Origin: Selaginella moellendorffii | Taxonomy: Eukaryota > Plantae > Lycopodiophyta | Reading direction: 5' to 3' | NCBI RefSeq assembly: GCF_000143415.4 | Contig: NW_003314314.1 | Span: 1,059,771-1,123,770 of the forward strand | Length of the DNA stretch: 64,000 nt | Part shown: in pieces, positions 1 to 64,000 of the stretch | Position numbering within the stretch: the first letter of the stretch is position 1 | Layout: each line of letters begins with the position of its first letter | The notes under the pieces: generated by a model | Seen by the model: only the letters and a program-made list of their open reading frames with translations | What the model was told of the DNA's origin: nothing | Databases searched by the model: none | Position numbers and translations under genes: made by a program

Positions 1-2436
1 CAAGCTTCGTCGAGAAGAGCAATGATACCCAGTGGTTTCTGAAAAGTTTGCATGTCATATCAGAAGCATGGACAAACTCAATGACCTTACTTTTTCAATA
101 AGGTCCAGAACATCTTGATTGTCAACAAAATCTATATAGCTCCAGTCTATTGCTTCCTTAGTGTATTCTTCTTGCTCCATTTTGAACACATGCTGCAGTC
201 AAAACAAACAATTAGCAGCTGTCTCAACTTCATAACGGCGTTAGTTCACCTGATTAAAATGCTGCTGTAATTTTTCATTAGCAAGATTGATGCAGAATTG
301 TTCAAAGCTGGTATGATGAGTTAAGTTAAAATGCTAATCTAATGCATTCAATAAGAAGAGCACCTGTTTGTTTTGAAACTTTCAAACCCATATATATCAA
401 GCACTCCAATCAGCGTCTTGGATTTGGAATCCTGGCCAATTGATTTGTTGACCTTCTCTACAAGCCTGCAGCAAATGCAAACATGTTAGCGTTAAGAAAA
501 TGCTACACGGGCGAGGAGATAATAGACCAATCAAATAGCCGTGCGTAGATAGTTTTTGCAAGAGTGTCACGGTTGACTGTTGCTGCCATGGGGTCGAGGG
601 TTTTGGTAATAGTTTCGTCCCGCGTTACTATAACACGCGTACATAATGAATCTCCAAGACCCTTTACGTCGCACCTGAAAATGTCCAAACTTAAATACTC
701 ACTATTGGATGGCAATACAGACCTGAGTAGCTCCGCCGCAGCTTCAAGATGAAACTTCGACTTGTCATCCTTGAGCTTGGAAGAGTCTGATTCCTTTCCG
801 TGAACAAATTCAACGTTTCCTAAGTGCAGGATGGACGCTACGACTCGGAAGATGGCTTCCTGAAACAACACCAATAAGAGAGTGCTCGATCCAAACCAGC
901 CATTCGAACCTGTTCGACAGGACTTATGCCAACAACATCCATAGCTCTCCTTGTTTTGGCGTAATCTCTGCTATTGCTGACCCCATTTAGATCATAACAG
1001 TTGCTTTGATTCAAGTAGTGGAAGGTTGTCGGATCGCCAAGTTTATACTTCTCAACATCCTGTAGAAAAGATTTTGTCAACAAACGCCACTGTCATCAAC
1101 AAAAAACGATAGTTTCAACCTCAGGTGACGCACAAAGCTGATAAAAACAGTGGTAATTCCTTTCAGGATCAGCAATCTGAACAACCCGGGATCTCTCCAG
1201 CAAGTATGTCCGGACAGCTGCTCCAGAGATTCTCCCGCTCTGGTCAAATTGAATCTCGACAAACTTGCCAAATCGACTACGAACATGAGCGAAGTTAGTA
1301 TTTGTCGATTATTGACATGGGGTGCCTACCTTGAATTGTCATTCCTAACAGTCTTGGCATTACCAAAAGCTTCGAGAAGCGGATTGGACTGTCGACGGTT
1401 AACAAAAGCATGAGAAAGTCGACACCACCAGCTAAAACAATTACCTCCAAAACTTGTTGCTCGACTGTTCTGCCATCCGTTGCAGCACGGCCACCCATGT
1501 AAGCAAGATACTGCATGATAAGCTTTGTCGTCTCTGTCTTCCCAGCCCCACTTTCTCCGCTTACGAGAATCGCCTGGCTCTTGTTCTCATTCAGCATGGC
1601 TCTAAAGTTTATGGGACTTGGCACGGAAGCATCATTAGAGTAGGGAAAAGGTACCTGAACGCCGAGTCAGCCACCGCAAAGACATGCGGACTTAGCTCCC
1701 CAAGAGGGGCACCCTTGTACTGCTCCATCATGTGAACATCGTAGAGATGCGGGAGCTTGGCAAATGGATTCACAGCAATGAGAATGTTTCCTGTGTACGT
1801 CTGCAGAAGCACAAAGATTTGTTACAGCTGTCTCTAAGACACAATGCTTTTGCATAACTCACGTAGATTTCGTCAAGCTCGTATCTGCTGGAAAGATTGT
1901 AAAGAACCCCAGGCTCGTGCAGGTATGCCAGCTTTGTCATGTCGTCCACTCCTCCAGGCTTTGTATCGGTATCTTTGGGGTGTGCATGGCCGACGTCTAC
2001 CGAGACCTGCAAACAGCGAGAGTGATCGGAAAGTTTGTTTCTTTTCTCCCTCCGTTTTGTAAAATCTTTCTCGCCTCACCGTGGTTCCAGAGCTCGTTCG
2101 AGCTGTGATCGTATTGCCGGAGATCCGCACCACTTCCGCGTCCACCCAAGCGAGCCGATCATCCTCGACCCATACTTGAGAGCCAACAGTGATGTTGGCA
2201 GCAGCCTGAAAAACAAACACACAGGATATTCACATGCACATTGCGGAGGAGTGACCTAGAGAGACACCAAAGGAGCCAAGACAATGTCAACAATGCCATT
2301 GCCAATGCTAATCCAAGCACGCAACCAGCTCGAAATTTTCCCAGTCGTGGATCTGCTACAGCTTCCACCCCTCGAAATCAATCAATCCGACAAGCAGGAA
2401 GCGATGGAATCCAATCAATCGCAGCAAACGTACCAT
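1..2436 (-). CDS. Class XI myosin, N-terminal part (SH3-like + motor domain); continues beyond window start
   Basis: Exons translate to [52 protein letters not shown]-loop [23 protein letters not shown] and short GT-AG introns. The first coding exon is just ATG (2436-2434) followed by a GT donor, as is typical of plant myosin XI. Confidence 0.95.
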
Positions 2437-3054
2437 TGCCGCAACAGCCTTAGCGAGCGACGCCTTGTTCTAGATCGATCGCTGCGCGGCGCATTCCCTC
2501 CGAATTGGCGACAGCATGCGCAGCACGCAGATCTGATCGCGGCCCGGCGCCTCGGCCCCCAAATCTTCCCTTCCCCCAAGCTCGCTAGGGCTCTTGCTCG
2601 CGAGAAGAGAGTTACTGCTATGCTATTTTACTCGGTCACTGGCAGGGAAACGAGGGCTTTGCTTTGGGGGGCTTTTCGGCCTTTTGAATAAAGGAAGAAA
2701 AACAAAAACGAGGGCTTCTTCTTTTCTCCCTTTGGAAGATTTTGGCCCTCTTTCTTTCCCTCTTTCTTTCTCGGCAGCGCAGCGATCGCCACCGGCGGAA
2801 TGGAATGGATCATCCGCGGAAGACCGCTTGAATCGATTTCTTGGATTGTAACGCGCGCATCACTGTTGCTGTAGCTCCCCCATCGGTCTCTTCATTACTT
2901 ACGCCACTAACAACAAGATCTAGGAGGCATCGTACAGCTACTTAGCGGCGTGGTGTGTGGCCTTGCGAGTCCCTTTCATCCAGAGGTAGGCGATCCATCC
3001 AGTCGGGGCTAGCGGCTTCTTGTGGCCTGGCTGGGCGTGTAGTTAATTTGGTAG

Positions 3055-5311
3055 ATGGGCGCGACGAGTTTGTTAGTGGGTTCTTCCGTTTGTGGCCCCT
3101 CGTCTCCGGCATTCTCTCGTCCCAGCTTCCATGACGCCAGGATTTCACGCGCGGCCGCCACGCTCGCCCGCGCAACTCCAAATTCCTGCCGCCCTCCCTG
3201 CCTCCATCCTCGACGCCTGCTGCTACTCAATGCCACTCCTGCCGATCGCAGCAGCAGTACTAGCACTAGCACGGATGATGATGAGCACCAAGGAGGAATC
3301 GCTGGCTACGAGGTGAGATTAAGTTTGCTGTAGAGTTTCTTTACTGTTTGTATTAATGCACAGGGATCACCGTCGGGAACTTGCGACCCTCTGTGCTCGG
3401 TGGATGACATGAGCTCGCTCGAGTATGAGGCCAACTACAAGCCCAAGACTGATCTGTTCAAGGCTTTCGCCATTGGTGCTGCTGTTCTTGCTGGCGTTGC
3501 GGTCATCAACCAGTCTTGGGTGGCAGAAAATCAGGTCGCTAACTCTACTCTTTTTTTCTTTTTTTTTTTCTGATCCATGGCTGCTGTGCAGAATTTAGCC
3601 CTGGTGATTGTTTTCGTAGCAGGCTACGCGGGAATAGTTTTTGAGGAGTCTCTTGCATTTAACAAGAGCGGAGTTGGCCTGTTGATGGCTGTTACATTGT
3701 GGGTGATAAGAAGCCTCGGGGTAAGCTCGGCTCGGAGAATCCGCACTACACTTCCTAGTTCCCGTTTCTCGTTTCTTCCAGGCCGACTCCCCCGACGTCG
3801 CTGCGGAGGAGCTCTCAAAGTCGTCCGAGGAAGTTAGCGAGCTCGTCTTTTTTCTTTTGGGAGCAATGACGATCGTGGAGCTCGTCGACGCGCACCAAGG
3901 CTTCAAGCTTGTCACAGATTCCATAAGCACACGGAACCCGCGCACACTCTTCTGGGTGGTAAGCGTTTCCATCGTGGTGAAAGCTTTGTTCAAGAGTTTC
4001 TCAAGCAGACACAGCTATCATGTCTCAGATAGGCATTATCACCTTCTTCTTGAGCTCCATCCTGGACAATCTCACGTCAACTATTGTGATGGTATCCCTC
4101 TTGCGCAAACTCGTCCCCGACCCGGAGCAAAGGAAGTACGTAAACTTCCAGACTTTTTTCACCGCACTAAATCCTGCTCGTTTGCAGGCTACTCGGCGCC
4201 GTAGTTGTCATTGCTGCGAATGCAGGTGGTGCCTGGACGCCTATTGGTGATGTTACGACCACCATGCTTTGGATCCATGGACAGATCTCAACAGTGAAAA
4301 CGATGCAGGTACAGCTGTGTAGCTCTTTGCTGCTGACTGATACATGGTATTGACTCAGGGTTTATTCATTCCGTCGGCTGTATCTCTAGCTGTTCCCTTG
4401 CTCTTGATGTCTGTTTCGAGGTAACCGACCCAGGTTCATGTTGCAACGTTCTAAACTCTCGTGCGTTTGTTTTGCAGCGAGGAATTTCGCAAAGAAGCAC
4501 CTCCGGAGCCAGTCATGTCTAGCGAGCAAATGGCTCCTCGAGGGAAGCTTGTCCTCGCGGTAGGAGTGGGAGCTTTACTTTTCGTGCCCGTGTTCAAAGC
4601 ACTCACGGGCTTACCACCTTACGTCGGGATGCTCTTCGGACTGGGAGTCCTCTGGATTCTGACGGATGCCATTCACTATGGTGACGAGAATCGCCAGAAG
4701 CTTAAAGTGCCGCAGGCACTGTCGCGAATTGACACTCAAGGCGTCCTGTTCTTCCTGGGAATCCTTCTATCCGTGGGAAGGTCTGTGAAACTTTCGCTCC
4801 TCATTAGAAGCTCACACCCCTTTCTTGTTTCCGGCACAGCTTGCAATCCGCTGGTGTTCTCCAAGACCTGGCGACGTTCCTAAACTCCCACATCCCGGGA
4901 GTGGAACTCATTGCTACTGCCATCGGTTTTGCATCAGCCATCATCGACAACGTTCCACTGGTTGCAGCCACCATGGGAATGTACGACGTGTCCTCGTATC
5001 CCATGGACTCGGAGCTGTGGCAGCTCATCGCTTTCTGCGCCGGGACTGGCGGTTCACTGCTCATCATCGGCTCCGCAGCTGGCGTTGCTTTCATGGGGAT
5101 GGAAAAGGCTGACTTCTTCTGGTACTTTAAGAAGGTGAGATCTCCTCTTTCTCGCGTTTCCATTCGGCTCAACTTCGTTTTTTTTTTTGTCCAGGTGAGT
5201 GGCTATGCGCTCGCTGGCTACGTTGCAGGCATCGCCGCCTACTTGGCCGTCAACCATCAACCCGTGGCAATGCTCAGTTCCGCCATTCAAGACGTACCAG
5301 CGATCATGTAA
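3055..5311 (+). CDS. NHD1: NhaD-type Na+/H+ antiporter, plastid envelope NHD1-like, multi-exon
   Basis: GYAGIVFEESLAFNKSGVGLLMAV, LGAMTIVELVDAHQGF, LSSILDNLTSTIVM, SAIIDNVPLVAATMGMYD, FCAGTGGSLLIIGSAAGVAFMG; Ser/Arg/Ala-rich N-terminus resembles a transit peptide. Confidence 0.93.
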
Positions 5312-5340
5312 AAGCTTACGAAACTTTGATACAGACACAT

Positions 5341-6379
5341 TTAAGCGACAGGCTTGAGTTTCTTCCGAGCCAGATACCGTTGCCTCGCTTCCTCTTCTTT
5401 CCGTTTCCTGGATTCTTCCGCGCTCTCCTGCTGCTGCTGCTGCTCCTGCTGCTCTTGTCCTTCGACGGATGGCTCTTGCGTTTGCAGTTCTTCCTTGTCA
5501 GTGTCTTTTGAGACTGGTTCCTCCTTGTTTCCTGGAGTTTGGTCTGCAGCCTCTGTGGTGTTGTTCGGAGATGCATTCTCGGACGCCGAGCGTTGATCTT
5601 GGCTTTCAGCTCTATCTGCGCGTTGAGAGCTTTCAGCATTACGGTGGGATCCGCCGCCACCAAACGCAACGTTCCTGGACAGGTTCCTGTAGAAGTCGCT
5701 GAGGTCGTCACGCTTGGTGACCTGGAAGTTACTGTCAAATAAGAACATCGCAGAATCGATAAACATACCTCCTCCACAGTTTCCTTAAGCTCTCTCATGC
5801 GCTCTTCTGCCAACCATTTCTCTTGCTCTGCGAGCTTCTTCTTGTATGCGGAGGTCACGAATTTTTCTTTGTCACCATACAAATGATCCTCCTTTGCTCG
5901 TTCCTTGGCTAGCTGCTTCTCGTAGATTATGTCGTGCTCCCGTTCCCGGAGCTTAGCCTTCTCGATCAAGTGCGGAATGTATTTGGACTGAAGCACAAGT
6001 AGAAGATAAGAAAACCGGCATAGGATTAGAATCAAACTCCATACCTCACGCTTCACAGCTCGTTGTGCCGGACGAGCTTGGCTCGACTTCATACTATCAT
6101 AAACTCCATCGTAGTCGAAAGCACTTGGGTCCTGTTCTAAAGCCTGCTTCTGCTGCTTCTCCGCCTGTTCGATCCCACACAGAGTAAAAAGCCAAAATTC
6201 CTCATGAAGTGCTACATTCGTACCTCTCGAATGCTCCTCTGCTTGGCAGCCTGGCGGGCAATCTCCCGCTCGACATTATCGTCGTCGTCGTCGTCGTTGA
6301 AGACTGCTGGAACCGATTTGGCCACCGCCGGCTTGGCCAGCGTCTTGGCTCCACGCAGCTGGAGACCATACTTCGACAT
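5341..6379 (-). CDS. Nuclear speckle splicing regulatory protein 1 / CCDC55-like coiled-coil protein
   Basis: Starts MSKYGLQL...VFNDDDDD; contains DPSAFDYDGVYDSMK, SKYIPHLIEKAKLRERE, DKEKFVTSAYKKKL, DLSDFYRNL and ends ARQRYLARK. Confidence 0.85.
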
Positions 6380-6416
6380 ACCCTAAATCTCAGGAACCCT
6401 AAAACAGGGGCCGGCC

Positions 6417-8006
6417 TTAAATTTGCTTGCTCTCTTTGCACAGAGTTGTGGACACTACCACCCCTGTCGTGTCGTAAGTCCGAATGATTCGTCGCCGCTG
6501 GTTGGGCGACTCGATCCACGCAAACTCGAGGAAGAAGGAGCGACTCTTCTTAACGCAATTCCCGACACTGATGGGAGCAGTGATGCACATTCCACCGGGA
6601 AGGAGAGTCGACTGTAAACCATCTGTGAATCTCACCAAGTTACCCGACGCCATGCCTTTGACTGTCAGGTTCGTCTGCTTATTCGTTGCCCCGGCCTCTG
6701 AATTCGAGCTGCTGGAGCTCGAGATTGTCTGAAAGCTTTCGTTGGGAAAAAAAAGAAAGCGAACTCATCTCCATCTTACCTGCGTGATCTCGCTCTTGTC
6801 ATTCATGTCAACTCGAAAGTCCAAGTACTCCTCAGCGATTGTGGAACCATACATTCCTGTTCTTTGGGTGACTGCGCGGCCAGACCATACTCCAACCAAA
6901 GGATCCAAGCCCGTGCAATCGTTCTGTGCACCAAACCAGATCAATACTCGTGCAGAAAAGGAGGAAATGATTTGCTCACCCGCATGGATTCCGGAGCTTC
7001 GCCGTCTTTGTTCTCGTGGAACACACCGATCATGTCGAGCAGGCCTTGAGGATTCAAGACGTGGAATGCACGAACTCGGCTGTTCCCAGTAGCCGAGAAC
7101 ATACAGCTCTCGTTAACCAGAGCTGGCCTCCGACATGGAAGCTTGACACCCCTGCACGGATTTAACAAAGACTTAGTCACTTCCATCACTTATCGAGAGA
7201 ACTTACGGGAAATAATCTTGTTCCTCGTCGTCATTCTCTCCAAGTACTCCAGCTCTCAGCACCACGTCCAGCACCTTGGCAGTCAAATGCGACAGACAGT
7301 ATGCTTTCTCGTCGCCAAAGTATCCAACCTGTGATCCAAACAAGCCTCTAGTTTACTCAGCACTTTCAAGCCTTGAGCTTACCCGGTGGCGCTGGTTGAT
7401 TGTCACCGAATCTAAATCTGCAAGATTGAATTCAAGCCATTGTACATCCTCAGCATCCCCAGAGAACGATGTCGACGACTCTGCTTGCTTCACGCAAAGA
7501 CTAGAAAAGCAAAGATAATAAACGATAAGTTCATGAGCAATTGGGCCATAGCCATGGCGCTTACGTTTGGTAGAGAGCAAGGTGCTCCCCTTTGCCGTAA
7601 ACATTCGCTTTCAGCTTGATGGGAATGCACGCTAGCACCTTGCCGAGACAGTCGTATTGCTACTGCCCAACAATTAAAAATTTAGAGCTGAAACAAAAAG
7701 CAACCATACCGTGAATGTGCCACTCCAAGACCCGCGATTTAGCTCGATATACTGCTCCAGCCTTTCAAACGCCTTCTTATCGTCATCGTCATCTTCATTT
7801 TCCTCATCGTCGTTTGGCTTCGGTTCTGCTGTAGACTCCGCTGCATTACTGCTGCAATGCACAAGCACTGGTGAGCGCTTCGGCCTCCAAACGACTGACC
7901 ACTCTACTCTACGAAGAAAGACGGCTCTACTGCCCCTGGTTCGGAAAGAATGGTTAAGAGCACGAGATGGCAGCAAGCATACACATGAGGATGTTGCTAC
8001 TGCCAT
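6417..8006 (-). CDS. Probably plastid-targeted DUF3598-family protein, multi-exon
   Basis: Transit-peptide-like N-terminus, then LNRGSWSGTFT, GVKLPCRRPALVNESCMF, and C-terminal LLPGGMCITAP...FFLEFAWIESPNQRRRIIRTYD; spliceable short introns. Confidence 0.7.
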
Positions 8007-8092
8007 GCCGGTATTGAAACAAAGCCTTGGTACCTAGCAACTTATGACCACAAATGCAATTACATTACCAAACACGGCATATGTTCTTACGC

Positions 8093-11000
8093 TCAGGAAG
8101 AAGCTCTTGGAAGAACAAGGAGCTCGTCGCCCGCCACCCAAGCTAGCTTCTCCGACTTGTTGGGAGGATTCGTCACCCACTGGTTCCCATTAGCTGCGCA
8201 TTTATGAGCAACTATAATCTCCCCTTTCTGGACCGCTCGAGCTTGCAGTTCCCAGAAAGTGAGTTTCTCTGATTCGACATCGTCCTGGAGGTAGCTCGTC
8301 ACCTGCTGTAGCACCATTGTGTTCTGCGAATCCCCCACGACCTTGTCCAGGACGGATCCCACGTCCACGTCCTCGGCAAGGTTGGCAAGAACCATGGCTT
8401 GAAGGTAATCTGGATCGACTGTATCGTCCAACCACGCACCATGCACTTCCTGGAGTGCAGTATCTTCCAACGTCGGTAACTCGGCCACAATTGTCGAGTC
8501 CTTTCGGCCTCTTTCAATCTGATTCCACACAAAGACAGAAAAAGAAAACTGAGCTAGCTGAATAAGAAGGATAACACCAAACCTGTATATGGCGGATGAA
8601 CATCGCGGTTACTGCCGTGTTATTGAGATCCGGACCCTTGTCTTCATCCATCAATATTATAACTTTGTCAAAAGCTTCTACCGGCAACTCTTTAAGAACT
8701 TTAAGAGACAATGGATCTCCGTATACTGAGAGAGAGGCATGTTAGAGACAAAGTGGATCTCAGATGGGCTTACTATGTCGAATGCTAGCATGTTTCAGCT
8801 TGAAATCGTCCTCAAGCAGCTCCTGCGGTTTTACAATTGAGAGGACAGTGACTTGACTCCCTGCACAACAAAGCCTCCATTTTTATACATAGGCTTTAAA
8901 ACAAAAGTCTTACCTCTTGAAACAGACGAATCTATCAGATGCAGCACGTCGTCAAGGTCGTTTCTCCATCCAACAATAAGCACGTTGAGACTCGGCTTCT
9001 TGTGGCTGGTCTTTGTAGTCAAGCTCGGTACATGGGGAGGCACGTACAATGTTGCAGCAGGCTTGTAGCTTTCATCGTTCTCTGAAATCACCAGCAACCT
9101 ATCACCTTCCTTCACACATTTTAGATGATTAGCATCAAAAACATCCAGCGCAGATCCAACCTCGATGACAGTTCCTGGTGGAGGATTTACAAGTGTACAG
9201 CTCTGGCCAGACGGAAGTGTCTTCCTCAAACCGCAAGGGATAGCATCCGGAAATAGAAAAATCATTTCTGAAAATTTCCTCCCCACGAGCTCCGGCCTAC
9301 AGACAAGTTTGTGAACCGCAAAAAAGTATTCCAAGCACAGTACCAATATTTAAGACGGAATTCGCAACCTTCAAACTGTAAAAGCTCTTTCAAAACTTCT
9401 ACAGTTCCTGGTTCAAGTGCCCGTTTCACCATTATTCGTAAAGCCATGTCACCCGTAGCAACCGGCACCATTTTCCGTCGTCTGCGCAACCATACTTTCA
9501 GATGGCAGTTAGAGCTCTGTAATCAGCTTAAATACCTCATGTAAGGGCTCGTAGATGCTTTCAGCATTTTAGACTGGCCGAAAGGAAGAAGGGTGCCAAT
9601 AATTCCTTGCAATTCAGACACATGATCAAGTTCTGCCAGTTCTGCAATAATGTCAGCACGTATCTCTGGAGAGTTTGCAAGTAAAGTGCATGTCTGGATA
9701 ACCTGCATTGCAGTAAACGTTTTCAACGAAATATACTTGAAGCTTGCAAAATACTTACAATAGCATCTGCCTTTAGCGGGCTCAATGCGGGTGACAAAAC
9801 GACAATGGTTCTCGCCAAGGATGCAGAGCATAGCTTTAAATCATCTATCGATGTAGCAGATCCACTCCTGGTAACCACCTGATGTGAAAGAAATCAGGAG
9901 AAATTGTCAAATACAATAACTAGAAGCTCACTTTCGTCCCGAACCGATCAGGCAGAGGAAGGTTCTGCTTTAAATTACCATCCATCTCCTCTTTTGGAGC
10001 ATCTCCTAAAATGACGATGCTTCTCTTGTTTCCCCGAGTTTTATTTGCTATCGCGAGCTCCTTCACTAGTGGTATTGTTTTCTTCGTCCATCCTAGAATC
10101 GTTAAAGCTTGTTAAAGTAGACAGTAAACGTAATAGGCTTGACTCACCGATAATCAGCGTGTGGTTCTCCTCAAGTACTCTACTCTCTCCTTTACTCAAC
10201 TGGTCCACTTTACTGGCAACGGCATCGGTCATCAGCCCGACCAGCAGCGCGAAGAAAAACATTCCCCCTATGCTGATCGGAACCGCGACAAGTCTCTTAC
10301 GGAAGGTGTCCTGAGTGCACTAAAGAGTGAGGAACAACGCACGCAAGCCGAAAGCAAACGTTGTCACCTCACTCGCATGAGCACCGGAGTCTGCAATGAA
10401 CGTCCAGGCCGTCCACAATGACTCTGGCAAGTCCTTGGATCTCTGTGGAATTGCAAATTGGAAATAGAGAAAACCTGCACACTAAAACATTATCTCCAAC
10501 TAGAAGACATCTAACTTGTCATGCATACCACCGAGAGCCGTCATGAGCGCGCATATGGCAATGAGCATGATGGCCTAGCTACAAAGAAAGACGCTGCGTT
10601 AGCACGAAAACAGCGAGGTTAACGAGATTTTTTAAAGAGTCTCACCTTTCCAGCCGGTTTCGTGGCGAAGAAATAATCCAGCGCGTACATGGCTTTGTCT
10701 TTCAGCGTAGCAATCTGATTTGGAGCTTGAACAGGCGCCGTAGTAATCACTATCTGTTCTTGGCAAGGATCTGTGTCATACATGCTAATGCGATGAAAAG
10801 CAAGCCTACCTCCGCTGTAGCAGCATAAGCCAGGTGGTCCCTTGTCTTGATACGGCCCGGAAATCCGAGAGCTCCCATGGCGACACCCAACGAAATGCAT
10901 GCTAGTAGCTTAGTGAATCGAGTTCCCTTTTGACAATAGAAGAAAGAAAATATAACAAGAAGCAAAGTTGCGGTAGAAGAGAGCTACCTTGTAGTTTGAT

Positions 11001-11200
11001 GTCTTGTCTTGCTTGCACAGGACCAGCAAATCCGCCTGAGAGACACGCGCCGGTGAAGACGCTCGCTGCCTGTGGACGAGAGTGAGAATTGGAGGCTGCG
11101 GCAGCAACCTACATTGCTGCAGCTGCCCGCCGCGTGGCGTGCACAGCGGCACAACGCTGCAAACGCGGCCAGACATAGATGCCCTAAATTTGCCTCGCAT
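8093..11200 (-). CDS. CASTOR/POLLUX/DMI1-like cation channel with RCK domains, multi-exon
   Basis: Pore region SLWTAWTFIADSGAHA followed by RLVAVPISIGGMFFFALLVGLMTDAVASKVDQLSKGESRVLEENHTLIIGW; RCK-like FPDAIPCG...VNPP, VLIVGWRND; C-terminal VTNPPNKSEKLAW. Confidence 0.85.
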
Positions 11201-11307
11201 CCATCCCCTCTCTTGTGATCAGTTTCAAGTACGCGCACTGGAGGGACGAAGTCTTCCAAAAACTTAAAATACGGTATACAATTATGAAAACTGCGGCTGT
11301 ACACGTC

Positions 11308-11340
11308 ACGTCGTCGTCGTCGTCGTCGTCGTCATCGTCG
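11308..11340. repeat. (GTC)n trinucleotide microsatellite
   Basis: Directly visible run of about ten gtc units. Confidence 0.9.
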
Positions 11341-11392
11341 CGGATGAATCATACTACCTAGAACAAACTCGTCGCGGTCGCTGGAGGCCTAC

Positions 11393-12919
11393 TTAGAAAA
11401 GCAAGAAGAGAAACGCCAGGGAGGCGGCGGCCAACAGTGACGATGCCGCCGACAACCCGGGAGGAGGAGACGCGGCCGTCACAATCCCAATCTTAAACTT
11501 GCAATCCCCTTGCGACGGATCCACGTCCGTGACTTTGCCGAGGCCATCGAAGTAGCAGCTGTTCCCCATCTGGCCCTTGAGCTGGTAGTAGCTGTTGAAG
11601 GCATACGACGCATTGCCGTCGCCGCCGATGCCATTGCAGGAGCCGCCATACATGAGCGCCGTGCAGTCGGCGTACATGCAAGCGTAGGCCACATTGTCGC
11701 CCAGCCGCGTCCTGTCCGCCGCCGGATCCAAAACACACCACTTGCGCGGCAAGTAGTCCACGCCGGGAGCATTCACCAGGCTCGCGATGGATCCGCTCCC
11801 GCTCAGGTCCAACTGGTACTTGGCCTGGCCATCGAAAGTGTAGATCCCCCAGTGCCGCTCAAAGTTCCCCGGCGCGATGCTCTTCTGGTCCTCGTCCGTG
11901 AGCGAGAAGAGGTACACGTCCAGCGGCCGCGGGGACAGCGGAGTCCCGCGGCCGACGTGCGTGGCCAGGCCGCGGTAGAACCTCTGCGCGCTGGCCATGT
12001 TGGCATTCGGATCGCCATCCGTCGGCCACCCCACCTCCCCGACCAGAATGCCGACGTTGCCGAACCCGTTCTTGCGCAGCGCCGATACCAGGAGATCATA
12101 CGACGCGTCGAAGACGTTGGTGTAGGAAAGAGCGCCGTCGACTGTCGGTGGCACGGCCCCGTCGAAGAAGGCGAACTCTCGCGGGAAGTTTGCATCCTGC
12201 TGCAGGCTGAGGAAGGGGTAGAGGTTGATGGTGAAGGGGCACTGGTTCTGATCGAGGAATGCCACCAGCTGGGACATGGTGTCCTGGATGTCGGGCCGGA
12301 AGATGCCCGCCGACGGGACGTTCACTCCGCCATTACTCAGCACGTCGGCGTTGAGCGGAACCGTGACCTTGATCTCGTCGGCCACCTTGTGCTTCACGAG
12401 CGCCTGGTGGATGTTCACCGCCGCCGGCAGAGTGGAGCTTATGAAGCTCCCGTTGTAAGCCGTGAGGAAAGGCTCGTTGCCCACCGCCACGTACCTGCGG
12501 CAAGGCAAGCAAGCAACAAAGATGTCAGCTCCAGCGCTTTTCGTCAGCTGCGAGCAAGAAAGGACTCACTTGATCTTGACGCCACCATCGATCAAGAAGC
12601 GGGTGACATTGCGCTTGACCCACCTCTCCGCGGCGTCGGTGCTAGTGGCCATCATTTCAAGCATGTCATTGGGGATTGCAACCATGACCTCGATGTCAGT
12701 ACCTGCGAATGCCCTCACCATTGCGAAATCCGCATCGAACAGCTTCACCCGGGTGATGTTGTTGGCCTTGAGCAGCCGCGCCACAACCTTTGGGGGCAAA
12801 AGGTGCGACGACATTGTGCCATAGTTCACCCCGAGCGCTGCCTCTGACACGCCCATCCACGCCGCCATCGCCACCATCGCCACCAATCCCAGCAGCAGCT
12901 GCTGGCCAAGAATCGCCAT
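11393..12919 (-). CDS. GH17 glucan endo-1,3-beta-glucosidase with X8 (CBM43) domain and probable GPI anchor; 2 exons
   Basis: Signal peptide, GVNYG, YVAVGNEPF, GEVGWPTDG, FERHWGIY, X8 WCVL...ACMYADCT...NASYAFNSYYQ, hydrophobic C-terminus; intron ~12495-12569. Confidence 0.95.
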
Positions 12920-13147
12920 CTTGGGCGCCTCACGCCACTTTCCCTTGGCTACCTAGCTGGGTATCGGGAAAGAGGGTCCCCTGTGGCACCGCCTCCTCTT
13001 TAGGTCAACCTCATGGTTTGAAAAACCCCCCGGAACGGTCGGCTGTGTCTGAAAACGTCAGGCTGACACGTGGATCCTTGTCACTTGCAAATTGGTTGCC
13101 CTTTTTCCTCAATCATCTTCTTCTTTAGTCCTAGCTGAGCCTTGATC

Positions 13148-14515
13148 ATGGCAACTTGTCCATTTGCCCTAGCTTATGAAATGGAGGTTTTGAGCGAGGT
13201 GCATCTGGAATGCGGATCTGGATGCGTCGTGTCCTGCTTCACAATCAGCAGCGCCAAGTCAGGTACACTCTCTGGGCTCGGATCGTCCAGCCAAATATGT
13301 TCCTACGCAGACAATGACAAAGTTCCATCGGCTCAAGGGCGCAGCTCGGCTGCGCATCAAGTGGATACAAGGAGTGGAGTGGACGACGATGGTGATCTCA
13401 TTGTCGCTCGGAGAAGCACAGCAGTTTTGGTTCCAGGTAACCTTTCCAAGTTCCGGGAGTGTTGAGTGCTATCTGAAGGGACTGTGCAGACAGGCCGAGA
13501 GAGTCCATACTGATATATCACAACATGGCCACTGCCATCCCTCTAGTAGGTTTGCAGGTACAGCGGGCGCGTCTAAGCTTGCAGTGTCGATGAGTTCCGG
13601 ATGCCTCCTCAGGTGTGGAGAGGAGCACTACTCCTTGCCGACTTTATAATCCACAAGTGCAAGAACACCTCCGACTTTGAGAATGTCACGGCTCTGGAAT
13701 TCGGGTGCGGGACAGGTAAAGGTGCTTCCTTCCTGCGTGTGTGAATTTGTTTCCACACCTGCAGGACTAGCAGGCATTACCCTTGCACGCCATGCCAAGC
13801 TTGTTTTCCTGACGGACAGGGGTGCGGATGTGCTTGACAACTGCTCTCGGAACGTTTTTGCAAACCGCGGGTCCTTTCTTCGGGGCGAGTCCGGCGTTAG
13901 AGTGCGAGAGCTGGATTGGGAGGAAGGCTGGCCACCCCGGACGACAAACATGCAACAGGCAGCGTGAGTTTGTGTTCCCCAATTGTTCTTTCAATCCGCT
14001 AGACGCTTGCTTTACTCCACAGGACGAGCTCTCCGTACCTTTGGAGCCAACAGGATCTCAAGGATGTGGAGGACGCCACCATCTTTCTGGCCGCAGATGT
14101 CATCTACAGCGACGACTTGACCGATGCTTTCTTCCGAGCTGTGTCAAAGATGCTCCTTCCTGGATCAAACAAAGTTGAGCCAAAGTCCTACCTTAAAGCT
14201 CTCGAGTTCCTTCTCACTCCACCTGGTGCACAGGCACTCTACCTTGGACTTGAGAAGCGCTACAATTTTTCCATGGACGCGCTGGACGTGGTAGCCAATG
14301 GCTATGCAAACTTTGTTGGACACCTGAGCGTAGAAGGTATTCTCATCTGGTCGTTCCTCGTCAGCCTGATCCAGGATGGTGCAGGGGAAAACACCAGTGC
14401 TGCATTCCTCGGCAAACGTTTGGATGATTTCACGGTCCCAAAATACATTATGGAATACGATCGCGGTACAGACTTGGAGCTATGGGAGATATGTGCAGCG
14501 CCACAGAGGCAGTGA
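13148..14515 (+). CDS. METTL22-like (family 16) protein methyltransferase, multi-exon; alternative start at 13181
   Basis: EVLSEVHL, DDDGDL, VGLQVWRGA.LLAD, motif I LEFGCGTG, VRELDW, LAADVIYSDDLTDAFF, LEKRYNFS, EYDR..DLELWEI. Confidence 0.85.
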
Positions 14516-14527
14516 AAGCGGAGAGCA

Positions 14528-15205
14528 CTATTTGGCCTTGGCCGGAAGGACCTTCTCGACGATCTTGTCGCTGAGCTCCTGCACTTGCGTCTCCAGGCTC
14601 TTGAGCGTCTCCTGCTTTTGCTCTTCCAAGTTGGCGAGAGCTTGAGCCAGCTCCTGCTCGATTCGCTCCCTTGATTTTTGCAGCTTGGCCTCCAGCTCCG
14701 CGGCAGTCTCCTTCTTCATCTTGTTCAGTGCGGCGGTGGTCTCGGCTCTGGCCGCCTGAATCAACGCCTCGGCTTCGTCTTGGAGCTTCTTAATCTCCTC
14801 CGAGTTGTCCTTGACGCTCTCCAGCTTGTTGCGGATCATCTCGTCCCGCTCGTCCATGATTTTGCCGACGGGGGTGAACCAGATCTTGTCCAGAGCCACC
14901 ATGAGGAACAGGAACTCCGCGACGATGATGGGCAGCGTGGCGTCGAAGTCGAAGAGTTTGCCGGGCTCCTTCTTTTCCTCGGCGGCCAAGGCAAGCGCCG
15001 CGGGCAAGCTGAGGGTGGCCAAGTTGAGAGCCCCGAATGCCGCATTCCGCAAGCTAGCACCGTCGAAAGCTCTGCTCAATCTCTTCACCAGCCATTCCTG
15101 GGGGCTAGCACCAACCTTGGCTTTGCAGCTCGCCGACGATCCCTTGCATAGGGACGCCGACACTGGGCACCGGATGACGAGAGCTCCCGCGCTGCAAGTC
15201 GCCAT
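14528..15205 (-). CDS. atpG: Chloroplast ATP synthase CF0 subunit b' (subunit II), intronless
   Basis: Transit peptide, then [36 protein letters not shown] followed by a long coiled coil ending IVEKVLP. Confidence 0.95.
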
Positions 15206-15550
15206 AGCCACTCCACAAAACCACAAACCGAGACGATAGATGGATGATATTCCTAGCGAGACAAGGCTCACGGGGCCTGGGAGGTCACGTCCGTCGGATG
15301 GAGGAGCCAACGCCCAGGATCAAGTCACGGAGCCTCCAGCCCTAGAATGCAGGGGATTCCGTTAAACCAGACGGGCTTTTAAAGGCGAGAATCTGTTAGG
15401 AGCCCCCATTTTGTGGATCGATATAGGTAGATAGGCGCCACGGCCCGATCCGAGGGCTCGCTGGATGCGCATCGGACGGCGTCGCGCTCTACGTGCTTGG
15501 CAAACGCCTCGCCCTGCCTAGATCCGCCCAGGGTTAGAAGAATCATTGTT

Positions 15551-15558
15551 TAGGGTTT
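15551..15558 (-). promoter_or_regulatory. Telo-box (AAACCCTA) in the PP2A-C 5' region
   Basis: tagggttt ~25 bp upstream of the PP2A ATG, in the atpG/PP2A divergent promoter. Confidence 0.55.
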
Positions 15559-15583
15559 TGTTTGCGGGGCATCGCTCGCTAGG

Positions 15584-17299
15584 ATGAACGTGGCGCCAGT
15601 GTCGTCAAATGGCTACGGTCAGCTGGATGCACAGATCGCGCAGCTGATGCAGTGCAAGCCGCTGGTAGAACACGAGGTAAAATTTCCTTCCATCTCGGGC
15701 AAAACCCCTTTGCGCATTTTCTTGTCCGAATGTGTGACCTAAGCTCCTGCATTTCTTGCACTTCCAGTCTTTTAGGTCTCTGAAAACACTGTTTTTTTTT
15801 GCAGGTGCAGGCCCTCTGTGAGAAGGCCAAAGAAATTTTGATGGAAGAGAACAATGTGCAGGTAAGCTGAGCTGCTTTGGTGGTCTCACTTGTTTCACAA
15901 AAATGTTGAGCAGCCAGTCAAATGTCCTGTCACAATTTGTGGAGACATACACGGCCAGTTCCACGACCTCGCAGAGCTCTTTAGAATCGGTGGCAAGGTG
16001 AGTGTATATGTTTTCCTTCTTCACCCTCGGAGTCGTTGTGTACGTTTCAAGTCCTGAGTTTTCCGCCTTACTCACCAGGTTTGATCTTTAATCTCTGTCT
16101 TTGTAGTGTCCAGATACAAACTACTTGTTTATGGGCGATTATGTGGATCGTGGGTACTACTCCGTCGAGACTGCAACTGTGAGTTCTCCTCTTGTCATTT
16201 ACATGCAAGCTGACTCGGTTCTTCGTTCTGCTATGCAGCTTTTGGTCGCGTTGAAGGTCCGGTATCCAGATCGAATCACCATTTTACGAGGGAATCACGA
16301 AAGTCGGCAGGTTGGTACGACAGTTATTTAAGCTAGCCTTGGACATTGACTGTTATGTTCTTGCCATGCGACACAGATTACGCAAGTTTACGGTTTTTAT
16401 GACGAGTGCTTGCGAAAGTAAGTGTTGGATCATTCATGTATCATGTATATGCGGCCGTTTCTCATGTTCTTTGTTTTTTTTTTTTTTTTTTTCAGGTATG
16501 GGAATGCGAATGTTTGGAAGATCTTCACAGATCTTTTTGACTACTTTCCTTTGACGGCATTGGTATGTGAAAGCGTCGACACTCACGGTTTAAACTTTCT
16601 GCTTCTCTATGTGACAGGTAGAGTCGGAAATCTTTTGCTTGCACGGAGGGCTTTCCCCTTCGATAGATACACTAGATCACGTGAGGCAGCTTGACCGGGT
16701 TCAAGAAGTTCCCCATGAAGGCCCGATGTGCGACTTACTATGGTCGGACCCGGATGACCGTTGCGGCTGGGGAATTTCTCCTCGTGGCGCGGGATATACT
16801 TTTGGACATGTAAGCCGGGGTTTTGCTATTGTGTGGTGTGTGCCTGAAGGTGCATTGTCATTGCAGGATATCTCAGAACAATTCAACCATACTAACAACT
16901 TAAAATTGGTTGCAAGGGCCCATCAACTAGTGATGGAAGGTTACAACTGGGGTCATGTAAGTCGTTTATGGATTGATGATTGGGATGACAATTGCTACTG
17001 TCGTTGTCAACTTTTGCAGGAGCACAAAGTAGTCACTATTTTCAGTGCGCCAAATTATTGCTATCGCTGCGGTAAGTTTCTAAGAAGTGTTTTAGGCCGT
17101 GTTGAGTTTTTGGTCTTGGCACAGGAAATATGGCGTCGATTTTGGAAGTGGATGACAACATGGGCCATACATTTATTCAGGTAGGTGTAGTTGTCGATCT
17201 TTCTTCCTTGTACTGAGCTTGTGTATCTTACAGTTTGAGCCTGCTCCAAGGCGGGGTGAACCAGACGTGACGAGAAGAACGCCAGACTATTTCTTGTAA
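15584..17299 (+). CDS. PP2A-C: Protein phosphatase 2A catalytic subunit, multi-exon
   Basis: [35 protein letters not shown] motifs and the invariant C-terminal TPDYFL*. Confidence 0.97.
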
Positions 17300-17741
17300 C
17301 TGGAGCTCTAAGATTCACCTTAGAATTCTTTTTGCTGAGAGGCCCAGCGATTCCCGACACCTCGACAGCGGCCGCGGCGTGCAGCTCAAAAACAAGACCA
17401 CGGGAAGTTTTAAGTGCCTCGATACACCTAGTGTGCTCAAAGAATAGATAAGCCCCCCTCCATATCTGCCGGCTTCCATTCGTTCTTCTCTTGCTATCTG
17501 TAATACTAAGTAGTCTTGGTTGAGATTTTTTGCTCAGGTGACTGCCGGAACATGGACTTATCACTGTGGTGATGCGATTGTCATTCAAAGAAAGCTGCGT
17601 TAAAAGTGTGCGTGTGTTTGTGTGTGTCGTATTATGTCCCGTGTGACTGGAGTTTCCCAAGGAAGGGACCTCAGCATTGAATTCGGGAGGAACAAACAGA
17701 AGGAATGGAAGCCTATCTGAACAAAAAAAAAGGAAAGCGTT

Positions 17742-18729
17742 TCAATGCTTCACCTGGAGACGAGCTCCACAGCTTGGGCAGACGGGATCTTGTCTGGGCA
17801 GCATGAAGTACGTCAAACAGCGGTGGCAGCCAAGCGCAACCATGACATTTTCATGCCCCCTGCCGCCTCGTCTTTGTGCTTGCGATGACGAGGCCTCGTT
17901 CTGGTGGTCTTGCTCTTCGTCTTCCGAGGAAGGGTGGTATGGTTGAGGGGGAAAGACGGCAGAGGCGGACGACGAGGAAGAGGAGGGTGGTGCTGCCCCT
18001 GCTGCTGGCCGCGCTGAAGATGTGTGGCTGCGACTAACAACGCCTTGCTCTTGCTCTTGCTCTTGCTCTTGCTGCTGGAGGTTGCGAACTTGCCTGAGAG
18101 CTCGGATTTTATCATCGGCGAGGCGAGCCACCTCTCTGGGGTCCCTGCAAGTCCGCTTGCAAGTGCTCCAGTCGATGTAGTAGACTTCCCCTGTCTGGAT
18201 GGATGCAAGGAGCGCAATGTGTGAGAGGGGACAGAAATTGGAGGAGCAGAGGACTTACATTGATGTCGAGGAATTGCTCCCAGCCGTAAGGAAGAGCCTG
18301 CTGCTGGGGTTGAAGATCGACGTGCACCCGTGACCTGTCGTCGTCGTCTTCGTCATCGCCGCCCCATCTCGTCCTTTTCGGCGATGGCGATTGATCGTCA
18401 CCCGCTGCTGGCTGCTGCTCCTCCTCCCGCCGCTGCTGCTGCTGCTGGAAATCATCCCCGGTGGAGGAGGCAGAGAGGAGGCCAAGCTGGGCTTCAACCA
18501 CTTGCAGAGCACCTTGGGGCCATGATCGCGCGGGATGATCTTTCTTGCTACTGCCGCCGCTAATACTGCTGCTACTCACTCGATTCTTAGCGTGCTTGCT
18601 GCTGCTGCTGCCGCCGCCGCCACCATCACTGCTACTGCTGCTGCTGCTGTTGCTGTGGCTGGAAGAGTGGTGCTTCTTCTTGGAGAGCACCTGAGAGTGA
18701 GGATTGACGAGGATCCGCCCGCCTCCCAT
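17742..18729 (-). CDS. CURLY FLAG LEAF 1-like WW-domain protein with C-terminal zinc ribbon; 2 exons
   Basis: WW domain LPYGWEQFLDIN|TGEVYYIDW..CKRTCRDP; C-terminal MVALGCHRCLTYFML...CPSC; poly-S/Q tracts from trinucleotide repeats. Confidence 0.8.
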
Positions 18730-20077
18730 GCTATGAAAGAATCAGAAACCGTACCGGACGGCTACCACTGCTCTTGTTCCCGGTGTTGTCAAGAGGTTGA
18801 AGAGAGGCCCCCTCCATGTCCTGCACCCCCATAGCACTTCCATTTAGGTTGCAAGAGAAGAAGCAACAAGGACGACCCTCTTTTCTAGCATGCAACCATT
18901 CCTTTCCTCTCAATTTATAAAAACAGAAAAAAGTGCTGGATGATGTAATGATGGAGCGCATTAGGGTAACTGTCAGCCACACTGCATTTCTCTTGATAAA
19001 TTTTTAAACTGCCCCTTGCTTGCTCGCTTGCTTCCACTCAAGGCATTGATTTTAGCTTTTAGGCTTGCCAGCAGTCACTAAAACTACTGGTAGTGCTAAA
19101 CTTTGGTTTTGTGAGTCCTGGACAGCTGAACAACTACAACCTATATCTTATTGTGCTGGTCAACAACTAGCAAGTATACTACTATTAAGTAGGAAGTGAT
19201 GATCGTATAAACAAGGCCAGGGATTTGGACCTCTGTTGGGATAGTGTAGCAAGAGAATCGGCACCGCTGCCAAGCAGCCCGATACAAAAATCTCTCCTCA
19301 ATCATGTTTGCATTTGTAACCATTCTTCCTTGAAGGAGAGGATATTCTTTCTTCCTGTCTTTTAGAATGGGAGAGAGAGATGGATGGATGGATTCTGGAT
19401 TGAGCCATTCAATTGGCAATGTCCTTTCTAAGATGTAGCAGGCAGCTCTCTCCGTCCGGGCGGCGGCCCGTGAGTAATGCGACGAATTCCAGCGTACGAA
19501 TCGTCCTGGCTCTTCCAGAAAGCGCGACAGTTTGCAAACTAACAAATATCCCGCTTGCTTTAACGCGCGATCAGGAACAAAGGAGCAAACAACCCAAAGC
19601 CTAGGAGAGGTGTGCGGCCCCAAGTTGGACTGTGACGCTGACCATGCGCAGGATTTGAATCAGGGAGGGATATGTGCGCACACATACAACACAGTAGCAT
19701 TTACTCCTCGTAAATGCAAAGGGCATGGGGCGCAGCACTGCGGCCGAAGAGCTGAGCTCTCTTTGCTTGCCAGCCAGTGATAAATATATATACGAGGGAA
19801 AGGTAGCGAGCACGGTGGCAGTGGAAGGTTTTCTATCTAACTAGTCTCTCGGTGCCCAAGCATAACACCTTTGCTACCCTTCTAAGCTACATACTTAGTG
19901 TCGCTTTCCAGCGCGTGCAAGGCATCGGAGACGGCGTCCTCACTCTTCGGCTCGCGGACGAGCCCGTCCCAAAAGCCCCGCGGGGGTGGGGGCAGAGATG
20001 CTCATTTGGAGGCAGCCATACCATTCACCAAGGAGAGCACAGCGCGCACAAACACAGAGATACAACGGAACCCGCAG

Positions 20078-20118
20078 ACAGACAGACACACACACACACA
20101 CACAGAAAGAGAGAGAGG
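20078..20118. repeat. Compound (GACA)/(CA)n/(GA)n microsatellite
   Basis: Visible gacagacagacacacacacacacacacagaaagagagagag. Confidence 0.85.
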
Positions 20119-20300
20119 GGGGACTTTAAAAATTTGAAAAGGCAGGAATATTCCGAGTGCCAGTAACGTCTTCCTTGTGAGCAATCCACAAATCAGAAAC
20201 ACCACACCAGGAGATTGTAATTATATCTATAATACAAACAATTACAAAGCCATCCGGGTGACCCCGGAGAGTTTGTCGTTGGAATCCATGGCTCGCGAGC

Positions 20301-20915
20301 TCACTCGTCCGCAAAATACATGAGCAGCACGTAGAGCAGCTGCGTGGCTGCCACCACAATCGCAAACGCCTCGAGCGCTTTCTGCTCACAAAGACAAAAG
20401 CAAAACGGATGATAACGGGTCCCCGCTGCATTGCTCTTACCAGTCTGTCCGAGTAGATGTAGCCCACATGAATCTGCTTGCAAGCGACGCTGCAAAACAG
20501 AAATCCCGCTCGGCTCGGCTCAAAAATCAAATGGCAGTTCCATCTTTCTTACCCGAAGGCGAGTAGCGTGAGAAGGAGGGCAATAACCGCCGCCGATCCT
20601 GCGCCGCCGTGGCTCTCGCTCCGCCGGTGCTTGAGATGGAAGAGACCCACCAGGACGGACGCGATGCCCACCACTCCAGCGATCAAAGAGAAGCGAATGA
20701 GGTCGGAAGTGGCTCCGTTCCCTGCGCATGCCCACGTTTTGCATTCTTTCAAAACCTGGTTTTCAAGCGATTGCACGTTTCTTACCTCCCGCCAAATGCC
20801 CATCCAGCTGCTCGTCCAATGCCCAGCTCGCCAGCCCCAGCAGGATGATGTAGAGGACCAAGTTCACCCCCAGGAGCGGCGCCGCAAGGCCTCTGTGCTT
20901 GGCGTAAGAAGCCAT
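20301..20915 (-). CDS. AWPM-19 (PM19-like) membrane protein, 4 exons; not recovered whole by the ORF track
   Basis: Spliced translation MASYAKHRGLAAPLLGVNLVLYIILLGLASWALDEQLDG / GNGATSDLIRFSLIAGVVGIASVLVG / ACKQIHVG / KALEAFAIVVAATQLLYVLLM matches the AWPM-19 pattern. Confidence 0.88.
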
Positions 20916-21101
20916 CCTCTCTCACTCTTGTCTCGCTCTCTCTCTCTCCTCCCAGTGACTATATTGACAAGTAAAGGATTTCTCCTCTCTTTCTCTCTCT
21001 CTCTCCCTCCCGGTGACCCAATTGACAAGGAAAGGATAAAGAGAAAAGCAAAGAGAGTTGCCGGCCAGCCGGAGATGGTTCCCAAGGGAAGGTGGGAAGC
21101 A

Positions 21102-21167
21102 TTTATATACGGCTTTCTCCGCCAATAAGAAGAGAACTCATGGGTACCGGATCGACCGCCACGCGTC
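21102..21167 (-). promoter_or_regulatory. AWPM-19 core promoter: TATA box (21102-21109) and ABRE/CE3-like GACGCGTGGC (21158-21167)
   Basis: Minus-strand TATATAAA and GACGCGTGGC upstream of a gene family known to be ABA-induced; GA-rich leader at 20916-21010. Confidence 0.5.
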
Positions 21168-21558
21168 AGGGAGAGGATCAAAGAGTTGCACTCCAGCTCC
21201 CAGATTGTTCAAGAATGTTTTGCTGGCCCTCCTAGCTAGAAGTTACTGTGGTTGTTTTGCTTTTCAGCTGGCAAATCTAACTTAGCTGCTACTTACCTAG
21301 CACAAATTTCTCCATTTACTTACCGTGCGTTGACTCGGAGGAGAGCGAGGGGAATCGAACCGTGGTGGCAAAAGTGTCGGAGCACTCGCGCTTTGACTAG
21401 GTGTCGTGCTTGTGTGCGGAGGTGAGAGAGAGACTGACTAGGGTTGTGGAGCAGACGAGGCGCATCCAGAGAATGGCTAGGAGGCGCTGATTCCATCCCT
21501 GTGGCGCTGTTGGATCCGTGAATTGCAGGTACCTTGTTGTGCGTGTTCACATAGCAAC

Positions 21559-24116
21559 ATGTCGAGCAGCCTGGGCAATCCCTCCAAATCCAAGGATTCC
21601 GCCAGAGTTGCCCAAAAAAACGGGGACAAGAGATGTAGCGGCGAGCGGCATTCGCCATCCCCTTGCTCGGGGGACAAGGAGGTGAGGTACGAGTTTGACA
21701 CCAAGATTCCCAAGGGTCATCGAACAGACAGAGAGAAGAAGCGAGTCAAGAGGTTTGCTCCAGGGGCTGAAAAGGACAATGCACAAGTTTCTGCTGCTGA
21801 CACGCCAAGAAGCGACACGTCCAAGCATTTGAAAAGGTTGCGAACAAGCAGAGCTAGTCGATGCCAGAGGAGAGACGAGGAGGTTGACGCAAAGCCTCCC
21901 CAGCTAGATAAGGTGGCCATGAACGACGACCAACAGGATCATCTGCCCGTGGCTAATCCGGTAGACGCGGACAAGACTGAAGGGGAAGGCCGTGAGACAC
22001 AAGCTGGGAAGCAGGAGGCTGACGAGCGAGAGGAAGGCAAGTTACAAGACAAGGTAGCGCTTGCTTCCCAAGACAACACTTCCACCGAAGATGTTGTCAA
22101 TCAAGAGGCGGTGCAAGCTATGGCGGAGAGCTTGGGAAATCACGACGCCGGGGCTGATGCTCCTCAAGAGGAGGGAGTGCCCGACGAACGCCAAGGGAGG
22201 GTGGTGCCTGAAGACAATGTGCCAGTTGTTCCCGAGGACTCAAAGCTGCCACAGGCGGAACCTGACACGTCGTTGTCGCTGGGATTGTCCAACTCGCATC
22301 GTGCACTCAACAGGAACAAGAGCTTCCAGTCTATGTCCCAAGCAGAAACCTTTTCTCATGGCGTTACCACTTCGCTATCGCTCTCCTGTTCTCACCCGTT
22401 TACTCACAACCCCAGCTGCTCGCTCACGCACAATTCACACGACTATCAGGAGTTCTCCAGTGCAAGCCAACCCGTGCGTCCGGAAGCCTCCTCGTATTCA
22501 GCTGGTCTAGGCAGCAGAAAGATGGAGTTTGGGGACTACGCTCGTCACCACCCCTTCAAGGGAAAAGCGGTGTCGGAAAGTAACCATTTTCCTCACCATT
22601 CTCGTCCCAAAGGCAGCATGCACAGGAAACAGGTGAAGTCCAGCGGCCTTTCCCAGAGTGTGGGATCCTGGGAACGGTCGTTTGAGCGGGACAGGGCGTC
22701 GGCAACTTTGCGAGTCTCTGTTCGTGAGGTGGTTGCTGATCCGGTTCTAGTGGTAGCGGAAAAGATGCGAAACTTACCCCGAGATGTGCTGGACGGGCTA
22801 AAGGCGTCGGCGAAGGACCTGGTGGAAAGCAGTGACCGGAGAGAAGAGTTTTTACAGCTGCAAAGAATTCTACAAACCAGGAATGACTTGTCGTCGGACG
22901 CTCTTCACAAGTCACACCGTACTCAGGTTGAGATCTTGGTTGCTGTTAAGACGGGAAACCCAGCGTTCCTCCTGCAAGACAACCAGCTAAAACTTCTCGT
23001 CGAGGTCTTGCTCCACTCTCGATGCCGTAATGTCCAGTGCCTCAGCCAGCTTCCTGTCGACAACTGTGAGTGCAAGATATGCACCCAGAAGAACGGGTTT
23101 TGCAACGCGTGCATGTGCGTCGTGTGCTCGAAGTTCGACACGGCGCACAGCACTTGCAGCTGGGTGGGCTGTGACTACTGTATTCACTGGTGCCATACCG
23201 ACTGCGGGCTGAGAAAGATGTACATTAAGCCGGGGACGACACCAGGGACTTCAGAGATGCAGTTCCACTGCATCGCATGCGGCCACACGTCCGAACTTTT
23301 TGGATTTGTGAAAGAGGTTTTTGCCTCTTGTGCCAAGTCGTGGAACCGAGGAGTACTCGTCAAGGAGCTGGATTGTGCAAGGCGAATGTTTCAGGGCAGC
23401 GAAGATTTGAGGGGGAGACAACTGTGCCGAAGAGCCGGCCAGATGATAGCCAAACTTGAGAGCAACAACCTGGACGTAGCGGAGGCCTGCAATGCCATGC
23501 TTAGATTCTTTGAAGGTACGTATTTTGTCTATTTTACTTTCTATTTCTTAGAGCTGATTTTCCAGATAGTAAAAACGTCTCCCTCCTGGAAGATGACGAG
23601 CACGCGACAGCAGGTGCTGCTCGTATTGATCCAAACACAGTATTGGAGAGAGCGACTTTGGCACTTCAGACATATGACCGCGTGTTGGAGGAGAAGCGTA
23701 CAGATGCTGCTGAAATGCAATACGAAAGAGCCAGGAAGAAAGCCGAGATAGAAGAGCTGGAGAGCATTGTCCGTATCAAACAAGCAGAGGCGAAAATGTT
23801 TCAAGCGCGTGCGGATGAAGCTTCCCGCGAGGCCGAAGGATTGCAGCGTATTGTTCTGGCTAAATGCGTCAAGGTGGAACAAGAGTACGTGGCCAAGAAA
23901 TCCAAGCTACAACTGCTCGAAGCAGAGGAGAAACGGAAGCGGAAGTTCGAGGACCTGCAGTTTCTGGAGAAAGGTTCGTCAAACTTCGACATTGTGCGCA
24001 AGTTGATGGGTGATCTGCAAGACCTGCTGGGAAACATGGAAGCTGCCAAACAGCTGCAAGCAGAGGAGGTTTCTGGAATTGAAGCGTACTTGGAGAGATA
24101 TTTGCAGTCCAGGTAA
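21559..24116 (+). CDS. OBERON/TITANIA-like PHD finger + coiled-coil protein (long N-terminus, OBE3/4-like); intron ~23517-23565
   Basis: LSLSCSHPFTHNPSCSLTHNS, RCRNVQC.SQLPVDNCECKIC...FCNACMCVVCSKFD...CSWVGCDYCIHWCHTDC, C-terminal ELESIVRIKQAEAKMFQARADEA. Confidence 0.92.
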
Positions 24117-25093
24117 AAATCAGCGTGACGAAAAGCTTTTGTGAGCGTGGCCAACGGTTTCGTGCTTGTGGGGCAGGGTGGCATAGACCTGGCATGGCGT
24201 TGTGTACTATCTAAGAGGGCCTACGTGCGGAGCTGTAAAAGAGCGAGCGCATCACGGACTTGTTGAAAATTTTACCAGACAGACTGAGTGATTCTTGTGA
24301 TGGTTGCGTAGTCAGATTCGTGTCTCTGTTGATAGCTCTATCTAGCCATACAGGGAGAGTCGTCTCGCCCCTACCTAGAATTCCTAGGATTCAAGGTCAG
24401 GTGCACTGCTCTGCTTTTGAAGCGGTCCAATCTCTTCCGTGGAAAAATCCGACAATGCTGAGGTTAGGTGCAAGTCATTGTTCTTGTACAGGAGCTGCTG
24501 GATTAATGCCCTTGTTAGCGCAGACACAGCAAGTCTTACGAGCTCCAAGGTGAAGCAGTAAACGACTGTTACTTGTCTGGATGCTGGTGACGCATATATT
24601 CTTAAGACAAGAACAGCTAGAGCAAAGCGAGTGTATCTCATATGACGGATTGAGTAGGCATAGGATTTACCACGAAGAACATGTGCAGGTTGGAAGCAGC
24701 GGGAGAGGCAGAGGTTCCCAACTGCTGTCTCAGAGCTACAACAGAGCTATTCTACGAGCTGCAAAGTTGAGTGTTCGCTTTCGTTGCACTGTTACTCGAT
24801 ACAAGACGTGGCATGGCAATCTGTATCTTTCCACTATGCCTCTGAGAGACGACAGGTATCTCTAGCTAGTCTGCTGTATAGCTGCAGGAGCTTGCTCACA
24901 GCTGGTACTTGAGAATCAAGGCATCCACTTTTGGAAACCAGAGTCGCCTAAGATTCCGGTTCAGCTCTAGACGACACCGACTTCCGAAACATGCATAACT
25001 TGTGTGACTCATCTATCTACCTTTATTGGCAGCTTCATAGTTTGTACAAGAGGAATCTAGGTAGCTATAGTCCTCCATCTTTTTCAAACATGC

Positions 25094-26830
25094 TTACATT
25101 GGACGCCTGGGGACCGGGCATGCTCTCAAAGGCTTGGCCATCTCAGCGGAGAGCTTGAGGACTTCCTGTAGCTCCACGGGATGGTCGGTGCAAGCCAGCC
25201 ACTCGAACTTCTGCAGCAGCCGGGCAACCCACAGGTGCACAGTGGCGAGGCCAAGTGCTCGTCCGGGACAAACACGCCGCCCAGAACCGAATGGCGCTAG
25301 GCGGAGATCGCTCCCTTTGACATCCATGTCGGCTCCGCCGGCTCCGGCCATGAACCTCTCGGGCAAGAAGCGGTGGGGCTGAGTCCAGATGGTGGAGTCA
25401 TGCGTTATGGCCCACATGTTCACCATGGCGTTGGTACCTTTGGGAACATGATGGCCGCCGGCGATGGTGGTGTCTTGCGTACAGAGGCGAGACCACGACA
25501 ACAAGGGGCCTGGGGGGTGAAGCCTCAGCGTCTCCTTGACCACTGCTTGCAAGTAAGTCAACCTGTGAACATGGTCGTCCCTTACGTCCTCGGCGCCAAG
25601 AGTAGCATCCAATTCAAGGTGGAGCTTGCGCTGGATGTCTGGATGCACAACGAGCTCGGCTAGCACCCATTCGGTCAGGATGGCAGTGGTGTCCGTCCCC
25701 CTGAAGATCATCTCCTGCATCAACAGCGTGCAAAAAAGGAAGTCAACGGCATGGCCACCTTGATGACAAACAGAACTGTTTGCATTGTAGGCTTAGATCG
25801 CTCGCTCACTTACCCACAACACCGCAACAATGTCGTCGTCCTGGAGCTCGTCTTCCCCTTGAAGAGCGAGTAGAACATCCACAAAGTCGTCGCTCCGCAT
25901 TCCCGCGTTGCCCGTGGCTGCTGCCAGCCTGTGCTGCCTGATGATGCCGCCGACAAACGCCGACACTCGAGCAGCGAGAACTCGGGAGCGCCGCTGAATG
26001 GCCTGCGCGTCCAGGTGCTTGAGCAACGGGATGTGATCCGCCCAATTCACGGCCCCGAGAAGGTCAAAGCCTTCGCGAACCATGCTGACCAGCTCCTCCT
26101 CTTGTTCTTTGTTGGACGACCGCCACCCAAACACGCTCCTCATCATCGTCCTCACGGACGTTTGCTGCAGGATGCAGCGGAGAGGCAGCGGATCCTGCTG
26201 CCCCTGCCGGCGGATCGCCCCCAGCATCGCCTCGCTCTCCTGGAGCCGTATGTGCTCCTGCGCCGCCATTCGCCTGGGCGAGAAGAGGCTGTGCGCGGCA
26301 ATCCTTCGCAGCCGCCTCCAGTGTTCGCCCTGCGGCGCGAATCCGATGGCCCGCCCAAACATGAGCTCCTGAGCCGACTGCTTGATAGGCCGATCGCCAA
26401 AGCAGGGACTGCTCAGTATCTCTCGCGCCGCCTCGGGCTTGCTGGCCACCACCAGCCTGGTGCTCCCCAGCTGCAAGGCCATGAGCCCCGCGCTGGGATT
26501 CAAGGCTGCAGCCAGCTCCGCCAGCCATCTGTGTGGCTGCCCCGCGGCACGGCCGAATTCCACCAGGTTGCCCACCACGGGCATTCCTGCCGGCCCCGGA
26601 ATGGTGCTGCTCCATGATCTCTTGCAGCCAGGGAGCCTGTTGCACCACACCTTGGCTGACAAGGCCAGCAAGCAGAGCAGGAGGATCGTCAGTAATAGCA
26701 TCCGTGACGATCTTACCATGCCGGCAGCGAGCTGGAGCATGACATGAAACAAATCTTGATTGCGCTCTCGGCTCGCCAGCACTTGCAACAGCGGCAGCAC
26801 TTGGAGCCAGATCCCATGACCGCACTCCAT
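25094..26830 (-). CDS. CYP78A: Cytochrome P450 CYP78A (KLUH-like); 2 exons, intron ~25716-25812
   Basis: [46 protein letters not shown]|[23 protein letters not shown], heme motif [11 protein letters not shown]. Confidence 0.95.
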
Positions 26831-26932
26831 TGATCTAGATCACCAGTCACTAATTCTTTTCTGCTCTCGGCCGAGACTAGCTACAAGCATATACTCGCTC
26901 GATCACAAAGACCCGGCTCAAGCCTTGGCTGG

Positions 26933-26940
26933 TATTTATA
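26933..26940 (-). promoter_or_regulatory. TATA box (TATAAATA) upstream of CYP78A; a second copy is at ~36371-36378
   Basis: Consensus motif ~100 bp upstream of the CYP78A ATG, retained in the duplicated segment. Confidence 0.55.
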
Positions 26941-27777
26941 ATCGCAGGATAACGGCGTCTGGATTGATCACTATAACATGGCAGTCAAGTGATCATGTAG
27001 CTTTGCTTGCACAAAGGATAGATTATATGGCACAGCGCAGGGAAAAGTATGCGTTCATCCTGGGAAAAGTGGTGTTTTGGAAACTCCCACTTAAAATCTA
27101 TCTCCGAGGCTCCTGGGCTTCCACGTTAAACCCTGTGGCAATGGATCACGTTTCAAGAGTTCCGTCAACCTCCCTTTTGTTGGTCACGGTCAAGTTTTTC
27201 AATGCGTTGGCCAACTTGACAACACTCCTGCCAAGATCGCCAAAGGATCCGCCTTGTTTGTTTAGGCGCTGCCGCTCTTGTCCGTCATGGCTTGCAACCC
27301 CCAGTTGGCGTGTCCATTCAAGCCATGGATCCAGGCTGAGTGACGCCCGTCTCCAAACCAAATTTTCTATCCTGGCCGGGAATTGAAAACTCTCTGACAT
27401 GCTGCTTTCCAAGATTGGGCAATCATTGACAGGAATATATTGGAGCACTCCAATCCAATCGGGTTGCTGGAGGGAGATGACTTCTCTCCAATCACAACCT
27501 TGGCATGTGTTGTTGGGTGTGGTGCCCCACAGAAAAACAACCAAACTCCAGAGCTCAAGGCGGCGTGGAGCGGGAAATCCACCTCTTTCGACCATGCTGC
27601 ACAGTGCTATTATGCTACGCTTATTTGCACCTCAATCGCAATCACGCCACACTTGTTCGATCGCTCATGCTCGCTCCTCCCGAGGCTGGGTAACATGACA
27701 AGCAAGGAGGAAAGAAAAAAGAAATGAAACCGCAGACTTGGTCTATGGTTGACTGGTCACCACGGCTTTAGGGCTCT

Positions 27778-27954
27778 AAGGAGCATGTTCAAGGGGCGAA
27801 TGCCGTTCTCCAGCGTGGCCGATGCAAGCGAGGTGACCCAATCAAGGTGGTGGAATTCTGAAATTTCCATGACTGCAGGTGCTGGGCGAGCAATCAGGGA
27901 GCCTGGCAGTCGGGCTGCTCAACAGGCCCAAGAAGCTCAACTCGCTGAATGAGA
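27778..27954 (+). pseudogene. Truncated HIBCH 5' fragment (first ATG deleted, broken in exon 2)
   Basis: [18 protein letters not shown]|[25 protein letters not shown], then unrelated sequence and an immediate stop. Confidence 0.85.
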
Positions 27955-28209
27955 CCTAAAGCATACCGGATCCGTGTATGGACGCCCCTTCCCACTGCCA
28001 GGCCTCGGCCTCGATCCTCAAACTGAAACCCTCTGTGAAAGCTCTCCTCCACAAGTGTACTGAAACTCTACCAGATACTCCGGCACTACAAGTGTAGAAT
28101 CGAACACAAACCATGATCGTTACGCTGGATCCGAGGGGTGGGGTCCATAAAAGTCGAACTGGAAGTCCTTGGAGTGTCCGGTCCCCGGGATGGCTTCTTG
28201 TAGTCAAAG

Positions 28210-29150
28210 CATACCTTGGTTGCTCAGTTCAGGAGCTTACCGGTATGAATATTTTCGGTCTGGTTGCCGTTTTTGAGCTCATACTCTTATTGTTCCTGCG
28301 GCCAAAAAATGACCTGGCCATTATATTTTCACATGGGTGCCTCATGCTGATTATAATACCTGCAGCCTACGAACGTCCGCCAAACCAATAGCGTTTGAAA
28401 GTAAAACTGGACCATGACAACCATGATTCGACTGGCCTGGCAAGTAAGGAAATCCTTCTGCAACAATGCACTGAAACTCATTGGCGAACTGTAGCGTCTC
28501 TCCATAAAGAAGATATTCGACATGCTTTTTCCTGGACTTGACAACCTGATCGAAGAAAGTTAGAAAGCTCAGAAGCCTGCTTTGATTCAGTACCTTCCCC
28601 TCAAAGCTCTTTTCCCAGCGGTCCTGAAGGAAACGATTATGTACGCGAATAACCTTCAGAACACGAACACCAATGATACCAAACGGAGAATAGTCAAGCA
28701 GGGAAAATCTCGAGGTGACTAAACTGTCACAGTTTTTGAACCAGACATCCTTTGGATTCCGATTTCATACGAATGTTGCCACCTAAGGAAACAGAGCGGT
28801 GTTACTTGCCAAAATTATGTGCCACTCCCACATGAACCAGACACAGAAGCACAAAGCTGTGTCGAGTTCCACTTCAGCCAATGTATTACCCGATCAACAA
28901 CAGCCTTTTCCTTCGCCTTCACGATATGCATATCCTCCCTTAGGGTGTCCAGCCTGCCCATCATATCTGGTTTTTGAGAGTCGTAACCATGGACTTCATC
29001 TGTAGCCACCAATCCTACCTTTTGGACTGCTCAATACCCAGAAACGACGAGAAAGTTCAAGCCTGCAGAGATTAACTAGGATAAAGCTGAAAAGAATGCC
29101 AGCTTTATCCCCTTCTTGCATTCTATTATAATGCCAGATTACCAGCAGTG
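28210..29150 (-). pseudogene. Intron-containing fragment of an LRRC9-like (cilia-associated) gene with frameshift
   Basis: Exon 28782-28594 reads GNIRM(fs)NPKDVWFKNCDSLVTSRFSLLDYSPFGIIGVRVLKVIRVHNRFLQDRWE; exon 28545-28360 reads KHVEYLLYG...IVAEGF...VLLSNAIGLAD. Resembles the non-LRR middle domain of LRRC9 as I recall it. Confidence 0.6.
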
Positions 29151-29300
29151 CAAATCTAAGCACAAAGAACAATGTTCGACAAAGAAGAAGACGTCATTCC
29201 TGTGAAGGGTAAAAGTCCACGAGATGCCAATTCACCCACTGTCACAGCTGCTTATATGCCCTAGCCTAAGAGAAGTCTTACCTTGTCCTCGCTGCTCCTC

Positions 29301-30540
29301 TCCAGCCACACAATAAGCAGGGAGACATTCACACCGACTTCTACCTGAGATTCCTCGAGTCAGACACGAAATAGTTTCACAGCAAAATATAAATCCTCAC
29401 CGTTTCCAGCTGCTCCAAAAAACCTCTTGGACGATTCTTATTGTCTTCCTCGCTATCAGTTAGATTAAACTGAATAGCCCCGGAAGTGAACATCCAGTTG
29501 AGGAGACCCTGGAGTTCCTTGAATGCTGCAGGATCTACATCATTTGCTGTGCCTGGCCATTTTAGACGTATAAATTCCCGAAAGAGAGTCAGTAGAAGAC
29601 AAAGCTGCAAAATACACGTACATAAGCCTGCAGTCGAAAACAGCGAGCGCAACACGTACCTTTGCAGATGTCTCCATTTGCGGGATGAGCCTTCCGAAAG
29701 CATCTATGACGCCACTGAAGGAGAGACCTTTAGAAGCTGCACAAGCAAACATGTCATATATCATTCTCTTAAATACCAACCTTGATGAACAATGTCCGAG
29801 CTAAAGACGACAATGCCACTGGAATGATGCGATCTTCTAGACCGAACACGACCACAAGCCTCTGTTTATCACAGTTTTTCCTTAAGAAAAAAGAGGGAAA
29901 GGGCCAAAAAAGAAAAAACTTACGCCGAAGAGGGCGTAGTCGAAGCTTGTACTTCACATCTCTTTAGCGCTTCGCAAATGAGACGACGACTCCTGTCCAG
30001 GTATTCAACGCACCGGGAAGTGTGCGGCATAAAGAACATGTTGATTGGGCCATTCGCGAGTTCTATAACATCCCTAAGTTTGATTGACTTGTCCAGCTTC
30101 TCAACATCCACAGACACTGAAAATTGTATGTATCTGGTTTGCACAAACAGAAACGCATACCTTGGAAGGCCAAACCACTGTGAACAAGCTGACTGCACTC
30201 CGCAGGCAGACCTCGTAACATGCTTGACCTGCAGGTGACTGAAGCAGAAGTGCTGAGTGCTAATGATTGGATAGAAAGTCCCTTACCAGTTTCCGCCAGC
30301 TGCATCCCAGAATTTAGATTTCGAAGATTAGCTAGCCTTTCCGAGGCACCGGGAAGACAGACAGCAGGGCCTACATTACACATGTAAGCGAAAAACAGTT
30401 AGTGTGTTCACAAACCCACCATCAGAGACAACGCATAAGCTCTCCATAGTTGCTCTGCACAAGCCAGTAAGTGTTAAGGTCATACCACTAGTAAATCCGA
30501 ACCTGATTCGACAAGCAACATGCAAGCTTCTCGCAAAACC
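29301..30540 (-). repeat. Left arm of large inverted repeat (inverted partial copy of the gene at 30755)
   Basis: Reverse complement of 31240-32478; near-identical ORF pairs on opposite strands (e.g. 29377-29703 vs 32076-32402). Confidence 0.93.
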
Positions 30541-30697
30541 TCACGCCCAAGCACCTGCACCATTTTTCAAAATAAGTATATTCACAAAGATTTCTCTGTT
30601 TTCCTTCTTACATTCTTAGAGTCCGAGCTGCTGAGTACCCGTGATCATCATGACGGACGACTGCGCGCTTCGTCGACCTCGCACGCTCGCTCAGCCT

Positions 30698-30743
30698 AAA
30701 CCCTAGTTTTAAAACATCCAAGGACAATTTCGGAATAGGGTTT
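30698..30743. promoter_or_regulatory. Two oppositely oriented telo-boxes in a probable bidirectional promoter
   Basis: aaacccta at 30698-30705 and tagggttt at 30736-30743, just upstream of an ATG at 30755. Confidence 0.5.
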
Positions 30744-30754
30744 CGGCAAGAGTG

Positions 30755-32689
30755 ATGATGTACAGCGCGACACCGACCCAGGAGAGGAACTGGCAGGAGC
30801 TGGTTGCTAAGGCCGTGAACTGGGAGGATTTGAGCGCCGCTCTGACATCCTGGAATGACGGCTTTAAGGTACTTTTTTTTTATTTATCAATTTGACAAAG
30901 CTTTTGCCCACAGTGGGATCCTTCGCTCCGTGCATTCAGATTATTGAAGGTCTGTCCTGATGAGTATTTTTTTTTTCCCTTTTTTGGATTAATATTTTTC
31001 TCGTCAACCCAGCTTCTCGCGGATGACTTTACGTTTCATGTGTTTGACCGGTCTTTTATCACTTTTGATGAGCTGCTCCGACACAGTAAGTCAATTGGAT
31101 GAATGTCAGCTTTTTATTTGTGTTCTTGATGCAGGCACTACAAATGCTGAAATTGCCACAACCGTCCTTCGTTTTCTCCTGCATGCATGTTCGGCTGTTT
31201 ACTATGACTTAACATCTGAGACTTTTGATGTGCTAAATGGGTTCTGCGAGAAGCTTGCATATCGCTTCTCGAATCAGGTTCGGATTTACTAGTGGTATGA
31301 CCTTAACACTTACTGACTTGTGCACAGCAACTATGGAGAGCTTACGCGTTGTCTCTGATGGTGGGTTTGTGAACACACTAACTGTTTTTCGCTTACATGT
31401 GTGATGTAGGCCCTTGCTGCCCGTCTTCCTGGTGCCTCGGAAAGGCTAGCTAATCTTCGAAATCTAAATTCTGGGATGCAGCTGGCGGAAACTGGTAAGG
31501 GACTTTCTATCCAATCATTAGCACTCAGCACTTCTGCTTCAGTCACCTGCAGGTCAAGTATGTTTCGAGGTCTACCTGCGGAGTGCAGTCAGCTTGTTCA
31601 CAGTGGTTTGGCCTTCCAAGGTATGCGTTTCTGTTTATGCAAACCAGATACATACAATTTTCAGTGTCTGTGGATGTTGAGAAGCTGGACAAGTCAATCA
31701 AACTTAGGGATGTTATAGAACTCGCGAATGGCCCAATCAACATGTTCTTTATGCCGCACACTTCCCGGTGCGTTGAATACCTGGACAGGAGTCTTCGTCT
31801 CATTTGCGAAGCGCTAAAGAGATGTGAAGGTACAAGGTTCGACTACGCCCTCTTCGGCGTAAGTTTTTTCTTTTTTGGCCCTTTCCCTCTTCTTAAGGAA
31901 AAACTGTGATAAACAGAGGCTTGTGGTCGTGTTCGGTCTAGAAGATCGCATCATTCCAGTGGCATTGTCGTCTTTAGCTCGGACATTGTTCATCGAGGTT
32001 GGTATTTAAGAGAATGATATATGACATGTTTGCTTGTGCAGCTTCTAAAGAGTCTCTCCTTCAGTGGCGTCATAGATGTCTTCGGAAGGCTCATCCCGCA
32101 AATGGAGACATCTGCAAAGGTACGTGTTGTGCTCGCTGTTTTCGACTGCAGGCTTATGTACGTGTATTTTGCAGTTTTGTCTTCTGCTGACTCTCTTTCG
32201 GGAATTTATACGTCTAAAATGGCCAGGCACAGCAAATGATGTAGATCCTGCAGCATTCAAGGAACTCCAGGGTCTCCTCAACTGGATGTTCACTTCCGGG
32301 GCTCTTCAGTTTAATCCAACTGATAGTGAGGAAGACGATAAGAATCGTACAAGAGGTTTTTTGGAGCAGCTGGAAACGGTGAGGATTTATATTTTGCTGT
32401 GAAACTATTTCGTGTCTGACTCGAGGAATCTCAGGTAGAAGTCGGTGTGAATGTCTACCTGCTTATTGTGTGGCTGGAAGTGAAGGCTGGGACTGATTAT
32501 TGCGGCTTGCTTGCCACTACTGAAAAAGTACGCAACTCATGGTTGAAACCTTTGCTGGAGCAGGAAGTCGAGATCACAGAACCGCTCTTTAACAATTACC
32601 TTACGGTGGCACGATCGGTAATAGAGTATGCTTTGCTCGTAAACAGCGACCCTCAGATCGTCATAGAGGAAGGCCTCCTACCCTGCTAA
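30755..32689 (+). CDS. Multi-exon gene or pseudogene of unknown family
   Basis: MMYSATPTQERNWQELVAKAVNWEDL... followed by a series of open exons separated by AT-rich GT-AG introns; no recognisable domain; integrity and 3' end uncertain. Confidence 0.45.
31240..32478 (+). repeat. Right arm of large inverted repeat
   Basis: Reverse complement of 29301-30540. Confidence 0.93.
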
Positions 32690-33059
32690 TGATTCTGTGC
32701 ACTCACGGAAGAAACAGAGGTGGGAGTCACTTTATAATTTATTAATTTATTTATCACCGGAAATATTTGCTGTTTATATATCAGGCTCATTTGTTGTTTC
32801 GGACTCTCTGTGATGCTTGCAGAAATTATTCAGCTTGTTATGGCATACAAAAAAAAAGCTTTTAGCTCCAACCTCAGTAGATCTGCGTTACTAGTAGTAG
32901 TAGCTTCTCTACAGGGTCTCGTAGCGCGCTGAAGTAAGTTTCTGCACGAGGCCACGACATTAAAACTGTGGAACTTTGGAACTTTCTAAGAGGACTTAGA
33001 AAGCAGTACCTCTTTAAGTAGACCTCCTCCTCCTCCTCACCCTGTCGGACACAGCCCGC

Positions 33060-33900
33060 TTACAAGTTATTGTAGAAACATAGAACAGACACTCCATTAA
33101 TGTTGGAGATGCTGAAGTTCTCGCAGGTGCCCCCAAAACGTGGTCATGATATGGGATCCCATCCGAGACGTGATATACGTCTCCATTCCCAGAAACCAAG
33201 TGATGTCAATATGCCAATATCAAGATCATTGTCTACCATGTAGCCACAGATTTGGGAGAATACGTTCTTGTTCCCAATAGCATCCTTTTGAGTTGACCCG
33301 GCGAGACTGATTTTCGAAAATGCGTACTCGTAAGCACCTGTTATAGCTGGGTTACGATTTTAAAGACAGCCAAAAAGAACACCTGAGGCCGAGTTGAAAA
33401 ACATGACGTATGAAGATGTATCTAGCCACTCACTGCTCAATCGCAGGGACCAGAAAAATATTTTATGATCGCTCCAATTTTCCTTCAGTGTATCCTCGAT
33501 CATCATATAATTGATTGGATCAAGCAAGCCCATAAAAAGCCTAGAATCAGGACAAAAACAAGTGAAACAATTACATTTGACACAAGAAAGCAATTACCTC
33601 TGAGAATCCGCTTCACATGAAGCGACAATGGCCTGGTTACGAGAATGAGGCTCATGCATGAACCGAGGCTCGACTTATCCCCATCGGTCCATTGTGCGGG
33701 ACACCTCCTTCTCAAAGCCACGCCACTTCTTAATATTTTTCTTGTGGCAGTGTATGATATGCATGAAGATTGCTCGATCCCAACATTTCTGTTGCTAGAA
33801 ATGGTGCATATGGATGCGATTTGAGGAGTTGCATTCGAGGAATTTTGCAACCGTTGAGATGTTGTTATATGCCCACTGCAGCACCTGCAACATTTTTCAA
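33060..33900 (-). pseudogene. Degraded multi-exon gene fragment of unknown family
   Basis: Spliceable frame LQWAYNNISTVAKF..*..KWRGFEKEVSRTMDRWG*..|LFMGLLDPINYMMIEDTLKENWSDHKIFFW with in-frame stops. Confidence 0.35.
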
Positions 33901-34325
33901 AATAAGTATTCACAGAGATTTCTCTGTTTTCCTTCTTACATTCTTGTTGCTGCTGCTGAGTACCCGTGCATGACGGATGACTGCACGCTTCGTCGATCTC
34001 GCACACTGTCGCGTCCTAAACCTCGCTCAGCCTAAACCCTAGTTTTAAAACACGGTGTAACGTGTTTAATAAGGACCGACTTTCCATTCAAGCAAAAAAA
34101 CCAGATAAATCAAAAGAGATTAAAACATTCTACACGCTCACATCCAGCACTCTTCCCATACCAAGAACCCTTACTCACCCACTTACCACGTCAGCACTCG
34201 ATTTAGGGCTCGACCAAACTGGACAGCCCATTACAACGCAAAACAGTTTCAGAATAGGGCAAAGCAAGAGCGATGGAGAGGAACTGACAGGAGCTGGTTG
34301 CTAAGGCCGTGAACTGGGAGGATTT
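33881..34325 (+). repeat. Direct copy of 30551-30831 (telo-box promoter cassette) interrupted by a ~180 bp insertion
   Basis: Shared gcacctgca...aaaccctagttttaaaaca and ggagaggaactg...gtgaactgggaggattt blocks. Confidence 0.85.
34056..34235. mobile_element. Small TGTAA...TTACA-bounded insertion (solo LTR / TRIM-like)
   Basis: Absent from the paralogous site near 30715; inverted 5 bp termini; only an imperfect flanking duplication (acgg/acgc). Confidence 0.45.
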
Positions 34326-34639
34326 ACATTATTCTTCACGGCCAAATCTGAATGTGGATATATGGCCACGGTATCGGAGTCGCTCCACAACTCATCGGAT
34401 CGAGGCTTTCCAGTAGCTTTCTTGCGAGGTTCCTGTAGATGATAGCTTACGAGTCCAACATGTCTTTGCACGTCGAGCTGAGCCCCGTATTTGAGGCATC
34501 ACACAGAAGAACCAACAGAGTATTTTGTAGAAGTATTGAGTCTGTGTGTGTTTTCTTATCTTTCGTAGATGCAGACACCTACATATGGGAGACAACCAAG
34601 AGTTGGCTCCATACACAACAAAAACAGTCTAATTTGATC

Positions 34640-36200
34640 ATGGCTACCAAGGAGAAAGCCTCCACGAGTCAGGTTCGACGATGGAGATAATCAACGATCT
34701 CGGGCTGGATGGTCTGACCTTCCTCATCGCCACAGTCCTGCTGTCAAAGCTTTCTGTCTTGTAAATGTTGAAAGTTAACTGATGAGATTTTGCAAGCTTC
34801 TGTTCATGTGTTTCAGATTCTGGGATTTCTCTTGTCTGGCGTACTTGAATCAACTAGGATTGATATGTGTAACAGATTTTAAAGTTTTATCTGAACTAGG
34901 TATACTTTTCCTTCCCTTGCACGCTTGAAAGCTTTGGCCAAATATGCGTTTAGAATGGGATTCGCACGGGTATGTGAATTTAAGAACAATGCCAATTGTC
35001 ACTCATTGTTTATGTCAGGTACTTCTTTCAACTGTTGCCTTCACAGCGTTTGAGCTTCCACCTAATGGAGCTTAGGAAAATCTTGGAATTTTTCTTTCAT
35101 TCACGACCTGACCTTGTAAGTATATTTGAATAATGCTTTGCTACTTGACAATCTATTCTTTCGCTTGCAGGTTAATATTCGGACTGTAAATGAAGGTGTA
35201 GTTATTGGAGCAGGATTATCATTGTCCTCTTCTGTATTCGTTTTGCAGGTAATCATCTCACTAGTTTTCAACTTGATGTAATTCGTTGAGTCTTCAGCTG
35301 AGAAGGGGGAACTTCCAACTCGATTTGGTTCTGCAACGCTAGGAATTCTTCTTTTCCAGGTCTATTGTTCTAGTTGATTATATTGAACTTCTGAATTTGT
35401 GTTTTTCAGGATATTGCCATGGTTGTTTTACCTATATGATGAAATGTATATACATTTCCTTTGCATTTTGCTGCAGGCATTTAGACAGTTGGGCTTCCCT
35501 ATGATATGGATCTAGGCCTCTGGTACTTCAAGCGGCTGGCGTGCAAAAACCCAAGGCAGTGACGGTGATGTACACTATCAGGAAAAGAGAGTTGAGCTGT
35601 TGAGACTGGCATTTCCGCAGGTTTTCGTTTATATTATCTTAGAACAGGATTCTATCATAACTGTGTATATTGCTGCACAGATTCCTATATATGCAAGAGC
35701 TCAGGGCTTGGGACACTTGCCTCAGCTGAAAGCGGCTGGTGCAACGGATGCTATTCTGGAAACTGCCGAGGTATCATTCCATTTAGCTGGTTGGTTTCAG
35801 AATCGTGATGGGTTATGAATTTGCAGACAAGCGTGGAGCTTGGTTCTGTTCTCCTGCGTGGTCTTGGCGTCATGGCCGATGATGTCAACTTCCTAACCCG
35901 CGTAATGCGTGAGTCGCTCGAAGTCCAGGCACAGGTGGCAATAGAGAGCAAAAACGCAGGAGAGTTTGATAAAGCCTTTTCAGGTATGATTTATCAGATT
36001 TAAGAGCTCGATCCTCATAAATAGGGTGGAGAAGGTGAGAATTTCAAAGGATTCAAAAGATCAAAAGCATCTGGATGGTTTATCCTCATCAGATGATGGT
36101 AACGGCAGTGGTAGCCTTCAAGATGATCAGCAGGGAAAACCTGAGAAACGAGATGAAACTGTATCATACTCAGTTTTACCAAGTGGCAAAGAGACTCCAT
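34640..36200 (+). pseudogene. KEA3: KEA3-like thylakoid K+/H+ antiporter pseudogene with internal deletions; introns retained
   Basis: IINDLGLDGLTFL, ARLKALAKYAF, AFTAFELPPNGA, ILEFLFHSRPDLVNIR, AEKGELPTRFGSATLGILL, then a jump to C-terminal LRLAFPQIPIYARAQ..LKAAGATDAILE; frameshifts present. Confidence 0.88.
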
Positions 36201-36232
36201 AGAAACATTTTGGAAATGACCTCTAAAGGAAT

Positions 36233-37315
36233 GAGCATGACATGGAACAAATCTTGATTGCACTCCATTGATCTAGATCACCAGTCACTAATTCTTTTCT
36301 GCTCTCGGCCGAGACTAGCTACAAGCATATACTCGCTCGATCACAAAGACCCGGCTCAAGCCTTGACTGGTATTTATAATCGCAGGGTAACGGCGTCTGG
36401 ATCACTATAACATGGCAGTCAAGTGATCATGTAGCTTTGCTTGCAAGGATAGCACAACGCAGGGAAAAGTATGCGTTCATCCTGGGAAAAGTGGTGTTTT
36501 AGAAACTCCCACTTAAAATTATCTCCGAGGCTCCTGGGCTTCCATGTTAAACCCTGTGGCAATGGATCACGTTTCAAGAGTTCCGTCGACCTCCTTTTGT
36601 TGGTCATGGTCAAGTTTTTCAATGCGTTGGCCAACTTGACAACACTCCTGCCAAGATCGCCAAAGGATCCGCCTTGTTTGTTTAGGCGCTGCCGCTCTTG
36701 TCCCTCATGGCTTGCTTACCCCAGTTGGCGTGTCCATTCAAGCCATGGTCCAAACCAAATTTTCTATCCTGGCCGGGAATTGAAAACTCGCCTTCCAAGA
36801 TTGGGCAATCATTGACAGGAATATCTTAGAGCACTCCAATCCAATCGGGTTGCTGGAGGGAGATTACCTTGGCATGTGTTGTTGGGTGTGGTGCCCCACA
36901 GAGAAACAACCAAACTCCCGAGCCCAAGGCGGCGCTGCAACAATGCTATTATGCTAGGCTTATTTGCACCTCAATCGCAATCACGCCACACTTGCTCGAT
37001 CGCTCATGCTCGCTCCTCCCGAGGCTAGGTAACATGAGGAAAGAAAAAAGAAATGAAACCGCTGACTTGGTCTACGACGGGCCTTGGTTGACTGGTCAGC
37101 ACGGCTTTAGGGCTCTAGATGTTGAGGCGTCTTGCGCCTAGGAGCATGTTCAAGGGGCGAATGCCGTCCTCCAGCGCGGCCGATGCAAGCGAGGTGATCC
37201 AATCAAGGTGGTGGAATTCTGAAATTTCCTTGACTGCAGGTGCTGGGCGAGCAATCAGGGAGCGTGGCAGTCGGGCTGCTCAACAGGCCCAACAAGCTCA
37301 ACTCGTTGAATGAGA
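36233..37315 (+). repeat. Direct segmental duplication, copy B (CYP78A 5' remnant + intergenic region + functional HIBCH start)
   Basis: Aligns with 26735-27954. Confidence 0.93.
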
Positions 37316-39024
37316 ACATGGTGGGCTTACTCATCTTCAACACACTCACGTCAGTGGCCAACTGTGTGCAGATCGTCCGCCTTCAAGAGCTCTACCAGAG
37401 GTGGGAAACCGACAGCAACGTTGTCGCAGTCATCCTGAAGGTTGAGCTCGAGAGCTTGTCTTGTTCACCACCGCTAGTCTAAATTTCTTGTGCAGGGCAA
37501 TGGGAGGGCTTTCTGCGCTGGCGGTGATGTTGCAAGTGTTTGTGAACTTGGTCGTCAGGGTAACCTACGTCTCCCTCGCTTTCATGACAATCTCATGGTG
37601 CTCACTTCTACAGGTCGCCAACACCAGGCCAGTGGATTCTTTTACAAGGAATACGTGCTCAACTATTACCTTGCGACATTCAAGAAACCGCATGTAAGGA
37701 ACAACAAGCCTGACGTTGTGGTGAGTGCGCAGCTCGCTTTTTGACAAGTCTGTCATTGTATAGGTGGCCTTTCTCAACGGGGTCGTCATGGGTGGCGGGA
37801 ATGGCGTCTCCGTTCATGGCAAGTATCGCGTTGCCACAGAGAAAACTGTAAGTAGCTGTCTGGCACAGACGATGGGAGCCACATCTGATCCAGTTTGCAG
37901 CTGTTTGCTATGCCGGAGACTGCCCTCGGACTGCATCCCGACGTTGGAGCATCGTATTTTCTGTCTCGTTTGGATGGGCATTTGGGTGAGTTGTATCCAT
38001 CGACTTCAAAAGCTTGTTTGATAGAGTTGCCGAGTCAAAGGGGAGTATCTGGGGTTGACGGGCGAGCGTCTTGATGGAGCTGACATGCTCAACATTGGGC
38101 TCGCAACACATTATGTGCCGTCGGAGGTGAGCTTTTTATTTTTCGGTTGTGCTCGCTCTCTAATACCCTGGCGTTTGTTGCAGCGGCTAGCATCTCTAGA
38201 AAGCGAGCTGCGCAGTGTCTCCTCGCCAGAGAGCGTGGAAGAAACACTCGGGAAATTCTCGGGCAGGCCGCCGGTGCAGGGAAAGAGCTGCTTGCACAGG
38301 TTTGCACTTGTCGTCAAGTTCCTAGAGTGATCACTAAATGAGCACGGGTGGTAGGCTGCAGGTGATCAATGCTTGCTTCTCGGGAGACACGGTGGAAGGC
38401 ATTCTACATGCATTGGTAGGGGCACAAGGTTTGGTTTTGTGTAACATGAGCTGAAATGCTGCCTGAAGGAAAGGGAGCGGGGTGACGGCGACGATGAGTG
38501 GCTGGACAAGGCCACGAGCAAGCTCAAGGGAGCATCTCCGACGAGCCTCAAGATCACCCTGGCATCGGTATGTTGTAATCACTGCTCACACACTCACCCA
38601 AAGGTTGTCTTGTGCTTCAGATTCGTAGAGGCAGGCAGGAGTCCCTCGCCGAGTGCCTGGCAAGGGAGTACCGCATGAGCTTCCGTGCGGTGTCGGCAAA
38701 GTACTCGGGAGACTTTTACGAGGTGATGCTTCTTGGCATGTCTCCATTGGATTGAGACCGGTTTTGAGATTGTGCAGGGGTGCCGGGCGATCCTGATAGA
38801 CAAGGACAACCGGCCGCGGGTAAGCAGTTTGCATGCACGACCAGTAGCCGTGGTTTTGACGGTGTGTGTGTGTGTGCGTGCAGTGGGATCCCAGCAAGCT
38901 CGAGGGCGTGTCGCGCGAGGTGGTGGAGGGCTATTTTGCGGCGCTGGGCGACGGGGAAGGGGAGGAGCTGCAGCTGCCGGTGGGCGAGCGGGGCACGGGA
39001 GCTCGGTCTCGTGCTCGGATTTGA
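37119..39024 (+). CDS. 3-hydroxyisobutyryl-CoA hydrolase (crotonase family, CHY1/HIBCH-like), multi-exon
   Basis: [79 protein letters not shown]; ends ...RSRARI*. Confidence 0.93.
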
Positions 39025-39058
39025 TGAGAATGGGACGCCACGTAAGACTCCCCGCATG

Positions 39059-39250
39059 TATAAAAAGGAGGCGTGGGCATGGCTATGGGGGTTTGCCCTA
39101 TCTTTGTACTTGGGCTCTGCTCAAGTCACCAAATTCGATCTTCGCTTCCAGGAGGTATGTGGAGGCTAGGGTTTTAGGGCATCCCCAATGCCGCAGTGCT
39201 AGGATCCATCAGGGTTTCTATCCTCGCGTCTCTCTTTTCTTTGACTGCAG
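39059..39250 (+). promoter_or_regulatory. eIF4A promoter/5' leader: TATAAAA (39059-39065), 5'UTR intron (39155-39250) containing a telo-box (39167-39174)
   Basis: Consensus motifs, a gag|gtatgt donor and a tgcag acceptor 12 nt before the ATG. Confidence 0.55.
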
Positions 39251-39262
39251 GTATTGCAGATA

Positions 39263-40657
39263 ATGGCTGGCTTGGCACCCGAGACCTCTCAATTCGATCC
39301 CCGGCAGTATGACCAGAAGATGGAGTTTGCGTAAGCGCGGTGTGCTTTGTTTGCGTGCGCCTGACTCCCTCTGTGGCACAGGTTGGAAGGAGACGATGTG
39401 ATATCGAGCTGGGACGAGGTGAACGAGACATTCGACTCCATGGGCTTGCACGAGAATCTGCTGCGAGGGATCTACGCCTACGGTGAGCCGCCTCGTATCC
39501 CCAATGGGCGTGGATGTGACTGTGCTTGCAGGCTTTGAAAAGCCCTCTACCATCCAGCAGAGGGGAATCGTGCCGTTTTGCAAGGGGATTGACGTGATCC
39601 AGCAGGCCCAGTCCGGCACCGGCAAGACGGCCACGTTTTGCTCCGGCATCCTGCAGCAGCTCGACTACAACAATGTCGAGTGCCAGGCGCTGGTGCTGGC
39701 GCCCACCAGGGAGCTGGCGCAGCAGATCGAGAAGGTGATGCGGGCGCTGGGTGACTACCTGCAGGTGAAGGTGCACGCCTGCGTCGGCGGCACCGACGTC
39801 CGCCAGGACCAGAGAATCCTGCAGGCCGGCGTCCATGTGGTGGTAGGCACTCCTGGTCGCGTCTACGATATGCTCAGGCGTCGCGCGCTGCGGCCGGACT
39901 ACATCAAGATGTTTGTCCTGGACGAGGCGGACGAGATGCTGTCCCGCGGTTTCAAGGACCAGGTAAGGTGGAAGGAAAGCTGGTCTATATAACCACCCTG
40001 CCTGTGCCTTGTGTGTCGCAGATTTACGACATCTTCCAGCTCCTTCCCTCCAAGGTCCAGGTGGGCCTCTTCTCCGCCACAATGCCGCCCGAGGCGCTGG
40101 AGATCACCCGCAAGTTCATGAACAAGCCGGTGCGCATTCTCGTCAAGCGAGACGAGCTGACGCTGGAGGGTATCAAGCAGTTTTACGTGAACGTGGAACG
40201 AGAGGACTGGAAACTGGACACGCTGTGCGACCTGTACGAGACGCTGGCCATCACGCAGAGCGTCATCTTTTGCAACACCCGGCGCAAGGTGGACTGGCTC
40301 ACCGACAAGATGAGGAGCCGCGACCACACCGTGTCTGCGACGCACGGCGACATGGACCAGAACACCCGCGACATCATCATGCGCGAGTTCCGGTCGGGCT
40401 CGTCCCGCGTGCTCATCACCACCGACTTGCTCGCGCGCGGCATCGACGTCCAGCAGGTGTCGCTGGTGATCAACTACGACCTTCCGACGCAGCCGGAGAA
40501 TTATCTGCATCGAATTGGTCGCAGCGGTCGGTTTGGGCGGAAGGGCGTGGCCATCAACTTTATGGTGAGAGAGGACGAGAGGATGCTTCATGACATCCAG
40601 AAGTTTTACAACACTGTCATTGAGGAGCTGCCAAATAACGTTGCGGACCTCATCTAA
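39263..40657 (+). CDS. eIF4A: Eukaryotic translation initiation factor 4A (DEAD-box helicase), 4 coding exons
   Basis: [61 protein letters not shown], ends PNNVADLI*. Confidence 0.97.
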
Positions 40658-40786
40658 TGACCAACGCCGTGTTATGGTTGTGAGAGGGGGGTTTGTAGCA
40701 GCATGTTTTGAACCAAGTGATAAGCTTATATACCACAGTAATTTAAAGTCTGCCTTTCTAACATCATCATTGGAAAGAGGTAGGCG

Positions 40787-42177
40787 ATGGCGGCGTGCGC
40801 GTGGTGGGCGGCGCCAGCGTACCACGCCCTCGCCGCTGGCGCGTCCGGTGGGAGGCACCGGAGGAGCCGCCTCGACATTGTGGAAGCAAAGGCCAGGCAG
40901 ACATCATGGCGGCCGGGCGACTTCTGGGATTACGTGGCCTCCCTCAACAAGGGCAAGCGCCTGGACGAGGCACTGCAGGTTGGTTGGTCTCTGTTTGCGC
41001 GAGCTCCCCTTGTGACGCTGGGTGTGTCAAGGCATTTGAGTGGTGGAAGCAGCAGCCAGGATACCGGGCGCGGGAGGAGCACTTTGTGCGCTTCATGGTG
41101 ATGGCCAGCAAGGCGGGGCAGCCACATGCGGCACAGGGCGTGTTCGACGGCATGGAGGCGATGCAGGTGAGGCCATCCGTGGTGGGCTTCAGTGCTTTGG
41201 CGCAGAGCTACGCCGAGAGCGGCGACGTGGAGGGCGCCCAGTCGGCCATGAGGCGGATGCTGGATACAGGCATCCAGCCCAACGTGGTCACCTACGGTGG
41301 CCTCATCCGTGCCTATGGCAAGAGGGGCCTGTTTGACGACATGGCCAAGGTGGTGAACACCATGAAGACGGTGCGGTGTGAGCCTGACTTCTTCGTGTAC
41401 AAGAACGTCATCGAGGCGTACGCGAGCGGCGGCCTGGTGGGGCGCATGGACAAGGCATTCAAGGCCATGCGAGCAGACGGCTGGATTCCAGACTCGGACA
41501 TTCTCAACCTGCTTGCGCAAGGCTACGCGTCCATGGGAATGATCAAGGAGATGGAAGGCGCCCAGGGCGAGCTGAGGCGGATCAAGGGGTGGCCACGGGA
41601 GGAGAGTGTGCGCGCCTGTGCACTGGCTTACATCCGCCACGACCAGTTCTACCAGATGGAAGGCTTCGTCAAGTCCCTGGGCATGAAGAGGATCGGTGGC
41701 AACTTACTGTGGAACTTGCTGCTGCTCGCGCATGCCGCAAACTTCTCCATGAAGAGCCTCCAGAGGGAGGCGGTCAACATGTGGTCGGCGAGGTGCGCGC
41801 CCGACGTCACCACCTTCAACATCCGGGCGCTGGCGCTGTCGCGGATGCAAATGCTTTGGGACCTTCACGTGCTGGTGCAGCACATGAGGGCCGAGTCGGT
41901 GCGGCCCGACCTGGTCACCTACGGCGCGCTGGTGGACGCCTACGCCATCGCCCGCTTGCTGCCCAGGCTCCCCGAGCAGCTGGACGAGCTGGACATGGCC
42001 GACACCATCCCGGACGTGCGGACCGATCCGCTCGTGTTCCAGGCCTTTGGGCGCGGCCGCTTCCATGCATTCTGCGACGCCTACGTCCGCTCCAGCTCCA
42101 CGACGCTTGTCAACTACTCCACCCTCACCACCGCCTACCTTGACGCCCGTCGGACAAGTGGCACCTCCCCAGTTTAA
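40787..42177 (+). CDS. P-class pentatricopeptide repeat protein, organelle-targeted; intron ~40979-41030
   Basis: Tandem ~35-aa repeats (PSVVGFSALAQSYA, PNVVTYGGLIRAYGK, PDFFVYKNVIEAYA, PDVTTFNI, PDLVTYGALVDAY). Confidence 0.9.
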
Positions 42178-42239
42178 AGTGGTTTTTCAAGGGCAGGGCG
42201 AGAGGGAGCGGCCTGTTTGCTGCGCGGCACACTCGGCTC

Positions 42240-42958
42240 ATGGAACCCACGGCTGCCCAAGGCACCACCTTGGTGGATTTGCTGCGCGAGGCGGCTGCGG
42301 AGGTGATTGATGGCGATGCCAAGCAGGAGCGGTCCGTGGTGCGCAGGACGAGGGAGGCCTTCACCCGCAGGGCACCCCGGTTCAGGCTTGCTGCCAGGTC
42401 TGCTTCAGCTGATATCATGCGGTGGATGCACCGGGGAGGACCATGGCGAGCGTTTCTCGTCAGCACCGTAAGCTATATAGCGTGTTACTCCCTCCTCCCC
42501 GACATTCTTCGCTGTTTCTTGGGTGTTGCAGCTTGGCATCGTGGTGTTTGTTTCTCTGGCAGCGCTCGCTACGTTCATCCTGTTTCTTGTCACTGCCACA
42601 GCCAACGCTGTCGCCATAGGATTCCTGATGTCCGTCACTGGAATAGGAGCTTTCGTGGCGCTCTTCTTCATGATGCTCACGGCCGTCTACATCGGTGCAC
42701 TTGTAACAGCTGCCGTGGCAATCTCCTGCATTGCTCTCTGCACAATCGGTGCAGCCATCCTAGTTACAGGTGAGGCAGTCCTTGTCACAAAGCAACTAAA
42801 TGCACTGTCTTGCAGCTTGGATCTTGTTCTGGTGGTGCTTGTGGCAAGGAGCGAAAAAAGCGACTGACTTTGTGCGAGGATCATTAGCTTTGACAGGTTC
42901 GGCCCTTTCGGCAGTTTCAGCAGCGGGACCAACTCAGGTTATTGCAGTGGAGAAGTGA
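42240..42958 (+). CDS. LDIP (LDAP-interacting protein)/promethin-like lipid droplet protein, 3 exons
   Basis: RWMHRGGPWRAFLV followed by a long hydrophobic hairpin FLVTATANA...FVALFF..LTAVYIGAL and WILFWWCLWQGAK, matching the plant LDIP pattern. Confidence 0.75.
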
Positions 42959-42991
42959 CTTTGGTGTTTCGTGAAAAACAGCTATGGCTCT

Positions 42992-43901
42992 TCATGATGC
43001 CTGCTCCTTCTGTTTCTGCTGAGCAGCAATAGCAGCTATCACTTCCTGCTTCTCCTTGAGCCTGGCAGCCCGTTGCTCTCGTTTTGACGGAGTGTAGGGC
43101 AGCCTGTTGGGAGCCTGGTTGAGGTTCCTGTAGTAGTCATAAGCTCGAGGCCCTCTGGCTTCGCTGGGTGGGAAGCGTGGTAGCACTGGATACACTGGCT
43201 CGTACATCCAGAAGAAGTTGCGGGACGGATGGATGCCCAGGCCTATGGCAGGATCGTAGGTCCTCTCCAACACGTCGTCCTTGAGTGTATTCTTGGGGCC
43301 ACCTGCGGGGCAAGGTAATGAACATGAAACGAGCAAGAACACAAGAACAGAGCCTTTACCATCCAGACGAACTTTTTTGAACGCTAGGCAGGCAGGCCTG
43401 GGTATGGCGCTCCCTGTCGCAAGCGTGCCAACGGATATCCTCACTTTGCTCCCGTCCTGCAGGAAGCCACACTTGCTTCTCACTCGACCCCTGCAAACAA
43501 AGAGCGTCAAACGAGAAGTGAGTGAGATAGCCAACTGCACCCGCTAACTGGATCCACAAGCATGACGTTGGAAACGTGGATCGGAGACTCCTTGGTCACA
43601 ACGCCGGTCAGATTGTCTACGGTGCGCTTGACATGCCGCTTCACCTGGATCCAGCCAAAGGATGAGCGCAAGTGTGTAGGCCTACTTACCAGATTCCTGC
43701 CCTCCACAATCACTTTGTTTCTCTTCCGGAAAACCTCCTTAACCGTCCCAGTCAGGCCTTTATCATTTCCAGTGATGATCTTCACCTGAAATGCAGGGAG
43801 GAGGGGTAAGAAAACGCGCGCGGCCTCGACTCTACCTTGTCGCCTCGCAAAATCTTCCATCTGTTGAATGTGACGATCGGGCGCTTGAAGCCCACTGCCA
43901 T
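42992..43901 (-). CDS. Mitochondrial ribosomal protein uL24 with C-terminal extension, multi-exon
   Basis: WKILRGDK|VKIITGNDKG..G.VKEVFRKRNKVIVEGRNL|VKRHVK...KESPIHVSNVMLVDP (KOW motif), GSKVRIS. Confidence 0.88.
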
Positions 43902-45335
43902 GCCTTCGCTAGGGCACTTTTAGGGCATTTTTATCAAAAAAAAAAAACAAAGGCATACGTTTCCAGTGAGCCGGATGCATCACCGTCTCGCTCTGGCACG
44001 ACCTTAATGGATCGTTGACGGGCTCGTACCTAATGAGCATCATAGTTCGTTCATCGTCAAACAAGCGAGATCGTGTCCGACGCCGAATTCTCGTGTCTGG
44101 CTCATTACGCATATCGCCCGAGCCACCTTCCACTACAGTGCAGTCTCTCTTCCGGATGGCGCCTTTCCTTGCTCGTCAAATTTCACCTACATTAGATTGA
44201 GAAGATTGGGAAAGCTTTCCTTGGTGGCCAAGCTACATACTTTGTCCGACTTACAGTGCATGTAAAAGTAAAGAACAAGGAACCCCCCGGACTCTCACAC
44301 ACGAAAATATGGTTTTTTCCTTTTAAAACGGTTGCAGACCCTAATTCTAAAAATGGGTCTCATATTTAATTACATATTCATCCACACCACTTTTGGCATG
44401 AAAACTCTTTGTCACATCTAGTACTAGCTTTCCCTTAGTCCACAGCTGACAAACTGCCCTGCACATGAAAAACCACATAAAGTTCAAGCCCAGACTTACA
44501 TCTAGAAGGTAGCAATAGGCAATATTCTGACTCTGGCTCTTACTGCTCGAAGCAGACTGTTATTGCTGTGTTGTTTTAGCATTTGCGTTGCTCGCAACCT
44601 CTAGAGCTGGCATAAGCTACAGACTGAAACACCATATCTTCTGCAGCTGCCCAAGCAAGCGCTGGGAGTGAATTCTATACCAAAAAACACTTACTTTCGT
44701 CATCTTTATGTTTTGCTTGGCATCCAGATCTCAAGTAATGTGTCATCTAAGGCCTCGCCAAGCTCTTGTGGCACAAAAAATCCACGAGAGGCCCAGTGCC
44801 ATCAATCGGCATGCTTGATGGCGCCCAAGAACCCTAAATAATAGAGCATTAGAATATTCATAAGAATATCCATTAGATTACATTGTAAGCATTAAAATAT
44901 TCATTAAAAGAAGCCAGGATTAGCTTGGCACCGAAAATGAGGAGCTGGGCTGGGTCAAACCTATCATTTCTGAGTGTGTTTGAGCTAGAGACATGTATGC
45001 CACCTGTTGAGTTTCAAATGCTTGCTTAATATTAACCTGATGAAAGGGACCATATTCAAACCATTGCGAGTTTTTGGTTTGTCATAGTAATTGAAAGATT
45101 TCGTAGCTGGATGCTCCTGTAAAAATCCTAGAAGGGGGATTTTAACTTGTCAAGGAAACATTTGCGTATTTGAATACCTCTAATTGAGATAAATAAAAAT
45201 GAGATTAAGCATAGATGAGATAGATGTAACTCTCATCCACTACCTTGAACTAAAAGGGATTTGATGCAGATTGAAATTATTCCTGGAATTTGGTTATAGA
45301 ACTTATTGTACCATATGGAAAAGGTATGTAGCACT

Positions 45336-45358
45336 TGGGGGGGGGGGGGGGGGGGGGT
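45336..45358. repeat. Poly-G tract
   Basis: Directly visible run of more than 20 G. Confidence 0.9.
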
Positions 45359-47149
45359 GTATGCACCTTTAATTGGTGGAGGAATAAGGCTTGTATGACC
45401 ACAAATAGCAAGTTGTTGAGAGTAAATTCCTTAGTGTCTAGTATAATCCAAAACTTTTCGAAGGTGAGATTTTGGAATACAATGGCCCAGATTAAATCTA
45501 AGTTTTCAAAATAGTAATAATAGTATACAACATTTTAGCCATACACTTGAACTACATATCATGCCCTTCTCTATAAGCCATAAATTTACTAGAAAGTCCA
45601 AATTCAAGAATTTACATTTTCTTGAAAGGACAAAAGGTAATTAAGGTTCTTTTGTCGAAAGGTTAAGATTAATGGATTTTGTTGATGGGCTAAGATCTAG
45701 AGGAACATCAAGAGGAGACATTGATAAATTTGTAGACAGTACAATTTATTATAATCCCTTTTTACAAAATGCTTTAGTCACTGTATATACATAATTTTTG
45801 GAGGATTGATTTGCAACACTTTATCCCAAGCTAATGATATGTAGTTTTTCCAAGAGATGCCTTGCTCAATGAAATGGACCATAACAGTCATTTATTGTGT
45901 ATTTTATAGATAATGACAAACATTGTAGCAGCATTGTTATATTATTTATAAGTGGCCCAAGTGTTTAGAATTCTTGTCAAATACTAATCCCAAGACCTAG
46001 CATCAATAGTTATAGCAAAGAGAAGCTCAACTCTATTGATAATATAAAATCATAACCATATAAAAGTTTAATGTAAACCTCTGAATTTAGACTTTTCAAA
46101 AGGTCACCTATCCTAGTACTATTTAGATCTATAGTAAGTTTAACTTTATATATTTCAAGACCCTTAACTAATTAGAAAAAGGGGTGCTCTTCTATTTATA
46201 TGTTATTTCCCTATATATTTGAACTCTAATAGAATACCTTTCAAGTTCTTCTCTTTGGTTACATACATTTACATGGTGAAATACTAATGAAACTCTACAC
46301 CTTTGTAAGATACACATACTAAAGAGATATTAAATAACCATTATAATCTGAAGAGCTACACCACATTATGTGTGTTAGAGTGTGAGGTTAAGAGTAAAAT
46401 ACTCCTTGAATACCTTGAGATCCTTATATAAAAACTTGTAGAGCAAATAAGAGATAATATAGGGAAGCATTTGTGTCGCGAATATGATTGTAGGTATTGA
46501 AAATTATTTGTTAGCTAGTCTTTTCGGTTATTCTTTTTTTACTGCCACGATGGCAGAAAGTCAGTATTGTTAGACCCTTTATCACTACACCCAAGTTAGT
46601 TGAGAAATTGGTTATCATATATATACTTATGCCAGATAAATATAAGGTAGGAACTCCTATGTGTTTCTTGCTAAGCATACTCGGCCTGGTAGGAGAAACT
46701 CATATGTTGGCTTGCACTTGTTAGTATTGGGAACCTCTGTAATATTAAGTTTTGTCCCTTAATATTTGCTAAATGATAGCTTACTGTGTCTGTTAAACAT
46801 CTTTACTATCATACACTTTATGTTAGTTCCATTTGATCCTAATTACTATTTATGGAAAGTGTTTAGATTTGTTAGTTTAGTATATTTACAGAATGTAGAG
46901 ATTGTCTTGAACACAATGGTGTTTGTCCCATATCTAAATTCATAATCTAGTGTCATTCCATATTTAATAAGTTTCAAGTTAATCCTAGAGGGGTTGTAGG
47001 GGTTGTAGGGGGTTCCAAATGTATAATAGCGATAGTGGGTAGGTTGGGCATGGACGATCAACCTGAGGCATAGTCTAGGTCCTGCTTGCGTGCTTGTTTT
47101 TTTTTTTGTGTTTGGCTTTGGTCTAAGCTCAAATTCCACACCATGCTAG

Positions 47150-48092
47150 TGTGAGACAGAAATCCCAGAGCCCTAAACGTGGAAGAAGCCAAACAAGACT
47201 AAAAAATCCAACTTCAAAAGGTGAGAGTGGGAGTAGAACTCTCAACGAAGTGCTTGAGGAACAAACATGAAACACGCAATAAGTGAGTTTCTAGAAAAAG
47301 GGACACAAGAGGATCAACACATGACACGTAGAAGTGTTGAGATGGAGTCCAAGATGTACCTGAGATCGAGTCTGAGATGGACCCAAGATGGAATCTGAGA
47401 TGGACCAGAGATGGAGTCCGAGATGAATCCGAGGTGGAGTCTGAGATGAAATCTGAGATGGAGTCCAAGATAGAGTTCGAGATGGAGTCCGAGATGGAGT
47501 CCGAGATAGAGTTCGAGATAGAGTTCGAGGTAGACCCAAGGTGGAGTCTGAGATGGAGTCCGAGATGGAATCTGAGATGGAGTCTGAGATGGAGTCCCAG
47601 ATGGAATCTGAGATGGACCCGAAATGTAGTCCAAGATGAAACTGAGATCGAGACCAAGACCTAGACCGAGTTTGAGTTTGAGTTTGAGTTCAAGTCTGAA
47701 TCTGAATACTAATACAGGCTGTTAGGTGAAAGCCTAAAGCGATCGCCCGGGGGTGCTATAGAGGGTTCCAAAAGTATAGTAGGGAGAGTGTGGGGGTTGG
47801 ACCTCAGTGGAGCTAGTTTGGCTAGAAAAGGCTAGTGTGACCCAAGATGATTATGCCCACATGTTGGGTGATGATATATCCACTAAGGAGTCCAAAGCTA
47901 GAGTGAATACAGACTAACAAACGGGGTAGCTTAGTGAAGTGTTCAAGAGCTGGCTTTAATTTCCCCAGGAGATCAAATGATTGATGCTTCTAGTCCAAGT
48001 GTAAGTGGCACTACCTACTTGGATACCTGGCGTGGCTCAACGGAACCTTGCTCTAGCCCCATGGCTAGAGCACCCAAAGGCAGAAGGTGGGT
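47150..48092 (+). mobile_element. Truncated LTR of a second, related gypsy family ('family B') with a 12-bp tandem array (gagatggagtcc, ~47340-47700)
   Basis: Starts with TG; shares the tandem array and the tactaatac...gtgaaagcc.aaagcg...ggttccaaaagtatagtaggga block with the LTR at 61843-62914. Confidence 0.7.
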
Positions 48093-49402
48093 GTAAGTGA
48101 CTAAATTTTCCATTCTACTTTAGTCACTTAACCACACCTTCGACCACATGAAAGAGTCTCACTCACAACCTTTGTAAGTCCTATTTTGGACTTAGGGACT
48201 TACTAGCCCCAAGAATGGCATCCATGCCACTCAACCATTGCACTTAGTCCAAGTGCTCCATATGTCCGATCCCTTGACTGACATCCCAAGGTACCACTGA
48301 CATATCAACCCATTATGCTAAGGCCTTGCCCATTCACCTTGGTTATATTGGTGTCTGACACCACCTACATTACAGTCCCGTCTCTCAAAGACTGGGCTAT
48401 CCGTCCATGAGTGATCATCCCAGATCCACTCCTTAGCATCCTTAGGATGCCCGCAGACATGGGGAATAGCCTTCCCCAATATCCCTTTTCTGGTCCCCAC
48501 CAAGTCCCTTTTTGCCCATGGCCGTGTTCGCCAACACTGCCACTAGATCGAGGCCCACAGGCCCGACCACTAAGTCCCACAGTCCTCTGGGACTTCCTTG
48601 CTACACGATTGTATCCTTGGTCATTACACCAAAGGACTATGTAAGAGACTAAATTTTCCATTCTACTTTAGTCACTTAACCACACATTCGACCACTTGGA
48701 GGAGTCTCACTTTCAACCTCCGTAAGTCCTATTTTGGACTTAAGGACTTGCTAGCCCCAAGAATGGCATCCATGCCACTCAACCATTCCACTTGGTCCAA
48801 GTGCTCCACGTGTCCGATCCCATGACCGACACCCCAAGGTATCACTGACATATCAACCCATTATGCTAAGGCTTTGCCCACTCACCTTGGTCACACCGGT
48901 GGTCTAACACCACCTACATCACAGTCCCGTCTCTCAAAGACTGGGCCATCCGTCCATGAGTGATCATCCTAGATCCACTCCTTAGCATCCTTAGGATGCC
49001 CGCAGATATAGGGAATAGCCTTCCCCAATATCCCTTTTCCGGTCCCCATCAAGTCCCTTTTTGCCCATGGCCATGTTTGCTAACATTGCCACTGGATCGA
49101 GGCCCACAGGCCCGACCACTAAGTCCCATGGTTCTCTGGGACTTCCTCGCCACACGATTGTATCCTTGGTCACTACACCAGAGGACTACTCCTCTTCCTC
49201 TCCACAGTCTAGGCCTTTGGGACAACATTTCGGAACATCGTGGCCTTACGTGAGCCTCATGGGTACTCTCCCTGCCTTCCACCTTTGGGTGCTCTAGCCA
49301 TGGGCTTAGAGCGAGGTTCCATTGAGCCACACTAGGTATCCAAGTAGGTAGTGCCACCCACACTGGGACTGGAAGCATTGACCATTTGATTTCCCAGGGG
49401 AA
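48093..49402 (-). mobile_element. Two tandem ~547 bp family-B LTR-end segments (48093-48639, 48640-49188) continuing to 49402
   Basis: Both begin TGTAAG.GACTAAATTTTCC and align with each other; 49270-49402 is the reverse complement of ~47960-48090. Confidence 0.7.
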
Positions 49403-52328
49403 CTATATAGCAATGGGAAATTCAAGAGGAGTTTCTCTAAGAAGGAGTCTTTGGGGTTTTGAAAAGGCAAATCCGGTGGCCAGTGAACAAGGACGTGGGG
49501 GAGTCAAGCAAAAAGAGACAAACCCATGGATAAAAAAGTCAAGTCTGTTAGTAGTATGGGAAATAACGTATGCTACAACTGCGGTGAACAAGGACACTTC
49601 TCGAGGGAATGTCCCTACCCGAAGAAGGCTAGAGCTAATATGGCCATTAAGTTGTGTGAAATTTAAACTGAGGTATGTGATCCAGTCCCTAGTTCAAAGT
49701 TACTCATTACACGAGCAACTTTGGTAGAGAGTTGTTTTACGACATCTATTAGCCCTTCGAGGGAAGCTCAGAGGTAACTTTATTTAGATCCTTATTGATA
49801 CGGGTGCTTCAGATAATTTTGTGGCTGCAAACATAGTTCGGCAAGCCGGACTAATGGTGCAGTGGCTGGGTGAATCAAGGACAATAGAGTTTGTTCAAGG
49901 TAGCCAAAGCACCGATGAGATACTTCGACAAGCGAGAGTCGAAGTGGGGACGTGGAAGGTAGACATGGATTTCACTGTGTTGGACATGGTAGGATTTGAT
50001 ATAATCTTCGGGATGGATTTGTTTAATCGGTTCGTAGTAGCCTTGCATGGACAAGGGAGGAACTTTGTGGTATTGGCAAATGCCCGGGGAGAATGATCCA
50101 GGGTGGAGGCCCAGGATTTAAAGGTAGGGCAATGTAAGGCCAAAGACTCTTGCTTAAACCTGGTGTCCACGAGAGGACAATTCACTAAAGGAACCAAGGC
50201 AACATTTTTTGGCTTACTCTTGGTGAAAAGTGACAAAAAGACGGGAATGAAAGAAGTACCTTTAGTGATCCAGCGGATGTTGGACCAATTCCAGGATACC
50301 ATACCAGAGGAGCTATTGGCGGGGTTGCCTCTCGCACGACTAATAGAACACAAGATTGAGCTAGTCGAGGGTGTTAAGGTGTGTAAGCCACAAATTTTTC
50401 CTTTCCAATTTGCTAGCTTACCTCGTCTATCCAACCAACACTGCCTTGGTTTGTGCTAAGTTCCCTTGCCAAGGTTCTTGCCTATTGTACCAGCTCCTAC
50501 TTGGTCCTACTTGGTTTCAGCTACTCATTGCACAAGCAATGGAGTGTTAGCCATCCATCTACGGATTCCCAAATCTCTCCCAATCCCCCTCCCCGAGTTA
50601 GACTGGACTTAAGGTTCGGCTACACTCCCGCAAGCACAAGTAGCCAAGCACACCAAGCCTCCAGGTTCCTAACACCCCATGGTACAACAAGACTTAATCA
50701 TGGGACCCTCTAAATCCCAAGCCTTGGGTGCAGCACTTGCTTTGGGACGTCGGGGCGAAACACCGTGGCCTAACGGCCCGGTATGGGTACCTCTACCCCC
50801 CCACTTCCATCCTGAAGGGAAGGTCCAAGCCCCTAGGAAGGGCGAGGACCAATGAGCCGCATGGTACTCAAGTGGGGCACCACTCCACATGAGCCGGGAG
50901 CACCGCAATCAATTTCCTTTTCGGGAGTGGGAGCTGCTCTTGAGCACTTCCTTGGATGGCCCCTCTGGCACCAACCAAGTCCATACTCGCTCCCACCCAA
51001 GGCCCCTCGGTCCCAGTCTCAACCTCAAGTCGGTTTGGAAGCCCCACTGGAGAGTCCCTTCAAAACTGGTTCCTGGACCTCACTATCCCTACTATACTTT
51101 TGGAACCCCCTGCAGCTGCCCCCCCCCCTAGGAGACACACGCTTTGGGCTTTCACCCTTTGACCCGTATTAGTATTTGGACTTAGTCTCTGGCTCGATCT
51201 CGGACTCGATTTCGGATCCGACTTCGGATTCGATCTCGGACTCGATTTTGGATCCGACTTCAGATTCGGTCTCGGACTCGATCTCGGACCCGACCTCGGA
51301 CTCGGTCTCGGACCCGATTTTGGATCTCGGACTCCGTCTCGAACTCGGTCTCAAACTTGGTCTCGAACTCGGTCCCCAAGTCGGTCTTCGACTCGATTCC
51401 GGACTCTATCTCGAACTCGGTCTCCAAGTCGGTCTTGGACTCGATCTTCAACTTGGTCCCATCCGATGAACTCTTTGTCATTTTGGTCATGCTTTCGGGG
51501 TTCCTTTAGCCTACGACACCTTGGCGAGTTGGTTCCTTACAACTCCACCACCCATAGAAGAAGTTCGATGCCCACATCGAATGTCTCTCTTTTAATCCTA
51601 CGACTTGTTGACCATGTCTCCAGGGGCATCCCCCTACTTAGTGGTGCGCCTAAGTTAGCCTCCCTGGCCAAGAGCCCATGACAACGGAATATAGGTGTCC
51701 CTATACTCCTCACCTCACCACGCCCTAGTATGGGGTCGGGACTTGAACCCAGCCTTGCTTTACTAGGGGGTTGGGACTCAAACCCAACCTCCGTAGAATA
51801 CGTCTACGGATTCGACATCCGCGCAGGGAGTCGGGCGTAGCTCCCTACGCCTGGTCGACCTAGCTAACCCATGCTAATTAGCTTACCTTCGGCGTGCCTT
51901 CGGGTCCCAACATATGCCACTTGCTCAACTTTGCAAATTGATATTTTTAATTGAACTTTGCATAAGTACATAGAGTTCTGCCTTGCAGAAATTCCTCCAC
52001 TAGATCTCGCGCGTTCGCTAGGTTCTCCTCCGGTTCCCATGTTGCTTCGCAGTGTGGAAATCCTTTCCACTTCACATGGAACTCTCTCACCTCGCGTCCT
52101 TGTCGCTTACTCTTGCGCGCATTGAGGATGGCCTCCACTTCGTATTCCTCTTCCCCTTGGATAACCTCAGGTAAAGGTCTTACTTGGTCCTTGCGAAGCG
52201 GATCCTCAAAGTACGTCTTGAATAAGTTCACGTGGAACACTGGATGCATCTTCCCCATCTCTCGAGGAAGTCAGAGTCGGTAAGCCACTTTACCGATTCG
52301 TGCCTCAATCTCGTAAGGCCCCGCGAAC

Positions 52329-52380
52329 CTGCTTAAGGAACTCAAGATCAATTCATTTACAGGAATACATGCATTTTTAC
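52329..52380 (-). other. 52-bp spliceosomal intron before the integrase GPY motif (orthologous copy 61007-61058 on +)
   Basis: AAG|GTAAAA donor, AT-rich body, GCAG|G acceptor; removal gives RKLTQRFAGPYEI. Confidence 0.82.
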
Positions 52381-52798
52381 CTTTGGGTCAACTTTCGGCT
52401 GATCCCACTTGGTAGCCTGAGGTTCTTGGTGTTCAGCCACACCTTCTCCCCAGCTTGGAACTCTACATCCTGGCGCTTTAGGTTTGCGTACTTGGTTTGC
52501 CTTTGTTGAGCTCGTTCCAAGGAATCCCTCACTAGATTCCAAATGTTGAGTCTTTCTACTGTGAATGCCTCCACTGCGGGTAGCTCTCCATGATACTCGG
52601 CCACGCCGAGTTCCACAGGACCTTCAATGGCTCGCCCATTGATGACTTCCCATGGACTCACCCCGATACTCGAATGTGGTGAGTTGTTATAACACATTTC
52701 CGCAAGTCCCAAATGACTTACCCAATCGGTCTGGTCTCCCGAGACATAGCATCGCAAATAATCCTTAGGCTGCCTATTCACCCTTTCCGTTTGTCCGT

Positions 52799-52845
52799 CT
52801 ATCAAGAAGTGTTAGTGTCACCAAACTTGACTTAATACCCCATAC
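52799..52845 (-). other. 47-bp spliceosomal intron in the integrase core (orthologous copy 60543-60589 on +)
   Basis: CAG|GTATGG donor, CACTAAC branch point, TAG (CAG in the other copy) acceptor; removal gives YHPQTDGQTERVN. Confidence 0.85.
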
Positions 52846-55415
52846 CTGTCTGTGGGTGATAGGTGGTGCTGAATTTCAACTTGGTGCGATACTGTTTCAG
52901 GAGAGTCCCCCAGAACCTACTAGTGAAGATCTTATCTCGATCTGAGATGATCTCTTCCGGCCTTCCCCGCACTTGAACCACTTGTTCGAAGAACAGCTTC
53001 GCCACACCTTTTGCATCCACTTCCGTTGTGGTGGGTATGAAATGTGCCATTTTCGAAAATCGGTCCACCACCACGAATATCGCATCAAACCCCTCGCTTG
53101 GGGGAAGTCCCGTGATGAAGTCCATCGTAAGACATTTCCACGGACGATCTGGAATTGGGATGCTTTGCAACAAGCCCCCACTAGCCTTAGTCACGGCTTT
53201 GACCTGCTGACATGTTGGACATGTCTTTACATAGTCTTGGACATCCTTAGCCATATCTGGCCAATGGTACTTCCTCTTGAGTAAGCCCATCATCTTGGGC
53301 ACTCCGCCGTGTCCCGCAAGAGGTCCGTCATGACACTCTTCTAAGGCTACCTTCTTTAGTTCCCCTTCTGGAACATACACCCTCATTTGCTTGTAATAGA
53401 TGAGTCCGTTGCGTTCCGCATAGCCCGTTTTCTCTTCTGTTGGCAGCTCACCTCTCTAGTGAGCTTCCCGCGCCTCTAGATTCCTCAGCAAGACTTCTTG
53501 TGCTAGACCATCGTTCTCATATGCTGTCCGCACATCGTCCTTGAAGATTGCTGTTGCGCTGGATATCGCCAACCTCAAGCTCGCTTTTCGACTTAGCGCA
53601 TCTGCCACGATGTTGCTCTTCCCAGGCTTGTATAGAATCTCGCAATCAAACTCGGCCAAGGCATTGGCCCACTGACCTTGTTTCCCTCTCAGGTCGGGCT
53701 GTGACAAGAAGTGTTTCATTGCCACATTGTCCGTGTAAACCTTGAAGTGTCTCCCAAGGTAGTGTTGCCACTCCTTGAGCGCCTTGACCACCGCAAACAA
53801 TTCCTTCTCGTGGGCAGGCCACTTCCGTTGAGCCTTGTCCAACTTCTTCGAGAAGATTGCTACTAGATGGTTGTCTTGCTTCAAAAATGCGCCCAACGCA
53901 AAGTCCGAAGCATCCGTGTCTACCTCAAAGTCCTTACAAAAATCTGGTAATGCCAACATAGGAACCTTCCTCAACTTCCCTTTGAGGTGGACGAATGCCG
54001 CCTCGCATTCCGCTGTCCATACCATCTTCCCTTTTCCTGTTTGGTCCGTTAAGGGCAGGGCTACTCTCAAATAGTGTCTGATAAACTTTCGGTAGTAGTT
54101 GCATAGCCCCAAGAATGCCCTCAACTCATGTACATTCGATGGTCACTCCCATTCCTGGATCGCTTGGACCTTCTCTGGGTCCACCTTGAGCCTGTCTTGG
54201 CCCACCACATGCCCGAGAAACTTTACCTCTTATTGAGCAAAGTCACATTTGCTCTCTTTAGCATACAATTTGTGTTCCCTTAGTTTCTCAAACACCTTCG
54301 CCAAGTGTTTGGCATGCTCCTCTAGCGTTTCGCTATAGATCAGGATGTCGTTGATATAGACAACCACAAAGTGATCCAGATAGGGTACAAAGATGTGGTT
54401 CATCAGCGCCGAAAACGTTGCCGGCGCATTGCACAGCCCAAAGGGCATCACCAGAAACTCAAAGCTCCCATACCTCGTTCGGCAGGTTGTCTTCTCGACA
54501 TTTTCCTCGGCTACCCTGATCTGGTAGTATCCTGACCTTAGGTCAATCCTCGAGAAGTATTTTGCCTTTCCCAACCTATCGAACAGGTCCTCAATTCTTG
54601 GCAAAGGGTATCTATTCTTCTTTGTATACTTGTTGAGCAACCGGTAGTCTATGCACATGCGCATAGAACCATCTTTCTTTTTCACAAATAACACCAGCGC
54701 CCCATACGGCGACCTGCTCAACCTAATATACCCTTTGTCCACCAACTCCTCTAGTTGGCACTTGAGCTCCATGAGTTCTTTTTCGTTCAAACGATAGGGG
54801 GGACGAACCACCGCCTCAGCACCCTTGACCAGCTCAATCTTATGTTCTATCGGTCGTGCGGGGGGCAACCCTGCCGGTAGCTCCTCTGGCATGGTATCCT
54901 GGAATTGGTCCAACACCCGCTGGATCACCAAAGGTACTTCTTCCTTTCCTGTCTTTTTGTCACTCTTCACCGAGAGTAAGCACAAAAAAGCTGCCTTAGT
55001 TCCTTTGGTGAGTTGTCCTCTCGTGGACACCAGGTTTAAGCATGAATCTTTGGCCTTGCATTGCCCTACCTTTAGATCTTGGGCCTCCACCCTGGATCTC
55101 CTTCCTTGGGCATTCGCCAATACCACAAGGTTCCTACCTTGTCCATGTAGGGCTACCACGAACCGATTAAACCAGTCCATCCCGAAGATCACGTCAAATC
55201 CCGCCATGTCCAACACGGTGAAGTCCATGTCTACTTTCCAAGTCCCTACTTCGACTCTCGCTTGTCGAAGTACCTCATCGGTGCTTTGGCTATGTTGAAC
55301 AAACTCTATAGTCCTTGGTTCGCCTAGCCGCTGCACCGTTAGTCCGGCTTGCCGGACTATGTCTGCAGCCACAAAATTATCCGAAGCACCCATGTCAATA
55401 AAGATCTTAACAAAG

Positions 55416-56231
55416 CTACCTCAACAAAGCTGCCTGATATCTTAACATCTTAACAAAGCTTCCTGATATGAAGGCATGGAACGGATCCATATCCCCCATG
55501 TCCGTGACCAGTATCCTGTTTGCCATGAACCCATTCACATATTCTTGGATGGTTCCAGTCTGCTTCAGCCTACTCAGCTCATCTCTCAGATGCAGAGTGG
55601 CATTCGGAGGAATGTATGTTGCGCGAATCCTCGCCTTCATCATGTCCCAAGTGGCCACCGGTCCTTCGTTGGCCTCCGTCGTTCTCCACAAAGACTTGGC
55701 ATTATCTGCCAAGTATGGTTTTGCACATAGGACCTTCTCCGACCTCGGTAATCGCAACGCTCGGAAGTAGTCCTTCATATCGTAAAACCAATCCTCCACC
55801 ACCTTATAGTCATTCACTCCCTTGAAGACCGGTGGGGGCTTTGGTTTGTACTTGGGAACTACCTGAGGGACTGATTCTACTTCGGTCTGTTTGACCTTGT
55901 TTGGTTCTGCCTTAATCCCTGCCGAAGGGTCCGCACCTTCTGCGCTGCTAGCATCCGCAGTCTTTCTCTTTTTCTTCCGCTTCTCATCACGCTTTAGCTT
56001 GCGTACGAGAGTCTCCAGTAGGGCATTGGTCTGTGCATCCTGTCCTTCTAGCACGTCCAATCGAGCGTTGGACGACCGAACCTCGCTACCGGACTCCTGT
56101 TTGGAAGTTTCCTCACTAGAGCCCTCCTCCTGCAAGGATTCCTCATCCATAGCATTTTGTTTGACCGGAGGCTCCAGCTCCGGTGGAGGTTCCGTCTCCG
56201 CTTGGGTTCGCTTACGCCCTGCCCTTGCCAT
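55416..56231 (-). pseudogene. gag: gag of the inner element, C-terminally deleted (no zinc knuckle)
   Basis: PPVFKG..DYKVVEDW, LADNAKSLW, LSRLKQTGTIQEYVNGF retrotransposon gag motifs; joined to the protease by a deletion scar. Confidence 0.85.
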
Positions 56232-58288
56232 CTCCCAGCAATCCGCCTCTATCCTTCGCTAGAACTGAGGAAAAGGCTCCGATACCAAATTGTAAGCCAC
56301 AAATTTTTCCTTTCCAATTTGCCAGCTTACCTCGTCTATCCGACCAACACTGCCTTGGCTTGTGCTAAGTTCCCTTGCCAAGGTTCTCGCCTATTGTACC
56401 AGCTCTTACTTGGTCCTACTTGGTTTCAACTACTCACTGCACGAGCAACGGAGTGTTAGCCATCCATCTACGGATTCCCAAATCTCTCCCAATCCCCCTC
56501 CCCGGGTTAGACTGGACTTAAGGTTCAGCTACACTCCCCACAAGCACAAGCAGCCAAGCACACCAAGCCTCCAGGTTCCTAACACCCCTTGGTACAACAA
56601 GACTTGATCATGGGACCCTCTAAATCCCAAGCCTTGGGTGCAGCACTTGCTTCGGGACGTCGGGGCGAAACACCGTGGCTTAACAGCCCGGTATGGGTAC
56701 CTCTACCCCCCCACTTCCATCCTGAAGGGAAGGTCCAAGCCCCTAGGAAGGGCGAGGACCAATGAGCCGCATGGTACTCAAGTGGGGCACCACTCCACAT
56801 GAGCCGGGAGCACCGCAATCGGTTTCCCTTTCGGGAGTGGGAGCTGCTCTTGAGCACTTCCTTGGATGGCCCCTCCGGCACCAACCAAGTCCATACTCGC
56901 TCCCACCCAAAGCCCCTCGGTCCCAGTCTCAACCTCAAGTCGGTTTGGAAGCCCCACTGGAGAGTCCCTTCAAAATTGGTTCCTAGACCTCACTATCTCT
57001 ACTATACTTTTGGAACCCCCTGCAGCCCCCCCCCCCTGGGAGACGCACGCTTTGGGCTTTCACCCTTTGACCCGTATTAGTATTTGGACTTAGTCTCTGG
57101 CTCGATCTCGGACTCGATTTCGGATCCGACTTCGGATTCGGTCTCGGACTCGATCTCGGACTCGATCTCGGACCCGATCTCGGACCCGACCTCAGACTAG
57201 ACCTCGGACTCGGTCTCGGACCCGATTTTGGATCTCGGACTCCGTCTCGAACTCAGTCTCGAACTCGGTCTCGAACTCGGTCCCCGAGTCGGTCTCGGAC
57301 TCGATTTCGGACTCTATCTCGAACTCGGTCTCCAAGTCGGTCTTGGACTTGATATTCAACTTGGTCCCATCCGATGAACTCTTTGTCATTTTGGTCATGC
57401 TTTCGGGGTTCTTTTAGCCTACGACACCTTGGCGACTTGGTTCCTTACAAGGTGGTGGTTCATCCCCTATCGTTTGAATGAAAAGGAACTCGAGGAGCTC
57501 AAGTGCCAACTAGAAGAGTTGGTGGACAAAAGGTATGTTAGGTTGAGCAAGTCGCTGGTGTTATTTGTGAAAAAGAAATATGGATCTATGCGCATATGCA
57601 TAGACTACCGATTGCTCAACAAGTATACAAAAAAAAACAAATACCCTTTGCCAAGGATTGAGGATTTGTTCGATAGGTTGGGAAAGGCAAAATACTTCTC
57701 GAGGATTAACCTAAGGTCAGGATACTACTAAATCAGGGTAGCAGAGGAAGATGTCAAGAAGACAACTTGTCGAACAAGGTATGGGAGCTTTGAGTTTCTG
57801 GTGATGCCCTTTGGGCTGTGCCATGCGCCGGCAACGTTTTCAGCGCTGATGAACCACATTTTTGTACCCTATCTGGATCACTTTGTGGTTGTCTATATTG
57901 ACGACATCCTGATTTATAGCGAGACGCTAGAGGAGCATGCCAAACACTTGACGAAGGTGTTTGAGAAACTAAGGGAACACAAACTTTATGCTAAAGAGAG
58001 CAAATGTGACTTTGCTCAACAAGAGGTAAAGTTTCTTGGGCATGTGGTGGGCCAGGATGGGCTCAAGGTGGACCCTAAGAAGGGTTAAACGATCCAGGAA
58101 TGAGAGCAACTATCGAATGTACATGAGTTGAGGGCATTCTTGGGGCTATGCAACTACTATCGAAAGTTTATCAAACACTATTCGAGAGTAGCCCTACTCT
58201 TAATAGACCAAAAGGGAAGATGATATGGACAGCAGAATGCGAGGCGACATTTGTCCACCTCAAAGGAAAGTTTAGGAAGACACCTGTG

Positions 58289-59446
58289 TGTAAGCCACAA
58301 ATTTTTCCTTTCCAATTTGCCAACTTACCTCGTCTATCCGTCCAACACTGCCTTGGCTTTTGCTAAGTTCCTTTACCAAGGTTCTCGCCTATGGTACCAG
58401 CTCCTACTTGGTCTCAGCTACTCATTGCACGAGCAACGGAGTGTTAGCCATCCATCCACGGATTCCCAAATCACTCCCTATCCCCCTCCCCGGGTTAGAC
58501 TGGACTTAAGGTTCGGCTACACTCCCCGCAAGCACAAGCAGCCAAGCACACCAAGCCTCCAGGTTCCTAACATCCTTTGGTACCACAAGACTTGATCATG
58601 GGACCCTCTAAATCCCAAGTCTTGAGTGCAACACTTGCTTCGGGACGCCGGGGCGAAACACCGTGGCCTAGCGGCCCGGTATGGGTACCTCTCGCCCCCC
58701 ACTTCCATCCCGAAGGAAGGCCCAAGCCCCTAGGAAGGGCGAGGACCAATGAGCCGCATGGTACTCAAGTGGGGCACCACTCCACATGAGCCGGGAGCAC
58801 CGCAATCGGTTTCCTTTTCGGGAGTGGGAGCTGCTCTTGAGCACTTCCTTGGATGGCCCCTCCGGCACCAACCAAGTCCATGCTCACTCCCACCCAAGGC
58901 CCCTCGGTCCCAGTCCCAACCTCAAGTCAGTTTGGGAGCCCCCCTGGAGAGTCCCTTCAAAACTGGTTCCTGGGCCCCCCTATCCCTACTATACTTTTGG
59001 AACCCCCGGGAGCCCCCCCCCCCCCCCCCCCCCTAGGAGACGCACGCTTTGGGCTTTCACCCCTTGACCCATATTAGTATTTGGACTTAGTCTCTGGCTC
59101 GATCTCGGACCCGATTTCGGATCCAACTTCGGATTCGGGTTCGGACTCGATCTCGGACTCGATCTCGGACCCGATCTCGGACCCGACCTCGGACTCGACC
59201 TCGGACTCGGTCTCGGACCCGATTTCAGATCTTGGACTCCGTCTCGAACTCGGTCTCGAACTCGGACTCGAACTCGGTCCCCGAGTCGGTCTCGGACTCG
59301 ATTCCGGACTCTATCTCGAACTCGGTCCTAGAGTCGGTCTTGGACTCGATCTTCGACTTGGTCCCATCTGATGAACTCTTTGTCATTTTGGTCATGCTTT
59401 CGGGGTTCCTTTAGCCTACGACACCTCGGCGAGTTGGTTCCTTACA
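58289..59446 (-). mobile_element. Solo LTR of family A with 5-bp TSD CTGTG, inserted in the RT/RNase H junction of the older copy
   Basis: TGTAAG...CTTACA; ctgtg at 58284-58288 and 59447-59451; highly similar to 56291-57449. Confidence 0.95.
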
Positions 59447-62400
59447 CTGTGTTAGCATTACCTGACTTTGGTAAGGACTTTGAGGTAGAAACGGATGCTT
59501 TGGACTTTGCGTTGGGCACAATTTTGAAGCAAGACAACCATCTAGTAGCATTTTTCTGGAAGAAGTTGGACAAAGCTTAGTGAAAGTGGCCTGCCCATGA
59601 GAAGGAATTATTTGTGGTGGTCAAGGCGCTCAAGGAGCGGCGACACTACCTTGGGAAGCACTTCAAAGTTTACACAGATAATGTGGCAATGAAACACTTC
59701 TTGTCACAACCCGACCTAAGAGGGAAACAAGGTTGATGGGCCAATGCTTTGGCTGAATTTAATTGCAAGATTCTGTTTAAACTTGGGAAGAGCAACATCG
59801 TGGTAAATGCTCTAAGTTGAAAAGCAAGCTTGAAGTTGGCGATATCTAGTGCAACAGCAACCTTTTGGGACGATGTGTGGACAGCGTATGAGAAAGATGG
59901 CCTAGCACAAGAAGTGTTGCTGAGGAACCAAGAGGCGCAAGAAGCTCACCAGAGAGGTGAGTTGCTAACAGAAGAGAAAACAGGTTATGCAGAATGCAAT
60001 GGACTCATTTATTACAAACAAACGAGGGTGTATGTTCCAGAAGGGGAACTAAGGAAGGTACGGACCTCTTGTAGGACACGGCGGAGTGCCCAAGACGATG
60101 GGCTTACTCAAGAGCAAGTATCACTGGCCAGATATGGCTAAGGACATCCAAGACTATGTAAAGACATATCCAACATATCAGCAGGTCAAAACCGTGACTA
60201 AGGCTAGTGGGGGTTTGCTACAAAGCATCCCAATTCTAGATCGTTCATGGAAATGTCTTACGATGGACTTCATCATTGGACTCCCCCCAAGCGAGGGGTT
60301 CGATGCGATATTCATAGTGGTGGACTGGTTTTCAAAAATGGCACATTTCATACCCACCACAATGGAAGTGGATGCAGAAGGTGTGGCAAAGCTGTTCTTC
60401 GAACAAGTGGTTCGAGTGCGGGGAAGGCCAGAAGAGATTATCTCAGATCGAGATAAGATCTTCACCTGTAGGTTCTAGAGAACTCTTTTGGAACAGTATT
60501 GCACCAAGTTGAAATTTAGCATACCCTATCACCCACAGACAGGTATTGGGTATTAAGTCAAGTTTGATAGCACTAACACTTCTTGACAGACAGACAAACA
60601 GAAAGGGTGAATAGGTAGTTGGAGGATGATTTGTGATGCTATGTCTCGGGAGACTAGACCGATTGGGTAAGTCATTTGGGACTTGCAAAAATGTGTTATA
60701 ACAACTCACCACATTCGAGTATTGGGGTGAGTCCATGGGAAGTCATCAATGGCGAGTTATTGAAGGTCTTGTGGAACTCGGCGTGGCCGAGTATTATGGA
60801 GAGTTATCTGTAGTGGAAGCATTCACGGCGGAAAGACTCAACATTTAGAATCTAGTGAGGGATTCCTTGGAACGGAGTCAACAAAGGCAAACCAAGTACG
60901 CGAACAAGAAGTACTGAGATGTAGAGTTCCAAGTTGGGGAGAAGGTGTGGCTGAACACCAAGAACCTTAGGCTACCAAGTGGGATTAGCTGGAAGTTGAC
61001 CCAAAGGCAAAAATGCATGTATTCTTGTAAATGAATTGATCTTGAGTTCCTTAAGCAAGTTCGCAGGGCCTTACGAGATTGAGGCACGAATTGGTAAAGT
61101 GGCTTACCATCTCCGACTTCCTCGAGAGATGGGGAAGATGCACCCAATGTTCCACGTGAATTTACTCAAACCATACTTTGAGGATCCGCTTCACAAGGAC
61201 CAAGTAAGACCTTTACCTGAGGTTATCCAAGGGGAAGAGGAATACGAAGTGGAGGCCATCATCAATGCGTGCAAAAGCAAACAACAAGGACGCGAGGTGA
61301 GAGAGTTCCATGTGAAGTGGAAAGGATTTCCACACTACGAAGCAATATGAGAACCGGAGGAGAACCTAGCGAACGCGTGAGATCTAGTGGAGGAATTTCT
61401 GCAAGGCAGAACTCTATATACTTCTGCAAAGTTCAATTAAAGTATCAATTTGTGAAGTTGAGCAATGGCATATGTTGGGACCTAAAGGCGCACCAAAGGT
61501 AAGCTAATTAGCATGGGTTAGTTAGGTCGACCAAGTGTAAGTAACTACGTCTGACTCCCTACAGGGATGTCGAATACGTAGATATATTTTACGGAGGTTG
61601 GGTTCGAGTCCCAACCCCTTAGTAAAGCAAGGCTGGGTTCAAGTCCTAACCTCATACTAGGGCGTGGTGAGATGAGGGGTATAGGGACATCTATATTCTG
61701 TTGTCATGGGCTCTTGGCCAGAAAAGCTAACTTAGGCATACCGCTAAGTGGGGGGATGCCCTTGGAGACATGGTCAACAAGTTGTAAGATTAAAAAGAGA
61801 TGTTTGATGTGGGCATCGAACTTCTTTTATGGGTGGTGGAGTTGTAAGGAACCAACTCCCCAAGGTGTCGTAGGCTAAAGGATCCCCAAAAGCATGACTG
61901 AAATGATAAAGAGTTCATTGGATGGGACCGAGTCTGAGATCAAGTCCAAGACCGATTCTGAGACCGAGTCTGGGATCGAGTCCGAGGCCGACTCCAAGAC
62001 CGAGTTCGAGATAGAGTCCAAGATCTGAGATCGGGTCTGAGACTGGGTCCAAGGTCGAGTCCGAGACTGAATCCGAAGTCGGGTCCGAAATCGAGTCCGA
62101 GATCGAGTCCGAGACCGAGTCCGAGTACTAATACAGGATGAGGGGTGAAAGCCCAAAGCGTGTGTCTCCAAAGGGGGGGGGGCGGTTCAGGGGGTTCCAA
62201 AAGTATAGTAGGGATAGTGAGGTCCAAGAACCAGTCTTGAAGGAACTCTCCAATGGTGCTTCCAAATTGACTTGAGGTTAAGACTGGGACCGAAGGGCCT
62301 TGGGTGGAAGTGAGCATGGACTCGGGTGGTGCCAGAGGGGCCACCCAAGGAAGTGCTCAAGAGCAGCTCCCACTCCTGGAAGGGAAACCGACTGTGGTGC

Positions 62401-62914
62401 TCCCAGCTCATGTGGAGTGGTGCCCCACTTGAGTACCTTGTGGTTCATTGGTCCTCGCCCTTCCTAGGGGCTTGGGCCTTCCCTTTGGAATGGAAGTGGG
62501 GGGGTAGAGGTACCCATATCGTTATGCCATGGTGTTTCGCCCCAGCGTCCCGAAGCATGTGTTGCACCCAAGACTTGGGATTTAGAGGGTCCTATGATCA
62601 AGTCTTGTTGTACCAAGGGATGTTAGGAATCTAGAGGCTTGGTGTGCTTGGCTGCTTGTGCTTGCGTGGAGTGTAGTTGAACCTTAAGTCTAGTCTAACC
62701 CGGGGAGGGGGATTGGGAGAGATTTGGAATCCGTGGATAGATGGTTAACGCTCTATTGTTTGTGTAGTGAGTAGTTGAAATTAAATAGGACCAAGTAGGA
62801 GCTGGTACAATAGGCGAGAACCTTGGCAAGGGAACTTAGCTAAAAGCCAAGGCAGTGTTAGTCGGATAGATGAGGTAAGCTGGCAAATTGGAAAGGAAAA
62901 ATTTATGGCTTACA

Positions 62915-64000
62915 TAAGATAGAGGGAGGCTCAAAACATGGCTTGCGTTTGCCACTTTTCAGAACACGACCCACTCCAAGGAATTCTTAAGCTACAAGCT
63001 GAGAAAGGAATGGTTGTGCAAAGGAAGATCACCAAAGCTACAATGGCCGACCAGGTAGCATTGCAGCTCATCTAGGAAGCACTGGACGACTGTAAAAGGG
63101 AACTCATTTTGGCATTGGACACTTGCTCCACCAAGCTTCGGAAAAGGCAGGTAGCGCTCAAAGGGGATGTCCTAAAGGAGGTGAGACTGGTGAGTTAAAG
63201 GTGGCGGCGGCCCAAAGAATGGGCCTACACACAAATGACTAGGCCAGATGGACAGGAATATTGGATGAGAGGGAAGAAGAGCTACGAGATAAAGAATATG
63301 CAGCATGGAGTGCTGAACTCTACACCATGGAGGAAAGCTGGGCAATGAATGAGAGGCTTCTCAACAAAGCCTTCTTCAAGGGGATCCGTCCAGTCACCGA
63401 CTCCCCCCAATCTTGGGACTGAGGAAGGACAATGGAGAAGCAATTGAGGACCAACAGGGAATGTAGGGGCTGGCATAGGAGTTCTACCAGAGGCTGTACA
63501 CCACCCAGCCTTGTTCCCAGGGTAGGAGAGACATAGCAAGCAGGGTGCCGTCCTCTCTCCCATGGAGAGTTCCCGACGAGTACCTGGAGATGCTGGTGGC
63601 CAATTTTTCTTTGGAAGACCTCCACTAAGCTCTGGAGCAGCTGAATGGTGACAAGATGCCGGGTATGGATGGTCTCCTTCTAACGTTCTATGAGGAGTAT
63701 TGGGACAACATCGGCTTGATGCTCCTAGAGACATGGCGAGGCACATAGCAAACAGAGGCACTGTCGGGAGAGATACCAGAGGGACAAATTGCATTGATTC
63801 AAAAACATGGAGACCTCCAAGAACTTAGGAACTGCCACCCCATAACCAGGCCCTCTGGGAAGCACGTAATCAGGCGCATTTTGACGGGACACAAATTAGG
63901 GTATCACAGATAGTGGTCGAGTGGTGGAGACTTACACTGGCAGCAGTACGGCTTCACCATGCTATCCTCCGAGACATAGGGAAACTAGAGAGGCTCGAGG
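62915..64000 (+). mobile_element. Degenerate L1-type LINE ORF2 fragment (linker and start of RT)
   Basis: Broken frame reads KAFFKG...EFYQRLYT...KMPGMDGL..TFYEEYWDNIG...GQIALIQKHGDLQELRNCHPIT, matching the L1 K.PG.DG...FY...W and LI.K.GD...NWRPI motifs. Confidence 0.8.

Follow-up and report, generated by a model that had tools for sequence, protein, structure and literature searches.

LTR retrotransposons are copied through RNA, and the loss of an intron is the textbook proof of retrotransposition. How, then, can such an element carry introns inside its integrase gene and keep them? The question is raised by two related elements, copies A and B, in the window analyzed here (the whole stretch of Selaginella moellendorffii DNA, 64 kb in length). 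In copy A, the integrase frame is broken by two inserts of 47 and 52 nt, which have GT-AG ends and lengths not divisible by three, as a preliminary description had reported.

Organization of the element and its locus

Copy A (50382-57449, minus strand) is bounded by LTRs and a 5-bp target duplication and carries both a primer site and a polypurine tract. Its 5′ LTR (56291..57449, minus strand; 1159 bp) has TG..CA ends, a poly-G tract, and a 12-bp tandem array, and the 3′ LTR (50382..51541, minus strand) is 4.7% different from it. The target-site duplication, AGGTG, lies at 50377..50381 (plus strand) and again at 57450-57454, and the insertion of copy A is into copy B. The polypurine tract is at 51543..51553 (minus strand) and the primer-binding site, of 13 nt, lies 3 nt behind the LTR (56275..56287, minus strand). 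We take the primer-binding site to match initiator tRNA-Met, which agrees with the description of the SM1-Galahad family.

The coding regions are in the order Gag-PR-RT-RH-INT-chromodomain, which together with the LTRs, PBS, PPT, and TSD identifies a Ty3/gypsy chromovirus. The 5′ part of gag, with a Retrotrans_gag match, runs from the first ATG behind the leader acceptor (55462..56231, minus strand), and the remainder of gag is deleted in copy A. The position of the deletion (55365-55461) is filled by three short, imperfect repeats of junction sequence and resembles a repair scar. A long pol exon (52846..55362, minus strand) encodes the rest of the protease, RT, RNase H, the integrase zinc finger, and the first part of the integrase core. 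The middle exon (52381..52798, minus strand) completes the core, including the catalytic Glu, and opens the SH3/GPY-F part; by integrase numbering, this Glu is presumably the fourth residue of the exon. The last exon (51947..52328, minus strand) holds the end of the SH3/GPY-F part and the chromodomain; its frame from Met to stop is 309 bp. Four premature stops interrupt copy A, three in the pol exon and one in the last exon. Copy B is on the plus strand and has many stops, so that both copies are broken.

Within copy B lies a solo LTR of the same family (58289..59446, minus strand; TSD CTGTG), and copy B retains a 3′ LTR of 1072 bp (61843..62914, plus strand). The four LTRs are 1160, 1159, 1158, and 1072 bp long, with poly-G tracts of 10, 11, 21, and 10 nt. 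Every one contains about 20 degenerate, CG-rich units of 12 bp (51186-51460, 57082-57356, 59070-59363, and 61913-62130). Degenerate LTR-like pieces at 47000-47800 share the 12-bp array, are only 68–72% like the family LTR, and probably belong to a sister family or an older one. A 549-bp unit is duplicated in tandem (48092-49188; 90–93% alike) immediately upstream of what remains of gag in copy B.

In the other part of the window (1-44000), host genes are very compact and their introns short (NSRP1-like, glucanase GH17-X8, ATP synthase b′, PP2A, Oberon-like PHD, cytochrome P450, eIF4A, and PPR). This part also contains a large inverted duplication of an apparent multi-exon gene fragment (29301-32478), whose arms are 95–99% complementary in four pieces, with about 700 nt separating the innermost arms. 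The region is flanked by a direct repeat of about 1.1 kb (26817-27954 and 36255-37315; 94–97% alike, 9.4 kb apart).

Introns, transcripts, and family identity

The first integrase insert (52799..52845, minus strand; 47 nt, GTATGG..GATAG) is in the core domain in phase 1. The second (52329..52380, minus strand; 52 nt, GTAAAA..AGCAG) is in phase 2 and is flanked by a repeated AGGT. Excision rebuilds the frame as claimed (..FSTTYHPQT / GQTERVN..ISRKLTQ / FAGPYEIE..), with one split codon per junction. Without excision, the frame meets a stop four codons into intron 1, before the region of the catalytic Glu, and another at the first codon of intron 2, in line with the proposal that spliced RNA is required for active integrase. 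Both inserts recur in copy B, where the first (60543..60589, plus strand) keeps GT-AG and the second (61007..61058, plus strand) has decayed to GC..AA. Since both copies hold both introns and copy A inserted separately, one or more rounds of reverse transcription have left the introns in place.

Some details of the preliminary description hold in part. The AG|GT exon context is correct for the 52-mer but not for the 47-mer, which has AG|AC; the upstream exon ends in AG at both. The candidate branch point of intron 1, CTAAC, is kept in both copies but is at −17, closer to the 3′ end than usual. Fourteen host introns in the PP2A and eIF4A genes of the window, which leave open frames of 313 and 411 codons once removed, are 49–128 nt long (median 58), a range that includes the 52-mer but lies just above the 47-mer. 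G+C content is 33–38% in the integrase introns versus 50% in the window. Besides those in copy B, the 64-kb window has no further copies of the inserts, and the inserts lack the complementary ends sought in a test for introners. An origin of the inserts as miniature transposons or as repeats of other window sequence was rejected, there being no such matches in the window.

Homologs indicate which state came first. Exactly one residue separates the peptides of exons 1 and 2 in 51 of 52 long homologs, and the 52nd is without the exon 1 part. At junction 2, the spacing varies from −1 to 16 residues among 44 scorable homologs and its mode is again one residue (16 of 44). Alignment to the Ty3 integrase (7Q5B) runs to residue 1267 and resumes at 1269. 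In a metagenome scan that found eight distant loci (28–32% identity), five read across junction 1 in a single frame or are off by only a few bases. Homologs are thus gap-free through both junctions, which implies that the inserts are gains. These relatives are not close. Among the matches listed, the nearest database proteins are 50–53% identical to the element, the best match to exon 1 is 53% identical (120 of 1929 listed), and a further protein search gave 47% at best (150 of 8546 listed). Exon 2, with 52 matches, reached 50% over a third of its length and 43% over most of it. One match to a Gag fragment was at 72%.

Sequencing data show the inserts being skipped. Four runs were aligned to 51600-56280, with about 12 in 100 of each raw RNA run read. 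Run X15 consists of contigs, and its status as RNA is a guess, its size being 25.8 million letters versus 189–210 million in DNA-like runs. It yielded three contigs, one per place, that are 94–95% like copy A. Contig 1 (2500 nt, depth 11.2) skips the 47 and 52 nt exactly, with CT..AC ends and a short side of 255 letters. Among the raw RNA runs, X22 gave 12 aligned reads, X23 gave three, and X24 gave none; one X22 read skips exactly the 47-mer, and the joint is in none of the three X23 reads. Depth in X22 is greatest (about 2) in the 3′ noncoding part (51600-51913), which the X15 contig does not reach. Exact removal of both inserts in one contig, and of the first in a read from an RNA run as well, agrees with the earlier identification of these inserts as spliceosomal introns, and they are very probably real.

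That inventory of two integrase introns stands, but it missed two more, one in the leader and one between gag and protease. Both skips were read by eye from loose contig ends, in one contig each. The leader intron (56265..56330, minus strand; 66 nt, GAG|GTAAGC..CCTCAG|TT) takes in the final 40 nt of the LTR together with the entire primer-binding site. Contig 3, which skips it, stops matching at 56266 with 14 further reference letters on offer, and by eye its unaligned letters agree with LTR positions 56333-56362 at 26 of 30 sites (28 of 30 in the solo LTR). With a matrix built from the 14 host introns, the donor ranks second of 276 GT sites, and it is kept in all four LTRs, including the solo LTR and the 3′ LTR of copy B. 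The acceptor is weak (rank 38 of 444 AG sites), and every one of the 14 host acceptors outscores both it and the acceptor of intron 1. Across all four joints, GT..AG is found each time, an outcome with a chance of about 1e-7 under the composition of the element.

The leader donor may also be part of an RNA structure. A hairpin is predicted in U5 (56292..56330, minus strand) in which the donor, GTAAGC, is base-paired to GCTTAC at the end of the LTR. It is predicted in four of four LTRs with 13–14 bp and z of −2.6 to −4.2 for a 50-nt window that was picked afterwards. The LTR copies, too alike to show any covariation in the hairpin, show none, and the whole leader folds no better than shuffles (z −0.49). 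Speculatively, a hairpin that hides the donor could set the share of RNA left unspliced.

The gag/protease intron is assembled from both copies. The match of X15 contig 2 to copy A breaks off at 55364, and the letters beyond it agree by eye at 22 of 30 positions with the end of the copy B gag (49641-49670), directly before an AG|GTATGT donor. In copy B, the intron is 158 nt (49673..49830, plus strand; GAG|GTATGT), has a frame change inside it, and ends in an acceptor decayed to CAA. In copy A, the acceptor AG is at 55363..55364 (minus strand; CAG|ACATAG) and ranks sixth of 444 AG sites. With the donor taken from copy B and the acceptor from copy A, the intron begins downstream of the zinc knuckle, in phase 0 relative to Gag, and spans the active-site motif of the protease. 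A stop is the second codon after the acceptor in the spliced form. A splice across the protease followed immediately by a stop is the arrangement of short Gag mRNAs of the EVADE/BARE1 type. The contig spliced at this place runs 765 nt on into RT; contigs cannot show transcript ends.

The layout of the element corresponds to that of SM1-Galahad, a family of S. moellendorffii with hundreds of copies, none intact, according to the available text of its description (Novikov, Smyshlyaev, Novikova 2012, PMC3350952). That text gives LTRs of 1076/1146 bp with TG..CA ends and a variable poly-G tract of 11–25 nt, a 13-nt primer site, and a consensus in which a main ORF without chromodomain precedes ORFs of 316 and 309 bp, the last containing the chromodomain (PMC3350952). 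Copy A is alike in host, in LTRs of more than 1 kb with TG..CA and poly-G, in the 13-nt primer site, and in ORF layout, with Met-to-stop frames of 318 and 309 bp against the published 316 and 309 and a Chromo match in the last. Its host agrees because the ATP synthase b′ encoded in the window clusters, at the 90% level, with XP_002966595.2 of S. moellendorffii. Family membership is defined by more than 80% nucleotide identity to the exemplar; our assignment is by matching features, not sequence, and the element is most likely SM1-Galahad.

Agreement of the ORF lengths (318/309 and 316/309) implies that the inserts are probably family-wide; we consider it quite probable that the introns are, and very likely that the SM1-Galahad consensus carries the inserts, unrecognized as introns. 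If retained at 157 nt, the gag/protease intron is in frame and would thus be compatible with the published consensus, which has one main ORF. The strings "intron" and "splic" occur nowhere in the available text of the 2012 account, which treats the family as one without an intact copy (PMC3350952). Introns and splicing, including the introns in the leader and between gag and protease, thus set the element described here apart from that text. The sister family, SM2-Galahad, is described there as having a single ORF that includes the chromodomain and as intact and abundant in the same genome (PMC3350952).

How introns could survive retrotransposition

Position of the leader intron relative to the primer site suggests an answer to the opening question. 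Minus-strand synthesis requires the primer site. Splicing of the leader would remove it, and spliced RNA would then be translated but not primed or copied. If spliced RNA is sterile in this way, mainly unspliced RNA would be copied and all four introns would persist. The usual route by which LTR elements lose introns would thereby be removed, and ordinary introns in pol would be tolerated. We put the probability that the introns are kept because leader splicing removes the primer site at roughly 0.6.

Three classes of RNA are predicted by this mechanism. Unspliced RNA would keep the primer site and serve as template, but its frame would end within intron 1 and so reach neither the catalytic Glu nor the chromodomain. 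Fully spliced RNA would encode Gag alone, with the stop at the second codon past the gag/protease joint. A third class, presumably a minority, would retain only the in-frame gag/protease intron and encode the whole Gag-Pol with active integrase. The gag/protease form observed is the spliced one, and RNA of the third class is not among the unphased contigs. Contigs drop rare forms and are unphased, and for this reason neither this class nor the coupling of leader and integrase splicing was seen. We infer the third class, the joint splicing of leader and integrase on one molecule, and the selective copying of unspliced RNA.

A stricter form of the same mechanism would separate mRNA from genome completely, such that every translated RNA is sterile and the only RNA that can be copied cannot make integrase. 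An intron over the primer site would have lifted the ban on introns first, and the element would have gained its frame-breaking pol introns afterward. We hold this form tentatively, at somewhat less than even odds.

The introns might be real and needed for integrase and yet persist by a different route, either through a separate pool of genomic RNA or through early binding of Gag to nascent RNA. Such a pool would come from a second start site and be uncapped and unspliced, as in BARE1, and the leader intron would be incidental, for instance as a 5′ intron that boosts expression. BARE1 offers a precedent in that it packages only its uncapped, unspliced pool, and DNA copies of its spliced RNA are reported as not found in the available text (PMC3735527). 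The weak leader acceptor (38 of 444) would also allow the leader to be retained often. Against a separate pool, the LTR has no TATA box suggesting two promoters, the sole transcript contig that covers the leader is spliced, and loss of the primer site would suffice alone. Persistence by such a route is unlikely, although it and the primer-site mechanism are not mutually exclusive.

A further explanation is that intron-bearing copies form a nonautonomous subfamily. The transcript would be a Gag mRNA, the integrase introns would lie in its long 3′ tail, and integrase would be supplied in trans by intronless copies or by the single-ORF SM2-Galahad. Substitutions between copies A and B bear on this. 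Under a context-matched null, synonymous differences are in excess in RT (25/45 vs. 16.6 expected, p 0.005) and in integrase exon 1 (23/45 vs. 14.7 expected, p 0.008), and such selection on RT and exon 1 in these lineages argues against a subfamily that merely borrows its enzymes. The excess in exons 2 and 3 is not significant (27/68 vs. 22.0 expected, p 0.13), which counts in favor of the nonautonomous explanation. A pN/pS of 0.062/0.187 was rejected as a sign of strong selection, the signal for exons 2 and 3 being removed by the context-matched null.

The nonautonomous explanation also finds support in the decay of splice letters in copy B. Between copy A and the dead copy B, two of eight splice-dinucleotide letters of the integrase introns differ versus six of 91 interior letters. 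Of the 14 splice-dinucleotide letters of copy B, three have mutated, two of them by a CAG-to-CAA change of the methylation type. Intron interiors differ at 8 of 99 letters versus 49 of 422 third codon positions and 39 of 330 letters of the 3′ noncoding part, a low divergence that is partly due to few CG/CHG sites.

Two further points favor supply in trans: the dominant gag/protease form is spliced and its frame ends after Gag, and SM2-Galahad is described as intact and abundant in the same genome (PMC3350952). However, each of the two skips returns the integrase to its reading frame with single-base precision, unlike incidental cryptic splicing. The available text of the 2012 survey gives no intact single-ORF copy among hundreds (PMC3350952), and, as a weak indication, proteins among the matches listed reach no more than 53% identity with exon 1 and 50% with exon 2. 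We therefore regard the nonautonomous explanation as improbable.

Finally, it is very improbable that the joints come from DNA, with X15 being genomic or containing a deleted or processed copy and the inserts left unspliced in living tissue: the RNA status of X15 is a guess, but all four joints fall on GT..AG, its 25.8 million letters compare with 189–210 million in DNA-like runs, it has one contig per place despite the multicopy family, and the 47-nt joint is in one read of a recorded RNA run. A processed copy, moreover, would be proof in its own right that splicing had once occurred.

Loss of the primer site by splicing, if true, would be a simple route for retroelements to keep and gain introns, and transposition would be tied to the splicing state of the host. 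A copia-like short-Gag splice would be shown in a Ty3/gypsy element. The intron gain would be recent and datable, as the sister family SM2-Galahad has a single ORF. Families called dead from a frameshifted consensus may be autonomous, and annotation pipelines that expect intronless ORFs miss such families. The same trick may hide in many families annotated as being without an intact copy.

Relation to known systems

Introns have been reported in DIRS-type and Chlamydomonas retrotransposons; the literature searched gave no confirmation of these. The same literature contained no report of introns in SM1-Galahad or inside the integrase of an LTR element, nor any case of a plant element losing its primer site through splicing; Repbase, the REXdb tables, and most subscription journals were outside this search, and an earlier mention may exist there. 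Plant LTR elements are generally intronless according to the available text of a 2025 review, which names Ogre and EVADE as exceptions (PMC12786077).

Outside the LTR elements, Penelope-like elements are described as keeping spliceosomal introns through transposition, the described Penelope intron being in the 5′ region (PMC2377424). Unlike the element here, they are not LTR elements and have neither a tRNA primer site nor a DDE integrase, as far as the available text goes (PMC2377424). Splicing to express Pol also has a viral counterpart. In foamy viruses, the major donor is upstream of the primer site. Their Pol is translated from a spliced subgenomic mRNA, but in the text available this is one splice that skips gag, with no introns inside pol, whereas the element here has pol introns (PMC7828637).

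Closer parallels are found among plant elements. EVADE and other Ty1/copia elements of Arabidopsis splice to yield a short Gag mRNA, and in the available text of the Arabidopsis survey no such conserved splice was found in Ty3/gypsy (PMC5580714). BARE1 of barley also makes a short Gag mRNA by splicing and copies only an uncapped, unspliced pool, and the same source describes CRR, in which RT is spliced out (PMC3735527). On these descriptions, EVADE and BARE1 resemble the element here in that splicing across or close to the protease puts a stop immediately behind Gag, and in that translated and copied RNAs form separate classes. They differ in being Ty1/copia elements whose unspliced RNA encodes all of Pol, whereas unspliced RNA here cannot encode active integrase. 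BARE1 is described as separating its pools by promoter and cap; here, the separation is proposed to be by loss of the primer site.

The closest parallel is Ogre, a Ty3/gypsy element of the Tat lineage whose RT and integrase are described as translated only after splicing by the host, with the intron staying genomic (PMC6317226, PMC12786077). In both Ogre, as described, and the element here, integrase needs a spliced mRNA and the genomic copies keep the intron. The Ogre intron is a single one between the Gag-PR and RT-RH-INT frames, in contrast to the two tiny, frame-breaking introns in the core and tail of integrase here. We considered an intron of the Ogre type and rejected it, as PR and RT share one frame in our element. 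A leader intron that removes the primer site is a feature of the element described here, in contrast to Ogre. The principle of a spliced integrase mRNA is thus already known from Ogre, and the new part is the presence of introns inside the integrase core.
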